From IMG/VR virus record IMGVR_UViG_3300045988_119588: DNA of 45,644 bases; one strand, given 5' to 3'. The DNA is from a virus. Both the position numbers and the translations under genes were made by a program. The stretch's first letter is position 1. Every line of letters starts with the position of its first letter. Shown here piece by piece: positions 1 through 45,644 of the stretch. Under the pieces are notes generated by a model. The model saw only the letters and a list, made by a program, of their open reading frames with translations, was not told the DNA's origin and made no database searches.

Positions 1-89
1 AAGCGCGAGACGGGGATCGAACCCGCAAAGCATTTTTGTTAGAAATGCCGAAAATACGGGAAATGCTGATAAACACTGGGTTTACAATA
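1..89. repeat. Terminal direct repeat, copy 1 (identical to 45556-45644)
   Basis: Base-by-base comparison of both window ends: 89/89 identical. The repeat coincides exactly with the window edges. Confidence 0.95.
2..46 (-). other. 3' fragment of a tRNA gene; putative attP core
   Basis: The minus strand reads GCGGG-TTCGATC-CCCGT (T arm), CTCGCGC (acceptor 3' strand), T (discriminator), with no CCA. nt 27-46 can form a 6-bp stem with a 7-nt loop. No D arm or GCGCGAG 5' acceptor strand follows, so this is a fragment and not a gene. Confidence 0.6.
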
Positions 90-139
90 ACGTCCAAAAT
101 GTACTATGCGCGATAAAAATACACTATTTACATAGGTTT

Positions 140-182
140 TGCAACGCAATGCACCATGAATGCAACATGAAATGCAACATGG
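140..182 (+). repeat. Four tandem 10-12-nt units (TGCAACGCAA, TGCACCATGAA, TGCAACATGAAA, TGCAACATGG); putative arm-type integrase sites
   Basis: Seen directly. nt 160-181 are identical to 45498-45519 on the other side of the tRNA-like core. The units lie just beyond the int stop codon (187). Confidence 0.5.
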
Positions 183-186
183 ATGA

Positions 187-1437
187 TTATGTAGCAATTC
201 GGTGTTCCTCGATAAATTTCATAAATTCTTTCTGGCTTTTCTTATTATCTTCTTTGCCAAAAAGGGTGAGCCAGGCTCTGTATTTTTCCCACGGCATATT
301 TTCCGAGATCGGATTTGCAATATTATCAAAATATCCATCAATTTTATCATCAACAGCAGTACGGATTTCGGAGAAGGTCTGGGTGTATACTTTTTTCATG
401 ATCTTATCAGACTTCCAGCCTCCGCGCTCCTGAGCATACTTGTCCGGGATACGCAGAGCCGCCATAACGGATGCGTTCAGGTGACGCAGATCATGAAAGG
501 TCATATGCTTAAACCGGTGCTCGTCTTGGAACTTGATCCACTTGTGATAGATCTGGGCTTCGGTCAGGGTAACAAGTCTGTCTCCTGGAACCTTATCAAT
601 CAGAGATTTGATATAGGGCGGAATCCTGTGAGTACGGTTACGGTATTTATTTTTTGCAATTTCTTTGCGGTGATCTTTACCGCCCACAACAACCACAACC
701 TCTGCAATGCGGATGTGATCCCCAGAGATTGATTTTGATTTTGTCAGTCCTCGGATCTCCGACATCGAGAAACTGAGCCAGGCAGCCAGCAGGACCGGCA
801 GCTCCAGCTCGTTGCCTTTGATCGCCGGCAGAAGCGCCTCCGCCGGTATCAGATCCGGCACACGATCAGGGACTTCTGGCAGTTCGATGTTGCGCAGGAC
901 ATCATCCAGAGAGCTTGTATACTTACGGATTACGGATGCAATAAGGCTCCATTCGTTCTGAAGACGCTTTGGGGAAAGTGTCGCACCTTTTTTTCGGTTG
1001 CAAGGACGCTTGGATTCCATATTGATCGATTCCTGCAGGAGTTCCTTGTCCATATCTTTGACACAAATCTGCATCAGGTCCTGAAAACCATTCCGCTGGA
1101 TACACCTATAATCCTGGATAGTAGTAAGAGATCTATTCAGGACAAGACGGGATTCAATGTATTTGTCTATCAATTCTGTAAGCGGAAGAAGAGTATAATC
1201 TACTTTCTTTTGCTTCGGCTGCTTTGCCAGTTCTTCTTCCTTCTGCAGAATAAATTGCGCTGCTGCAAGTTCTACCGCTTTTTTGGTGGGCCCGGTAATG
1301 GTTTTATATTTTCTTGTCGTCTTCTGTTCTCCATTCGGAAGCAGAACAGGAGTGCCGTCTGCATTATAGACCGGTTCTGAGTGACTGTATGGCTTAATAC
1401 ACCATGTTCCACTCGGCAGCTTATAAGGTGTTGCCAT
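187..1437 (-). CDS. int: Tyrosine integrase (phage integrase family)
   Basis: 416 aa. Catalytic signature in the translation: SEIRGLT (Arg I), HDLRHLNAS (His-x-x-Arg), GGWKS...KKVYTQT (Tyr). AGGAGGA RBS 7 nt before the ATG. Adjacent to the attP-like core. Confidence 0.92.
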   Translation of the reverse strand: MATPYKLPSGTWCIKPYSHSEPVYNADGTPVLLPNGEQKTTRKYKTITGPTKKAVELAAAQFILQKEEELAKQPKQKKVDYTLLPLTELIDKYIESRLVLNRSLTTIQDYRCIQRNGFQDLMQICVKDMDKELLQESINMESKRPCNRKKGATLSPKRLQNEWSLIASVIRKYTSSLDDVLRNIELPEVPDRVPDLIPAEALLPAIKGNELELPVLLAAWLSFSMSEIRGLTKSKSISGDHIRIAEVVVVVGGKDHRKEIAKNKYRNRTHRIPPYIKSLIDKVPGDRLVTLTEAQIYHKWIKFQDEHRFKHMTFHDLRHLNASVMAALRIPDKYAQERGGWKSDKIMKKVYTQTFSEIRTAVDDKIDGYFDNIANPISENMPWEKYRAWLTLFGKEDNKKSQKEFMKFIEEHRIAT

Positions 1438-1470
1438 AATATCATCCTCCTAAAAATGGGCATAAAAATG

Positions 1471-1495
1471 CCCGGTGGGTTGAAATTTCACCGGG
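1471..1495 (-). terminator. Hairpin CCCGGTG/CACCGGG followed by CAUUUUUA on the minus strand, between the nuclease gene and int
   Basis: 7-bp stem seen in sequence with a U-rich tail on the minus strand. Further hairpins at 1529-1545 and 1555-1583 make this spacer highly structured. Confidence 0.4.
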
Positions 1496-1593
1496 AAGAT
1501 GATACAATCAGCTTGTGTAGGGCTATTGTATCGGGCTTCCCGATGCGGTTCCTATCAGCTCCGGTGCGCCAACACTGGGGCTGATTTTTTATT

Positions 1594-2880
1594 CTATTCA
1601 ATTATATTATTGATAAGTGCTTGCAATTTGTCTCTGTCCCATAACTTTACGCGGAGACGTTCGGCTTCTGCCTTTGCCTGGGACGTAAAATAATGATTAG
1701 TGAGAACCACAGCGATATCCCTTTTATAAAGATCCTTACCGGTATATGCTTGTTGCACAGCAGCGTTTCCTATGTTTGACGTATAACATTTGCATTGTAT
1801 AGCGTAGGAGTTGCCGTCTTTGTCCGCTAAAATATCTACTCCGTGATCCCCACTGCCCTTCGTAACTTCAACATTTACAAAACCATTTTTCTTTAACAAG
1901 TCGGCACAGTAGTACTCAAATGAATGACCATCCATTTTATCCACAGTATCTAACTGAGATAAAGTTTTGTATATTTTCTGTTTTTCTGCTATACGATTCT
2001 TTAGCTTTTCCTCATAATAAGGCATTTCGTCTCGGATTGCTCTCAAATCAGCAGACGGTGTGCTGTCAGGCAGAAATACACCATATTCTTCAAATTGGGT
2101 CATCCATTGTAAAGTATCAATACAACTATTTAGTGCAGTATGAAATTCATTTTCATTATAAGACTTATTTGCTATTTGCGCATAATGAGAAGCTAACTGT
2201 GTTTTTTGCTCAAGAATAGTCTTTAATTCTTTTATAGTGTAATCGTAATTGCTTAATAGTATAATACGCTTATCTGGATGCAGAATCCGTTGAATTTTAT
2301 TTGCGGATTCTATTCTCTTGAAGTACCAGTTTATAGGGAGACACATATAATCTATGAATTTCATTCGTAATTGTTTTGCATGCAAAATTCTAAAAACAAT
2401 ATTTATGGGTAAAATATATACAGTATAAAAGTATATATCCAGTATTAGTAGTTCCCATATGTAAGGATGACGTCCTAACATGGACGTATCAATCGCAAAA
2501 AGAAATGAAAATATAATAATTATAGATAAACAGGGGATTGAAATAATAAAACGTCTTAAAAAGCGTGGCCCCATTTTTATCATTGAGTTTATTTTGTTAG
2601 AAATAGAGTCCATTTTGTCAGAAAATTTACGCTTTATAGTACGGTCCCCGTTATCTTTTAAATTAAATTCATTATATTCCTTTGGGCGTAACTCTGTCAT
2701 ATGCTCTTTTATATAAGAATCTATTTGCTCCTGCGTAGCAATGATTGAATAAATAGTTTCATTTTTTTGCTTTATGTAGCCGATTTCAACAAGATGTTCA
2801 ATTATATTTTTAGCATAGTAAAATCCTAAATTATATTCTCGCTGTATTCCTGTGATTGTAATTTCGCCTACAGTACTCAT
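1594..2880 (-). CDS. FtsK-gamma-like wHTH + 2 TM helices + C-terminal Mrr-type PD-(D/E)xK nuclease domain (candidate lysogen-expressed defence/exclusion protein)
   Basis: 428 aa. The N-terminus ITITGIQREYNLGFYYAKNIIEHLVEIGYI resembles the FtsK gamma segment [28 protein letters not shown]. Hydrophobic helices at about aa 105-130 and 140-166. The C-terminus GDHGVDILA...YAIQCKCY...VVLTNHYFTSQA matches the Mrr_cat core. AAGGGGA RBS. Visibly AT-rich relative to its neighbours. Confidence 0.8.
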   Translation of the reverse strand: MSTVGEITITGIQREYNLGFYYAKNIIEHLVEIGYIKQKNETIYSIIATQEQIDSYIKEHMTELRPKEYNEFNLKDNGDRTIKRKFSDKMDSISNKINSMIKMGPRFLRRFIISIPCLSIIIIFSFLFAIDTSMLGRHPYIWELLILDIYFYTVYILPINIVFRILHAKQLRMKFIDYMCLPINWYFKRIESANKIQRILHPDKRIILLSNYDYTIKELKTILEQKTQLASHYAQIANKSYNENEFHTALNSCIDTLQWMTQFEEYGVFLPDSTPSADLRAIRDEMPYYEEKLKNRIAEKQKIYKTLSQLDTVDKMDGHSFEYYCADLLKKNGFVNVEVTKGSGDHGVDILADKDGNSYAIQCKCYTSNIGNAAVQQAYTGKDLYKRDIAVVLTNHYFTSQAKAEAERLRVKLWDRDKLQALINNIIE

Positions 2881-2896
2881 TATAAAATCCCCTTTA

Positions 2897-3373
2897 TTAT
2901 ATTAATTCCAGTACAGATAAGCCAGGTTCAAAATAGATAACATAATTATCAATTTTGGCACATACGCCATACTTACTTCGGTAGCACCGGAGTGCATCCA
3001 GTAGAAATTCCTCAGTTACACCCAAGTGTTCCGCCATATCATATGCTGTTTGGCATCCCTCTTTGTAGCATGAGATGATACCATGCAATCCGATCAGCTT
3101 ATTATATCCCCAGAGCCGTGCGTGTAGTTCCTGCTTGCGGTTGGTAGTGTCGGACAGCTCCAGTATAATTCCTTCGGTCGTGTGATAATGTCCCAGTTCT
3201 TCCGAAAGAACACACGCTTTTTCGGCGTCGGTATTCAAACTGTCGCTGACAGCAATATTTCCATCACAGTATAACCCTTTTATTCTAGGACTGCGAAATT
3301 TGCGATCGTAAATAGTAACTCCTTCCGCATCCGGAGAGGATGCAAGTCTTTCATAAGTAGTCAAATATATCAC
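2897..3373 (-). CDS. ImmA/IrrE-like (COG2856) protein, partner of the XRE repressor
   Basis: 158 aa, immediately downstream of the repressor in the same operon. The metal motif is degenerate (SEELGHYH rather than HExxH). The start is ambiguous: GTG 3373 or TTG 3364, the latter with better GAAGGG spacing. Confidence 0.6.
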   Translation of the reverse strand: MIYLTTYERLASSPDAEGVTIYDRKFRSPRIKGLYCDGNIAVSDSLNTDAEKACVLSEELGHYHTTEGIILELSDTTNRKQELHARLWGYNKLIGLHGIISCYKEGCQTAYDMAEHLGVTEEFLLDALRCYRSKYGVCAKIDNYVIYFEPGLSVLELI

Positions 3374-3415
3374 CCTTCTTCACAATAGCAAACCATAAGT
3401 CCTATTTAAAGGACT

Positions 3416-3724
3416 TTATTTCCTTTTGTTTTTGACAAATTCTGCAAATTGACGGATCTCGTCAAGCTCATCTTCTGTAAATTCGGAACCATCAAAGTGA
3501 GCAGCAAGTGTATGAGGTTCGTCTTCAATTCCAAGTAAATCATCAGCCGATACAGACAAGAGATCGGCTAGTTTCTTTATTGTCTGAACACTAGGCTCCC
3601 TATTTCCACTTTCATATAATGAGTAAGTTGATTTTGCTACTCCTATATTTTCAGCAACTTCTTTTTGGGAGTATCCCCTTCTCATTCTTGCATTTCGTAA
3701 ATTTTCATTAAAGTTGTCACCCAT
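3416..3724 (-). CDS. CI-like XRE-family repressor
   Basis: 102 aa from ATG 3724, with AAGGAGG 8 nt upstream (the track ORF starts earlier, at 3772). HTH: RGYSQKEVAENIGVAKSTYSLYESGNREPSVQTIKKLADLLSVSADDLL. Confidence 0.85.
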   Translation of the reverse strand: MGDNFNENLRNARMRRGYSQKEVAENIGVAKSTYSLYESGNREPSVQTIKKLADLLSVSADDLLGIEDEPHTLAAHFDGSEFTEDELDEIRQFAEFVKNKRK

Positions 3725-3748
3725 AATGGAACCTCCTTTATATAAACC

Positions 3749-3777
3749 ATTATATTTAGTAGCTGCAAACATGTCAA
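3749..3777 (-). promoter_or_regulatory. Leftward consensus sigma-70-type promoter for the repressor operon
   Basis: Read on the minus strand: -35 TTGACA (3777-3772), 17-nt spacer, -10 TATAAT (3754-3749). The spacer contains a TGCAAAC half-site. Confidence 0.6.
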
Positions 3778-3808
3778 TAAAAAAGTTTGCAAAAAGTAAA
3801 GAAAAGTA

Positions 3809-3837
3809 TTGACAAGTTTGCTAACAGCAATTATATT
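3809..3837 (+). promoter_or_regulatory. Rightward early promoter (Cro-like operon)
   Basis: -35 TTGACA (3809-3814), 17-nt spacer, -10 TATATT (3832-3837). Confidence 0.55.
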
Positions 3838-3846
3838 ATAATTACA

Positions 3847-3863
3847 GTTTGCAGATTGCAAAC
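3847..3863. promoter_or_regulatory. Operator-like perfect palindrome GTTTGCA-GAT-TGCAAAC
   Basis: Seen directly. The same 7-mer half-site recurs at 3764-3770 and 3785-3791 (an inverted pair with a 14-nt spacer) and at 3816-3821 inside the rightward promoter spacer. Confidence 0.5.
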
Positions 3864-3885
3864 AAACAAGAAAGGAGACGAGAAA

Positions 3886-4080
3886 TTGTTTAGAAATCTT
3901 GAAGCTGAACAAGCACGAAATGGTTTGACCAACGCAGATATGGGTGAAAAATTGGGAATTTCTAGAGTGTCTTATGAAAATAAGAAAAAATCTGGGAAAT
4001 TTACAACATTTGAAATTAAAGCACTTTGCAAATTATTCAAATGCAAATTTGATTACCTTTTTGCAACGGATCAGCAGTAG
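3886..4080 (+). CDS. Cro-like XRE-family HTH protein
   Basis: 64 aa from TTG 3886, with AAAGGAG 7 nt upstream (the track ORF start at 3787 would overlap the promoter). HTH: NGLTNADMGEKLGISRVSYENKKKSG. Divergent from the repressor. Confidence 0.7.
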   Translation: MFRNLEAEQARNGLTNADMGEKLGISRVSYENKKKSGKFTTFEIKALCKLFKCKFDYLFATDQQ

Positions 4081-4097
4081 GGAAGGAGGAATAACCA

Positions 4098-4241
4098 ATG
4101 AGCAAAGTAGATGAGCTGATAGATGCACTGGCGGAGCATATCAAAAAACGTATCGATGAAGGTAATGACATGGAGAATGAGATCACCGAAAAGACGAAGG
4201 CTCTCGCAGAACTGGTGTCTGCAAGAGCCAAAGGATATTAG
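4098..4241 (+). CDS. Small hypothetical protein (47 aa, helical/acidic)
   Basis: Below the ORF-track cutoff. ATG 4098 is preceded by TAGGGAAGGAGG. Translation: MSKVDELIDALAEHIKKRIDEGNDMENEITEKTKALAELVSARAKGY. Confidence 0.5.
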   Translation: MSKVDELIDALAEHIKKRIDEGNDMENEITEKTKALAELVSARAKGY

Positions 4242-4258
4242 GGAAGGAGACAGCAAGA

Positions 4259-4510
4259 ATGGATAAATTCGAAGAGATACTTTCGGAAATTCCGCAGGAG
4301 ATCAAAACACTGGAAGTAGATGTGAAAAAGAAGATCTTTCGTCTGAATGGAATTGACTTCGCTGAGGGATGCGATTTCTTCTCGGTGGAATGTCAAGGTG
4401 GAAAAGGGTTTCGTGTCCGGATGGAACTGAATAAGAAAATCGTATGCACAAACTATGATTTTTGGAATCACAAGCGGGTAGGAGAACCAAAAGTATATGA
4501 CAAGAAATAA
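4259..4510 (+). CDS. Hypothetical protein (83 aa)
   Basis: Track ORF preceded by the conserved junction TTAGGGAAGGAGACAGCAAGAATGG. Confidence 0.6.
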   Translation: MDKFEEILSEIPQEIKTLEVDVKKKIFRLNGIDFAEGCDFFSVECQGGKGFRVRMELNKKIVCTNYDFWNHKRVGEPKVYDKK

Positions 4511-4546
4511 GAATGGGCTAAGAAATTAGGGAAGGAGGCAGCAGGA

Positions 4547-4651
4547 ATGGAGAAAATTGACAGATTATATGCTCTTTTAGAGCGGAATGACATGGATGAG
4601 GACACCAAGGCGGCACTGCGGTGGGCGATATTCGAACTGGAGAGGAAGTGA
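4547..4651 (+). CDS. Small hypothetical protein (34 aa)
   Basis: ATG 4547 is preceded by the same junction, TTAGGGAAGGAGGCAGCAGGAATGG. Translation: MEKIDRLYALLERNDMDEDTKAALRWAIFELERK. Confidence 0.4.
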   Translation: MEKIDRLYALLERNDMDEDTKAALRWAIFELERK

Positions 4652-4656
4652 AAAGG

Positions 4657-4950
4657 ATGCCGAAATCCAATTTCTTGAAAACAGAATCTGTGAGAATGAA
4701 ATATGAAGCCAGGGCGCAGGCAGGCATCAGACGGTACATGTCACTGCGCCGGATCACGGACGATAAGATCGCGGCAAAGCAGAATGTGCAGGCAAGGACG
4801 ATTCAGAACCGCATAAAGGATCCCGGATCTATGCAGTTGAGGGATCTGTGGGATCTGGCAGAGATCCTGGATGCTCCGGTGGGAGAACTGGCCGGCGGAG
4901 ATCTGCCGGAGGAAATGATGGCAAAGTTGATGCAAATGAAATTCGACTAA
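4657..4950 (+). CDS. XRE-like HTH DNA-binding protein
   Basis: 97 aa from ATG 4657 (GAAAAGG upstream). IAAKQNVQARTIQNRIKDPGSMQLRDLWDLAEILDAPVGELAG has an HTH_3-like layout. Confidence 0.65.
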   Translation: MPKSNFLKTESVRMKYEARAQAGIRRYMSLRRITDDKIAAKQNVQARTIQNRIKDPGSMQLRDLWDLAEILDAPVGELAGGDLPEEMMAKLMQMKFD

Positions 4951-5094
4951 AGATTTTGTGCCGTGCCCTGTACGTGGTGTTTCTGACAGCACCACCTCCC
5001 CTCTTATTAGCCTTTTTAGTGTGGTGTCCAGTGCGGTAACTGGGCATCACGTAGAGGGTGCGGACAAGCATTCATTTCAGAAAGGGGTGAGAAC

Positions 5095-5268
5095 TTGAGA
5101 AAGATATTTAACCTGCCGAATCTGCTCGGAGCAGTGGCATTTATAATGCTGTTTATTCTTCCAGCAGGATTTTTTGAAGCAGGCATGTACATATCAGCAC
5201 TGGCATGTGCCGGAGTTGGATATGCTTGCGCGTATCTGTCCATGAAAGAAGATGGGCAAATAAAATAG
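5095..5268 (+). CDS. Small membrane protein (57 aa, 2 predicted TM)
   Basis: TTG 5095 follows AAAGGGGTGA. Hydrophobic helices LLGAVAFIMLFILPAGFF and ISALACAGVGYACAYL. Below the track cutoff. Confidence 0.4.
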   Translation: MRKIFNLPNLLGAVAFIMLFILPAGFFEAGMYISALACAGVGYACAYLSMKEDGQIK

Positions 5269-5359
5269 GATTCCCCACCGACCAAAGTTTGGAATCCTAA
5301 AAATAACACGCAAATGCTATTTATGTGTCTATTATACGGCACGGAAAGGAAAATGTCAA

Positions 5360-5575
5360 ATGAGCAATGATAAGGACCGGTTGGAAGAACTGGAGAAGTT
5401 GGAATGCTGTGTGGCAAATGTGATACACCACATTATCCTGGGTGATTTTAGTGAAGATGATATCCTGTCTGAACTGAGTACCAAGGAAACACTGCGCAGA
5501 GCCTATTGCTTGCTGCAGAATGACGATAAGGCGCGGAAGTTAAAGTATCAGGAGGCAGAAAATGTACCGGTATAG
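5360..5575 (+). CDS. Hypothetical protein (71 aa)
   Basis: Track ORF with GGAAAGGAAAA upstream of the ATG, in the same orientation as the early operon. Confidence 0.55.
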   Translation: MSNDKDRLEELEKLECCVANVIHHIILGDFSEDDILSELSTKETLRRAYCLLQNDDKARKLKYQEAENVPV

Positions 5576-5762
5576 GTGTTATGCCTGTGGTGGCATGTGC
5601 GATGCCGGGGAACTCGAAAACGGTGTCTGTTATGACTGCCGCCAGGAGGATATCCGGAGGATGGAAGCACGAAGCTTGCAGAAGAGGAAGGAACTCAATC
5701 AATTGCTCAAAGCGAAGTATGCGGAGCAGGCTGACGGGCAGATGGTGATGAAATATGGATAA
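5562..5762 (+). CDS. Zinc-ribbon-like small protein (66 aa)
   Basis: CxxC...CxxC pattern (YRCYACGG...GVCYDCRQ), with AGGAGGCAGAAA before the ATG. Confidence 0.55.
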   Translation: MYRYRCYACGGMCDAGELENGVCYDCRQEDIRRMEARSLQKRKELNQLLKAKYAEQADGQMVMKYG

Positions 5763-5854
5763 TGTGATGGAACAAGAACTGGTGGAGCTTGGTCTCCACC
5801 GGGAGGACCTTTATAAGAGACAGCATGAAGCGTATGAACAGGAGGAAAGAAATA

Positions 5855-6808
5855 ATGGAGAATTACGAAGTACAGGTACAGCAGCAGACAGGAAAGATCA
5901 CCTGTGATTTTGAGGGCGCCAAGGCTTACCTGAGTGCAAGATTGGATGAGTACCGTAATGTGGTATTTACCGAAGACAGCAAAAAGGATGCGAAAGCTAC
6001 AGTGGCATCTCTCCGTAAGGAGAAGAAGGCGTTTGCGGATAAGGTAAAGGAAGTCCGTGACGAATATATGAAGCCTTTACAGGAGTTCGCAGATAAGGCA
6101 AAAGAGCTGGTGGATATGTATGATCAGCCTATCAATTTCATCAATGATCAGGTCTCTGCTTTTGAGCAGCGCCGCATTGAGGAAAAGCGGTTGCAGATCA
6201 ATGAACTGTATCAGGATTGTCTTGGAGATATGCAGAAAGAACTACCTTTGCAGAAAATCTATAACAGCAAGTGGGAGAATTCAACCGTGAATCCCACACA
6301 GATCCGCAGAGAGATGATGGAGCGCAAAGAAACTGTGAAGCAGGGATTGGAAGCTATCCGTCAGATGCATTCCGATGTCGAGGACAGGGCTATATCCATG
6401 TTTTTGGAATCTTATGATCTGACAAAGACGATTCTTTATATTAACCAGTATCAGCAGCAACAGAATGAAATCCGTGCAAGGGAGCAGGAGAGAATCCGCC
6501 GTGAAGAGGAAGAACGTATCCGCCGCGAGGAACGGATGAAGCTGGAAGCAGAGCAGAGAGAACGCGAAGCACTGGGAAAAGCGGAGAGAGAGAAACAGGA
6601 AGCTATTGCTGCTGCGGAAGCGGAAAAACAGGCAGCTGTCCAGCAGGCAATCGAAGAAACTGCACAGGAAGTCATTGACAGCATGATCCCGGCTGATTTG
6701 GAGGGAGAAAGTAATCTGTACGAGTACCGCCTGGCACTTACTGCAGATGCCAAGGAAAAACTGGAAACCTATTTGACCAGCGTTGGAATTGATTGGGAGT
6801 TGATCTGA
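5855..6808 (+). CDS. DUF1351-like phage protein (SSAP-associated) with E/R/K-rich coiled coil
   Basis: 317 aa from ATG 5855 (AGGAGGAAAG upstream). The N-terminal region resembles DUF1351 proteins that precede annealing proteins in Firmicute phages. This is assigned from memory of the family, not from a search. Confidence 0.6.
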   Translation: MENYEVQVQQQTGKITCDFEGAKAYLSARLDEYRNVVFTEDSKKDAKATVASLRKEKKAFADKVKEVRDEYMKPLQEFADKAKELVDMYDQPINFINDQVSAFEQRRIEEKRLQINELYQDCLGDMQKELPLQKIYNSKWENSTVNPTQIRREMMERKETVKQGLEAIRQMHSDVEDRAISMFLESYDLTKTILYINQYQQQQNEIRAREQERIRREEEERIRREERMKLEAEQREREALGKAEREKQEAIAAAEAEKQAAVQQAIEETAQEVIDSMIPADLEGESNLYEYRLALTADAKEKLETYLTSVGIDWELI

Positions 6809-7428
6809 TGGATGAAAATTTAAAAATATACAATGCAGTGAGGGTTGTTCCGACCGAAGCCAAGCGGTCGATCACTGGTGGCAGGCTGAAGGGTAAGACG
6901 GAAATCAATCCGATGTGGAGAATCAAGACTCTTACAGATCAGTTTGGTCCTTGCGGAATCGGATGGTACTACGAAGTTACAAAGCAGTGGTTAGAACCTT
7001 CCGGGAATGAGGTCGCAGCCTTTGTAAATATCAATCTGTACATAAAAGTTGCTGGGGAGTGGTCAAAGCCTATTCCCGGGGTTGGTGGAGCCATGTTTGT
7101 TGAGAATCAGAAATCAGGTGAGTATGTGTCGGATGAGTGTTACAAGATGGCTACCACGGATGCTATTTCAGTGGCCTGCAAGCAGCTTGGTATCGGAGCG
7201 GATGTGTACTGGGATGCGGATAAGACCAAGTACACGGATCCTGCGCAGCCTACTGAGAATGACAGCAAAAGACTGGAGCCGGTATTTGCCGAGTTGAAAA
7301 GGATAGGCTACAGTGCTAATTCGGTATGCAAGACCTATAAGATTGCTAGTGTGTATGACTTATCAGATTTGCAGATCAAAGATTTCTTGCAAAAGACCAA
7401 GAATATGCCGGATAAGGAGGCAGGCTGA
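6808..7428 (+). CDS. Rad52/Sak-type single-strand annealing protein
   Basis: 206 aa from ATG 6808 (ATGA overlap with the upstream stop). Signature: KMATTDAISVACKQLGIGADVYW and INPMWRIKTLTDQFGPCGIGWYYE. Confidence 0.7.
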   Translation: MDENLKIYNAVRVVPTEAKRSITGGRLKGKTEINPMWRIKTLTDQFGPCGIGWYYEVTKQWLEPSGNEVAAFVNINLYIKVAGEWSKPIPGVGGAMFVENQKSGEYVSDECYKMATTDAISVACKQLGIGADVYWDADKTKYTDPAQPTENDSKRLEPVFAELKRIGYSANSVCKTYKIASVYDLSDLQIKDFLQKTKNMPDKEAG

Positions 7429-7964
7429 TGGAATTTACCGGAAAAGTGTCCGGGATCACTATGGACTATGCCACTGGGAAATATAACATATCCTTCCAGG
7501 CGGAATCCGCGGATGCTGTGACCAGCCAGTATGACAGGATTAAAGATATTGACAGACTGGTGATTACAGCAAAAAAGTACCGCAAGAAGAGATCACTGGA
7601 TGCCAATGCATACGCATGGGTGCTGATGACCAAGATCGCGGATGCACAGGAGTATCCCACCACGAAAGAAGAGATCTACGAGAAGATGCTGAAGGACTAC
7701 GGTGTGTTAGAAGAAGTTGACGGCGCACCTATTACGGTAACGGTCAAGGCCTGCGTGGACATGAGCAGGATAAGCGGACACTGGTTTCTGATAAAGAACA
7801 ACGGCACCTTTAAGGCATATGCGATGATCAAAGGATCCAGCGAGTATGATACGAAGGAAATGAGCCATTTTATTGACGGAATCATTGCTGAATGTAAGGA
7901 ACTTGGAATAGAGACCCTTCCACCGGCAGAACTGGAAGAAATGATGAAAGCGTGGAAGCCATGA
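7428..7964 (+). CDS. NinB/Orf-like recombination mediator
   Basis: 178 aa. KKRSLDANAYAWVL parallels lambda Orf RSLDQNRKLWACL. KGSSEYDTKEMSHFIDGIIAECKELGIE parallels GQSTSRMRVGEFAELLELIQAFGTERGV. Confidence 0.55.
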   Translation: MEFTGKVSGITMDYATGKYNISFQAESADAVTSQYDRIKDIDRLVITAKKYRKKRSLDANAYAWVLMTKIADAQEYPTTKEEIYEKMLKDYGVLEEVDGAPITVTVKACVDMSRISGHWFLIKNNGTFKAYAMIKGSSEYDTKEMSHFIDGIIAECKELGIETLPPAELEEMMKAWKP

Positions 7965-8254
7965 AAAAGTGTTGGAGCGTGCTTACGGATGATATGAACC
8001 ATTGTTATATTACGCGTTTGAATGTGGTCCATATCCATCACATATTTAATGGCAGCCGAAAGGCAGCCAGTGAGAAAAGAGGATTCCTGGTGCCGCTGCA
8101 TCCTACCTTACATACCTATGGTCCCGACAGCGTGCACAGGAAACCGAATCAGGGACTTGACCTTCGATTGAAGCAGGAATGTCAGCGGTATTATGAGGAG
8201 CATTACGGATCCCGTGAAGAGTTTATAAAAGAGTTTGGAAGATCTTATCTATAA
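7952..8254 (+). CDS. Conserved phage protein (HHIFxG...SEKxG family, zinc ligands degenerate)
   Basis: 100 aa. HIHHIFNGSRKAASEKRGFLVPLHPTLH...REEFIKEFGRSYL resembles a common small Firmicute-phage family of unknown function. The start is uncertain (7952 or 7961). Confidence 0.5.
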   Translation: MEAMKKCWSVLTDDMNHCYITRLNVVHIHHIFNGSRKAASEKRGFLVPLHPTLHTYGPDSVHRKPNQGLDLRLKQECQRYYEEHYGSREEFIKEFGRSYL

Positions 8255-8256
8255 GG

Positions 8257-8697
8257 TTGAAACACCTGCCCTGCGGGGCGAAAGAAACCGTTTGTGTTAG
8301 TGATGGTGTCTCACAAACAGCCATTATTATCGTCAGGGCGGACGGTAGCGCCGCCCAGGAGGTGATCACTATTCTGATTGAGAATTACATACCTTTTGGA
8401 TATGCCAACAGAATCTCACGGGAAAAGCTGTCAGCTGATACACACATGAGCGACAGGAAGAACAGGAAGCTGATGGAAGAGGCTCTGCTGTACCGTGACA
8501 CTCTGATCATAAATATAGATAACGGATACTTCCGGCCGGACGGCAGCCTGGGAGACCGCCAGAAGGCCAAGGCTTATCTGTACCGGGAGCAGATGCGGAC
8601 AAGTAGCTGCAGCAAGCGTTGCAAGGCTATCAGGCAGTGTCTGACACCCAAGGAAGATACCGGGCAGATGTCACTGAAAGAATTTGGAATAGGGTAG
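8257..8697 (+). CDS. Hypothetical protein; start uncertain
   Basis: Track ORF of 146 aa with a TTG start and no good RBS. The first internal ATG is at 8443. Confidence 0.4.
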   Translation: MKHLPCGAKETVCVSDGVSQTAIIIVRADGSAAQEVITILIENYIPFGYANRISREKLSADTHMSDRKNRKLMEEALLYRDTLIINIDNGYFRPDGSLGDRQKAKAYLYREQMRTSSCSKRCKAIRQCLTPKEDTGQMSLKEFGIG

Positions 8698-9393
8698 GTG
8701 ACGGATATGGATTACATAAAGCTGAGCCGGAAGATACTGGAGTGGGAATGGTATGGGAACATAAATACCTGCCGGCTGTTTATCCATATGCTGTTAAAAG
8801 CCTACTGGAAGGATACGAAGATAGAGGGAAAAATGATACCGCGTGGATCGTTCGTATCATCATACGGGAAGCTTGCAGAGGAAACGAACCTCACAACAGA
8901 CGAAGTAAGGACTGCTGTTAAGCACTTAATTTTTACCAAGGAGATTGCCAAGCAGACATACTCCAAAAATACCGTATTTACGGTAAATAATTACGATGCT
9001 TACCAAAATGTCCCAAGCAACTTCCCAGGCAATTCCCAACCTATTCCCACGCTATTCCCAACAAATGAAGAATATAAAGAAATAAAGAATTTTAAAAAAG
9101 AAGTACCTAAAGGTACTAAGAAAAAATTTGAGCCACCGTCGGTTGATGATGTCAGATCTTACTGCCAGGAGCGTGGGAATGGAATTGATCCTGAGTGCTT
9201 TGTTGATTTTTACAAAGCCAAGGACTGGATGATCGGCAAGAACAAGATGAAGGACTGGAAGGCAGCCGTCCGTACTTGGGAGAGAGCCGAACGGAGAGCA
9301 CCTGAGCAGAAGACGGATAAGATCAACAAGGGAATGATGCGTAGCAACTACGAAGACATGGCAGAGCTGGAGAAGCAGTTGTTGTCGAATTGA
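8698..9393 (+). CDS. Phage replisome organizer / DnaD-like replication protein
   Basis: 231 aa. N-terminal wHTH-like region YIKLSRKILEWEWY...RGSFVSSYGKLAEETNLTTDEVRTAVKHL. C-terminal module PSVDDVRSYCQERGNGIDPECFVDFYKAKDWMIGKNKMKDWKAAVRTWE is typical of this family. ATG 8707 is an alternative start. Confidence 0.7.
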   Translation: MTDMDYIKLSRKILEWEWYGNINTCRLFIHMLLKAYWKDTKIEGKMIPRGSFVSSYGKLAEETNLTTDEVRTAVKHLIFTKEIAKQTYSKNTVFTVNNYDAYQNVPSNFPGNSQPIPTLFPTNEEYKEIKNFKKEVPKGTKKKFEPPSVDDVRSYCQERGNGIDPECFVDFYKAKDWMIGKNKMKDWKAAVRTWERAERRAPEQKTDKINKGMMRSNYEDMAELEKQLLSN

Positions 9394-9409
9394 GAAAAGG
9401 AGAAGGAGA

Positions 9410-9628
9410 ATGTCGCAATATCAAGATGTCAATGCTATATGTCCTTTCTTTTTGTCCGGCGATAAGCAGCGGATCACCTGCGAGGGACTGATTGACAAAA
9501 CCAAGTGCATCAACCGTTTTGATTTTGGCAAAGACCGGGAGCAGTACCGGAGCAGGTACTGTGACAGCAATTATGAGCAGTGCCGGATATACCGGATGCT
9601 GATGGACAAATACAGGGAGCAGAAATGA
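9410..9628 (+). CDS. Cys-rich hypothetical protein (72 aa)
   Basis: Track ORF with AAAGGAGAAGGAGA RBS and several Cys residues (CPFF...CEG...C...YC...C). Confidence 0.55.
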   Translation: MSQYQDVNAICPFFLSGDKQRITCEGLIDKTKCINRFDFGKDREQYRSRYCDSNYEQCRIYRMLMDKYREQK

Positions 9629-10218
9629 ACCAGAACTTTAGAAGAGCAAAGGCAATCGAGGAAAAGAATAAAAAGAGGATCCTAGAAGTCAATCCACATG
9701 TGGATGAGGGCAGCGGAATCTATTTTTTAACCCGGACAGAGGACGGAATCCGGTATGCATACATCGGACAGGCAAAGCACCTGCTGACAAGACTAGCACA
9801 GCACTTATCCGGATACCAGCACATAGATTTGTCAATCAAAAATCATGGACTGTATGCCGCGGATAATATCACAGGCTGGAAAATCGGCTTTCTTCACTAC
9901 CCGGAGGACAAACTGGATGAGATGGAGCAGAAATACATACGGCAGTATGCACAGGCTGGTTACCAGCTTCGGAACAAGACCGCCGGCGGTCAGGGTGATG
10001 GCAAGAAACAGATCGATGAATACCGCCCCGGGAAAGGTTATCATGACGGATTAAAGCAGGGTTACATCAACGCCAGCCGGGAGATCGCACATCTCTTTGA
10101 TCTGCATCTGGAAGTGACCGCCAAGAAGGATCCACCGACGGCGCACCAGAAGAACGCCCTGGAAAAGTTTAAAGCATTTTTGCAGGCATACAAGCAACAG
10201 GAGGATGAGGATGACTAG
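9625..10218 (+). CDS. GIY-YIG nuclease domain protein
   Basis: 197 aa from ATG 9625 (ATGA overlap). Motif: GIYFLTRTEDGIRYAYIGQAKHLLTRLAQH. Confidence 0.75.
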   Translation: MNQNFRRAKAIEEKNKKRILEVNPHVDEGSGIYFLTRTEDGIRYAYIGQAKHLLTRLAQHLSGYQHIDLSIKNHGLYAADNITGWKIGFLHYPEDKLDEMEQKYIRQYAQAGYQLRNKTAGGQGDGKKQIDEYRPGKGYHDGLKQGYINASREIAHLFDLHLEVTAKKDPPTAHQKNALEKFKAFLQAYKQQEDEDD

Positions 10219-10420
10219 AGATATTTATAAAGCACTCATGGTGGCAGTAACGATGTGCGAGATGCCAATCGGAACTAGGGTGCGGCTGAAAGATGATTAC
10301 CCTGGTATCACACACATAATCGACGGATACCAATTGACTGCGCGGGGATCATACATGGAGTTTCGGGATGGATCCAGTCTTAACATCGAAAATTTGGAAC
10401 AGATAGAGAAGGTGATCTGA
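10211..10420 (+). CDS. Hypothetical protein
   Basis: Track ORF 10205-10420. The second ATG (10211) has better spacing from the AGGAGGA. Confidence 0.5.
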   Translation: MTRDIYKALMVAVTMCEMPIGTRVRLKDDYPGITHIIDGYQLTARGSYMEFRDGSSLNIENLEQIEKVI

Positions 10421-10770
10421 TGGAAATGTCAAATGAAGAGATCATACGGAGATATAAGCAGGCAAAGCATAAGCCGTCGCAGATACAGATCCTGGCGGAC
10501 CTTAATGCCTGTCCGAAATCAAAGATACTGGAGATCATCAGCGGAGAGATACTTGATAATCATGCCGCTGCGCGCGCCACAGTGCCACAGGAACCGATTA
10601 AAAAGGTTGAGGTGGTAAATTCTCCGCTTGGTGAAATAGATGCCCTGGAATCGTTTGTTACGGACCGAATGGATGAATTGGAAAATCAGATTAAGGAGTT
10701 GGAGAGTAAGTACAGGGATCTTGCCACAACGCTGCTGGTAATCGGACAGTATAAGGAGATGGCAATATGA
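10420..10770 (+). CDS. Hypothetical protein (116 aa)
   Basis: Track ORF, with ATGA-type overlap with the upstream stop. Confidence 0.55.
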   Translation: MEMSNEEIIRRYKQAKHKPSQIQILADLNACPKSKILEIISGEILDNHAAARATVPQEPIKKVEVVNSPLGEIDALESFVTDRMDELENQIKELESKYRDLATTLLVIGQYKEMAI

Positions 10771-10943
10771 GTGGAGGATTTCATAGCGAGGATGAGCTGC
10801 GGAAGATGGAGCAGCATCCCAGTGTGCAGGCCATACGGATCGGACGGACTAAGCCGTATGACTGCAGCTATCCAGTGATGGCGGAGAGACTGAGGATCAA
10901 GGAAAGGAGCAAGGATGGAGAGACTGACACAAAAAGCACCTGA
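10767..10943 (+). CDS. Possible small protein (58 aa)
   Basis: ATG 10767 overlaps the upstream TGA. It fills an otherwise non-coding 145-nt gap and overlaps the next ORF by 29 nt. Below the track cutoff. Confidence 0.3.
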   Translation: MSGGFHSEDELRKMEQHPSVQAIRIGRTKPYDCSYPVMAERLRIKERSKDGETDTKST

Positions 10944-11319
10944 TTCAGAAATGGTATGGTTTAAGGATAAAGAAAGACTATTTGAGCCATGTGAAATGAG
11001 TGCTCATCAGAGTAGGCTGGCTATTGCGAAGTTGGCAGCATATGAACAAGCCGAGGAGCAGGGATTGCTACTGCGGTTGCCGTGCAAGGTGGGAGATACA
11101 TTATATTGTATAACTCCATATGTAAAAGAACCGATTATTACAGCACATGTTTTACAAATGAATATCAAGCAGTTTTACAATAAAAGAATCATTGTAAGAA
11201 TTGATGTCATGAATAAAATGGGTGAAAGCTGTTATTTCTTAGATGATATAGGTAAAAAAATATTTTTATCCAAAGAGGAAGCCGAAGCCAAACTGAAAGA
11301 ATTGAGAGGTGCGGAATGA
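10915..11319 (+). CDS. Hypothetical protein (134 aa)
   Basis: Track ORF with GGAAAGGAGCAAGG upstream of the ATG. Confidence 0.55.
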   Translation: MERLTQKAPDSEMVWFKDKERLFEPCEMSAHQSRLAIAKLAAYEQAEEQGLLLRLPCKVGDTLYCITPYVKEPIITAHVLQMNIKQFYNKRIIVRIDVMNKMGESCYFLDDIGKKIFLSKEEAEAKLKELRGAE

Positions 11320-11663
11320 AGAGAGAAGAAGCTATTTACTGCTTAAAGGCTCAGAGTGAACGGTACTCAGAGGTTTGTGAAGAATGTCCTCTGTACGGAC
11401 AAACTGGATTGGATCATTGCTGTGAGGATGCATTACAAATGGCAATCACCGCATTGCAGAATCAGCCGGTGTGGATTCCGGTGAGTGATAGACTGCCTGA
11501 AGAATCTCTTAATAGCGTAATTGGATGGGATACATATCGAAACCGTTGTTGCTTTGTACAATATTTGGGAGGACGGTTTGTCCTCGGTGATGATATTGAT
11601 AGCGTAAATGTTATAGCCTGGATGCCACTGCCGGAGCCATACCGGGAAAGTGAGGGAAAATAA
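11316..11663 (+). CDS. DUF551-like phage protein
   Basis: 115 aa. PVWIPVSDRLPEE...VIAWMPLPEPY is the typical DUF551 pattern. Confidence 0.6.
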   Translation: MKREEAIYCLKAQSERYSEVCEECPLYGQTGLDHCCEDALQMAITALQNQPVWIPVSDRLPEESLNSVIGWDTYRNRCCFVQYLGGRFVLGDDIDSVNVIAWMPLPEPYRESEGK

Positions 11664-12046
11664 TGGCGAACAGAAATACATTACATATTTCTAAATTAGA
11701 ATCATTTAAAAATTGGCTGATAAAGGACGGATGGGAACTTCTTCCACTGTCAAAGAACCCATATGAAGTATTGAGAGCAAGTAAGATGGGAATATCAAAT
11801 CCTCTGATTGTGTATTCTGGAAAAAGCAAGGAGCATCTTTCCTTTGCAAATGAATGGCTGCCGGTAGTAGAAGCATTTTTACATAAAAAGACCAACGCAG
11901 ATAAAATCAGAGCAATGTCGGACGAAGAACTGGCAGAAACAATCATGTGTCCATTTGATATTATCGGCAGTAACGAGATATGTTTTTATAAACGGAATTG
12001 CAAAGAATGTACATTAGCATGGTTGCAGAAAGAAAGTGAGGAATGA
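11663..12046 (+). CDS. Hypothetical protein (127 aa)
   Basis: Track ORF, tightly packed with its neighbours (TAATG overlap). Confidence 0.55.
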   Translation: MANRNTLHISKLESFKNWLIKDGWELLPLSKNPYEVLRASKMGISNPLIVYSGKSKEHLSFANEWLPVVEAFLHKKTNADKIRAMSDEELAETIMCPFDIIGSNEICFYKRNCKECTLAWLQKESEE

Positions 12047-12495
12047 GGATGCAAGATAGATATTTATTCAAGGCAAAACGCAAAGATGATGGCGAATGGG
12101 TATTTGGTGGATTGTCTTACTGTGAAAAAACTAATGCTTATTTTATTACAAACATGGGGAAAGACCATATATCATATATCGGTTTTCACCAAGAGGTTGA
12201 TTCTAATACCATCTGCCAGTGCACCGGACTTAAGGACAAGAACGGTAATCTGATTTGGGAGAATGACATTGTTTCTTGTAAACATGAAAAGTATATAGGG
12301 ACAGATGTCTTGGACAGTAAAATGCACAGGTATACTCGAAATTATGCAATTGAATTTGAAAATACATTCTGTAATTACGGACTTCGTTTCAGAAATAAGT
12401 CAATTCATTTTCGGTGTACGCAAGCCACATTATGTATGCATGATTGTGAAGTGCTTGGAAATGTATTTGACAATCCAGAACTGTTGGAGGAGTAG
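12043..12495 (+). CDS. YopX family protein
   Basis: 150 aa. RYLFKAKRKDDGEWVFG...CQCTGLKDKNGNLIWENDIV is the YopX pattern. Confidence 0.75.
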   Translation: MRMQDRYLFKAKRKDDGEWVFGGLSYCEKTNAYFITNMGKDHISYIGFHQEVDSNTICQCTGLKDKNGNLIWENDIVSCKHEKYIGTDVLDSKMHRYTRNYAIEFENTFCNYGLRFRNKSIHFRCTQATLCMHDCEVLGNVFDNPELLEE

Positions 12496-12497
12496 CT

Positions 12498-12761
12498 ATG
12501 CGAGTACATAACCTTAAAATCTTAAATGATTTTGCAGATGCGGTAGTAATGGGAGAAAAGCCCTTTGAGATCAGGAAGAATGACCGTGGATATCAGAAGG
12601 GTGATTATATCAAGTTCCAGGCGATAGATGAAAGCGGCACACCGAATCAACATTGCATCAATGACAAATTATATCTCATTACCTTTGTAATGAATGGATG
12701 GGGCATAAAGAACGGATACGTTGTGTTGGGAATCAAGGAAAGCGAGGGTATCCATGATTGA
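12498..12761 (+). CDS. DUF3850 (ASCH-like, PUA fold) protein
   Basis: 87 aa. HNLKILNDFADAVVMGEKPFEIRKNDRGYQKGDYIKF matches the DUF3850 signature. Confidence 0.7.
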   Translation: MRVHNLKILNDFADAVVMGEKPFEIRKNDRGYQKGDYIKFQAIDESGTPNQHCINDKLYLITFVMNGWGIKNGYVVLGIKESEGIHD

Positions 12762-13137
12762 TGAGGTTTTCAATGTAATGGAATGTTTCCCAAAGAGTTA
12801 TATTACTCAATTTGGAGAACTTATTTTATCAGATAAAGGAAATGTGTATTTTGTAGCGAAAAACTGTAAGACACAGAAAGATATTATATGCAAACTTTTA
12901 GAGTGGTGTTCCAGACCCATTGCAAAGGGAGAACCTTACCGCCAAGAGAAGAGAAATAAAGAATGGAGAGAAAAACTTCTTTCTGGATATAACAAATATC
13001 TTGGCACACAGTTTACACAAGATGATATGTACTGGATATACGATAAACTTGGTAATGCGGTCGACCATGAATTAACGATTAAATTTATAGAAAGCGGATA
13101 TAATTTGAAACTTTTATATCCACAGAAGGGAGAGTAG
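12754..13137 (+). CDS. Hypothetical protein
   Basis: 127 aa from ATG 12754, overlapping the upstream stop. The track ORF starts at 12721. Confidence 0.55.
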   Translation: MIDEVFNVMECFPKSYITQFGELILSDKGNVYFVAKNCKTQKDIICKLLEWCSRPIAKGEPYRQEKRNKEWREKLLSGYNKYLGTQFTQDDMYWIYDKLGNAVDHELTIKFIESGYNLKLLYPQKGE

Positions 13138-13139
13138 CC

Positions 13140-13652
13140 ATGACGGAGAATGAAGCAATAGAAAAATTACATGCATATCTTGAATGTGAAAGCCGTAGAG
13201 CAAAAATTGTAAGTTGTAATGAAAGTTGCGATGATTGCGAATTATGTTATATGCAGGGTACTGGCGCTGAACACATTACAAGTGTGAAAACAGCAATTAA
13301 GGCACTGGAAGAGGTGCAACAGTACCGCCAGATCGGAAAGATTGGCACCTGTAGAAATGCCGTTGAGATTTGCAAAGCTATGATCGAGCGTGGGATTGAC
13401 CAGGACAATATCGCAGAATACATAAAATTTGAGGATAACCTAGTGCAGAGAGGGTACGACCTCAAAAAGCTGATTGAGATGATGGAGGAGCATAAGCAGT
13501 ACCGTCAGATCTGCACGGTGGAGGAATGTTTGCGGAATAAGGATTTCTTGGATTTCCTTGCGGACAAGATGAACCCGAACGATTTTGAAACATATTTGAG
13601 TATGTACAATTCATCTGGCGAGAAACAGGAGGATGAACGATGGGAAAATTGA
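13140..13652 (+). CDS. Hypothetical protein (170 aa)
   Basis: Track ORF with GGGAGAG upstream. Two similar QYRQI-containing half-repeats are seen in the translation. Confidence 0.55.
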   Translation: MTENEAIEKLHAYLECESRRAKIVSCNESCDDCELCYMQGTGAEHITSVKTAIKALEEVQQYRQIGKIGTCRNAVEICKAMIERGIDQDNIAEYIKFEDNLVQRGYDLKKLIEMMEEHKQYRQICTVEECLRNKDFLDFLADKMNPNDFETYLSMYNSSGEKQEDERWEN

Positions 13653-13855
13653 TTTATGCGGATAAATTAAAAGCGGATTTAGAAAAAGCAATTTCAAAGA
13701 ATGAAGATATGGATTGCTTAGACTTTTTACGTGCTGCCTCTGTTATTGATGCGCAGCCGACCGCCTACGACCCGGATAAGGTTGTGGAGCAGTTGGAATC
13801 ACGCACAGCATTCCTTAAAGACTGTACGAAGTATGGAAATAAAACAACAGATTAG
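13640..13855 (+). CDS. Hypothetical protein (71 aa)
   Basis: Track ORF with AGGAGGATGAACG before the ATG. Confidence 0.5.
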   Translation: MGKLIYADKLKADLEKAISKNEDMDCLDFLRAASVIDAQPTAYDPDKVVEQLESRTAFLKDCTKYGNKTTD

Positions 13856-13943
13856 CAGTCAAAATCCTACGACACTATGATGATGTATGAGGTCAAGGAT
13901 TTGGTAGATGATTTGTTGGAGATTGTAAAGGCAGGTGGAGCAG

Positions 13944-14672
13944 ATGGCAATTAAACCGATTTTATTCAATACAGAAATGGTTCGGGCAATTCTGGACGGG
14001 CTGAAGACCTGCACCCGGCGTATATGCAAAGATGCAAATGAGTATACCGTACCAGATATGGAATTTTACAATGCCGACAAGAGAACTTATGCAGTACATA
14101 ACTTTGCAGATAAGAAACATACGGAGCAGTTAAGCATAGCAGAAAGAACTTGTCATATCTGTCCGGGGGATGTTCTGTATATTCGCGAGACATGGACGGA
14201 GGAATGTGGAAAATATTATTATCGTGCGGACTATGACAGCGATTATTTAGACCCATGTGAAACCTTATCTGGTGGCTACCCGGCAAGTTGCAGAAATCAT
14301 CCGGGATGTGATGGATGTATGGCAACTTCAACGAGAATACACTGGCACCCATCAATCCACATGCCGAAAGAAGCAGCTCGTATCTGGCTGAAGGTTACGG
14401 ATGTGAGAGTGGAACGGTTGCAGGAGATTACGCCAAAGGACGCTGAAAACGAAGGTGTTGGAAATCTTTTCTACGAAGATATAGGGTACAGTGAAAAAAA
14501 TTATGTAACAGAGGTGGATCCAGAGTACGGAATCACTAAGGAACAATTTGCTTGGTTATGGGAATCAACCATCAAGAAATCTGACATTGACCGCTACGGC
14601 TGGGATGCTAATCCGTGGGTATGGGTTATCGAATTTGAGCGGTGCGAGAAGCCGGAAGGGAAAAATTGTTGA
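13944..14672 (+). CDS. ASCH domain protein
   Basis: 242 aa from ATG 13944 (AGGTGGAG upstream). MAIKPILFNTEMVRAILDGLKTCTRRI...GDVLYIRETW is the classic ASCH N-terminal pattern. Confidence 0.7.
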   Translation: MAIKPILFNTEMVRAILDGLKTCTRRICKDANEYTVPDMEFYNADKRTYAVHNFADKKHTEQLSIAERTCHICPGDVLYIRETWTEECGKYYYRADYDSDYLDPCETLSGGYPASCRNHPGCDGCMATSTRIHWHPSIHMPKEAARIWLKVTDVRVERLQEITPKDAENEGVGNLFYEDIGYSEKNYVTEVDPEYGITKEQFAWLWESTIKKSDIDRYGWDANPWVWVIEFERCEKPEGKNC

Positions 14673-14781
14673 TTAAAGCCAATAGTTTTGGCAATTTGTT
14701 GCGATAAACCACAACACAAGTAAAAACCACATGTGATATTTTGACACCGCATATGTAAGTAAATCGAAAGGAGTGAGAGGT

Positions 14782-16044
14782 TTGCTGGCCAGCGTGAAAG
14801 AGCTCTTTACTCCGAAGATAATAATGGAATCAGTAAAAGAAAGAATGGAGAGAATCGGGGCATATGCAAAGATTGCTTCATTCATGCAGAAAGAAAAGCA
14901 GGATTATAGTTTTAAAAGAAAATATGCGCAGATTCGCGCGGAAGAGTTTCGCCGGGAGTGTGATAAGAGAGGCCTTAATTGCCATGTATCGGTAGGTGGA
15001 CTGGATAGCATTATCCTTTACATATTTCTGAAAAAGGTATGCAACATTGATGTTCCAGGAGTATCCGCATCATATCTGGAAGACAAGAGTATTCAGAAGG
15101 TGCACAGGGCAATCGGAATTATCAATGTACCACCGTTGAAACGCGAGGACGGAACCTATTGGAGTAAACCGAAGGTGATTCAGGAGTTCGGCTTCCCGGT
15201 GATCTCCAAAGAGGTGGCAGCAAAGATAGAACTGCTACAAAATCCTTCGGAGAAGAATAAGACAGTACGCCACGCCATTATTACCGGTGAGACTGGGGAA
15301 TATGGTGGCTGGCAGAAAGATTCCCGAATGAAACTTAACCACAGATGGCTGAAGCTTTTCGGTGGGTATGAGAACGAAAACGAGGGATGTGATTATCAGA
15401 AGCCTGATTTCTTGGTATCTTCCAAGTGCTGTTATTACCTCAAAGAAAAGAACTGTGATGACTGGGGAAAAGAGCATAACAGTGTACCGTATTTAGGGTT
15501 GATGGCATCAGAGGGCGGCAGACGTGCCAAGAGCCTGCGGATGAATGGGTGCAATTACTTTGGAGCATCCACAATCAGATCAGCGCCGTTTGCTATTTTC
15601 CACCGACAGGATATTCTGTCCCTAGCACTGGAGATGGACGAGCAGTGGCGGAATGGATGGAAAGATGAATTCCATGAACAGCTATTGCGTGAGGGAAAGC
15701 TTACAGAGAATTTTGTGATGCCGGAGTCGTTGATCCCGGAGATATACGGGACCATCGAGAAGAAACCGGACGGAACTCTGTATACCACCAAAGCACAGAG
15801 AACCGGTTGCAGCATGTGTGGATTTGGAATCCACATGGAAAAGAGACCACACAGGTTCGATCTGCTATATGAAAGCAATCCCAAGGAATGGGATTATCTG
15901 ATGTTCCATATGTGTAAGGATTCAGACGGCAATGACTATGGTTGGGCAAAAGTATTGGAATATATTGGTGTTGGATGGGATCCATCAACTATCGGTGGTA
16001 ATTGCAAAGGGCAGATGAGCATAGATGATTTTATGGATTATTAA
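14782..16044 (+). CDS. PAPS-reductase/DndC/IbrA-like PP-loop protein
   Basis: About 420 aa. PP-loop variant HVSVGGLDS, CCYYLKEK motif, C-terminal GCSMCGFG cysteine cluster. Start proposed at TTG 14782 (AAAGGAG 8 nt upstream); the track start is GTG 14773. Confidence 0.8.
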   Translation: MLASVKELFTPKIIMESVKERMERIGAYAKIASFMQKEKQDYSFKRKYAQIRAEEFRRECDKRGLNCHVSVGGLDSIILYIFLKKVCNIDVPGVSASYLEDKSIQKVHRAIGIINVPPLKREDGTYWSKPKVIQEFGFPVISKEVAAKIELLQNPSEKNKTVRHAIITGETGEYGGWQKDSRMKLNHRWLKLFGGYENENEGCDYQKPDFLVSSKCCYYLKEKNCDDWGKEHNSVPYLGLMASEGGRRAKSLRMNGCNYFGASTIRSAPFAIFHRQDILSLALEMDEQWRNGWKDEFHEQLLREGKLTENFVMPESLIPEIYGTIEKKPDGTLYTTKAQRTGCSMCGFGIHMEKRPHRFDLLYESNPKEWDYLMFHMCKDSDGNDYGWAKVLEYIGVGWDPSTIGGNCKGQMSIDDFMDY

Positions 16045-16051
16045 ATAAAAA

Positions 16052-16075
16052 CTGCAATGGACAATTCCATTGCAG
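16052..16075 (-). terminator. Rho-independent terminator for a minus-strand transcript
   Basis: 10-bp perfect stem CTGCAATGGA/TCCATTGCAG with a 4-nt loop. It is followed by UUUUUAUUU only on the minus strand. Confidence 0.55.
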
Positions 16076-16084
16076 AAAGAATGA

Positions 16085-16252
16085 TTATTCTTTTTTAGTC
16101 TTATGCTTGGTAGTAAAAGTTATTGTTATGTGAAAAAGTTTATTTCCACATTTTATTTTCTTCACGTTTGATTTTTTTGAAAATCTTAAAAGAAAATATG
16201 TACACAATGGGATTGATATTACTACCAAACAAAGGGTCAAAAATACAATCAT
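16085..16252 (-). CDS. Possible small single-TM peptide (55 aa) in an antisense AT-rich islet
   Basis: Track ORF 16085-16303 (minus). From internal ATG 16252: MIVFLTLCLVVISIPLCTYFLLRFSKKSNVKKIKC..., a hydrophobic N-terminus with a basic tail. GGAGGA lies 13 nt upstream and a terminator is directly downstream. Confidence 0.3.
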   Translation of the reverse strand: MIVFLTLCLVVISIPLCTYFLLRFSKKSNVKKIKCGNKLFHITITFTTKHKTKKE

Positions 16253-16384
16253 ATTGTTTTTTCGATCCTCCGGCCAGAGTAAGACATGGCCATTATATAA
16301 CATTGTTTATGTTAATACAAGACATATTGGAAAGGAGCCGAACCTCCGGCCGGGGTAACGCTATAGCAGGTTCCTTTTGGGAAA

Positions 16385-18907
16385 GTGACTTACAGAGAGT
16401 TTTTAGAATCAAAAATAGAACTGGCGCAGGACAGCGGATTTGTTGTGGATCCTGCGAAGATCAATAAAGCATTGAAACCACACCAGCGGGACGCTGTGAT
16501 GTGGGCACTGAAAGGCGGCAGACGGGCACTTTTTGAATCTTTCGGATTGGGTAAGACCATCCAGGAGATTGAGTTCTGCCATCTGGCGGCGGAACATTGC
16601 AATGGAAGGGCACTGATTGTGCTGCCACTTGGAGTAAAGCAGGAGTTCACCCGGGATGCGGTGGATATCCTTGGATATGATCGCCCGGAGTATTGCCGGA
16701 CGATGGAAGAAGTGGAACAGAGCAGTAGTCAAATCGTGCTGACGAATTATGAGCGTGTCCGGGATGGAGACATCCGACCGGAATATTTCGCAGCTACGTC
16801 TCTTGATGAAGCCAGTGTTTTACGAAGCTTTGGCAGCAAGACCTATCAGACGTTCCTTGACAAATTTAAACACGTACCGTATAAGCTGGTAGCCACGGCT
16901 ACACCGTCACCGAACAAATACAAGGAGCTGATCCATTATGCTGGATATCTGGAAGTGATGGACACCGGACAGGCACTGACCAGATTTTTTCAAAGGGACA
17001 GCACGAAAGCAAACAACCTGACGCTCTACCCGAATATGGAAGATGAGTTCTGGATGTGGGTAAGCAGCTGGGCATTGTTTATTACAAAACCTTCTGATCT
17101 CAATCCGGAGTATTCCGATGAAGGCTACGATCTGCCGGAACTGGATGTGCGGTGGCATGAACTGCCGGTACATTATGGTGATACGGCGGACAGAGACGGT
17201 CAGATGCAGCTGTTCCAGGAAGCCGCAGAAGGTGTGAAAGAAGCTGCGGCGGTAAAACGGGATAGCATTGGCGCAAGGGTGGCAAAGATGCAGGAGATTG
17301 TAAATGGATCCCCGGATGATCATTTTTTGCTGTGGCATGATTTGGAAAGCGAGCGCGCGGCAATTCTGAAAGCGATTCCTGGGGTGATAGATATCTACGG
17401 ATCTATGGACTACGATCTCCGGGAACAGAGAGTGATTGATTTCTCCAACGGTAAGAGCCGGCTGTTTGCTACCAAGAAATCGTTATCCGGATCCGGATGT
17501 AACTTTCAGCGCTATTGTCACCGGGAGATCTTTCTGGGGATTGATTACGAGTTTAACGATTTCATTCAGGCAATACACCGGTGCTACCGATTCTTGCAGA
17601 CGGATCGTGTGGTAATCGACATTATTTACATGGAGAACGAGCGGCAGATCCGTGAAGCACTGGAAGAAAAATGGAAGAATCATAATCACATGGTTGAAAA
17701 GATGATAGAGATCGTAAAAAAGTATGGTCTGAACTCTGCAAACAAGGCAGAGCGGCTGGAAAGGAAGATGGGTGTGGAAGGAAGCAGAGAAGAAAGAACG
17801 GTAAGGGGAAAACATTACGAAGCGGTATATGGTGACTGCGTGGAAGAAACAAGGGCAATGGAAAGCAACAGTATTGACCTGATACATACGTCTATTCCCT
17901 TCGGCAACCACTACGAATACAGCGCCAATTATAACGACTTCGGGCATAATCAGGATACAGATCGGTTTTTTGAACAGATGGACTTTTTGACACCGGAACT
18001 GCTCCGGGTGCTTCGACCCGGCAGGGTGGCAGCTATCCACGTAAAGGACCGCGTGCTATTCGGTAATGCGACCGGAACCGGAATGCCGACCATAGAGCCG
18101 TTCCATGCGTTATGTATCGCACATTACATGAAACATGGTTTCCAGTACTTCGGCATGATTACCGTTGTAACTGATGTAGTGCGTGAGAATAATCAGACCT
18201 ACCGCCTTGGATGGACAGAACAGTGCAAGGACGGATCCAAGATGGGAGTAGGCTGTCCGGAATATATCCTGCTTTTCCGAAAACTGCCGACAGACAGATC
18301 TACGGCGTATGCGGATGATCCAGTCAAAAAATCGAAAGAGGATTACACCCGCGCTCAGTGGCAGATTGATGCACATGGTTACTGGAGATCATCCGGAGAC
18401 AGGCTGATCAGCAAGGAAGAACTGGAGAGTATATCTGTGGATAATCTGCAGGCTGTGTACCGGGAATTTAGCAGGGATCATGTCTACAGCTACGAGGAAC
18501 ACGTAGAGCTGGCTAAGAAGCTGGATGAAAATGGGAAACTCCCGGCTACCTTCATGGTAGTCGCACCGGGAAGTTGGAACCAGATGGAAGTATGGGATGA
18601 TATCAACCGGATGCGTACCCTTAACACAACACAGAGCCGCAGGCGGGCACAGATGCACGTATGTCCATTGCAGCTGGATATCGTGGAGCGGATTATCAAC
18701 AGATACAGTAACGAGGGTGATACGGTCTATGATCCATTCGGCGGTCTGATGACGGTACCTATGACCGCAGTGAAGATGCATCGGTACGGAAAGGGCTGTG
18801 AGCTGAATCTGGATTACTTCCGGGATGGTGTTGGTTATCTGCAGGCAGCGGAGAATGAAGTGGACGAGCCTACATTGTTTGATTTTATGCCGGAGGTGAT
18901 GGCATGA
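16385..18907 (+). CDS. SF2/SNF2-like helicase fused to a beta-class N6A/N4C DNA methyltransferase
   Basis: 840 aa. Helicase motifs GLGKT (I), SLDEAS (II), ATATPSPN (III), QAIHRCYRFLQ (VI-like). MTase motif IV IHTSIPFGNHYEY (about aa 500) precedes motif I VYDPFGGLMTVP (about aa 780), which is the beta-class order. Confidence 0.85.
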   Translation: MTYREFLESKIELAQDSGFVVDPAKINKALKPHQRDAVMWALKGGRRALFESFGLGKTIQEIEFCHLAAEHCNGRALIVLPLGVKQEFTRDAVDILGYDRPEYCRTMEEVEQSSSQIVLTNYERVRDGDIRPEYFAATSLDEASVLRSFGSKTYQTFLDKFKHVPYKLVATATPSPNKYKELIHYAGYLEVMDTGQALTRFFQRDSTKANNLTLYPNMEDEFWMWVSSWALFITKPSDLNPEYSDEGYDLPELDVRWHELPVHYGDTADRDGQMQLFQEAAEGVKEAAAVKRDSIGARVAKMQEIVNGSPDDHFLLWHDLESERAAILKAIPGVIDIYGSMDYDLREQRVIDFSNGKSRLFATKKSLSGSGCNFQRYCHREIFLGIDYEFNDFIQAIHRCYRFLQTDRVVIDIIYMENERQIREALEEKWKNHNHMVEKMIEIVKKYGLNSANKAERLERKMGVEGSREERTVRGKHYEAVYGDCVEETRAMESNSIDLIHTSIPFGNHYEYSANYNDFGHNQDTDRFFEQMDFLTPELLRVLRPGRVAAIHVKDRVLFGNATGTGMPTIEPFHALCIAHYMKHGFQYFGMITVVTDVVRENNQTYRLGWTEQCKDGSKMGVGCPEYILLFRKLPTDRSTAYADDPVKKSKEDYTRAQWQIDAHGYWRSSGDRLISKEELESISVDNLQAVYREFSRDHVYSYEEHVELAKKLDENGKLPATFMVVAPGSWNQMEVWDDINRMRTLNTTQSRRRAQMHVCPLQLDIVERIINRYSNEGDTVYDPFGGLMTVPMTAVKMHRYGKGCELNLDYFRDGVGYLQAAENEVDEPTLFDFMPEVMA

Positions 18908-19503
18908 AAGAATCATGGAAAGATATACCTGGATATGATGGAAAATATCAGGCTGATATGGAAGGGAATATTCGTAGGGTATATCAATCAGGAAAGACAA
19001 GGCTCATGACTCCGTATCACAAGAAAATGTCAGGAAGCAAGCGTTTGGTAGTAAAAATGACGCAGGATAAGAAAGCAAAGGAAGAGATTCTGGTACAGAT
19101 AATGGCAAAGACATTTCTGGGGAATCCTCTTCCCGGACATGTTCCATACCATAAGAACGGATGTCAGGAGGATAATTACATACAGAATATTGCATACATC
19201 AGCCGGAGAGACCTTGGAAAACTTACCGGGAGAACTGCCAAAAGACAACCTGTTGCCAAGATAGATGTGTCCGGGGAAATCGTAGAAGTATATTCATCCG
19301 CAAGGGAATGTGCCAGAAAAAATTATATGAGTTATCAGACAGTCATAGATAGATGCAATGGCAAATGTAAGAGTGCGTATGCCCCCGATGGCTATGCATA
19401 TGCTTGGGATGACAAGGAAGTGAGCATGAGAAACGCTATAAGAAAAATAGAGCGTGAAAATGGGTATATGCCAAAGGCAAGAAATGTGGATTTTGAGTTT
19501 TAG
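18904..19503 (+). CDS. HNH homing endonuclease (NUMOD4 + HNH_3 + C-terminal DNA-binding motif)
   Basis: 199 aa. WKDIPGYDGKYQADMEGNIRRV (NUMOD4), HKNGCQEDNYIQNI (HNH_3-like), ARECARKNYMSYQTVIDRCNGK. ATGA overlap with the MTase stop. Confidence 0.8.
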   Translation: MKESWKDIPGYDGKYQADMEGNIRRVYQSGKTRLMTPYHKKMSGSKRLVVKMTQDKKAKEEILVQIMAKTFLGNPLPGHVPYHKNGCQEDNYIQNIAYISRRDLGKLTGRTAKRQPVAKIDVSGEIVEVYSSARECARKNYMSYQTVIDRCNGKCKSAYAPDGYAYAWDDKEVSMRNAIRKIERENGYMPKARNVDFEF

Positions 19504-19511
19504 GAGAATAT

Positions 19512-20111
19512 ATGGGAAAGAGACATTTAACACCGGCAGAGATTAAAGAGCAATGTAAGCGGATCGCCAGGGAAAGCCGTATGGCTGACCGGACACCTTG
19601 GACCGCTATGGGAATCATCTGCAGCTATGTGATTATGCGCCGGGAGGGATTCAAAGGGCAGCGGATCTCCCGACTGGCAAATAAGGTAAATGAAATGGAA
19701 GCGGACTGGTCCGCGGGAAAGGTTGACCTGAAGGAGATTAGTAAGCAGCTGATGAATAAGGCTGGATGGTCCATTGAGTATAAAGCCTATACCGAGGATG
19801 ACATCACCGCCCGGAAGGGATCCTATCAGTACTGGCTTGATCAGAAGCAGATTGCACCGCAGAATACCATCAATGAGCAGGCTACAAGGTATATGCTGTT
19901 TTTCTTCACGGCGCTGATGGACGAATATGGATTCGGCAAAGACCGGCTGACCCGGGTCGAAGAATACATGAATGAGCTGTTACTGCAATACCAGGAGGAC
20001 AAGACCACCGTCCGGGAATGGTCCCATGCGTTGCTCACAGAAGCAGGAGTAATCATGGAGCCTCCGGTGGATCCGCTGACACAGACTACAGGAAGCATTA
20101 TGACGGGGTGA
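19512..20111 (+). CDS. Hypothetical protein (199 aa)
   Basis: Track ORF with TAGGAGAATAT before the ATG. Confidence 0.6.
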   Translation: MGKRHLTPAEIKEQCKRIARESRMADRTPWTAMGIICSYVIMRREGFKGQRISRLANKVNEMEADWSAGKVDLKEISKQLMNKAGWSIEYKAYTEDDITARKGSYQYWLDQKQIAPQNTINEQATRYMLFFFTALMDEYGFGKDRLTRVEEYMNELLLQYQEDKTTVREWSHALLTEAGVIMEPPVDPLTQTTGSIMTG

Positions 20112-20113
20112 TA

Positions 20114-20287
20114 ATGATGGAATTTTATAAATTATTCCACTGGCGGAAAGACTGGCCAGAGATGCTGAGTATGGAGAAAGTGCTGATGAGCGGTGAACTA
20201 CATGCCAGATGTGCTGAAAAAATGAGAAAAATCGACCAGCTGATAATTGGTGCATATATGATGAGCATCTTATTAAGCAGGAACTGA
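20114..20287 (+). CDS. Small hypothetical protein (57 aa)
   Basis: ATG 20114 lies 2 nt after the upstream stop and is in frame with track ORF 20018-20287. Confidence 0.4.
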   Translation: MMEFYKLFHWRKDWPEMLSMEKVLMSGELHARCAEKMRKIDQLIIGAYMMSILLSRN

Positions 20288-20298
20288 AAACAGGAACT

Positions 20299-20393
20299 AA
20301 AAAGTGAAATAGTAACTCAAAAGTTGAGTTAAAAAGTGAAAAATTTAATTAAAAATTTGAGTTTCTATTTGAGTTCCACTCAATAACTCAAAA
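20299..20393. repeat. Array of six AACTCAA/TTGAGTT 7-mers plus two AAAAAGTGAAA units
   Basis: AACTCAA at 20314 and 20385, cACTCAA at 20378. TTGAGTT at 20324, 20357 and 20369. TAACTCAAAAGTTGAGTTA is a palindrome. AAAAAGTGAAA occurs at 20299 and 20330. Confidence 0.6.
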
Positions 20394-20405
20394 GCAAGTT
20401 AAAAT

Positions 20406-20458
20406 CCCCCGGTAATACGGGGGAGAAATCGAACTACCGAGGAAAATTCGGTAGTTCG
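20406..20458 (+). other. Two adjacent perfect hairpins without U-tracts
   Basis: CCCCCG-GTAATA-CGGGGG (20406-20423) and CGAACTACCGA-GGAAAAT-TCGGTAGTTCG (20430-20458). Confidence 0.5.
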
Positions 20459-20485
20459 GCAAATTAAAAACAGGAGGAAAATCAC

Positions 20486-20728
20486 ATGAAATATTGCATT
20501 GAAATAACGGATAATGGTTGCATTGAAACCTTGGAAATGTCTAAAAACGAGAAATTTCAGAAAAAATCAACAAAAACAGAATATGGTTGCGAATCTTTAG
20601 ATTCTGATTTTGCAGATCAACTGAGAATGGCTGGGTACTGTGAAGAAATAGTGGAAGAAGTTGATAGAATATATGACGGTCTGGGAAGTCTTGATTTTTT
20701 GGAATTGTCAGAATTGGTAAGTGAGTAA
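20486..20728 (+). CDS. Acidic hypothetical protein (80 aa)
   Basis: Track ORF with ACAGGAGGAAAATCAC before the ATG. Confidence 0.6.
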   Translation: MKYCIEITDNGCIETLEMSKNEKFQKKSTKTEYGCESLDSDFADQLRMAGYCEEIVEEVDRIYDGLGSLDFLELSELVSE

Positions 20729-20759
20729 CTTAGGATTTAGCAAAGGAGTTAAGCGAGAA

Positions 20760-20939
20760 ATGTGGTCACACGATGAACAGAAAGAAATAAATGACAGCTA
20801 CGCTGTTATGGCAAGAATAACGTGTAAATATTGCGGAGCAGTAGTACACAAATATGTGGAAAGCCATTATACAGGCGGTTCCAAGTGTGTGATATTGGCA
20901 AAGTACTGTAGATTTTGCGGTAATGCTCTTAGGATTTAG
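20760..20939 (+). CDS. Zinc-ribbon small protein (59 aa)
   Basis: ATG 20760 follows AAAGGAG (the track ORF starts at GTG 20721). CKYCG...CRFCG pattern. Confidence 0.5.
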   Translation: MWSHDEQKEINDSYAVMARITCKYCGAVVHKYVESHYTGGSKCVILAKYCRFCGNALRI

Positions 20940-20953
20940 TGGAGGTAGAAAAA

Positions 20954-21301
20954 ATGTATAAAGCAACAAATATTGATACGGATAAGGCCCTCAAAGCAAT
21001 CAATGATTCAAGAGCAATACAGGAAAGAGCATCACAGCTTAGATCGGAAAAAGAAAGATCTTACATGGAGGGACTGAACAAAGGACTTGATATTGCTGAA
21101 AGTCTTTTTGAATGTTCAAATTATGAGAAATCGCAGGAAGCAACTTATATAGATGGTGTCTGCGAGGTACTCTATGAACTTGGAAAAGAACTTGATATAC
21201 CAACTCAGGATATAAGAGATAATATTGCATCGGTAGATGAAGCCTGCGCTCTGTTTGCAGACAGGATTCGGGAAGCAATAGCAAGAGATAAGGATCAGTA
21301 A
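20954..21301 (+). CDS. Hypothetical acidic protein (115 aa)
   Basis: ATG 20954 lies 8 nt after the GGAGGTAG of the junction repeat. The track ORF starts at 20939. Confidence 0.6.
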   Translation: MYKATNIDTDKALKAINDSRAIQERASQLRSEKERSYMEGLNKGLDIAESLFECSNYEKSQEATYIDGVCEVLYELGKELDIPTQDIRDNIASVDEACALFADRIREAIARDKDQ

Positions 21302-21312
21302 ACTGAAATGAG

Positions 21313-21684
21313 GTGATATTGTTGGAAGCAAAGAGAAAAGCATTACCTAAGAGTGTAAGGATAGCGGTATACCAGAAGTGCAACGGTCATTGTGCCTATT
21401 GTGGGTGTGATTTGCAATATAAGGATATGCAAGTAGATCATGTGATCCCGCTGAATGGATGGAGTGAACAGGGAACAGACACGGTAGATAATATGCTTCC
21501 TGCCTGCCGGAGCTGCAATCATTATAAGAGCCGATCCACACTTGAGGGATTCAGGAAGATGGTAGAAGCCATGCCGGACACTCTGATGCGTGACAACGTT
21601 ACATACAAAAATGCAGTAAGGTTCGGACTGGTAATTCCGAACAAGAAGCCTGTTGTTTTCTATTTTGAGAAAAAAATTAACTAA
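21313..21684 (+). CDS. HNH endonuclease
   Basis: About 120 aa. CAYCGCDL...VDHVIPLNGW...DNMLPACRSCNHYK. The true start is likely TTG 21319 or 21322, after GAGGTG. Confidence 0.8.
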   Translation: MILLEAKRKALPKSVRIAVYQKCNGHCAYCGCDLQYKDMQVDHVIPLNGWSEQGTDTVDNMLPACRSCNHYKSRSTLEGFRKMVEAMPDTLMRDNVTYKNAVRFGLVIPNKKPVVFYFEKKIN

Positions 21685-21720
21685 ACTGAAATATTAGGAT
21701 TTAGTGGAGGAAGTGATTAT

Positions 21721-22203
21721 TTGGTAGCAGTACCTATTGAATTGAAAGATGCACAGTCCTATATAAACAAATATCACAGGCATCATCAGGCGGCACATAG
21801 AGACAAATTCCGAATAGCAGCAATGCAGGATGATGAAATAGTCGGAGTTGTGCAAGTGGGAAGACCAGTATCAAGAGTCCTGGACGATGGTAAAACGCTC
21901 GAGGTACTAAGATTATGCACAAATGGCACAAAGGATGTATGCAGTTTTCTTTATTCAAGAGCCGCAAGAATTGCAAAAGAAATGGGTTATCGCAGAATCA
22001 TAACATACATTCTTTCTTCGGAATCCGGGACGAGTCTTAAAGCATCAGGATGGGTGCTTGAAGCTGATGGGGTTGGTGGAACTGATTGGAATGTGCCGAG
22101 CAGACCGAGAGAGGTTATCGCAACACAAATGAGTTTGTTCCCGGAAAAACCGAAATACCCAGTCGGAGAAAAGAAGCAGCGTTGGGTTAAAAAACTAAAC
22201 TGA
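21721..22203 (+). CDS. GNAT-fold XF1762/Mom-like protein (possible DNA-modifying acyltransferase)
   Basis: 160 aa. AQSYINKYHRHHQA...IVGVVQVGRPVSRVLDDGKTLEVLRLCTNG...GYRRIITYILSSESGTSLKASGW matches my recollection of this family. TTG start 10 nt after GGAGG. Confidence 0.65.
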   Translation: MVAVPIELKDAQSYINKYHRHHQAAHRDKFRIAAMQDDEIVGVVQVGRPVSRVLDDGKTLEVLRLCTNGTKDVCSFLYSRAARIAKEMGYRRIITYILSSESGTSLKASGWVLEADGVGGTDWNVPSRPREVIATQMSLFPEKPKYPVGEKKQRWVKKLN

Positions 22204-22232
22204 AATATTAGGATTTAGCGGAGGTAGAGAAA

Positions 22233-22427
22233 ATGAAATTAATGATTACAGACACAAATGGAAACAAGATGTATTATGGCGGTCGCAGAAAAGATGGCAG
22301 CTATAAAATTGCAAGTAGTGCATCAGGTGCTTTGGATTTTAGCCCTAGAGCTAAAGGCAATATCAATCAGGTTTGGGGCAATCTTCAAAAGCAGCATCCT
22401 GACTATAAGTTTGAGTATGTGGATTGA
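22233..22427 (+). CDS. Hypothetical protein (64 aa)
   Basis: Track ORF preceded by the 34-nt junction repeat, which includes GGAGGTAG. Confidence 0.55.
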   Translation: MKLMITDTNGNKMYYGGRRKDGSYKIASSASGALDFSPRAKGNINQVWGNLQKQHPDYKFEYVD

Positions 22428-22464
22428 GTTATAATTATCAACATACTAACAGAATGATATCTTG

Positions 22465-22501
22465 AGCCGATGCATAAATAAATCCATGTGTCGGCTTTTT
22501 A
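22465..22501 (+). terminator. Rho-independent terminator
   Basis: AGCCGA...TCGGCT stem with partial inner pairing, followed by TTTTTATT. Confidence 0.6.
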
Positions 22502-22599
22502 TTATATCAGAGAGATGATGTTAATAAAAATTGCTAAACGGTAAGCTAGGTAATATAGTAATATTGTCAATTTTTGTCGATAAAAACTTCATTTTAAAA

Positions 22600-22628
22600 T
22601 TGAACACTAGATATATGAAGAGTATAAT
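22600..22628 (+). promoter_or_regulatory. Own promoter of the AT-rich moron
   Basis: -35 TTGAAC (22600-22605), 17-nt spacer, -10 TATAAT (22623-22628). Confidence 0.55.
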
Positions 22629-22656
22629 TCCTTTTGTTACAAAAGAGAGGTGAACT

Positions 22657-23283
22657 ATGAAAAGAGTTATTTCTGCGATTTTAGGGGTTATTTTAATAGG
22701 AATAGTTATTTTTTTAGGAATAAAGACGGAAGATGGGAATATTTATATAATTTTATTTGGGCTGTCTTCTGCGTTAGTGGCGCCAATCGGAATATCTGCG
22801 TTGGGATATTCTATACGAAAAGAAGATAAAACATTAAAAAAGTTAGCGATGGTTCCAGAAATTGATAATTTGATAGAGAGAGCAGAAACAGAGCAAGAAA
22901 AGATTAAGCGTCTTAAGAGAGAAAAAAATGAATTACTCAATTATATACGAAACGATACAAAGAGGATTGCATTGGTAGAAAGGAAAAAAATATTAGAATC
23001 AGATATTAGAAGGCTATGGGAAGAGTATGAAAATGTTAACAGTGAACTTGCAGAAATAGAAGGGGAAAAGCCTGATATAAGTCAAATGAGTAATGAAATC
23101 AGAAAACTATGTAAAGATCATACAGAATTAAATGTTACCGCTTGGGGTGAGAGTTATACAATAAGAGGTATATATGATTTGTATAGTTTGCCGGCAGAAA
23201 TTATTGCCAATATGATGAATAAAATGATAATATACACTATTGATGCAATACAAAATTTGATAAATAATATTATTAACAAATGA
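22657..23283 (+). CDS. 2-TM + coiled-coil protein of unknown function (moron; candidate exclusion/abortive-infection factor)
   Basis: 208 aa. N-terminal helices VISAILGVILIGIVIFLGI and IYIILFGLSSALVAPIGISALGY, followed by a long heptad-like K/E-rich region. AGAGAGGTGAACT RBS. Strongly AT-rich. Confidence 0.7.
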   Translation: MKRVISAILGVILIGIVIFLGIKTEDGNIYIILFGLSSALVAPIGISALGYSIRKEDKTLKKLAMVPEIDNLIERAETEQEKIKRLKREKNELLNYIRNDTKRIALVERKKILESDIRRLWEEYENVNSELAEIEGEKPDISQMSNEIRKLCKDHTELNVTAWGESYTIRGIYDLYSLPAEIIANMMNKMIIYTIDAIQNLINNIINK

Positions 23284-23346
23284 GGCTATAAAGTATTAAG
23301 AAGATATGTTATAATTTTAATATGAATAAATATTAAGAAGAGCCAT

Positions 23347-23388
23347 AGAGCCGATATGTGGAGAAATCCATGTGCCGGCTCTTTTTTA
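23347..23388 (+). terminator. Rho-independent terminator (paralogous to 22465-22501)
   Basis: AGAGCCG...CGGCTCT stem followed by TTTTTT. It shares AGCCGAT...AAATCCATGTGnCGGCT with the upstream terminator. Confidence 0.6.
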
Positions 23389-23466
23389 TATTCCCAGGTT
23401 AGAAAACCACAATCTCTCTTTGATACAGTGTAGGTATTAAATTAAACATGACAGGAGGAAAGCTGG

Positions 23467-23727
23467 GTGAATATAAAAAATTATAACATGGATGCGGATG
23501 TACTCAGGGTATGCAGATATGTCGATGATGCCATTGCGGAGCGCCTGGCAGAATCCATCCTGCAGGGAACCAGTTACGATATGTTGGAAGCCCATTACGG
23601 TATCATGCCGATCAGCCGGAACTGTTTTTATAGGAGACGGCGGCAGGCACAGGAGATACTCCGGCGAAAGAGAGGGAGAATTGAGGAAGAACCGAATGGG
23701 CAGATGAAGATGGTGTTTCCCTTGTAA
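23467..23727 (+). CDS. Small HTH-like protein; possible late-gene regulator
   Basis: 86 aa with a GTG start after AGGAGGAAAGCTGG. GIMPISRNCFYRRRRQAQEILRRK resembles sigma-region-4/RinA-ArpU-type phage regulators. This similarity is weak and judged by eye. Confidence 0.45.
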   Translation: MNIKNYNMDADVLRVCRYVDDAIAERLAESILQGTSYDMLEAHYGIMPISRNCFYRRRRQAQEILRRKRGRIEEEPNGQMKMVFPL

Positions 23728-23787
23728 TTTGGTACAAATAGTGAATCAAGCTACTTTATAATTATGATATGAGGAAAGGATCAGGTA

Positions 23788-24423
23788 ATGAACTATAAGG
23801 AACAAAGGAATTACGAGAATATACAGAGAATGCTGTTTGATGGAACAGGACAATATGACATACCGGGAATAGAAGGGACAGAGTTCGATGCTGCGGAGTT
23901 TATCGGGTTCAATTATGCCCAGAATGCCAAGGAGCCGGAGAAGAAAGCAGTTCATTTCTTCCTGGATGACTACCAGTTCATTCGCTTGTGGACTGATCCT
24001 GACAGATACATAGCAAGGTTACAGAAGTTTCGGTATGTATTGACACCGGACTTTAGCCTATACACGGATTTCCCACGATCACTGCAGATATACAACCACT
24101 ACCGGAAGCATTGGCTGGGGGCATACTGGCAGATGCACGGCATCAGGGTGATACCTACGATCTGCTGGAGCGATAGGGAATCATTTGACTGGTGCTTTGA
24201 TGGAGAGCCTACACATAGCGTGGTAGCGATTTCTTCTGTTGGAACGCAGAATAGCAAGGAAAAGAAACACAGATTCCTGGATGGTTATTTCGAGATGGTG
24301 GATAGGCTGCAGCCAGCACAGATTATTTTCTATGGCAGCGTGCCGGAAGAGTGCCAGGGGAATATTGTGAGAGTGCAGGCATTCACGGACAAATGGAACA
24401 AGGTGGAGGTAGCGCAATGGTGA
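23788..24423 (+). CDS. DUF4417 protein
   Basis: 211 aa. FFLDDYQFIRLWTDPDRYIARLQKFRYVLTPDFSLYTDFPRSLQIYNHYRKHWLGAYWQMHGIRVIPTICWSD matches the DUF4417 pattern as I recall it. Confidence 0.7.
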   Translation: MNYKEQRNYENIQRMLFDGTGQYDIPGIEGTEFDAAEFIGFNYAQNAKEPEKKAVHFFLDDYQFIRLWTDPDRYIARLQKFRYVLTPDFSLYTDFPRSLQIYNHYRKHWLGAYWQMHGIRVIPTICWSDRESFDWCFDGEPTHSVVAISSVGTQNSKEKKHRFLDGYFEMVDRLQPAQIIFYGSVPEECQGNIVRVQAFTDKWNKVEVAQW

Positions 24424-24785
24424 TGAATTTACAGTTTTTCGGAGGTCGCGGCGGATCCAGCGGGATCGGCGGGGGAACTGTAGCATTTGACGTGAATATG
24501 GATGGAAGCGTATCTAAGTTTGTTGTGCGAAAAGGAAAAGTGTACCGAGAATCCGGAGATGCAGTGCAAATGTCTGCACAACAGATCATGGAGAATGCTA
24601 AATCACTGGGATATGATGTAAAGACATATAATGCAAGGCAGGAGGCAGCGCGGCAGAAAATGTATGCAGAGGATAGGAAAAAGACAAGCGAATTTTTGAA
24701 TATAGCAGACGCACAGATGGGTGGCAATCGTGGAGACCAGCGTAGAGCTACTAGAGGAAGACGTGGATCAAGGAGAGGAATCTGA
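24417..24785 (+). CDS. Small protein with an L27/Prp-like NLQFF leader, GGRGGSSG motif and arginine-rich C-terminus
   Basis: 122 aa from ATG 24417, which overlaps the DUF4417 stop (GGAGGTAGCGCA upstream). Starts MVMNLQFFGGRGGSSG and ends RRATRGRRGSRRGI. Confidence 0.65.
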   Translation: MVMNLQFFGGRGGSSGIGGGTVAFDVNMDGSVSKFVVRKGKVYRESGDAVQMSAQQIMENAKSLGYDVKTYNARQEAARQKMYAEDRKKTSEFLNIADAQMGGNRGDQRRATRGRRGSRRGI

Positions 24786-25162
24786 TGGGTGGCAGAGGTG
24801 CCAGCAGTGGCATGAGTGAGAAGGGAAATCCATACGGGAGTCAGTATCATACATTATTGGAACATGAAAACATTAAGTTTGTAGCAAATCGTATTAAAAA
24901 TTATGAACCATTGCTGGAAACAATGTCCAAGGGAAGAACGTATGTGCAGGTAGGCGGCGAGGATATTGTTCGAGTTGCGTTTATGGATAAGGATAATAAG
25001 CGCTACAAGGTTATAGAGAAAGACAAGAAAAATAAAACGTGGCATATGCATCACGGATATTTTCATACTGAGGAATCTGAGAAGATGCATGAGCCACTGA
25101 GCAGGCAAGATAAGGATTTCCTTGATAAAATCAGTAAAATATGGCATAATCGTAGTAGGTAA
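24785..25162 (+). CDS. Small protein starting MGGRGASSG (His-rich C-terminal half)
   Basis: 125 aa with a TGATG overlap with the upstream gene. NPYGSQYHTLLEHENIKFV...KTWHMHHGYFHTEE. Confidence 0.65.
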   Translation: MGGRGASSGMSEKGNPYGSQYHTLLEHENIKFVANRIKNYEPLLETMSKGRTYVQVGGEDIVRVAFMDKDNKRYKVIEKDKKNKTWHMHHGYFHTEESEKMHEPLSRQDKDFLDKISKIWHNRSR

Positions 25163-25299
25163 ATATAGTTTAAGTCGGGTAGAACGCTCGAAATGAGAGG
25201 TCCGCGTTTAAATCGTCGGTATTTACCTAAGGCCTTATGGCTCTATGATATGCATGGAGTTATAGGGTCTTTTTATTTTGCCAGGAAGGAGATGATCAG

Positions 25300-25560
25300 A
25301 TGGCGAACCTGAGAGGAAAGATGAAGAAATTACAGACTGCGCTGGTAAAGCGCGGAATGATCATAAAGATAAACCAGCGTCAGTTCTACTCCGAGGATCA
25401 GAACCGGATGATCACCTCGTACAGCATCGTTACCCCGGTGGAGTGCTACTACCCGGGCAAGGAAGAGTGGAAGACTAAAGAATATGAGATTCTGAAGACA
25501 TGCTCAATGGTAGATGTGATATTCTGCCTGTTGGATATCTATAAGGCGGTGAGTGAATGA
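25300..25560 (+). CDS. Hypothetical protein (86 aa)
   Basis: Track ORF with AGGAAGGAGATGATCAG upstream and an ATGA overlap with the terminase start. Confidence 0.55.
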   Translation: MANLRGKMKKLQTALVKRGMIIKINQRQFYSEDQNRMITSYSIVTPVECYYPGKEEWKTKEYEILKTCSMVDVIFCLLDIYKAVSE

Positions 25561-27269
25561 AGAATGAGCTCACGATGAAACAGAAAGCATTTGCAGATGA
25601 GTATGTAAAGAATGGTGGGAATGCAACACAGGCAGCAATAAGCGCAGGATATTCTGCAAAAACAGCATATTCGCAGGGACAAAGGTTGCTGAAAAAAGTT
25701 GATGTTGCGGATTATATAGGATCTCAGATGGAGCGCATCGAGAAGGAGCAGCACCGGGATATCATGTCTCTGGCAGACATCCAGGAGCGCCGGAGTAAGA
25801 TTGCAAAGGGAGAGGTCGTGGATGGACTGGGATTTGCCCCGGACTTTTCTGACCAGCTGAAAGCAATGGACGGACTGGAAAAAGCATTGGCGATTGCTGA
25901 GAAGCAGCGCATAGAGCGAGAGGAGAAGGAGAAACGCGAAAAGGCACCGCTGTGGACGATTCCGATCACTGACGCTACGTCTGATTTTGTAGAGATATAC
26001 CGGACAGTGCATGAAGCCTTCGCAGGAGAGATAGATATTCATGAGATTATATCCAAAGGCGGCCGCGGATCTGTCAAGTCGAACTTCTGGGGCAATCTGG
26101 CATACGAAACTATCCGGCAGGATCCTCATGCCCACGTGGTATATACCAGAAGATACAAGATAGATCTGCGTGGGTCTGTTTATAACCAGTTTATGAAGAC
26201 GGTCATCCGGTACAACGATCTGGACAACTGGGATTTCAAGCAGTCTCCGCTGTGCGCAGTGTATAAGCCTACGGGTCAGATGGTGATGTTCGTGGGTGCG
26301 GATAAGCCCATATCCCTAAAATCTTTCAATGTTCCGTTTGGTTATGTAAAGCTGCTGATCCATGAAGAGTGTGACGAGATGGCAGGTGTGGAGCAGATGG
26401 ACAACATCGAGGATACCTTCCTCCGATCTGATACTCCGGCACTGGATATTAAAATATTCAACCCACCGAAGAGCAAGAATAATTTCATGAATCAGTATGT
26501 GGAAGAATGCAGGAATAAGCCGCAGACACGGATCTGTCACAGCTATTATTATAATGTGCCTGAGAAGTGGCTGGGAAAGCGATTCTTCGAGCGTGCGGAG
26601 TGGTTCAGAGTACATAAGCCGCGATACTATGATAACAACTACCTTGGTAAGGTAACAGGTACCGGAGGCGGTATCTTCGACAATGTGGAAGAACGGACCA
26701 TAACGGATGCAGAAATTGAGAATATGCCGTTCTTCTATCACGGCCTTGACTTCGGATTTGAGCATCCGCAGACCTTTGAAAAAGCATACTATGATGCTGA
26801 TGCAGATATCCTTTACTGCGTGGGAGAGGTCTTTGCGAAGAGATGCAAGAACAGCACGTTTGCCCGGAAGATTAAAGGCTATATCACAGAGGAAATCATA
26901 TGTGATTCTGCACGTCCGGATGCAATAGCTGAGATGCAGGACTGGGGCTTCAATGCAATCGGAGCAAAGAAGCGCTGGGGATCCGGCAAGGGAAGGGATT
27001 ATTGCTGGGAGTGGTTGCAGCAGACCACGAAGATTGTGGTTGATCCTGTGCGTTGCCCTCACCTGGCACATGAGCTGACCACACTGGAACATGAGCAGCT
27101 GGCAGACGGCAGCTTTTCGGATGCTTACCCTACTCTGGACGAAGACTGTGTCATGGCTCTGATATATGGATTGAACCGAGTGATTATGGAGAGCAGACGT
27201 AACAATGGACTGTATGATGACGAAATAGATGAAGTAGATGAGGAGGATGATGGAGAGTATGAAGATTAA
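25557..27269 (+). CDS. Terminase: small-subunit (Terminase_2-like) domain fused in frame to a PBSX/Terminase_3-type large subunit
   Basis: 570 aa. The N-terminus LTMKQKAFADEYVKNGGNATQAAISAGYSAKTAYSQGQRLLKKVDVADYI is the TerS signature. Walker A KGGRGSVKS lies at about aa 178, where TerL of this family normally has it at about aa 30-40. There is no stop or internal start between the two domains. Confidence 0.85.
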   Translation: MKNELTMKQKAFADEYVKNGGNATQAAISAGYSAKTAYSQGQRLLKKVDVADYIGSQMERIEKEQHRDIMSLADIQERRSKIAKGEVVDGLGFAPDFSDQLKAMDGLEKALAIAEKQRIEREEKEKREKAPLWTIPITDATSDFVEIYRTVHEAFAGEIDIHEIISKGGRGSVKSNFWGNLAYETIRQDPHAHVVYTRRYKIDLRGSVYNQFMKTVIRYNDLDNWDFKQSPLCAVYKPTGQMVMFVGADKPISLKSFNVPFGYVKLLIHEECDEMAGVEQMDNIEDTFLRSDTPALDIKIFNPPKSKNNFMNQYVEECRNKPQTRICHSYYYNVPEKWLGKRFFERAEWFRVHKPRYYDNNYLGKVTGTGGGIFDNVEERTITDAEIENMPFFYHGLDFGFEHPQTFEKAYYDADADILYCVGEVFAKRCKNSTFARKIKGYITEEIICDSARPDAIAEMQDWGFNAIGAKKRWGSGKGRDYCWEWLQQTTKIVVDPVRCPHLAHELTTLEHEQLADGSFSDAYPTLDEDCVMALIYGLNRVIMESRRNNGLYDDEIDEVDEEDDGEYED

Positions 27270-27609
27270 CGTGTTAGGAACTGAATATCGAATTGAAACA
27301 CATAAAGTATCAGAGGACAGTTATCTGGAAGAAAATCAACTGTCCGGATATTGTGGAGAAGAAAGCAAGCTGATCGTAATTGCGGATATGTCAGAGGAAA
27401 AGTACTTCCGGGGAATGGACGAGAATGAGCAGGAAATATACCGGAAGAGAACATTAAGACATGAAATCATGCATGCATTTTTGAATGAAAGCGGTCTGTC
27501 TGATTCTTCAAACAAGGCTGGTGCATGGGCGAAAAATGAGGAAATGGTTGACTGGCTTGCCATTCAGTGGCACAAGATAAATACAGTGTATGAACAACTC
27601 GGCATTTAA
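27250..27609 (+). CDS. Small HExxH metallopeptidase-like protein
   Basis: About 120 aa. RKRTLRHEIMHAFLNESGL contains HEIMH. The start is ambiguous (27247, 27250 or 27259) after GAGGAGG, and the ORF overlaps the terminase stop. Confidence 0.6.
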   Translation: MESMKINVLGTEYRIETHKVSEDSYLEENQLSGYCGEESKLIVIADMSEEKYFRGMDENEQEIYRKRTLRHEIMHAFLNESGLSDSSNKAGAWAKNEEMVDWLAIQWHKINTVYEQLGI

Positions 27610-27620
27610 GGCGGTGACAT

Positions 27621-29096
27621 ATGAACATATTCGCAAGAGTAAAGGAGTTTTTTATGAACCTGTTTAGGACAAATGCAGAAAAAGAATTCAATGTAGACAT
27701 TATAGCATCCCCTCAGATGGAAAATGCTCAGAGTGAATGGCAGGCCATTATAAAGGGGAGACCATATTGGGCAAAGAAAAATACCAAAACAATCAACTTT
27801 GCGAAGTTTCTCTGCTACTATACGGCAAAGAAAACCTGCATGGACTTAAAAGTTACCGTGAGTGGAAGTGAGAGGGCAGAATATATTGACCAGTGCATCA
27901 AGGCCATGATTCAGAAATCTATCCGGGACAAGGTAGAAGATGCCTGCGGTGCCGGCGGAATCATTCTGAAGCCGAACGGTACATACAACGCAAGTGGAGC
28001 CATTGACTATGTGATGCCCGGCAGTTTTGTGGTGACGGAGAAAAACAGCAATGGTGATATTCTGGGGATCATCTTTATTGATAGGCTGATTAATGGAGAC
28101 ATTTACTATACACGCCTTGAGTATCAGCATTTCACAGCGCCTTTTGCAGATGATTTGGAAAATACCGGAAGAACTTATGTGATTGAGAACAGAGCGTATA
28201 AGTCTAGAGGAGCTGGCAGCCTTGGAAGCAGAATAGCGTTGACGGATGTGCAGGAGTGGGACAATATACCGGATACATTAACGCTTTCCAATGTGGAAAA
28301 GCCGTTGTTTGGCTATTTCAAGATGCCGTACAACAATACGATTGACTATACATCCCCGGAGGGAGTGGCAATCTTCTCAAACTGCATCCAGGAACTGCAC
28401 GATCTTGATGTGGCATGGAGCCGTAAGGGTGACGAAGTAGACGATTCCCAGCACATTACATTTATCGATGAAATTGCATTGAAGAAGAGAAACAAGGATA
28501 ACCCTAAGGTTGAAGAGACACTGGAACTTCCGCGATTTGTCCAGGGGATTAAACATGGTGTGGATGCGAAGTCTACGATTGATGAACATGTTCCCTCTCT
28601 TCTGACAGATCAGAGAATCACCGACATTAACTCTATTTTATCGATGATCTCTACGAAAGCCGGATTCTCGCAGGGGCAGTTCATTCTTGACCGTAAGACA
28701 GGCATGGTGACTGCCACGCAAGTCGAGAGCGATGACAGTGAGACAGTAGAGACGATCAACGACATCCGCACTGCTCTGAAAACGGCAATTAAAGATTTGA
28801 TCTATGCGCTGGATAAGTACTGTGATGTATTCTTCAATATGCCGAGTGGATATGTGAATGCGCTGGATGAAGATGTAGCCGATGAGGATGTATTTTACTT
28901 TAAGGACCTGCTTGCATCCTTCGAGCAGGACAGAACCAGGGCATATCAGCTGATGGTGCAGGGGGTATACAGTAAGCGCAGGTACCTCAAAGAATATGAG
29001 GGATTCAATGATGCGGAAATCGATGAGATGCTGGCGGAAGTCCAGGAAGAAAAGGCAAGCGAGCAGAAACAACAGGGATTGTTTGGGGAGGAGTAG
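27621..29096 (+). CDS. Portal protein (SPP1 Gp6-like, by size and position)
   Basis: 491 aa, immediately after the terminase and before the MuF-like head morphogenesis gene. Acidic C-terminus. Confidence 0.8.
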   Translation: MNIFARVKEFFMNLFRTNAEKEFNVDIIASPQMENAQSEWQAIIKGRPYWAKKNTKTINFAKFLCYYTAKKTCMDLKVTVSGSERAEYIDQCIKAMIQKSIRDKVEDACGAGGIILKPNGTYNASGAIDYVMPGSFVVTEKNSNGDILGIIFIDRLINGDIYYTRLEYQHFTAPFADDLENTGRTYVIENRAYKSRGAGSLGSRIALTDVQEWDNIPDTLTLSNVEKPLFGYFKMPYNNTIDYTSPEGVAIFSNCIQELHDLDVAWSRKGDEVDDSQHITFIDEIALKKRNKDNPKVEETLELPRFVQGIKHGVDAKSTIDEHVPSLLTDQRITDINSILSMISTKAGFSQGQFILDRKTGMVTATQVESDDSETVETINDIRTALKTAIKDLIYALDKYCDVFFNMPSGYVNALDEDVADEDVFYFKDLLASFEQDRTRAYQLMVQGVYSKRRYLKEYEGFNDAEIDEMLAEVQEEKASEQKQQGLFGEE

Positions 29097-29099
29097 GGT

Positions 29100-29360
29100 A
29101 TGAATGGAATACCGAATGAGATTATAGAGGCAGCAATGATATTACCGTTACCTAAATTTGCAAAGGGAGGATTTATCCCTTTAGAAGGGCATCCAATAGG
29201 ACCGAACTGTGATGAAAAAGATTTGATAGGACCGCAGGAATTGTTTGTAAGGATAAGGGATGATGAAAAATGCAGTATGGAAAAACTATCGGATGCATTG
29301 ATATCCGAATCAATACCGACAGACTGGACCAGAACATTGCGAATGCGCAGAAGCTGTTGA
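29100..29360 (+). CDS. Hypothetical protein (86 aa); overlaps the next gene by 91 nt
   Basis: Strong GGGGAGGAG RBS 6 nt before the ATG, but the 3' third overlaps 29270-29680 in another frame. Confidence 0.35.
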   Translation: MNGIPNEIIEAAMILPLPKFAKGGFIPLEGHPIGPNCDEKDLIGPQELFVRIRDDEKCSMEKLSDALISESIPTDWTRTLRMRRSC

Positions 29361-29680
29361 ATATGCAGGTAGTGGCTGATTGTGATGAATATATTCCGTT
29401 TGCGCAGGGAGCACTGAGAGGAAGCGTGAACTACCCGGAAGGAATCTATGGTGGCGAGATAGCATACAACACTCCTTATGCACACTACCAGTATACAGGA
29501 GAGTTATATCTCACATCGGATGGCAGATCTTTTGCAGACAAATATGAAAAGAAGGAACCGACTGGAAGACCTTTGCAATATCACGCAGCAGGAACCGGAG
29601 ATCACTGGTTTGAGAGAGCAAAACAGGCGCATGGTTCAGAATGGGTTGACTTGGTTAAGAGAGAGGCAGGAAAGGGTTAA
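29270..29680 (+). CDS. Minor capsid protein-like
   Basis: 136 aa. AQKLLNMQVVADCDEYIPFAQGALRGS...NTPYAHYQYTGELY...GTGDHWFERA resembles Firmicute-phage minor capsid proteins. AAGGGA lies 9 nt upstream. Confidence 0.6.
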   Translation: MQYGKTIGCIDIRINTDRLDQNIANAQKLLNMQVVADCDEYIPFAQGALRGSVNYPEGIYGGEIAYNTPYAHYQYTGELYLTSDGRSFADKYEKKEPTGRPLQYHAAGTGDHWFERAKQAHGSEWVDLVKREAGKG

Positions 29681-30936
29681 TGCTGACACCCGATTATTTT
29701 TATGGAAAATCAGATAAACTTGTGGAACTGTACCAGGAACTGGAAGACTGGATCCTGCAGGACATAGCTATGCGTTTACTGAAAAATGGTGAGATCTCCG
29801 GGACAGCAGACAGGGAACTGTGGAGATTACAGCAGCTGGGACTGCATAATGATGAGATAGTAAAGAAAATTGCAAAATTGTCCGGCCTGAGTCAAAAAGA
29901 GGTCCGCAGGATCCTGCGAGAGAGTGTAATGACATCATTTTCTGATGATGAAGAGGTGCTGAGTAAATTGGGGACTGTGACGCCACCATTGCAAAACAAT
30001 GCTGTGATAGCTGCCATGAATGCAGAGATGCAGAAAACGTTCGGAGAATTGAATAATCTGACCAGGACAACCATGCTGCAGTCGCAGAAAGATCTACTGA
30101 ATCTGCTGAATGAGGTGGACCTGCGAGTGGCAACCGGCTTTCAGTCATATAGCAGTGCAGTATGTGAGGTACTGGATCGGTATGCACAAAGTGGTGTAGT
30201 GATTGACTATCCGACAGGAGCACGGAGAACACTGGAATCTGCGGTAAGATGCTGCATTGTCACGTCCATGAATCAGACGGCCGCACAGGTAACGAATCAG
30301 TACATAGTAGAGGGCGGGATAGAATATGTCTTGGTATCGGCTCATATGGGTGCCAGACACGATGATAAGCATCCGGAAGATCTGAGATCGCATGATCACT
30401 GGCAGGGCAAGGTCTATAAAATTGTTGGGCGGGATGATGGGATAGAAAATCTTCTGGAATCCACAGGTTATACCATAGATCCTGACAGTGGACAGGGAAC
30501 CGTGGTGAATCCTTTAGGCCTGCATGGGTATAACTGCAGACATTCGCATAAACCGTGGGATCCGTCGCTCCGGAATCCTTACGTGGATGCAGATGGTAAG
30601 CCGAAGATTGACATCCACGAGAGCCAGGAACTTTACCAGCGGCAGCAGGAGCAGCGTCGCATGGAGCGCGCCATCCGGAAGACCAAGCGAGAATTGCTGA
30701 TGAAAAAAGCGGAAATCGATGGAGTGGCAGAGACGGATGTAAAAGAGATCTTACAGCCGCAGTATGATAAGCTGGCATATAAGCTGCGGACACAGAACCA
30801 GGCATATGAGAAATTCTGTAAAGAAAGCGACCTGCAGACACAGGTAGAGCGGACAAAGGTGGCAGGATTTCAAAAGAAGGAAGCTGCCGCGGCAAATGGC
30901 AGGGCAACCGCATATAGTAATCATTTAGAAAAATGA
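29680..30936 (+). CDS. Head morphogenesis protein (minor capsid protein 2 / SPP1 gp7-MuF-like)
   Basis: 418 aa. The LHGYNCRHSHKPW motif is typical of the MuF C-terminal core. Position is after the portal. Confidence 0.75.
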   Translation: MLTPDYFYGKSDKLVELYQELEDWILQDIAMRLLKNGEISGTADRELWRLQQLGLHNDEIVKKIAKLSGLSQKEVRRILRESVMTSFSDDEEVLSKLGTVTPPLQNNAVIAAMNAEMQKTFGELNNLTRTTMLQSQKDLLNLLNEVDLRVATGFQSYSSAVCEVLDRYAQSGVVIDYPTGARRTLESAVRCCIVTSMNQTAAQVTNQYIVEGGIEYVLVSAHMGARHDDKHPEDLRSHDHWQGKVYKIVGRDDGIENLLESTGYTIDPDSGQGTVVNPLGLHGYNCRHSHKPWDPSLRNPYVDADGKPKIDIHESQELYQRQQEQRRMERAIRKTKRELLMKKAEIDGVAETDVKEILQPQYDKLAYKLRTQNQAYEKFCKESDLQTQVERTKVAGFQKKEAAAANGRATAYSNHLEK

Positions 30937-30946
30937 ATGACAGAAA

Positions 30947-30974
30947 AGCGCCTTGAAAATAAGGTGCTTTTTTC
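30947..30974 (+). terminator. Rho-independent terminator after the MuF-like gene
   Basis: AGCGCCTT-GAAAAT-AAGGTGCT (one G:U pair) followed by TTTTTT. Confidence 0.6.
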
Positions 30975-31097
30975 GTGTCTAAATTTGGTACAAATTTTTC
31001 CGTATACCATGATAAAATTATATTGACAAATGAAAAAGACACCGGACGGAACGTAGGAATCCGTTCGCTACCCTACAAAAATTATGGGATGACCGGC

Positions 31098-31129
31098 AAG
31101 GCATGTCCTATTTGTGGGCGTGCCTTTTT
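31098..31129 (+). terminator. Terminator-like hairpin 6 nt upstream of the tRNA
   Basis: AAGGCATG/CGTGCCTT 8-bp stem (one G:U pair), 13-nt loop, followed by TTTTA. Confidence 0.45.
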
Positions 31130-31135
31130 ATGTTG

Positions 31136-31207
31136 CGGCATTTAATTCAGTGGTAGAAGACACGGATTATATCCGGGTTGCCGGAGGTTCGAATCCTTCA
31201 ATGCCGA
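31136..31207 (+). tRNA. tRNA-like gene, anticodon UAU (Ile, AUA-reading)
   Basis: Hand-folded cloverleaf. Acceptor CGGCATT/AATGCCG (7 bp). D arm ATTC-AGTGGTA-GAAG (3 bp plus an A.G pair). Anticodon arm CACGG-AUUAUAU-CCGGG (one A.G mismatch, U33, A37). Variable loop TTGCC. T arm GGAGG-TTCGAAT-CCTTC. Discriminator A, no encoded CCA. Confidence 0.6.
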
Positions 31208-31288
31208 CTGCCAGCTATGGATCAAATAGCAACTCAATCGTGCCGGGCTGACCGGATTAACAACTTTTAAGAATGAGAGGAAACGAGA

Positions 31289-31930
31289 ATGAACATTATT
31301 GACAAACTGAAAAGCTTCGGTGTTGAGGTTACAGGGGAAATGGAAAAGGTATTCTCCGGTGAGTGGGTGTCTGACTTGGAAATCAAGAAAAAGACCGAAA
31401 AGATCACCGAATTGGAGACTAAAAACAAGGAACTTGTATCGAAACAGGAGAATCTGGAAAAGGATCTGCAGACCTTAAAGGACTCCACACCTGATGCAGA
31501 TGCAATGAATCAGAAAATTGCAGATCTCACAGCAACCTTGGAAAAGGAACGTAACGAAAGGAAACAGAAGGATGAGGAAACAAGACTGGCCGGACTTGTG
31601 ACGGATTTCTTCCAGGACAAGCATTTCGTGAATGAGATCACGGCAGAAGCTATTAAGGCACAGCTTGTCACTAAGCTGAATTCGGATGAAGCCAGAGGAA
31701 AGAGCATCAGCGATCTGTTTGATGCAATCGTCAAGGATGATAAGGGCAACTACAAGCCGGATATCGTCATTGATGACAAGACCTGGAAGGCACAACAGAA
31801 TCGCAGCCATATTCTCGGCAACAATATTGGCCAGCCGGACGGAGCAACGCTGTCTATGGCTGAAATTATGAAACTCAAAAACGAACATCCGGATATGGAC
31901 ATCACTCCATATCTGAACAGAAAAAAATGA
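31289..31930 (+). CDS. Scaffolding protein (DUF4355-like coiled coil)
   Basis: 213 aa, K/E-rich helical, directly upstream of the major capsid gene. GAGAGGAAACGAGA RBS. Confidence 0.7.
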   Translation: MNIIDKLKSFGVEVTGEMEKVFSGEWVSDLEIKKKTEKITELETKNKELVSKQENLEKDLQTLKDSTPDADAMNQKIADLTATLEKERNERKQKDEETRLAGLVTDFFQDKHFVNEITAEAIKAQLVTKLNSDEARGKSISDLFDAIVKDDKGNYKPDIVIDDKTWKAQQNRSHILGNNIGQPDGATLSMAEIMKLKNEHPDMDITPYLNRKK

Positions 31931-31948
31931 GAAAAGGAGAAATAACCT

Positions 31949-33115
31949 ATGGCATTATTTGACAAAGTCAATTTCAACGGTGAAGTGTTTGACGCATTCG
32001 TGCGTGAGACCCCCAATCTGAGACTGAATGAGCTGTTACACTCCGGCGCCATCGTGGAGCGTTCTGAGTATGCAGCATTGCTCCCTGACCAGAAGGGCGG
32101 TAATTATATTACCTCTCTGATCAAAGCCAGACTGGCCGGCGGTACCGTTAATTATGACGGCAAGACCGATATCGGTGCGGAGGAGAGAGGCAACTACTCT
32201 ATGGGACGTATCGTAATCGGCCGTGCGCAGGGTTGGACTGAAAAAGATTTCGTATCTGATATTTCCGGTGATGATTATTCCGCAGCAGCAGGAGAGGTTG
32301 CTGAGTTCTGGGATGACATCGATCAGGACACACTGCTTTACATCCTGAAGGGTGTATTTGCTATGAGCGATGGAGAAGGGAAAAAATTTGTGGCTGCACA
32401 TACCTATGATATTTCCGGAAAAGCAGACGGAACCTTCGGAGCTACTACCCTTAATACCGGTATGCAGAGAGCCCTAGGTGATAAGAAAGCTAATTTTGCA
32501 CTTACCATTATGCACTCCGCCATTGCTACTGAGCTGGAGAACCTTAAGCTGCTGGAGTACATGAAGTATACCGATGCCAACGGTATCGAGCGTAATCTGC
32601 CGCTTGCTACACTGAACGGCAGACTTGTCTTGGTGGACGATACTATGCCTGTTGATGAAGTAGCACCTGTGTATGCTGCATCCAAAGATGAAACGGTACA
32701 GTCCGGTAAGACCTATTACACAAAGAGCGGCAAGAATTATGAGGTTGTGACAGAGCCCACTGGTAATCCTTCCACCTCCAGTTACTACGAGATGACTGCG
32801 GAAGGATACGTTAAGTACACCACTTTCGTACTGGGAAATGCATCCATCGAGTATACAAACTGTGGTGTAAAGGTGCCTTCCGAGATGGATCGCAATCCTT
32901 CCAAGAATGGCGGTGAGACTACTCTGTACACCAGACAGAGAAAAATCTTTGCTCCTTATGGTATCTCCTGGAAGAATACCAATGTGGTATCTCCTACCAA
33001 TGAGCAGCTGGAAACCGGATCTAACTGGGAAATTGCCCAGAATAATGATAGTTCTACTCCTAAGTACTATCCTATCAAGGCAATCAACATCATGCGGATC
33101 ATTACCAGAGGTTAA
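31949..33115 (+). CDS. Major capsid protein
   Basis: 388 aa. Called from position after the scaffold, size and the strong AAAAGGAGAAATAACCT RBS. No family was assigned by eye. Confidence 0.8.
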   Translation: MALFDKVNFNGEVFDAFVRETPNLRLNELLHSGAIVERSEYAALLPDQKGGNYITSLIKARLAGGTVNYDGKTDIGAEERGNYSMGRIVIGRAQGWTEKDFVSDISGDDYSAAAGEVAEFWDDIDQDTLLYILKGVFAMSDGEGKKFVAAHTYDISGKADGTFGATTLNTGMQRALGDKKANFALTIMHSAIATELENLKLLEYMKYTDANGIERNLPLATLNGRLVLVDDTMPVDEVAPVYAASKDETVQSGKTYYTKSGKNYEVVTEPTGNPSTSSYYEMTAEGYVKYTTFVLGNASIEYTNCGVKVPSEMDRNPSKNGGETTLYTRQRKIFAPYGISWKNTNVVSPTNEQLETGSNWEIAQNNDSSTPKYYPIKAINIMRIITRG

Positions 33116-33132
33116 GAGAGAAGGGACTTCGG

Positions 33133-33534
33133 ATGTACACCACATATGACTTTTACACAAAAGAATATTATGGGGATTCCATTTCGGAGTCCCTTTTTCC
33201 CAAGTGGGAAGACAAGGCAGCGACAAAGCTGGATCAGCTGACCTTCGGGAACATCAACGAAGACACTGTGAAAGAATATGATAAGCAGATCCAGAAGGCA
33301 ACCTGTGCCCTGGCAGACTTGCTGTATCAAATTGATTATAAGACGGCACACGCAAATGATGAAGCTGGTGCCAATGTCAAATCGATGTCTTCCGGAGGCA
33401 GGTCAATCAGCTTCGGCAGCAACGAGACTCTTGTGGACAAGGTGATCGGAGATAAGGCGGCTCAGAACCGTCTGTGCTATGACACAGCCTGCGAATATCT
33501 GGCCGGTACCGGTCTCTTATATGCGGGGGTGTAA
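33133..33534 (+). CDS. Head-tail connector/adaptor protein (gp6-like, by position)
   Basis: 133 aa, the first gene after the capsid gene. Confidence 0.55.
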   Translation: MYTTYDFYTKEYYGDSISESLFPKWEDKAATKLDQLTFGNINEDTVKEYDKQIQKATCALADLLYQIDYKTAHANDEAGANVKSMSSGGRSISFGSNETLVDKVIGDKAAQNRLCYDTACEYLAGTGLLYAGV

Positions 33535-33536
33535 GG

Positions 33537-33962
33537 ATGGCATTCTGGGACAATAAACAGGTGACGGTGATCAATCGGTCGATGGACCCTAAGACGGAGA
33601 AAGAGACATATTATGTAACGCTGATCGAGCGTGCGGATCTGGTGAGGACACAGCAGAAGAATGTGTCTGCTAAGGGCACAGACAGTGCGGATACAGCAAC
33701 ATTGTATGTGAGTTTCGGCATATTGCCGAAACCGTATGTCACTCCGGAAGAATGGAAGAGACTACCGGAAGAGAAGAAAAAGGATTGCATGACATTTTCT
33801 CCTGCGGAGGACTTCTTTATCCTGGGAAATTGCACCGGTGCAATTCTGCCGGACAAGGATGTGTATCAGTGGGCGAAGGAACATTATAGCGATGTGTACC
33901 GTGTGACACGATGCAATATCTACGAGGATGTTCTGGCACATTACGAAGTAGGAGGAGCGTAA
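33537..33962 (+). CDS. Head closure / head-tail joining protein (by position)
   Basis: 141 aa, tightly packed in the head-tail joining cluster. Confidence 0.5.
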   Translation: MAFWDNKQVTVINRSMDPKTEKETYYVTLIERADLVRTQQKNVSAKGTDSADTATLYVSFGILPKPYVTPEEWKRLPEEKKKDCMTFSPAEDFFILGNCTGAILPDKDVYQWAKEHYSDVYRVTRCNIYEDVLAHYEVGGA

Positions 33963-34418
33963 ATGGCAGAGAAAGAGCAACTTACAGTAACGGATGCCGG
34001 TACGGCAATGAGAGGACTGCTGGAACTGGTATTAAAATATCCGGATTATCCGGAAGGGTTCGCGGCGGATAACAGTACCGTGAAATGCAATGACATCAAT
34101 CCCGACAGATCCATAGGCCTGTTCCCTCTGCAGGGGGCGGTCTACCTTGAAAAGTATGTGAGCGGAAGCTATGAAGCACAGGTGCCGTTTCAGATGGCCT
34201 ACCGTTGTTCTCCCGATACCAACACTGCCAATATCGATGCACAGGATCTGTTGGACAAGCTGGCAGCATGGATGGAGCAGAGCAGGATTGGATTTCAGGA
34301 CAATCACATCCAGATGGAATCCATTAACCGCACATCCCCTGTTGGGTGCGTGGAAAAAAATGAAAAATGCACTACTTATGCAATCAACATGCAGCTAAAG
34401 TATTTTTATAAAAAATAA
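33963..34418 (+). CDS. Tail completion / minor capsid-like protein (by position)
   Basis: 151 aa with a TAAATG junction with the upstream gene. Confidence 0.5.
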   Translation: MAEKEQLTVTDAGTAMRGLLELVLKYPDYPEGFAADNSTVKCNDINPDRSIGLFPLQGAVYLEKYVSGSYEAQVPFQMAYRCSPDTNTANIDAQDLLDKLAAWMEQSRIGFQDNHIQMESINRTSPVGCVEKNEKCTTYAINMQLKYFYKK

Positions 34419-34433
34419 GGAGGAAAATCAGAA

Positions 34434-34934
34434 ATGGCACTTGATAGGACTAACATGGTATCTCTGTTGGACATTGGCTCTCTGATGGGTGGTAAGACTC
34501 CCAAAATCGTTGAGATGGGCGATGGCTATAAAGAGATCACAGAAGACTGGGGACCGAACACACAGTCTGACCAGTATGTAAATATGAAAAATGCGAGCAA
34601 TACCGTAAAAGGGTATGCACTATCCATGACACCGGAACGCGATCATCTGTCTGATGAGATGCAGACAGCAATCAACACTATGTTCAAGACGTTTCCGACT
34701 GGAGAAAAGTGTAATACCTATTATTACAGATTTTACAAGACGGATATCACTGGAACGTCCGGAGACTGCATCAGGGTACCGGTTACCGTATGCCCGTCCA
34801 GTACCGGCGGAGCTGGCGGAGACAACCTTACATCTTCCATACAGATCAATGGCAATGGAGATGTTGAGGTCGGAACCATTACGATTTCCGAGGGCGGATA
34901 TGAGTGGGCTGTAAAGCAGACCGGTAATGTATAA
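34434..34934 (+). CDS. Major tail protein
   Basis: 166 aa with AAGGAGGAAAATCAGAA RBS. It is the last gene before the chaperone/Gp15/tape-measure trio. Confidence 0.65.
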   Translation: MALDRTNMVSLLDIGSLMGGKTPKIVEMGDGYKEITEDWGPNTQSDQYVNMKNASNTVKGYALSMTPERDHLSDEMQTAINTMFKTFPTGEKCNTYYYRFYKTDITGTSGDCIRVPVTVCPSSTGGAGGDNLTSSIQINGNGDVEVGTITISEGGYEWAVKQTGNV

Positions 34935-34962
34935 ACGTAGGTGTTAATCAATAATTAACATA

Positions 34963-34993
34963 ATGGGGCGGGTTCCTTTCAGTCCTGCCCCAT
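34963..34993 (+). terminator. Weak attenuator-like hairpin after the major tail gene
   Basis: ATGGGGC/GCCCCAT 7-bp stem with a 17-nt loop, followed by TTTCT. Confidence 0.3.
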
Positions 34994-35014
34994 TTCTGAA
35001 AGGATGGTAATTAT

Positions 35015-35488
35015 ATGGAACAGGTTAAGTTAAGTACAGGATATAAAAGTATTGCAATCAGGGATGAGGATGATGACCAGGTGGTAACTGTCCTGCGGAT
35101 CAACGTGTCAGATGCACGGAGTGCGGATAAGTTTGCTCATATCATTGACCAGCTCAACAGCATCTCCGAAAGATGCGATGCAGAGATGAAGAAATGGAAG
35201 AATGACCATGAGGCACAGGAAATGTTCACGGGAGATACCGGAAATGATATCAGGATCGCATTGGATATCAATAACATCCGCGTGAAGTATCTGAAGGAGA
35301 TCATCGCAGCACTGGATGAACTCTTCGGAGAGGGGACCATCAGAAATATCTATGGGGATATCGTGCCGGACGAAACAGCACTGTTTGAGTTCGTAGAGCA
35401 GGTGATCCCGGTGATGAACAATCTGTTCGGACGCAGATTTGAGCAGATGAAGCAGAAATACAATACGCGGAGAAGGGGCGGTAAATAA
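35015..35488 (+). CDS. Tail assembly chaperone-like protein (by position)
   Basis: 157 aa, acidic, between the major tail gene and Gp15/TMP. Confidence 0.5.
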   Translation: MEQVKLSTGYKSIAIRDEDDDQVVTVLRINVSDARSADKFAHIIDQLNSISERCDAEMKKWKNDHEAQEMFTGDTGNDIRIALDINNIRVKYLKEIIAALDELFGEGTIRNIYGDIVPDETALFEFVEQVIPVMNNLFGRRFEQMKQKYNTRRRGGK

Positions 35489-36132
35489 TGACGAACGTCA
35501 TGCTGGATCCGCTTCCAACAGAATGGATGGAACCCGGGACAAATAAGGTCTACCGGGTGAATTGCGATTACCGCATCGGTATACAGATTGCACTGGTGCA
35601 GGATGATAGAGATCTTGCACAGTATGAAAAGGCAGGTATCATCCTGCACCTCATGTTTGATGATGAGACGGAAGAGAGACCGGTACCGCAGGGGAAAAGC
35701 GCAGAAGAATGTATCCAGTGGCTTATGAACGGCTGGTACCATGACGGCATAGGAAGCAGCGAAGAGAAGAGGAAACTGATTGATTATGATATCGATCAGT
35801 GGCGGATATACGCAGACTTTCGCAGCATCTACGGGATTGACCTTGCCACAGAGGACATGCACTGGTGGAAGTTCTGCGGTCTGCTGTGGAATATGCCCCA
35901 CAAACAGTCCTCTTTTCTTCAGGCTATAGAGATACGTCGGAAAAGGAAAGAGGAAGCAAAGTCGGATGCGGAAAAGAAGGCAATCCAGGAGGCACAGAAG
36001 ATCTATGCACTGGAACAGCCTGGACAGGAGTACACCGAAGAAGAAGCTGCGAAAATCGACGAATACGATGCCATGATGGCGCGGATGAAGAAAAAATCGG
36101 AAGAGGAAGCACTGAAAGTGTTTAGAAAGTGA
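35488..36132 (+). CDS. Bacteriophage Gp15 family protein
   Basis: 214 aa. KVYRVNCDYRIGIQIALVQDDRDLAQYEKAGIILHLMF fits the Gp15 (A118-type) N-terminal pattern. Immediately upstream of the tape measure gene. Confidence 0.65.
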   Translation: MTNVMLDPLPTEWMEPGTNKVYRVNCDYRIGIQIALVQDDRDLAQYEKAGIILHLMFDDETEERPVPQGKSAEECIQWLMNGWYHDGIGSSEEKRKLIDYDIDQWRIYADFRSIYGIDLATEDMHWWKFCGLLWNMPHKQSSFLQAIEIRRKRKEEAKSDAEKKAIQEAQKIYALEQPGQEYTEEEAAKIDEYDAMMARMKKKSEEEALKVFRK

Positions 36133-36142
36133 GGCTGTATAG

Positions 36143-38731
36143 ATGGCTGGCGGATATGATGGTGAGATCAGGATCAAGACGAAAATTGAAAATGCGGATA
36201 TGTCCAGTCAGCTGATGCAGCTTGAAAACCGGATGGAAAAGACTGCTCGCAAGGCACAGGATCTGGAAAAAGCCATGCGAGAGCTTGAAAGCCGGAAAAT
36301 GCCTACGGATGATTACAAAGAAGTCCAGGACCAGATTCAGAAGGCTCAGGATAAGCTGTCCTCTCTCAATGACAGAATGGAGAAGTTTCTGGAACTTGGA
36401 GGAAAAAAGAGCAGTTCCACATTTAAAAACATGCAATATGATGTCGCAGACCTCGAAAATACGATTGCCTACGCAAAAGGTGAGTTGGAGGCAATGGAAG
36501 AAGATGGAACGGCATTTAAAGATGTAAAGGCTACGGAAGAGTATCAAAAACTGTCAGCCCAACTACGTGATGCAAACAATGAAATGTCTGTTCTGCAGAA
36601 GCGGCATGATGAAATTATAGATAAGCAGAAAAAGGTGGGAGCGGGAGCAAAACAGATTGAAAAAGTAGGAAAATCTGCAAAGAAGTCTGCAGGCTTGATG
36701 TCCACACTGCTCAGCCGGTTAAAAGGCATAACACTGTCTCTGCTTATTTTTAATTGGATCACGAAAGCCTTTAATGCAATGGTAGGATCCTTTAAGACCG
36801 GAATCCAGAACATGGCCAAGTACTCCAGTAGCTTTAATGAGCGGATGTCCTCTCTGAAAAGCTCCATTGCCACCCTGAACAATGCATTGGGTACACTGGC
36901 GGCTCCCATCGTATCTATGGTGACACCGGCACTGTCAAGGCTGTGTGACTGGCTGACGAATGCCATCAACGCCATGAATCAGTTTATTGCTCTGCTCAAT
37001 GGGCAGAGTACATGGACCAGGGCGAAACAGCAGCAGGTCGATTATGCAAAATCCTTGGAAAAGACATCCGGTGTTGCAAAAAAGGCAGCAGGAGCACTGG
37101 CAGCTTTCGATGACCTGAATGTATTACAGAAAAACGATTCCGGGGGAAGCGGCAGCAGTACCGCTGGTATGTACGAAGAAGTACAGGTCAGCGATAAGAT
37201 GGCTTCCAAACTTGGGAAAGTCAAAGATCTTGCAAAGCAGATCAAAGAAGAGTTTTCAGTAGGCTGGAAGAAAGCCTTTGAAAAGCTTGGAATTGATGGA
37301 CAGGTCCAGAATATTCGTAGCAATCTGGCATCCATAAAGGACAGCTTTATAGATATCTTCAGTGCGGATTCTGTGAAGAATGCGGCAGGGAACTTTGCTG
37401 TTACATTCGCCACCAGCCTGGGGACAATTGCGGCATCCTTTGTCAGCATAGGTGCGACCATCGCGCAGAACCTTACCGGGGGAATTAAGAAGTACCTGGA
37501 TGACAACAAAGACGATATCAAGAAGCATCTCACGCAGATGTTTGATATCGGAGCAGATATTTTGCTATTGGCTGCATCTGCGGCAGCAGCGTTCGCGCTG
37601 ATTTTTTCAGCGTTTGGAAGTGATTCCGGGCAACAGTTGACTGCGAATCTGATTCAGATGTTCTCGGATGCCTTTTTATCAGTATCCTCTATTGCAACTC
37701 AGTTTGCAGATGACATTTTACACCTGTTGTTGGATCCGTTTGTAAATAACCAGGATGATATTGCAACGGCGGTACAAGACATCATAGATGTACTGGCTCT
37801 GTTCTCAGGAACAGTATCGGATATCGTCGGACAGGTGGGAGACGGGTTTAATAGTCTTTATTTCAATTATATATCACCGTTCATTGACAGTTTTACCACA
37901 GATATATCTGATCTGCTGGGTGTTTTTCTGGATTTTTGGAATGATAGCATGCAGCCGGTATTGATGGAATGGGCAGCTATGTTTGATGATACTTACCAGA
38001 GTCATCTGAAACCAATGATAGATGCCTTTATGGAACTGCTCGGTGTGTTGATAGAGTACATACAGCTATTCTGGGAGAATTATCTGAAAGCACCGTTACA
38101 ATGGATCGTATCCAACGTTTTACCGTTGCTCATGCCTGTTTTGAGTATGCTGGGAAAACAGGTAAAGTTTGCGGCGGATATTATAGCAGATATCATTACG
38201 ACGTTGCTGAAAGTGATAAAAGGTGTGTTCGCGATTATCGGCGATCTGATCCGGGGCGACTGGAAGCAGATGTGGGCAGATGCAAAACAGATATTTAAAG
38301 ATATCGTGAATGGCATTTTGTCGATAGTCGAGACAATGGCAAACGGAGTAATAGATGCCATTAATGGTATGATTCGGGCATTAAACAGCATCCATGTGGA
38401 TATTCCGGATTGGGTGCCGGGACTGGGCGGAAAATCATTTAGCATCAATCTATCAGAAATAGGAAGAGTATCTATTCCGAGACTTGCCAGTGGAGGTATT
38501 ACCACAGGAGCTACTCTGGCGGAAATAGGAGAAGCAGGTCGAGAGGCAGTATTACCGCTGGAAAAGAACACAGGCTGGATGGATGCGCTTGCTGAGAAGA
38601 TTGCCGATAGGATGCCGGAGACAGGCGGCTCCATAGATGCGTCATTGATTCTGGACGGGGAGACATGCGGAAGACTGTTCTTGCCGCATATTCAGAATGA
38701 AGAGGTACGGTTAGGAATCGCAGAAGGATAA
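36143..38731 (+). CDS. Tape measure protein
   Basis: 862 aa. N-terminal coiled coil, central hydrophobic/Ala-Gly-rich segments, and position upstream of the distal tail genes. Confidence 0.85.
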   Translation: MAGGYDGEIRIKTKIENADMSSQLMQLENRMEKTARKAQDLEKAMRELESRKMPTDDYKEVQDQIQKAQDKLSSLNDRMEKFLELGGKKSSSTFKNMQYDVADLENTIAYAKGELEAMEEDGTAFKDVKATEEYQKLSAQLRDANNEMSVLQKRHDEIIDKQKKVGAGAKQIEKVGKSAKKSAGLMSTLLSRLKGITLSLLIFNWITKAFNAMVGSFKTGIQNMAKYSSSFNERMSSLKSSIATLNNALGTLAAPIVSMVTPALSRLCDWLTNAINAMNQFIALLNGQSTWTRAKQQQVDYAKSLEKTSGVAKKAAGALAAFDDLNVLQKNDSGGSGSSTAGMYEEVQVSDKMASKLGKVKDLAKQIKEEFSVGWKKAFEKLGIDGQVQNIRSNLASIKDSFIDIFSADSVKNAAGNFAVTFATSLGTIAASFVSIGATIAQNLTGGIKKYLDDNKDDIKKHLTQMFDIGADILLLAASAAAAFALIFSAFGSDSGQQLTANLIQMFSDAFLSVSSIATQFADDILHLLLDPFVNNQDDIATAVQDIIDVLALFSGTVSDIVGQVGDGFNSLYFNYISPFIDSFTTDISDLLGVFLDFWNDSMQPVLMEWAAMFDDTYQSHLKPMIDAFMELLGVLIEYIQLFWENYLKAPLQWIVSNVLPLLMPVLSMLGKQVKFAADIIADIITTLLKVIKGVFAIIGDLIRGDWKQMWADAKQIFKDIVNGILSIVETMANGVIDAINGMIRALNSIHVDIPDWVPGLGGKSFSINLSEIGRVSIPRLASGGITTGATLAEIGEAGREAVLPLEKNTGWMDALAEKIADRMPETGGSIDASLILDGETCGRLFLPHIQNEEVRLGIAEG

Positions 38732-38744
38732 GAAGGGATGAAGT

Positions 38745-39140
38745 ATGGAAAAGAAATATACACAGGGCCTGATCATAGACGGAATTACATATAACATCCC
38801 TTTAATATCTATCAAGAGAAATTTGGATTTCTTGGAAAAATATGCGGAGAGATCGGAAGATGGAGACATCAAGATTGAAACCATCGGACTATATAAAAAT
38901 TACACCATATCTATCGGTCTGATCGAGGATGCGGAATTATATGATCAACTGATAGAACATATTACGGATTGCGAGAATCGCTTTCACCATGTGACACTTC
39001 CAGACGCTAGCAAACAATTTGATTTTTACGGATATTTCTCCAGCATCAAAGATGAAGTGGAAAAGGTACTGGAGACTGGGGCACAGTATAAAGGATTATC
39101 CTGGAAGATGACTTCTAAGAAGCCATACAAGACACCGTAA
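38745..39140 (+). CDS. Distal tail protein-like (small; by position)
   Basis: 131 aa, the first gene after the TMP. Confidence 0.5.
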   Translation: MEKKYTQGLIIDGITYNIPLISIKRNLDFLEKYAERSEDGDIKIETIGLYKNYTISIGLIEDAELYDQLIEHITDCENRFHHVTLPDASKQFDFYGYFSSIKDEVEKVLETGAQYKGLSWKMTSKKPYKTP

Positions 39141-39149
39141 GGGGGAGAT

Positions 39150-40874
39150 ATGAGGACATATTGCAAGGCAGAAATGAAATTTATAGACGTCACGGCACTG
39201 TCAGATGCGTCTCCTTCTACGGATGATAACCAGTCCATAGGAAATATCGAACTGTTTGAAGCAGAGCATCAGCAGGAAGCCTATGGCACTACGGAGTGGA
39301 ACCAGTTCCTCTTGTCGGGTGAAAAAAGCATTTTGTCAGATGATCCGGAAGATATAGCATTCTGGAGTGCGGAACAATCCTTGGATGACTGCACTTTTGA
39401 GAACAATCCTAAATTGGCGGTACAATTTACTGCGCAGCATTCATCTGCCGCAATTACATTGTATTTCGAGGACGAATACCCAGCGGAGCTTAGAATCACC
39501 TGGTACACAATGTCCGGAATCAAACTGATCAGCAAGATGTTTTATCCGGATGGGCTGGTGTATGTATGTGACAATCAGGTACAAAACTACGGCCGTATTG
39601 AGATCGAATTTGTCCGGACGGTGTATCCGCGAAGATATATCAAACTGCAATACATGCTTTATGGCAAATACATTGTATGGGATAAGGATATGATCCAGAC
39701 CGGGAAGGTACAGGAGGATATTGATGTCACCTCGGCCACCATTCCTATTAATAAAGCGGATCTGGCCATTGTGGACGTGAACAGCGATTTTGATATTGGT
39801 AATGATGATGGTGCATGGAAATCCATCCAGAAGACGCAGGAGATCATCCTTACAGAGTACCGGAATGGCATCGGAATTCCCATCGGAGCATTTTATGTGG
39901 ATGATTTTTCTTTTAGTAAAAATGTGGCAGGTTTTAAACTTATAGACGCGATAGGCTTGATGGATAAGTACACATTTTATGATGGGCAGATATATGAAAA
40001 TGAAAGGGCGGAGAATATCCTGCATGCGGTCTTTGCGGCGGCAGGGATAAAAAAATACACCATAGCCACAGACGTGGCAGATATTACGCTGACAGGATAT
40101 CTTGGTGTCCAAACGTGTCGAAAGGCATTACAACAGATATGCTTTGCCTGCGGGGCGGTAGCGGATGACAGCCGCAGCGACACAATCAGAGTATATAAAC
40201 CAGATAAGTATGTGTCAGCGACCGTGGGCACGGATAGGAAATTTAATGGGTGCACAAAAGTATCACTGGATAAATATATATCCGGAATCTCGATAGAGTG
40301 CAAAAAGTATTCTCTGGAGGATAAAGATACTGAGATTTATAAAGATACGCTGCAATCCGGGGATACGAAACTTACTTTTACGGATCCGTATCTGCCGTCA
40401 TCTGTTACGGTATCTGCCGGAGCAATAAAAGAGGTGAAGACCAATTACATTGTAGTCAGTATGGCCGAGACCGGGCAATGCACAATTGTCGGGCGGAAGT
40501 ATGCCAGTAATGCATATACCTACCATAAAGACGTAGATATGCTGTCGGCTGGTGAGACGGAAAATAAAAAGAAATATAACGGATGCACGTTGTATAATAC
40601 CGACCTGATTTGCGATGTGGCGGAAAATCTGCTGAAGTATTATGCCATGCAGAAAAAGTTAGATATGAAGTATCTGCAAGATAAGGAACAGGTAGGAAAC
40701 TGGGTAAATGTACGGGAAATTGGTGGACACATGGCGACGACATTGATCGAGAGCCAGTCAGTGGATCTGACTGGGGGTTATATAGCAACGGCAAAATGCA
40801 GGGGCTATAGCGTGGTTACCAAGGATCCGGCATATACCGGTGAAATTTATGCAGGAGAGAGGGGGCTGATCTGA
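39150..40874 (+). CDS. Tail/baseplate protein (Tal-like, by position and size)
   Basis: 574 aa, the second gene after the TMP. Confidence 0.6.
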   Translation: MRTYCKAEMKFIDVTALSDASPSTDDNQSIGNIELFEAEHQQEAYGTTEWNQFLLSGEKSILSDDPEDIAFWSAEQSLDDCTFENNPKLAVQFTAQHSSAAITLYFEDEYPAELRITWYTMSGIKLISKMFYPDGLVYVCDNQVQNYGRIEIEFVRTVYPRRYIKLQYMLYGKYIVWDKDMIQTGKVQEDIDVTSATIPINKADLAIVDVNSDFDIGNDDGAWKSIQKTQEIILTEYRNGIGIPIGAFYVDDFSFSKNVAGFKLIDAIGLMDKYTFYDGQIYENERAENILHAVFAAAGIKKYTIATDVADITLTGYLGVQTCRKALQQICFACGAVADDSRSDTIRVYKPDKYVSATVGTDRKFNGCTKVSLDKYISGISIECKKYSLEDKDTEIYKDTLQSGDTKLTFTDPYLPSSVTVSAGAIKEVKTNYIVVSMAETGQCTIVGRKYASNAYTYHKDVDMLSAGETENKKKYNGCTLYNTDLICDVAENLLKYYAMQKKLDMKYLQDKEQVGNWVNVREIGGHMATTLIESQSVDLTGGYIATAKCRGYSVVTKDPAYTGEIYAGERGLI

Positions 40875-41434
40875 TGGATCTGCGGCCAATCAATCCATAT
40901 TACAAAAGAAATCGAAGAACTAAGTATCGTGCGAAGGTGTCTGCGGGACCGGCAGCCTATAGCTATCCGTATGAGTGGATCCCACCGGTGACAGACCGCA
41001 CGCAGAAAGATGTAGAGCATGCGAGGGAACTGCTGACGGTAGGATGGAGCAATCTGACAGCAGAACAACAGGCGGAATACATGGCCGGGCTGAAAGGCTG
41101 CATTAACGCAGTAGATCTGGCGAGGATCGAGAACAATATACAGATATTGCTTGATGTACTGGAATTGCAGAATACCAGTCATGTAGACGCTGTTCCGGAG
41201 CTGCCGACGGAAAGTTACTTTGCTGATATGAGAGATAATATCACAGCAATCAGAACAGCATATTTTGTACATAAGGATACTCCAGAGGTGCCGGAACTGC
41301 CCTTTAACACATGGCAGGACTACAATGCCATTGAACAGATATTAAATGATGTGTATGAGGTAGTAAGTGCGCAGTTTAATTATTATGCAGGCAATGAGAT
41401 ATATACTGGGGACGCTGTTGGATTATTGCTATAA
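40874..41434 (+). CDS. Hypothetical tail-associated protein
   Basis: 186 aa with an ATGA-type overlap with the upstream gene. Confidence 0.5.
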   Translation: MDLRPINPYYKRNRRTKYRAKVSAGPAAYSYPYEWIPPVTDRTQKDVEHARELLTVGWSNLTAEQQAEYMAGLKGCINAVDLARIENNIQILLDVLELQNTSHVDAVPELPTESYFADMRDNITAIRTAYFVHKDTPEVPELPFNTWQDYNAIEQILNDVYEVVSAQFNYYAGNEIYTGDAVGLLL

Positions 41435-41446
41435 GGAGGGAACGGA

Positions 41447-41710
41447 ATGTTTGAACAGAAGGAATGGAAGGATAGGGAGTCGGAATATCCCACCCGCCGG
41501 AAACTGACGAAAGAGGACGGATCTAATGAGTTGGTTACGGTGGAAAGAAGTGAAGGATCTGTGTTGCAGGAAGGTGATGCATTTTCAGCTGAGAATATGA
41601 ACGACCTGGAAAAGCGGATTGGCGATGAATTTGGGCAGGTATTATATGTAGTGTCCTTTGATGCCAGTACCGGCACACTAGTCACTAAGACAGCAGACTA
41701 CGAGGAGTAG
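41447..41710 (+). CDS. Hypothetical tail-associated protein
   Basis: 87 aa with AAGGAGGGAACGGA RBS. Confidence 0.5.
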   Translation: MFEQKEWKDRESEYPTRRKLTKEDGSNELVTVERSEGSVLQEGDAFSAENMNDLEKRIGDEFGQVLYVVSFDASTGTLVTKTADYEE

Positions 41711-41717
41711 ATAGAGA

Positions 41718-43004
41718 ATGAGCAAGACAAATAACACAACGCTGAAGAACGTGAGACATAACGGTCAGAAGGTAAAGAAATGGTATAATAACGGCACGAA
41801 GGTATATAGCGCCGGGAATGTGGTTACATATTACTTTAATTCGAGTGACTATGCGCAGGAAGAGATAGACAGTGAAGCATCCTGTTTAACTCCTAAAACG
41901 GTCGATTACATAAATCATTTTCCCGGCTGGACGTTTGTCGGCTGGCGCGAAGATAATACGGCATCAAGTACTGTAGTGGCATCTAAGGTAATGGGAGACG
42001 AACCGGTTACCTTGTATGCTGTGTATAAAAGGACCTTAACTGCGACTTTTAATGGTAATGGAGCTACTAGTGGATCAGTAGCAAGTATTAGCGGTACCCA
42101 ATATTATAATAATGGTAATATTGCGAATCCTACTATTACTTTACCTGCGAATGGTTATAGCAGAACAAATTATAAGTTTAATGGATGGAATTATGGTGCT
42201 GTTGGAGCAAAGATTACACTGACTGGTAATATTACAGTATCAGCGCAGTGGATTCAGTCTGTTTATGCGTATGGATATACCGGTGGAATGCAGAGTTTCA
42301 CGGCTCCTGTCACTGGTACTTACTTATTGGAGGTTTGGGGCGCTCAAGGTGGAAATAATAATGGAGCCAGCGATAGAGCGACTCCCGGATATGGTGGATA
42401 TGGCGCTGGTTACGTCACACTAAATCAAGGACAAGTTATTTATATTTGTGTAGGAGAAAACGGAAATAGAGCTATACGCCAATATCGATATACTTACAAT
42501 GGTGGAGGACGAGCTTATGATGCTCCTGGTGGAGGGGCTACTCATATTGGTACTCGAAATGGTACATTAAGGGAATATGGCAATACCAGTGGATTATTTA
42601 TTGTTGCTGGTGGCGGTGGTGGTGCTGGTGCTGGTCACAGCCCAAATGGTGGTGTTTTAGGTCACGGTTATCAAGGCGGTAGCGGAGGTGGCGCATCTGG
42701 AGGTTATGGTTACGCACAACACTATGCTGGAGATGGGTACGAAGGTGGCGCTGGAGGAACACAATCACGTAGTCCTGCTGGTTATAACGGTGGTTTTGGA
42801 TATGGTGGATGGAATTCTGGTAGTGAATGGTTAGCAGCTGGTGGCGGTGGGCTTTACGGTGGAGCTTATGGACGAGAAGATAGCGATAGCGCCTGGACTG
42901 CTGGCGGCGGTGGAGGTTCTGGATACATTGGCGGAGTATCAAATGGTTCCTGGTCCAACGGTGTTAGATCCGGTGATGGGTATGCGAAAATCACTTTATG
43001 CTAG
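41718..43004 (+). CDS. Receptor-binding/tail fibre protein: Flg_new-type repeats + glycine-rich (Gly_rich, PF12810-like) domain
   Basis: 428 aa. TATFNGNGATSG...GYSRTNYKFNGWNYG (Listeria-Bacteroides repeat pattern). YGYTGGMQSFTAPVTGTYLLEVWGAQGG...GGYGAGYVTLNQGQVIYICVGENG (Gly_rich signature), followed by GGGGAGAG tracts. Confidence 0.75.
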   Translation: MSKTNNTTLKNVRHNGQKVKKWYNNGTKVYSAGNVVTYYFNSSDYAQEEIDSEASCLTPKTVDYINHFPGWTFVGWREDNTASSTVVASKVMGDEPVTLYAVYKRTLTATFNGNGATSGSVASISGTQYYNNGNIANPTITLPANGYSRTNYKFNGWNYGAVGAKITLTGNITVSAQWIQSVYAYGYTGGMQSFTAPVTGTYLLEVWGAQGGNNNGASDRATPGYGGYGAGYVTLNQGQVIYICVGENGNRAIRQYRYTYNGGGRAYDAPGGGATHIGTRNGTLREYGNTSGLFIVAGGGGGAGAGHSPNGGVLGHGYQGGSGGGASGGYGYAQHYAGDGYEGGAGGTQSRSPAGYNGGFGYGGWNSGSEWLAAGGGGLYGGAYGREDSDSAWTAGGGGGSGYIGGVSNGSWSNGVRSGDGYAKITLC

Positions 43005-43090
43005 ACAAGCAACTAAAATGGTACAAAAAAGAAAGCCACATATATTACAATAGAAAAAAAGGAAGTCATAACATCTGGGGGGATAAACGA

Positions 43091-43426
43091 ATGAACGAAC
43101 TCGATGTCGAACATAGACTGACAGAAGTAGAACAGAGGGCAAAATCAAACCAACACAGATTGGAAGAACTGGAACCTGTGGTCAAGGAGATACATACCAT
43201 GTCTAATACGATGATCCAATTGGTGGAAGAGGTTAAGCACACCAATGAGACAGTGGCCAGCCTCGACAGGAAGGTCGATAAGATGGACAGTCGTGTAGAT
43301 GAAATGGAAAATGCCCCGGGAAAAGAGTGGAGCAATACCAAGAGAGCATTAGTCAGTGCTGTGATCGGAGGAATCGTAACTTTTTTGATCACTGGATTGC
43401 TTTATGCAGCAGTTCAGGCCTTTTAA
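43091..43426 (+). CDS. xhlA: XhlA-like lysis-associated membrane protein
   Basis: 111 aa from ATG 43091 (GGGGGATAAACGA upstream). Coiled-coil N-terminus HRLTEVEQRAKSNQHRLEELE and a C-terminal TM helix ALVSAVIGGIVTFLITGLLYAAV. Confidence 0.7.
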   Translation: MNELDVEHRLTEVEQRAKSNQHRLEELEPVVKEIHTMSNTMIQLVEEVKHTNETVASLDRKVDKMDSRVDEMENAPGKEWSNTKRALVSAVIGGIVTFLITGLLYAAVQAF

Positions 43427-43453
43427 TTTAATAAGAAAGAGAGGAATAACATT

Positions 43454-43732
43454 ATGGATTTATCATTTTTATTGCAACTCGTAGACCCTATTATTTTGGG
43501 AATCTGTCTGCTGACAGGCTATGTGCTTAAGGAAGCATTTGACAAATTTCCGAACAAGTTTATTCCGTTGGCATCATTGAGCATGGGAACCATCATTGCA
43601 ATCATTATCCACCTACAGGCCGGTATCAATGCAGAGGTTGTATTGGGCGGAATGATCTCGGGACTGGCGGCCACCGGCATGTATGAACTGTTGAGGAATC
43701 TGCTGGACTTTGACGGAAAGAAGGAGGAGTAA
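43454..43732 (+). CDS. Holin
   Basis: 92 aa with 2-3 hydrophobic helices and a charged C-terminus. AGAGAGGAATAACATT RBS. Immediately upstream of the endolysin. Confidence 0.7.
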   Translation: MDLSFLLQLVDPIILGICLLTGYVLKEAFDKFPNKFIPLASLSMGTIIAIIIHLQAGINAEVVLGGMISGLAATGMYELLRNLLDFDGKKEE

Positions 43733-43733
43733 C

Positions 43734-44744
43734 ATGAAACAGGCATTATATAAAGGACCGGACATTTCCAAACACAACGGAAATGTCAACATAAAGAAGG
43801 TGCGCGATGCAGGATACAAGCGTATCGGCATTCGGGCAGGGTATGGTAAAAATAACGTTGATGAGAAGTATGTGAGTAATGCACTGGCCTGCTTCAATTT
43901 GGCAGTGCAGGTGCTTCTCTACTGGTTTTCGTATGCTTACACGGTAGCAATGGCAGTGGCAGAAGCAGAGTTTTGTATCACTCAGGCTAAAAAGTACTGG
44001 AGCAAATGCCCTATTGCATTTGATTTTGAGTACGACTCTGTAAATTATGCGCGTAAGAGAGGCGTGAATGTCACCAAACAGCTGGCTACGGATATGGCAA
44101 TTGCATTTTTGCAAAAGGTCAAAGCAGCCGGTTATCTCCCGGTGATCTATACCAACAAAGATTACCTTAATAAATATTTTGACATGAACCGAATCGTAAA
44201 AGCACTGGGAAAGGTATACGTATGGTATGCACGTTATACATCCAGTCTGTCAGCGGCGGAGATTGACCTTGCAGATATTTGGCAGTACACTTCTTCCGGG
44301 GCTGTTCCAGGAATCAATGGCAAGTGTGATATCAATATTTTTTATACTGACTTTGAAATGGTATCTGTTCCGGCGCAGAGGGAAGAAACCTGCAATATCA
44401 ATATTCAGAACTTCCAGAAGGCTGCAAATGCAGATGGGTATCGGGATGAACAAGGGAGAAAGCTGGTCGAAGATGGCAAAGATGGTCCTAATACTCAATA
44501 TGTGCGGCGGCAGATCTGCCTGCAGGCGAAGAGAGTCGGGCTGATCTATAAGGTTGGCTCCACAGGAGCGGTAGTTAAGTGGTGGCAGACACGTTGTAAC
44601 GAGATCCTTGGCGGTAACCAGGACACTGATGGCCGATACGGAAAGACTGCCAGAGCGGAGACAATCAAGCTGCAGAAAAAGCTTAATCTCACAGCCGATG
44701 GTAAGGCGGGATATAACAGCCTGCAGGCGGCATTCTATAATTGA
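43734..44744 (+). CDS. Endolysin: GH25 muramidase + C-terminal PG_binding_1 repeat(s)
   Basis: 336 aa from ATG 43734 (AAGGAGGAGTAAC upstream). KGPDISKHNGNVNIKKVRDAGYKRIGIRAGYG is a GH25 start. DGRYGKTARAETIKLQKKLNLTADGKAGYNSLQA is PG_binding_1-like. Confidence 0.85.
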   Translation: MKQALYKGPDISKHNGNVNIKKVRDAGYKRIGIRAGYGKNNVDEKYVSNALACFNLAVQVLLYWFSYAYTVAMAVAEAEFCITQAKKYWSKCPIAFDFEYDSVNYARKRGVNVTKQLATDMAIAFLQKVKAAGYLPVIYTNKDYLNKYFDMNRIVKALGKVYVWYARYTSSLSAAEIDLADIWQYTSSGAVPGINGKCDINIFYTDFEMVSVPAQREETCNINIQNFQKAANADGYRDEQGRKLVEDGKDGPNTQYVRRQICLQAKRVGLIYKVGSTGAVVKWWQTRCNEILGGNQDTDGRYGKTARAETIKLQKKLNLTADGKAGYNSLQAAFYN

Positions 44745-44803
44745 CGGGTCGGCAGAAGGTATGGTACTCTGAATTTAACCAATAGAATCCTTGTCATGGG
44801 AGA

Positions 44804-44842
44804 AAGGACGAAGAACAAGAAGGGGTGTTCTTCGTCCTTTTT
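44804..44842 (+). terminator. Strong Rho-independent terminator ending the late operon
   Basis: 14-bp perfect stem AAGGACGAAGAACA/TGTTCTTCGTCCTT with an 8-nt loop, followed by TTT. Confidence 0.8.
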
Positions 44843-44884
44843 ATATTAACTGGCAAGTTAGGTAACTATGGTAATGATATAGTT

Positions 44885-45121
44885 ATGGGAAAATTATTAT
44901 CAATAAATGATAACTATATATTGGATTTATTTAAAAACGCACCTGTCAATTATAGTCCAACTTTTGGGCAATTAAATATAGGTGGTCCCATAGTAGCATA
45001 TATCATGCAAAAGCATTCAGATTATTATGGAGGTGCTGTTATAGTATTTGGTTATAATAATCTAAGACCTATCTATTATCACATTGAAAATGACACAATA
45101 GATGCAGAATACTATTTGTAA
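44885..45121 (+). CDS. Hypothetical protein (78 aa) in the attP-proximal AT-rich islet
   Basis: Track ORF 44825-45121. The first ATG clear of the terminator is 44885, and no convincing RBS is present. Confidence 0.35.
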   Translation: MGKLLSINDNYILDLFKNAPVNYSPTFGQLNIGGPIVAYIMQKHSDYYGGAVIVFGYNNLRPIYYHIENDTIDAEYYL

Positions 45122-45156
45122 TCAAAGTATAATTACTGATTAATCTATAAGATATT

Positions 45157-45378
45157 TTATCTAAATATTATTGTAAAACTTAAATTAGTTATCATTTTAG
45201 CCATCCCATAGGTGGCATTATCAGGAGTACACGTAAACGAAAATCCACAATTAGTTTTTACAGATACATTACATTTAGATAGTACGTTTCCAAAACTGTC
45301 AAAGTCCACTCTGTTCAATTTAATTTCATAATTTGTGTTTTTTGTGACGAACGGTAATGGTACATATGCAACAACCAA
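45157..45378 (-). CDS. Hypothetical ORF; the open frame continues to 45480 without a canonical start (possible 5'-truncated remnant)
   Basis: The track start is a TTG. Translating upstream by hand gives 34 more sense codons (FIISVNGKLIDQSVGNSITLSNIIGIIGYAFDNK) with no ATG, GTG or TTG before the TAA at 45481-45483. Confidence 0.3.
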   Translation of the reverse strand: MVVAYVPLPFVTKNTNYEIKLNRVDFDSFGNVLSKCNVSVKTNCGFSFTCTPDNATYGMAKMITNLSFTIIFR

Positions 45379-45498
45379 TTTATTGTCAAATGCATATCCG
45401 ATTATTCCAATGATATTACTCAGAGTAATACTATTACCAACCGACTGATCTATTAACTTGCCATTTACAGAGATAATAAATTACAGGAAACAACTTGA

Positions 45499-45522
45499 TG
45501 CAACATGAAATGCAACATGAAA
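45499..45522 (+). repeat. Two perfect tandem TGCAACATGAAA units; putative arm-type integrase sites
   Basis: Seen directly. 45498-45519 is identical to 160-181. Confidence 0.5.
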
Positions 45523-45525
45523 TAG

Positions 45526-45552
45526 AAAAACCCTTGAAAAATCAAGGGTTTT
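45526..45552. terminator. Bidirectional hairpin terminator abutting the tRNA-like core
   Basis: AACCCTTGA-AAAA-TCAAGGGTT (9 bp), flanked by AAAAA upstream and TTTT downstream. On the minus strand it lies directly 3' of the tRNA fragment. Confidence 0.6.
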
Positions 45553-45555
45553 AAG

Positions 45556-45644
45556 AAGCGCGAGACGGGGATCGAACCCGCAAAGCATTTTTGTTAGAAA
45601 TGCCGAAAATACGGGAAATGCTGATAAACACTGGGTTTACAATA
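45556..45644. repeat. Terminal direct repeat, copy 2 (identical to 1-89)
   Basis: 89/89 identity with the window start. Confidence 0.95.
45557..45601 (-). other. Second copy of the tRNA 3' fragment (same sequence as 2-46)
   Basis: Part of the terminal repeat. Same T arm and acceptor reading as at 2-46. Confidence 0.6.

Follow-up and report, generated by a model that had tools for sequence, protein, structure and literature searches.

A predicted membrane-tethered Mrr-type nuclease in the lysogeny operon of a Lachnospiraceae siphovirus, a candidate defence or exclusion protein resembling SNIPE in design

SNIPE (PD-lambda-1) combines a transmembrane (TM) anchor and a DNA-binding domain with a nuclease that cuts phage DNA upon injection (Saxton et al., bioRxiv 10.1101/2025.11.03.685801; Nature 2026, PMC13190303). 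Its discrimination between self and non-self by location has been shown experimentally, its binding of the tape-measure protein and cleavage during injection have been demonstrated, and SNIPE without the TM segment is toxic through cleavage of host DNA (Saxton et al., PMC13190303). Epona, a single-gene system carried on an integron cassette of V. cholerae, consists of Mrr_cat and two TM helices and is reported to act against phages, an activity seen only in E. coli; its authors termed the two-TM segment a "holin domain" and did not determine the mode of action there (Darracq et al., bioRxiv 10.1101/2024.07.02.601686). Mrr_cat also provides the effector of Lamassu, Avs and further Abi-type systems and is a non-specific effector elsewhere (bioRxiv 10.1101/2024.07.02.601686), and Zorya is a membrane-linked system with a nuclease. 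Among membrane proteins of prophages, HK97 gp15 confers superinfection exclusion (cited in the SNIPE discussion, PMC13190303). Such exclusion proteins are small, are expressed from the lysogeny region and block the entry of superinfecting DNA. Lactococcal Sie and Ltp of S. thermophilus are further prophage membrane proteins of this kind. They have no nuclease and block injection, whereas the protein described here has a nuclease domain.

We analysed a stretch of viral DNA of 45,644 nucleotides (IMG/VR record IMGVR_UViG_3300045988_119588; the window), in which one open reading frame (ORF) of the minus strand encodes a 428-aa product, referred to here as X. An earlier note on this DNA had known of no comparable described defence system, a statement that does not stand, given that SNIPE has been published and that Epona, with its Mrr_cat and two TM helices, has been reported as a single-gene defence. 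A literature search for the X architecture itself returned no characterisation or experimental report; it found only SNIPE, Epona and one speculation from 2005, in which TM-anchored YraN-like nucleases were envisaged as membrane guards.

The element that carries X is a temperate siphovirus of gut Lachnospiraceae. As the earlier note had it, the gene lies between int and the ImmA/repressor pair on the lysogeny strand, all four genes being on the minus strand (Table 1). It starts with ATG after a gap of 16 nt from the ImmA stop codon (2897-2899). The two promoters listed in Table 1 are pattern matches and no proof of function. Between X and int, one hairpin (1554-1585) has a 13-bp stem without a T tail on the minus strand, and a second has a T run (1473->1458) and stands just ahead of the int ribosome-binding site. 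The AT-richness noted earlier as typical of a moron was found as well: the GC content of the X gene is 0.332 (33%), whereas the window has 0.438 (44%), int 0.457 and ImmA 0.428, and the lowest value, 0.287 at 2201-2600, falls inside the X gene. The ORF is a genuine gene: an identical protein is present on at least 24 public contigs and full-length homologues share 42-75% identity with it. The repressor and the switch region are AT-rich as well (GC 0.31-0.36); in the related contigs L001-L008, gene calls give the repressor as a 102-aa product.

Table 1. Features of X and its surroundings in the window
Feature	Position	Strand	Evidence
Tyrosine integrase (int), downstream of X	187..1437	minus	Pfam PF00589, E=1.7e-7
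X-int intergenic region, with two hairpins	1458..1585	minus	
X gene (428-aa membrane-tethered Mrr-type nuclease, predicted)	1594..2880	minus	ORF list; stop codon 1594-1596 counted in
Mrr_cat PD-(D/E)xK core, residues 313-428	1597..1944	minus	Pfam Mrr_cat, E=2e-31
Catalytic-type residues E322 (1915-1917), D345 (1846-1848), D349 (1834-1836), Q362-C363-K364 (1789-1797)	1789..1917	minus	Alignment
Basic linker and conserved family-specific helical module, residues 169-312	1945..2376	minus	Alignment
Two-helix transmembrane hairpin, predicted, residues 110-168	2377..2553	minus	Hydropathy, K/R-rich flanks, AF2
Short helices, then long basic juxtamembrane helix, residues 48-109	2554..2739	minus	AF2, charge
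Winged helix, truncated divergent FtsK-gamma-like, residues 6-47	2740..2865	minus	Pfam sub-threshold, hhalign, AF2
Shine-Dalgarno sequence AAAGGGGA, 8 nt 5' of the X ATG	2888..2895	minus	Direct reading of sequence
ImmA-like Peptidase_M78 gene, directly upstream of X	2897..3373	minus	Pfam PF06114, E=1.5e-7
CI/Xre-type repressor (HTH_3) that opens the operon	3416..3772	minus	Pfam HTH_3, E=2.3e-17
Perfect sigma-70 consensus promoter (TTGACA-17-TATAAT), candidate driver of repressor-ImmA-X	3749..3777	minus	Consensus scan
Divergent 11/12 promoter, candidate	3809-3837	plus	Consensus scan

The slot between ImmA and the integrase is a real hotspot, in line with the earlier suggestion that this position harbours prophage-encoded immunity: 58 ImmA-related phage loci held 29 cargo families, among them homologues of known defences, namely full-length PD-Lambda-1 (SNIPE; E=2.5e-82) and AbiD (1.3e-31), and several PADLOC candidates. 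Phages whose ImmA is 88-90% identical carry another gene in the slot, of ~181 aa or ~208 aa, and in five phages with the ~181-aa cargo the integrase has the same length as in the X phage, 416 aa. Homologues of X are found at the same slot of a different element (P0002; 74% identical), where ImmA and X overlap over 8 nt, of a phage with a serine recombinase (P0014) and of Jekyll, a cultured Roseburia phage (homologue VUE37434.1); among family members of at least 180 aa, 67 of 97 loci lie in lysogeny modules (17/23 genome and 50/74 viral loci). X is therefore accessory cargo (a "moron"), standing in a variable slot, replaced in close relatives and co-oriented with the lysogeny genes. The annotation of two upstream genes in Jekyll had raised a toxin-antitoxin reading, which we rejected, as the corresponding genes in the X window are the HTH_3 repressor and the M78 ImmA-type protein. 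R. intestinalis carrying Jekyll was still collapsed by the ultravirulent myovirus Shimadzu; a family member was therefore present during the collapse, which counts against a defence function of the X family.

The C-terminal part of X was matched by Pfam Mrr_cat (PF04471) over residues 313-423 and profile positions 1-115 of 115, scoring 108.9 bits where the cut-off is 21, and all of the X homologues compared (30/30) were matched as well. The motifs GDHGVD and IQCKCY, quoted in the earlier note, are both found intact in the translation, and E322, D345, D349, Q362, C363 and K364 were invariant in an alignment of 30/30 full-length homologues; conservation of the catalytic residues had been named beforehand as a point on which the note's proposal could fall. 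Among homologues, conservation peaks in the nuclease (mean pairwise identity 0.74). The AF2 model of X has a mean pLDDT of 89.1, and Foldseek placed its core with MspJI (4f0p, 1.5e-4), AF1548 (1y88, 1.8e-4) and AspBHI (4oc8, 2e-3); 1y88 was also matched in a profile search of the PDB, and a PDB sequence search recognised only the Mrr core. Judged from its motifs and fold, the Mrr_cat domain of X is probably an active DNA nuclease. A secondary Pfam match to NA-iREase1 (E=7.4e-10) would fit a dead REase fold that serves purely for DNA binding or sensing, like the inactive REases found with NACHT, but this match scores 39.2 bits against 108.9 for Mrr_cat, and four of the residues above (E322, D345, D349 and K364) are invariant; we consider a dead fold very improbable indeed.

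PADLOC aligned the nuclease domain alone, with the C terminus of ZorD (8.5e-22), PDC-S02 (1.3e-13) and LmuA (4e-9), so that Zorya, Lamassu and PDC-S02 have a Mrr-like nuclease domain in common with X. No whole-system match was found with PADLOC, PHROGs or NCBIfam, which returned only nuclease-domain matches or matches of unknown function; the PADLOC check proposed in the earlier note thus yielded related nucleases and no whole defence system. X has no SNF2 helicase, no other Pfam domain was detected in it, and its neighbours are int and ImmA rather than ZorABC or LmuB.

The best structural matches of X are the catalytic domains of modification-dependent MspJI and AspBHI, and these enzymes and E. 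coli Mrr share with X the Mrr_cat family and a D...QxK-type motif. X could accordingly be a membrane-bound Type IV restriction enzyme, for which modified bases in the invading DNA, and not location, would mark the target, as for Mrr and MspJI. Formally, E. coli Mrr too consists of a winged helix joined to Mrr_cat, and no cognate methyltransferase adjoins X. However, Mrr, MspJI and AspBHI are soluble and have dedicated modified-base readers (Mrr_N, SRA-like), whereas X is predicted to be membrane-anchored, and Pfam (E<=1) detected in it neither Mrr_N nor SRA nor any other known reader of modified bases, its winged helix being FtsK-gamma-like and not Mrr_N. Moreover, most family members comprise just TM and Mrr_cat, without a DNA-reader or gamma domain, and Mrr_cat is a non-specific effector in other systems. 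We regard Type IV restriction by X as distinctly improbable.

The top Pfam match of the X N terminus was FtsK_gamma (PF09397), at 19.7 bits and under the cut-off of 30.6, with an alignment that spans profile positions 19-54 of 63. The same family was matched in 20 of 30 homologues, with E=7.6e-6 for the best of them. Paralogues of the nuclease family have unambiguous gamma domains (78-88 bits in Pfam), and hhalign aligned the X winged helix with these true gamma domains at 94.7% probability (E=5.7e-8, 34 columns). The winged helix of X thus appears, by profile comparison, to be homologous to bona fide gamma domains of FtsK/SpoIIIE (PDB 2J5P, 2VE8/9), its best sequence-family match. Unlike these domains, it is without helix 1, so that the three-helix-plus-wing domain is incomplete, and where the paralogues have NRAAR in the recognition helix it has YYAKN and lacks their arginines, which suggests that KOPS/SRS specificity has been altered or lost. 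FtsK gamma accounted for five of the eight PDB sequence matches of the winged helix, none of them significant (best E=0.13). The AF2 models place the winged helix at residues 6-46, and the N-terminal domain folded alone was a generic winged helix; in a fold search 2J5P ranked only 25th (E=0.12, rmsd 2.6 A, TM 0.53/0.56), behind MarR- and Sso10a-type winged helices, and no fold match fell below E=0.001. The KOPS reading suggested by the earlier description is therefore unsupported, although the winged helix may still bind DNA. We also considered whether the gamma-like domain might activate the adjacent integrase, as for XerD, and rejected this: gamma domains are absent from most of the family, and X is without helix 1, which we take to be the part that contacts XerD. 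In addition, the family is associated with tyrosine and serine integrases alike, and X is therefore not a cofactor specific to one recombinase.

Between the winged helix and the membrane, AF2 placed helices at residues 50-59, 67-71 and 82-112, and the juxtamembrane residues 82-109 carry a net charge of +6. Two hydrophobic helices (~110-134 and ~141-168; AF2 helices 115-134 and 141-170), joined by a loop of ~8 residues, make up the predicted hairpin. Residues 48-109 show low conservation (mean pairwise identity 0.34), and the hairpin is the least conserved region (0.31). Because the hairpin has two helices with K/R-rich flanks, both soluble domains of X, N- and C-terminal, are predicted to be cytoplasmic, on the same side of the membrane. 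In 51 single-TM relatives, 242 K/R residues follow the helix and 42 precede it, with more after than before in 48/51, a positive-inside signal that would place the nuclease in the cytoplasm across the family. The four parts described earlier (winged helix, two TM helices, helical region and Mrr_cat) were thus all recovered by Pfam, hydropathy and AF2; that the winged helix and the nuclease stand at opposite ends of the anchor holds for the sequence and fails in space, where the hairpin is predicted to bring both into the cytoplasm.

A two-TM hairpin with both ends inside is also the layout of the Epona "holin domain", and the hairpin of X could instead be a holin-like or membrane-stress sensor, with the nuclease freed on host and phage DNA so that the lysogen is killed or arrested. 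Such abortive infection would fit the presence of AbiD in the same slot, the effector role of Mrr_cat in Abi-type systems including Lamassu and Avs (bioRxiv 10.1101/2024.07.02.601686) and the toxicity of TM-less SNIPE, which shows how easily proteins of this kind kill cells. However, X has no match to a holin family (Pfam, E<=1) and no separate sensor or NTPase domain, and the weak conservation of its TM region is as expected of a mere anchor; we consider abortive infection unlikely. A holin or lysis role for X as such was rejected, given the same negative Pfam result, the position in the lysogeny operon and the endolysin gene at the opposite end of the genome.

The helical module that precedes the nuclease (residues ~212-312) contains 13 invariant residues (L223, L229, H232, N238, E245, F246, S252, L257, W259, M260, F263, E264 and P275) and had no Pfam match and no sequence or fold match in the PDB. 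A phmmer search against 1.84 billion representatives returned 15 matches with E<=0.001; the nine with E<1e-4 were proteins of 222-422 aa, five of which were already among the X homologues. Given so few matches, several of them known members, the module is therefore family-specific. Its pairing with other effectors was considered and rejected, as the 15 matches were weak to moderate and the best were family-sized proteins.

In its overall design, X is closest to SNIPE, in that each joins, in one protein, a membrane anchor and a DNA-binding part to a cytoplasmic nuclease at the C terminus, the location being a prediction for X. In both, conservation is highest in the nuclease and lowest in the N-terminal or membrane part; both have TM-less relatives with other targeting modules; and homologues of SNIPE sit in the same ImmA-to-integrase slot of related Lachnospiraceae phages. 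However, the SNIPE nuclease is of the GIY-YIG/T5orf172 type and is accompanied by DUF4041, the domain that binds the tape measure and DNA and has no counterpart in X, whereas X combines Mrr_cat with an FtsK-gamma-like winged helix and its family-specific helical module, and SNIPE has one TM helix with the N terminus outside, whereas X is predicted to have a hairpin with both ends inside. X had no PADLOC PD-Lambda-1 match; Pfam showed neither DUF4041 nor T5orf172 in it, and BLAST gave no similarity with a SNIPE homologue. Epona, compared by description only, is the nearest described architecture to the family core, with Mrr_cat fused to two TM helices; it occurs in Vibrio integron cassettes and is described without a winged helix or helical module, both of which X has. 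The resemblance to SNIPE and Epona thus appears to be one of design only, and X and SNIPE are not homologous.

We propose that X is a SNIPE-like, membrane-tethered defence or exclusion nuclease, a reading whose chances we judge to be even. In the lysogen, X would be expressed together with the repressor and ImmA. Its tether, possibly aided by the family-specific helical module, would hold the nuclease off the nucleoid, and DNA crossing the membrane, for example the genome of a superinfecting phage and perhaps mobile DNA of other kinds, would be bound and cleaved at its point of entry; the divergent winged helix of FtsK-gamma type and the basic segments next to the membrane would aid DNA binding. 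Self would thus be told from non-self by location, as in the non-homologous SNIPE. The anti-phage effect, the action at the injection site and the expression in lysogens are all presumed here. That membrane-proximal host DNA would have to be spared counts against a location-based mechanism.

X belongs to a large and modular family of Lachnospiraceae and phages, whose Mrr_cat core is strongly conserved and almost always carries a membrane anchor. At least 574 loci were found in species-representative genomes and 378 in IMG/VR, and TM helices were predicted in 211 of 272 members. The nuclease core is 55-77% identical between different architectures, which seems unusually high for a defence effector. 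The commonest genomic form is of ~150 aa, with one TM helix and Mrr_cat; it is syntenic in many Lachnospiraceae species: in 38 of 53 species-level loci its chromosomal surroundings are conserved, with DUF885 or Mem_trans alongside and no integrase close by. A full-length relative of X (P0019) and another member (P0114) are likewise standalone chromosomal genes. FtsK parts have been recruited repeatedly in the family, as true gamma domains and as motor-domain remnants without Walker A, and some gamma-bearing paralogues carry such motor remnants too.

Chromosomal synteny and the standalone P0019 are unusual for defence genes and hint at another, ancestral role. The family might serve host or phage biology by processing DNA at the membrane or septum, for example by clearing or processing it near FtsK/SpoIIIE-type translocases or in the degradation of host DNA on induction, and have been picked up secondarily by prophages; the syntenic ~150-aa form, the standalone genes, the recruitment of FtsK parts and the very high conservation of the nuclease would all be consistent with this. 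However, X is dispensable and swappable in phages, the closest relatives having a different gene in the slot, and it shares the lysogeny strand with the repressor, outside the lytic and replication modules; the association of the family with both types of integrase and the loss of the presumed XerD-contacting region also speak against such a function. We therefore hold a non-defence role of X to be improbable. Returning to the proposed defence by location, we put forward, as a tentative and on balance doubtful extension, that the family represents a convergent, independent use of the SNIPE principle with a different nuclease and with parts of FtsK/SpoIIIE translocases. TM helices and gamma or motor-remnant modules would be alternative routes to sites of DNA entry or translocation at the membrane, and in many gut species the chromosomal single-TM form would keep constitutive watch as a "membrane guard".

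The recruitment of FtsK gamma domains and inactivated FtsK motors suggests a specific and testable way of targeting nucleases to sites of DNA translocation. Family members are annotated in the sources just as "restriction system protein" or "restriction endonuclease", and are therefore missed by defence-annotation pipelines; Roseburia intestinalis L1-82 with phage Jekyll offers a cultured system for the family. If X is a defence protein, discrimination of foreign DNA by location would extend past SNIPE to a second, unrelated nuclease scaffold, and would reach Gram-positive commensals of the gut, which are abundant and little studied, together with their prophages; there it could influence the host range of phages and the competition between prophages. 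If it is not, the single-TM nuclease conserved on chromosomes would suggest a new membrane-associated function in DNA processing in Lachnospiraceae.

X, a 428-aa protein, is encoded exactly where the earlier note had placed it, between the integrase gene and the ImmA/repressor pair, as seen in the ORF list and by Pfam. A Shine-Dalgarno sequence (AAAGGGGA) lies 8 nt 5' of its start, 16 nt separate this start from the ImmA stop codon, and the gene is more AT-rich than its neighbours, as had also been remarked (GC content 0.332, compared with 0.438 for the window, 0.457 for int and 0.428 for ImmA). A consensus scan placed a perfect sigma-70 promoter match ahead of the repressor and a divergent match (11/12) directed towards the early lytic genes, so that repressor, ImmA and X look like a single lysogeny transcript, both promoters being consensus matches only. 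Another 11/12 sigma-70-like match, near codons 60-70 of X, may reflect chance in AT-rich DNA or serve as an internal start that yields a product without the winged helix. At least 24 public contigs encode a protein identical to X, in all of them preceded by repressor and ImmA and followed by integrase; a 44.5-kb IMG/VR contig encodes it too.

The window holds the complete genome of a temperate phage of siphovirus type, with genes for terminase, portal, major head protein, tape measure and endolysin. Its two ends are identical (assembly overlap or terminal repeat), indicating a circularly closed assembly rather than a prophage with host flanks. This repeat adjoins the integrase gene and holds a tRNA-3'-end-like segment (…GACGGGGATCGAACCCGC…) that is probably the attP core; ARAGORN called no tRNA in the repeat. 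A phage-encoded tRNA-Ile lies amid the head genes, and the 570-aa terminase ORF may be a TerS-TerL fusion or result from a missed start or frameshift. With its 840-aa helicase/methyltransferase-like and 423-aa PAPS-reductase-like proteins, the phage may be able to modify its DNA, a point of relevance should X depend on modification.

Features of the window and domains of X in the AlphaFold2 model
Feature	Position	Strand	Remark
Identical 89-nt ends	nt 1-89 and 45556-45644
Tyrosine integrase	187..1437	-	PF00589
X	1594..2880	-	428 aa, ATG start (ORF list)
Promoter match inside X	2671-2700	-	11/12, sigma-70-like
ImmA-type Peptidase_M78	2897..3373	-	Pfam
HTH_3 repressor	3416..3772	-	Pfam
Sigma-70 promoter match	3777->3749	-	TTGACA-17-TATAAT, ahead of repressor (consensus scan)
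423-aa PAPS-reductase-like protein	14773-16044	+	phrog_424
840-aa protein	16385-18907	+	PHROG DNA helicase, 5e-121; several DNA methyltransferase PHROGs, down to 5e-28
570-aa ORF	25557-27269	+	small-terminase PHROGs at residues 1-124, large-terminase PHROGs at 165-548
tRNA-Ile	31136-31208	+	anticodon TAT
X, winged helix	residues 6-46
X, long basic helix	residues 82-112		continues into TM1
X, TM1	residues 115-134
X, TM2	residues 141-170		after short loop
X, helical region	residues 185-314
X, alpha/beta nuclease core	residues 318-427

The C-terminal Mrr_cat nuclease that the earlier note had read from the translation was confirmed by Pfam (residues 313-423, E=2e-31) and by Foldseek, in which this domain matched the catalytic domains of MspJI (1.5e-4), AF1548, AspBHI and Hjc-type enzymes. 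Loss of the catalytic residues, which the note had named as grounds for abandoning its reading, was not found: E322, D345, D349, Q362, C363 and K364 were invariant in an alignment of 30 full-length homologues (42-75% identity), and it is highly improbable that X is an inactive sensor. The D...QxK arrangement is reportedly the Mrr-type configuration, a description credited to Bujnicki and Rychlewski in 2001. An 'inactive' NA-iREase1 identity was rejected for the nuclease (39 bits versus 109 for Mrr_cat; catalytic residues intact). A membrane-bound Type IV enzyme would account for Mrr_cat and the MspJI/AspBHI fold matches, but no modified-base reader was detected in X, and we regard this as very unlikely. 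PADLOC matched only the nuclease domain of X. Within the full-length clade, mean pairwise identity was 0.74 for the nuclease, compared with 0.31 for the TM hairpin and 0.34 for the juxtamembrane helix, the two most variable parts, and the nuclease core retained 55-77% identity even to proteins of quite different architecture.

The AlphaFold2 model, built on 30 homologues, had a mean pLDDT of 89.1 and a pTM of 0.51, the latter leaving the mutual orientation of the domains uncertain. Hydropathy and flanking charges (five K/R directly before TM1 and four directly after TM2) agree with a predicted hairpin with both ends cytoplasmic, and no signal peptide-like segment was present in residues 1-110. 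The note had set the winged helix and the nuclease on either end of a membrane anchor. By this topology they are opposite in sequence only, and both are predicted to be next to each other on the cytoplasmic side. The helical module between the hairpin and the nuclease (residues about 212-312) had no Pfam or PDB match and is essentially confined to the X family (15 matches at E<=0.001 among 1.84 billion representatives).

The winged helix had been likened to the KOPS-reading FtsK gamma domain. FtsK_gamma was the sole N-terminal Pfam match of X (residues 6-41; 19.7 bits, under the 30.6 cut-off); 20 of the 30 homologues matched it individually (best E=7.6e-6), and unambiguous gamma domains (78-88 bits) occur in paralogues of the same nuclease family. 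A profile-profile comparison with these true gamma domains gave 94.7% probability (E=5.7e-8) over just 34 columns, which take in helices 2-3 and the beginning of the wing; helix 1 is missing, and F-N-R-A-A-R-I of the paralogues becomes F-Y-Y-A-K-N-I in the X clade. In a PDB profile search, E. coli FtsK gamma ranked top without reaching significance (E=0.13), FtsK gamma making up five of the eight chains listed. Modelled alone (pLDDT 77.9), the domain was a generic winged helix, for which a fold search returned MarR-/Sso10a-type proteins on top (best E=0.028) and FtsK gamma 2J5P in 25th place (rmsd 2.6 A, TM 0.53/0.56). We conclude that the winged helix of X is a divergent, truncated relative of FtsK gamma; the earlier label fits it in part, and nothing gathered supports KOPS reading.

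Loci of the X family numbered at least 574 in species-representative genomes, almost all from Lachnospiraceae (including Acetatifactor, Eisenbergiella, Roseburia, Butyrivibrio and Hungatella), with 378 more in IMG/VR. A census of 272 members revealed a modular kit built around Mrr_cat: one TM helix and Mrr_cat (about 150 aa; 53 members, genomes only); the type of X, with winged helix, two TM helices, helical module and Mrr_cat (28); two TM and Mrr_cat (26); helical module, true gamma and Mrr_cat (25); three TM and Mrr_cat (22); two TM, helical module and Mrr_cat (21); and true gamma and Mrr_cat (17); Zn-ribbon variants were present too. TM helices were predicted in 211 of the 272, and true gamma domains were found in 45/61 TM-less versus 22/211 TM-bearing members (Fisher p about 2e-21, descriptive only for these non-independent sequences); TM anchors and FtsK-derived modules appear to alternate. 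Seven paralogues (P0114 (L019 7001-8710), P0053, P0089, P0071, P0076, P0079 and P0115) carry an FtsK motor-domain remnant, scored by Pfam at 52-56 bits in two and a sub-threshold 19.4 in a third (profile ~57-154 of 221), and all seven lack a Walker A motif. These paralogues are TM-less and run helical module, true FtsK gamma, motor remnant, Mrr_cat, a gamma-before-motor order permuted relative to FtsK itself. Among 51 single-TM proteins, K/R residues totalled 242 after the helix versus 42 before it, with an excess after it in 48, which indicates an N-out/C-in orientation and hence a predicted cytoplasmic nuclease throughout the family.

Neighbours were clustered over 156 loci, and cluster representatives were identified by Pfam and then counted with HMMs. 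A lysogeny context (same-strand CI-type repressor and/or M78 upstream, integrase downstream) surrounded forms of at least 180 aa at 17/23 genome loci and 50/74 viral loci. The homologue P0002 (74% identical to X) occupies the same slot in a different element, one that carries REP_ORF2-G2P, RNase H and PcfJ genes, and overlaps ImmA by 8 nt at its start; P0014 (47% identical) follows repressor and ImmA in a serine-recombinase phage, with further cargo behind it. The cultured Roseburia phage Jekyll encodes a 280-aa member with Zn-ribbon, TM hairpin and Mrr_cat (L181, LR596902.1), in the order Xre-like repressor, 'toxin'-annotated gene in the ImmA position, X homologue, one gene, integrase. The Jekyll paper leaves this gene undiscussed and invokes toxin-antitoxin stabilisation, the two upstream genes (41216-42211) being annotated as Xre-like antitoxin and toxin; this annotation may be wrong, as the pair matches the repressor/ImmA pair of the window by position.

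There were exceptions. A 380-aa form with two TM helices and Mrr_cat, in about 20 related viral contigs (L141, L158-L180, IMG/VR; gene ~7230-8720), lies outside any recognisable lysogeny module and adjoins a 799-aa coiled-coil ORF and several ORFs without Pfam match. The ~150-aa single-TM form, whose TM helix is directly followed by a strongly basic stretch, has a conserved chromosomal neighbourhood (DUF885, Mem_trans, MarR, ABC, FGGY, transketolase) and no integrase in 38/53 loci, and is syntenic in many Lachnospiraceae species (L034-L100; for example, L039 Eisenbergiella tayi, L064 Butyrivibrio sp. and L066 Acetatifactor muris); such conservation is unusual for a defence gene. P0019, which has the layout of X with the helical module duplicated, is a standalone chromosomal gene amid sugar-metabolism genes on hundreds of contigs, and P0114 likewise stands alone. 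A non-defence role in membrane or septal DNA processing, suggested by this syntenic gene, the relatives that stand alone, the FtsK-derived parts and a nuclease conserved to an unusual degree, is in our view quite unlikely for X.

We also scanned IMG/VR with the window ImmA and read the ORFs between ImmA and integrase, obtaining 80 same-strand ORFs from 58 loci in 29 families. In phages with an ImmA 88-90% identical, X is replaced by another gene of about 181 aa or, once, 208 aa. The ~181-aa cargo, found in the closest relatives of the window phage (L184-L190; e.g. L186 7505-8050), joins a DUF4190 TM segment to a DUF3862/BLIP-like domain, and this membrane protein may be a classical Sie-type exclusion protein; in five of the loci where X is replaced, all with this cargo, the integrase equals that of the window in length (416 aa). 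Other cargo comprised a 530-aa full-length PD-Lambda-1 homologue (5 loci, E=2.5e-82, profile positions 41-474 of 491), AbiD/Abi_2 (5 loci, 1.3e-31), an NYN RNase, a HicB-like protein, DUF6978 with DUF1828/1829, and strong matches to the PADLOC candidates PDC-S05, S13, S22, S23, S03 and M24B. The PD-Lambda-1 homologues lie in Lachnospiraceae-type temperate phages (L213, L218 (7551-9143) and related IMG/VR loci). This makes the slot a defence hotspot, in line with the earlier note. AbiD in the same slot and the 'holin-like' hairpin are compatible with X being an Abi-type effector, which we regard as unlikely.

PD-lambda-1 has been renamed SNIPE (Saxton et al., bioRxiv 10.1101/2025.11.03.685801; PMC13190303), so this validated membrane nuclease and X are alternative occupants of one prophage slot. 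SNIPE combines a TM anchor, a DNA-binding DUF4041 and a GIY-YIG nuclease, resides in the inner membrane with its nuclease cytoplasmic, and cuts lambda DNA during injection; without its TM segment it is toxic and the chromosome is cut (PMC13190303). Conservation is highest in its nuclease and lowest in its N-terminus, and TM-less homologues use other membrane-targeting domains (PMC13190303). X follows the same logic with unrelated parts (hairpin anchor, winged helix plus basic juxtamembrane segments, highly conserved nuclease), and its family likewise has TM-less members, bearing FtsK-derived modules instead. The Vibrio integron cassette Epona, described as Mrr_cat fused to two TM helices, was anti-phage in E. 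coli (Darracq et al., bioRxiv 10.1101/2024.07.02.601686), which shows that a single protein of membrane-anchored Mrr_cat type can be enough for defence, and membrane-nuclease defence was already speculated for TM-anchored YraN-like nucleases in 2005 (PMC1189080).

Given this shared logic and the Epona precedent, a membrane-tethered defence nuclease is the best explanation for X, and we propose with moderate confidence that X is a prophage-encoded nuclease that would protect the lysogen by cutting DNA as it enters at the membrane. The defence role is suggested by context and analogy, and action at the injection site is a further step of inference. The gene, its position, the Mrr nuclease and the hotspot of the earlier note therefore stand, whereas KOPS reading, opposite-sided domains and the lack of a comparable system do not. 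Any protection by a family member is not universal, since R. intestinalis carrying Jekyll still collapsed under ultravirulent mutants of the myovirus Shimadzu (Jekyll paper). Single-protein, membrane-anchored nuclease defence is a known concept; what is new is the architecture, in which an FtsK-gamma-derived winged helix and a hairpin join a family-specific helical module to Mrr_cat, together with how large and modular the Lachnospiraceae/phage family is, the apparent alternation of its anchors with FtsK-derived modules, and its systematic placement in the ImmA-to-integrase hotspot beside SNIPE homologues. As these homologues are carried there at full length, SNIPE-type defence is prophage cargo in Gram-positive gut bacteria.

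Follow-up and report, generated by a model that had tools for sequence, protein, structure and literature searches.

DNA amino-methyltransferases coupled to SWI2/SNF2-type ATPases are a known and named theme among mobile elements. In the DarB-type dyad, found in phage P1 and in polyvalent proteins, such a coupling has been proposed to provide processive protective methylation against restriction, and the SNF2-MTase dyad is considered an antirestriction module (Iyer et al. 2017). Phages also encode a family annotated "DNA helicase/methylase" (PHROG 16), exemplified by Mycobacterium phage Gorge gp70, Arthrobacter phage Auxilium gp73, and Rhizobium phage RR1-A RHXG_00056, in which an SNF2-like helicase precedes a beta-class methyltransferase; for no member of this family was a demonstrated function found in the literature.

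A second theme involves proteins of the PAPS-reductase superfamily. DndC, SspD, and BrxP, three PAPS-domain proteins, act on DNA in conflict systems, where they write phosphorothioate (PT); such systems are known from gut Bacillota. On the phage side, p0018 of Vibrio phage 44E38.1 unites a PAPS-reductase domain and a Dam methylase in one protein and constitutes an anti-Dnd determinant: swapping in p0018 and the adjacent p0019, both specific to Dnd-resistant Vibrio phages, permits infection of a Dnd-carrying host (Piel et al. 2022; 10.1101/2021.05.05.442762). PAPS reductases are also present in anti-defence operons regulated by Aca.

The window analysed here is a stretch of 45,644 nucleotides (IMG/VR record IMGVR_UViG_3300045988_119588) from a temperate siphophage of Lachnospiraceae, with a gut bacterium as host. 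Positions 12498 to 19503 form the accessory end of the phage early (recombination and replication) region, with all the genes described below on the + strand. The initial annotation described this segment as a DNA-modification island. All the genes and motifs it named (a DUF3850 protein, an ASCH protein, a PP-loop protein, a helicase::methyltransferase fusion, and an HNH endonuclease) are found in the sequence, their identities uphold the view of a segment rich in DNA-modification and anti-restriction genes, and homologues in the thousands indicate that these are real genes and not chance ORFs. The segment is best read, with a probability of roughly 60%, as the anti-restriction end of the early region, a mosaic of independently exchanged cassettes and not one multi-gene machine. 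The gene identities, motifs, distribution, and linkage statistics given below are observed, and the enzymatic activities and the anti-defence role are inferred from them.

The fusion (16385-18907, 840 aa) matches phrog_16 over its full length (E 5e-121) and is a member of this already annotated phage family. It is composed of an SNF2-like SF2 helicase (SNF2-rel_dom, E 7e-6) followed by a beta-class N4/N6 DNA amino-methyltransferase (N6_N4_Mtase, PF01555, E 1.6e-16), and carries the motifs GLGKT, LDEAS, TATPSPN, SIPF, and DPFGGLMT, SIPF preceding DPFGG in the beta-class order. An alignment of six fusion proteins shows no variation in FGLGK, DEA, ATATP, TSIPF (nt 17888-17902), or DPFGG (nt 18731-18745). 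PHROG 16 members such as those cited above share the domain order and are collinear with the window protein over the full length at 47-54% identity; it differs from them only in host range, being encoded by a Lachnospiraceae phage, and by the HNH gene inserted behind it. Homologues in this identity range, annotated "DNA helicase/methylase", are found in 316 deposited phage records and span phages of Actinobacteria, Proteobacteria, and Bacteroidetes as well as cyanobacterial phages. In some relatives, the two halves are encoded as adjacent separate genes. The helicase-methyltransferase pairing, presented initially as part of a system without a name, belongs to the theme described by Iyer et al. 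(2017). DarB likewise unites an amino-methyltransferase and a SWI2/SNF2-type ATPase, but its methyltransferase is N-terminal to the helicase, it possesses an LPD36 domain, and it is much larger and packaged in the virion, whereas the window fusion is a stand-alone protein with the helicase first and a PF01555 methyltransferase. The fusion is probably an orphan DNA methyltransferase powered by an SNF2-type translocase, which would track along the phage DNA and methylate N4-C or N6-A (its SIPF motif resembles the SPPF/SPPY type), following the logic proposed for the DarB-type dyads. Such methylation would shield the phage DNA from host restriction enzymes.

Upstream of the fusion lies the gene of a PAPS-reductase-superfamily PP-loop protein (14824-16044, 406 aa), which belongs to a phage-specific clade (phrog_424, E 1.8e-16) of 5277 homologue clusters. 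As homologues measure 404-406 aa, translation probably begins with the ATG at 14824 and not at 14782. The window protein itself has no direct Pfam or NCBIfam match, while PF01507 is matched by 14 of 32 relatives. The PP-loop motif VGGLDS (residue 57, 14992-15009) follows the pattern GG-x-DS, which 29 to 31 of the 31 sequences covering these columns retain. The window protein, like 21 of the 32 relatives, opens the motif with V in place of S, and nine relatives have SGGxDS. The Cys-Cys pair C202 and C203, located in CCYYLK (residue 202, 15427-15432), is invariant (32/32). A CxxC (C329, C332) within RTGCSMCGFG (GCSMCGFG at residue 328, 15808-15819) is present in 28 of 32 relatives, and the four without it (P0127, P0128, P0130, and P0132) depart from the family consensus across the C-terminal region. 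Together, these motifs predict a probable [4Fe-4S] ATP-pyrophosphatase-type enzyme. The confident AF2 model (pLDDT 89) shows additional helices at the N-terminus and a long insert that is likewise helical.

The label "PAPS-reductase/DndC/IbrA-type" initially given to this protein is retained in its first part and dropped in the others. It shares with DndC, SspD, and BrxP the superfamily, an ATP-pyrophosphatase-type PP-loop, and cysteines suited to an Fe-S cluster; however, it matches neither TIGR03183 (DndC) nor DUF3440 (IbrA), has no DUF4007 domain, and the window harbors no ParB/IbrB, DndD, DndE, SspB, SspC, or BrxC partner and no cysteine desulfurase. Profile searches, proposed as a means of placing the protein, point away from DndC: CysH/APS-reductase NCBIfam models match 9 of 32 relatives, as compared to 1 of 32 for TIGR03183 (at 1e-4), and the NCBIfam models on which relatives score best are CysH, APS-reductase, and CysD.

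Because the sequences of the family resemble assimilatory CysH/APS reductases more closely than DndC, a metabolic role has to be weighed, in which the gene would be a genuine cysH of the auxiliary metabolic kind, as phage PAPS reductases are taken to be in most virome papers, and its product would convert PAPS or APS into sulfite, thereby boosting sulfur assimilation by the infected or lysogenic host. CysH is also the best PDB match of the model, although a weak one (Foldseek E 0.025; TM-score 0.31 when normalized to the query and 0.51 when normalized to the target length), and assimilatory APS reductases have the same CC...CxxC motif, which aligns residue for residue with the enzymes of M. 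tuberculosis (chain 7lhr) and P. aeruginosa. Yet no conserved Cys follows the CxxC in the 32 relatives, and hence the family lacks the catalytic nucleophile that sulfonucleotide reductases carry in ECGLH. In canonical CysH the PP-loop is degenerate, and the corresponding stretch of the aligned E. coli and V. vulnificus CysH chains reads SSSFGIQAAV, whereas GGxDS is intact in the phage protein, which also differs by its extra helical regions and falls under every curated CysH threshold. The gene is located in a phage early region beside methyltransferases, the window encodes no further sulfur-assimilation gene, and a PAPS-domain gene has an anti-Dnd action in a Vibrio phage. All this makes the metabolic role very improbable. 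Given the missing C-terminal catalytic cysteine, the protein would not be a sulfate-assimilation enzyme; more likely, its chemistry is of the DndC/TtuA type, that of an adenylating enzyme or sulfurtransferase dependent on ATP and Fe-S. It may act alone or together with host factors, and its target may be nucleic acid or a host sulfur-based (phosphorothioate) defence.

The latter target leads to another possibility, that of an inhibitor or decoy directed against host phosphorothioate-based immunity (Dnd, Ssp, BREX type 4) that does not modify the phage DNA, and that might, for instance, sequester the persulfide donor or compete with DndC, SspD, or BrxP, themselves PAPS-domain proteins. It would fit the anti-Dnd phenotype of the Vibrio gene pair, which includes the PAPS-Dam fusion and has no demonstrated mechanism, the PAPS-domain genes of Aca-controlled operons, the dnd, ssp, and brx type 4 clusters carried by a few percent of gut genomes, Bacillota included, and the lack of a DndD/E-like partner beside the PP-loop gene in the window. 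Nevertheless, the family, with its thousands of clusters, is far commoner than PT systems in gut genomes, and the catalytic-looking GGxDS, invariant K207, and CC...CxxC are strictly conserved among relatives at 58-98% identity, therefore favoring an active enzyme over a passive decoy, which we consider unlikely.

As for the role in self-protection or anti-restriction suggested initially, a PAPS-like gene beside a methyltransferase has an anti-defence precedent in Vibrio p0018/p0019, but the dedicated pairing with a translocase-methyltransferase is not supported. In both p0018 and the window, a variable anti-defence region couples a phage PAPS-reductase-superfamily domain physically to a DNA methyltransferase. 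In p0018, the partner is a fused Dam-type enzyme, from a podovirus of a Gram-negative host, whereas the window PP-loop protein is a separate gene product beside a helicase::N4/N6 methyltransferase.

The genomic neighborhood was compared in 64 PP-loop loci at ≥86% identity (the close relatives). A methyltransferase is found within 4 kb downstream of the PP-loop gene in 50 of them, against 0/48 to 0/56 in three control intervals, which are biased by a methyltransferase reference set built from downstream ORFs only. At least five types occur at this place, namely 33 C5 enzymes and 23 fusions, plus N6_N4, D12, and split helicase + MTase forms, and the remaining 14 loci have none. In a diverse genome set, the proportion is 16/60 against 2/46 to 6/56 in control intervals; the sampled loci are phylogenetically related, and these counts do not stand for independent events. 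The conserved feature is a PP-loop gene flanking a slot of mutually replacing DNA methyltransferases. The PP-loop gene would delimit this slot on its upstream side, and the enzymes that swap there are of the C5, N4/N6, Dam-type, and helicase-fused kinds.

Could the PP-loop enzyme and the translocase-methyltransferase nevertheless form one system, installing in phage DNA a complex mark other than methylation, whether sulfur-containing or not? The helicase would then take the place of the ATPases DndD, SspC, or BrxC, the partners of DndC, SspD, or BrxP, and all known PAPS-domain DNA modifiers do require an NTPase partner. The two genes adjoin on the same strand, and a PP-loop gene accompanies 24 of 59 fusion-anchored loci of a viral set against 14/64 in the control (p = 0.03), a modest enrichment comprising both gene orders. 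In Rhizobium phage RR1-A, a stretch of 7 kb holds a fusion, a C5 methyltransferase, and a PAPS reductase, and the Vibrio phage has its PAPS-Dam fusion. Against it, the fusion given a PP-loop gene is at baseline in diverse genomes (8/48 versus 10/64, p = 1), so that the co-occurrence expected of a conserved pair is not found. Near-identical PP-loop genes neighbor C5 enzymes more often than fusions or do without any methyltransferase, and the closest cultured relatives, Saumur and Villandry, are devoid of the fusion. No PP-loop gene is found near the fusion in the Mycobacterium, Flavobacterium, and Pseudomonas phage loci inspected, Arthrobacter phages likewise carry the fusion without one, and the genera of the 316 fusion-bearing phages do not overlap with those of 26 phage records having a PP-loop homologue. 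Furthermore, a perfect hairpin with a 10-bp stem (16052-16075), 8 nt past the PP-loop stop codon, opens a 340-bp AT-rich spacer separating the PP-loop gene from the fusion. Hairpin and spacer form a terminator-like module boundary, and the cassettes downstream vary among relatives from the hairpin onward. A single dedicated system is therefore improbable: the PP-loop gene and the fusion are not a dedicated pair, although the enrichment around fusions and the RR1-A gene grouping may reflect some functional cooperation between PP-loop proteins and methyltransferases.

The other genes of the segment fit the mosaic reading. The free-standing HNH homing endonuclease (NUMOD4 + HNH_3 in Pfam, 18904-19503) is, as first noticed, translationally coupled to the fusion, its ATG overlapping the fusion TGA as ATGA (18904-18907). 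It is present behind only 4 of 23 fusion genes that are otherwise 87-98% identical, and would be a mobile element that landed there. At the other end, the DUF3850 protein (12498-12761, 87 aa) is a small PUA/ASCH-like domain matching PF12961 (E 1.3e-26) and phrog_986 (E 7.6e-21), with a weak ASCH match (E 0.0075). The ASCH-like protein (13944-14672, 242 aa) starts, as in its relatives, at the ATG at 13944 (MAIKPILF...), matches phrog_874 (E 5.6e-60), has more than 8000 homologue clusters, and displays hypervariable insertions between four conserved scaffold blocks. Its Pfam ASCH score (17.1 bits) is under the 21.2 cut-off; weaker support for the label comes from a 77%-identical homologue named "ASCH domain protein" by its source and from the Roseburia phage Jekyll annotation. 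Its AF2 model is poor (pLDDT 53), and the top Foldseek matches in the PDB, YqfB and other ASCH proteins, are non-significant. Both PUA-like proteins are facultative, though frequent, neighbors in the cassette mosaic.

Some 2.2 kb beyond the segment, and absent from the initial list, a gene (21721-22203, + strand, 160 aa) encodes a member of a Mom-like DNA-modification family (phrog_1384, E 3.5e-36); homologues sharing 40-50% identity with it bear the annotation "Mom-like DNA modification protein" or "acetyltransferase". The initial annotation sought a mark beyond methylation in the PP-loop protein and the fusion; the Mom-like gene is the best candidate in the window for such a mark. The clustered DNA-modification genes of this phage are common, separately swappable phage genes, and not one new modification machine.

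In the DNA-modification region of the window, anti-restriction or DNA-modification cassettes that move independently of one another form a mosaic, carried by a gut Lachnospiraceae phage. All convincing genes lie on the + strand from ~4.6 kb onward, and their succession is the usual one for a temperate siphophage. The first are DUF1351 and a recombination exonuclease, with a NinB-like protein and a DnaD-like loader next to them, and a run of small genes then leads to the region. Beyond it come an HNH gene and a Mom-like gene, then one for a DUF4417 protein (23788-24423, +; matching phrog_940 "nuclease") and, from 25.5 kb, the terminase (+). A 570-residue ORF at this place (25557-27269, +) has a small-subunit match (Terminase_2) over residues 5-117 and a large-subunit match (Terminase_3) over residues 164-364; the two subunits may be fused in it, or the terminase organised in some unusual way. 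The nuclease-type genes also include those of a GIY-YIG enzyme (9580-10218, +) and a second HNH enzyme upstream of the packaging genes (21313-21684, +). A promoter scan was uninformative, with 22 sites seen vs 24 expected. The PP-loop gene (14824-16044, +) has a 98% identical counterpart in an uncultured Lachnospiraceae genome and another, at 88% identity, in Roseburia porci, which places the element among the phages or prophages of Lachnospiraceae.

All the genes and motifs named in the initial annotation are present in the sequence, and VGGLDS, CCYYLK, and GCSMCGFG all fall within the PP-loop ORF. Homologues are 404-406 residues long, and the start is therefore probably at 14824, giving 406 residues. 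The protein has no direct match in Pfam (E <= 0.01), NCBIfam (E <= 0.1), PADLOC, or PDB sequence searches, and matches phrog_424 "PAPS reductase". Its family is large: clustering at 90% identity gives 5277 homologue clusters, and clustering at 50% leaves 1183 representatives. Among 32 aligned relatives, 14 match PF01507 (PAPS_reduct, best 4.6e-29) and nine match the CysH or APS-reductase models of NCBIfam, with DndC matched by only one, at 1.3e-4. The AF2 model is confident (pLDDT 89). Its best Foldseek match in the PDB is a weak one, to CysH 6vpu (E 0.025, probability 0.99, TM-score 0.51 by target length); the searches of the PDB and BFVD return weak PAPS-reductase-like matches alone, with no DndC-like structure, and the family profile finds only marginal PP-loop matches in the PDB.

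The cysteines of this family follow a recognisable pattern. A CC pair (residues 202-203) is invariant in the 32 relatives, and a CxxC motif (residues 329 and 332) is found in 28 of them. When the distant homologue P0249 is aligned to the M. tuberculosis APS reductase chain 7lhr, both fall on the CC...CxxC of the enzyme. In APS reductases, these residues are the ligands of the [4Fe-4S] cluster; those of the PP-loop family are putative [4Fe-4S] ligands conforming to the pattern of the APS-reductase subclass. Sulfonucleotide reductases are further defined by the catalytic Cys of ECGLH, the nucleophile that forms the thiosulfonate intermediate. Across the 32 relatives, no conserved Cys follows CxxC, the alignment to 7lhr stopping around the CxxC region, and the ECGLH nucleophile is therefore missing from the clade. 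The PP-loop itself reads GG-x-DS in essentially all members (SGGxDS in 9/32, VGGLDS in the window protein), whereas CysH chains from E. coli and V. vulnificus read SSSFGIQAAV over the matching stretch. The clade thus joins an ATP-pyrophosphatase signature with putative Fe-S cysteines, which is the chemistry of DndC, TtuA, and TtcA. These motifs argue against sulfate assimilation; a protein that transfers sulfur to nucleic acid, or one that antagonises phosphorothioate-based immunity, would fit them.

The DndC/IbrA-type label first attached to the protein is not supported. The window protein has no match to TIGR03183 at E <= 0.1 and none to DUF3440, which is also absent among the families of the 32 relatives. 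Searches of the window genes between 4.6 and 27 kb with Pfam, PHROG, and PADLOC found no DndD (ABC/SMC ATPase), DndE, or DndA/IscS desulfurase, although a host desulfurase is possible, and no ParB-like IbrB partner was found in the scanned genes. With both family signatures missing and all these partner genes absent from the window, the clade is not a member of the DndC or IbrA families. A QueC-type 7-deazaguanine pathway was also considered and rejected: FolE, QueD, QueE, and DpdA are absent from the window, and QueC models match only two of the 32 relatives, weakly.

The largest gene of the region (16385-18907, +) encodes the fusion, in which an SNF2-like helicase precedes a beta-class N4/N6 DNA methyltransferase. 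It matches an SNF2-related domain, N6_N4_Mtase, and, over residues 10-835, phrog_16 (E 5e-121). Its architecture already has a name, being that of a full-length, collinear member of the phage DNA helicase/methylase family (PHROG 16), which is well populated and already annotated. By tblastn, 316 deposited phage genomes carry the fusion, with identities of 47-54%, and at least 80% of the protein is covered in 306 of them. The records include 147 from Mycobacterium, 85 from Flavobacterium, 27 from Arthrobacter, and 23 from Pseudomonas phages, plus others from Gordonia, Rhizobium, and Synechococcus phages, and the homologues are annotated as "DNA helicase/methylase", "DNA methylase N-4", or "SNF2 helicase". 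In an alignment of six proteins, FGLGK, DEA, and ATATP are invariant in the helicase half, as are TSIPF and DPFGG in the methyltransferase half, so that both halves look catalytically competent. The motif order of the methyltransferase is that of the beta class (IV before I), and its SIPF aligns with the TSPPY of a Thermus TTHA0409-type methylase; M.PvuII, an m4C enzyme, has SPPF. In some relatives, the two halves are separate adjacent genes. In Mycobacterium phages Job42 (NC_021538.1 45089-48574), Clifton, and Dante, the homologue is split by ~1 kb and gives a two-piece tblastn match, and some homologues interrupted in this manner are mis-annotated as ribonucleotide reductase. The interruption suggests an intein or homing element, in a gene family that has an HNH neighbour in the window.

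SWI2/SNF2 ATPases coupled with DNA methylases have been described in phages, plasmids, and conjugative elements, with P1 DarB as the archetype, and ATP-driven tracking with protective methylation has been proposed for them (Iyer et al. 2017). DarB carries LPD36, an adenine methyltransferase, and a C-terminal SNF2 helicase within a large virion-packaged polyvalent protein. In contrast, the domain order of the fusion is reversed (helicase residues 33-403, methyltransferase 497-813), with no LPD36, in a free-standing protein of 840 residues; for these reasons it is not a DarB-family member. By analogy, it may nevertheless work like a DarB-type dyad. A literature search on the characterised function of the helicase/methylase family turned up generic dyad discussion alone.

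The initial annotation had proposed that the PP-loop enzyme and the translocase-methyltransferase form one DNA-modification system. This reading is supported in part: the modification genes are indeed present, but their pairing is not conserved, and in diverse genomes it stays near baseline. Two Clostridium phages, Saumur (66% identity) and the Mu-like Villandry (55%), lack the fusion near their PP-loop gene, and metagenomic relatives at 80% and 69% identity carry a C5 methylase or an unknown 333-residue gene downstream of it. A close set of 80 IMG/VR loci, with PP-loop genes at least 86% identical, included 64 with enough downstream sequence: the fusion is found in 23 of these, a large C5 methylase in 33, and no recognisable methyltransferase in 14, with a few loci harboring N6_N4, Dam-type, or split helicase and methyltransferase genes. 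In a diverse set of 80 species-representative genomes (PP-loop gene identity 58-98%), the fusion adjoins the PP-loop gene in only 2/60 loci. Among viral loci anchored on the fusion, 24/59 have a member of the PP-loop family at most 10 kb away, before or after the fusion, vs 14/64 in a baseline of loci anchored on YopX, an unrelated neighbour gene (p = 0.03). In the reverse direction, the fusion is found in 13/46 PP-loop-anchored viral loci (p = 0.15) and in 8/48 PP-loop-anchored genome loci (p = 1.0), vs 10/64 in the baseline. Considering these counts, and since the sampled loci are related by descent and thus not phylogenetically independent, the association of the PP-loop gene with this fusion is weak to absent.

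The reproducible feature is a slot next to the PP-loop gene in which methyltransferases of several classes interchange. In the close set, a recognised methyltransferase lies <= 4 kb downstream of the PP-loop gene in 50/64 loci, vs 0/50 at 4-8 kb downstream, 0/56 at 0-4 kb upstream, and 0/48 at 4-8 kb upstream, control intervals on which it bears that the reference methyltransferases were drawn from downstream ORFs only. In the diverse set, the corresponding figures are 16/60 vs 2/46 to 6/56. In the window, a perfect 10-bp hairpin (16052-16075), 8 nt past the PP-loop stop codon, opens a 340-bp AT-rich non-coding spacer (16045-16384), at the position of which relatives have variable small ORFs (60-96 residues). 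Together, the hairpin and the spacer mark the boundary of the methyltransferase slot.

A related assortment is seen in Rhizobium phage RR1-A (loci L093/L095 among the phage loci compared; NC_021560.1 37594-44880), in which the fusion, a 697-residue C5 methylase, and a divergent PAPS reductase lie within 7 kb, just upstream of primase genes, and the start of the PAPS-reductase-domain gene overlaps the C5 methylase stop. This PAPS reductase was dismissed as a close PP-loop relative and is a distant one at best (hhalign probability 35%). RR1-A being an alphaproteobacterial phage with the window's kinds of genes, the loose clustering crosses phyla.

Nothing ties either of the two PUA-like proteins functionally to the enzymes. 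The DUF3850 gene (12498-12761) is secure in its assignment (PF12961, 93 bits vs a gathering score of 22.9) and was detected in none of the close-relative loci and in 6/80 diverse genome loci. The 242-residue ASCH-like protein (13944-14672, +), the ATG of which at 13944 matches that of its relatives, reaches 17.1 bits with PF04266, under the gathering score of 21.2. Its family comprises more than 8000 clusters, among them one that carries the name "ASCH domain protein" in its source. Its alignment was too shallow for a good AF2 model (pLDDT 53), so that the top Foldseek matches, the ASCH proteins YqfB and EF3133 (non-significant, E 0.24-0.9), are only suggestive. An ASCH homologue is present <= 2 kb upstream of the PP-loop gene in 36/69 close loci and 2/63 diverse loci. 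Across loci L012-L091, four scaffold blocks of the gene are nearly invariant, and three hypervariable segments, rich in indels, lie between them; this variability holds among phages with an adjacent PP-loop gene at least 86% identical. The pattern resembles a shuffling of alleles for surface or specificity loops.

The HNH gene (18904-19503, +) is coupled to the stop codon of the fusion, as initially described, its ATG overlapping the TGA. It matches NUMOD4 (27.5 bits, above the cut-off), HNH_3 (20.5 bits, below the cut-off of 24.8), phrog_959 (E 2e-18), and the PADLOC HEase model (E 5e-13). Because it follows only 4/23 near-identical fusion genes, it behaves as a mobile homing endonuclease and not as a system component.

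Outside the coordinates of the initial annotation, and absent from its list, a gene at 21721-22203 (+) encodes a 160-residue protein that the profile phrog_1384 (E 3.5e-36) assigns to the family of Mom-like DNA modification proteins. Homologues named Mom-like or acetyltransferase are found in Burkholderia phage phi1026b, Microbacterium phage Min1, Pectobacterium phage ZF40, and M. abscessus prophages. Mom of phage Mu makes 6-NcmdA, using Gly-tRNA, and its catalytic residues are R111 and S124; a PDB sequence search with the window protein gave no Mom match, and hence no direct alignment with Mu Mom. Judged by its family, this gene would be the most concrete candidate in the window for placing a mark other than methylation.

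Most of the region is of a common sort, with a helicase/methylase family that is already known, PUA-like proteins, and a homing endonuclease. The exception is the very abundant phage clade of PAPS-reductase-like, putative Fe-S, PP-loop proteins. PAPS reductase, or cysH, is among the phage auxiliary metabolic genes most often reported; many virome papers on gut, rumen, bee, and marine samples treat it as the metabolic gene cysH, and ecological conclusions rest on this label. The missing reductase Cys, the PP-loop, the Fe-S cysteines, and the methyltransferase-swapping hotspot alongside argue instead for a nucleic-acid or anti-defence role. Experimental confirmation of such a role would mean that a widespread annotation needs correcting, and a new counter-defence chemistry might emerge.

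Defence-related PAPS-domain proteins are documented. BrxP, DndC, and SspD are PAPS-domain enzymes, phosphorothioate being written with an NTPase partner, and a few percent of gut genomes carry systems of this type. In the Vibrio podovirus 44E38.1, gene p0018 encodes a PAPS-reductase domain fused to a Dam methylase, and transfer of p0018 together with its neighbour p0019 allows a phage to infect a Dnd-carrying host (Piel et al. 2022, preprint, 10.1101/2021.05.05.442762). A 2026 survey also reports PAPS reductases in Aca-regulated anti-defence operons. The anti-Dnd protein JSS1_004 was set aside as a PAPS-reductase precedent, as it is a kinase; Piel et al. is the relevant reference.

A bolder proposal is that the PP-loop/[4Fe-4S] protein would be a self-sufficient nucleic-acid sulfurtransferase, placing a phosphorothioate or a thiolated base on phage DNA with the help of a host cysteine desulfurase and no DndD/E-type partners, and contributing with the methyltransferase of the adjacent slot to a combined epigenetic camouflage. 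We hold this to be improbable, with perhaps one chance in seven of being right. If true, the abundant "cysH auxiliary metabolic gene" of viromes would really be a DNA-modification or anti-defence gene.
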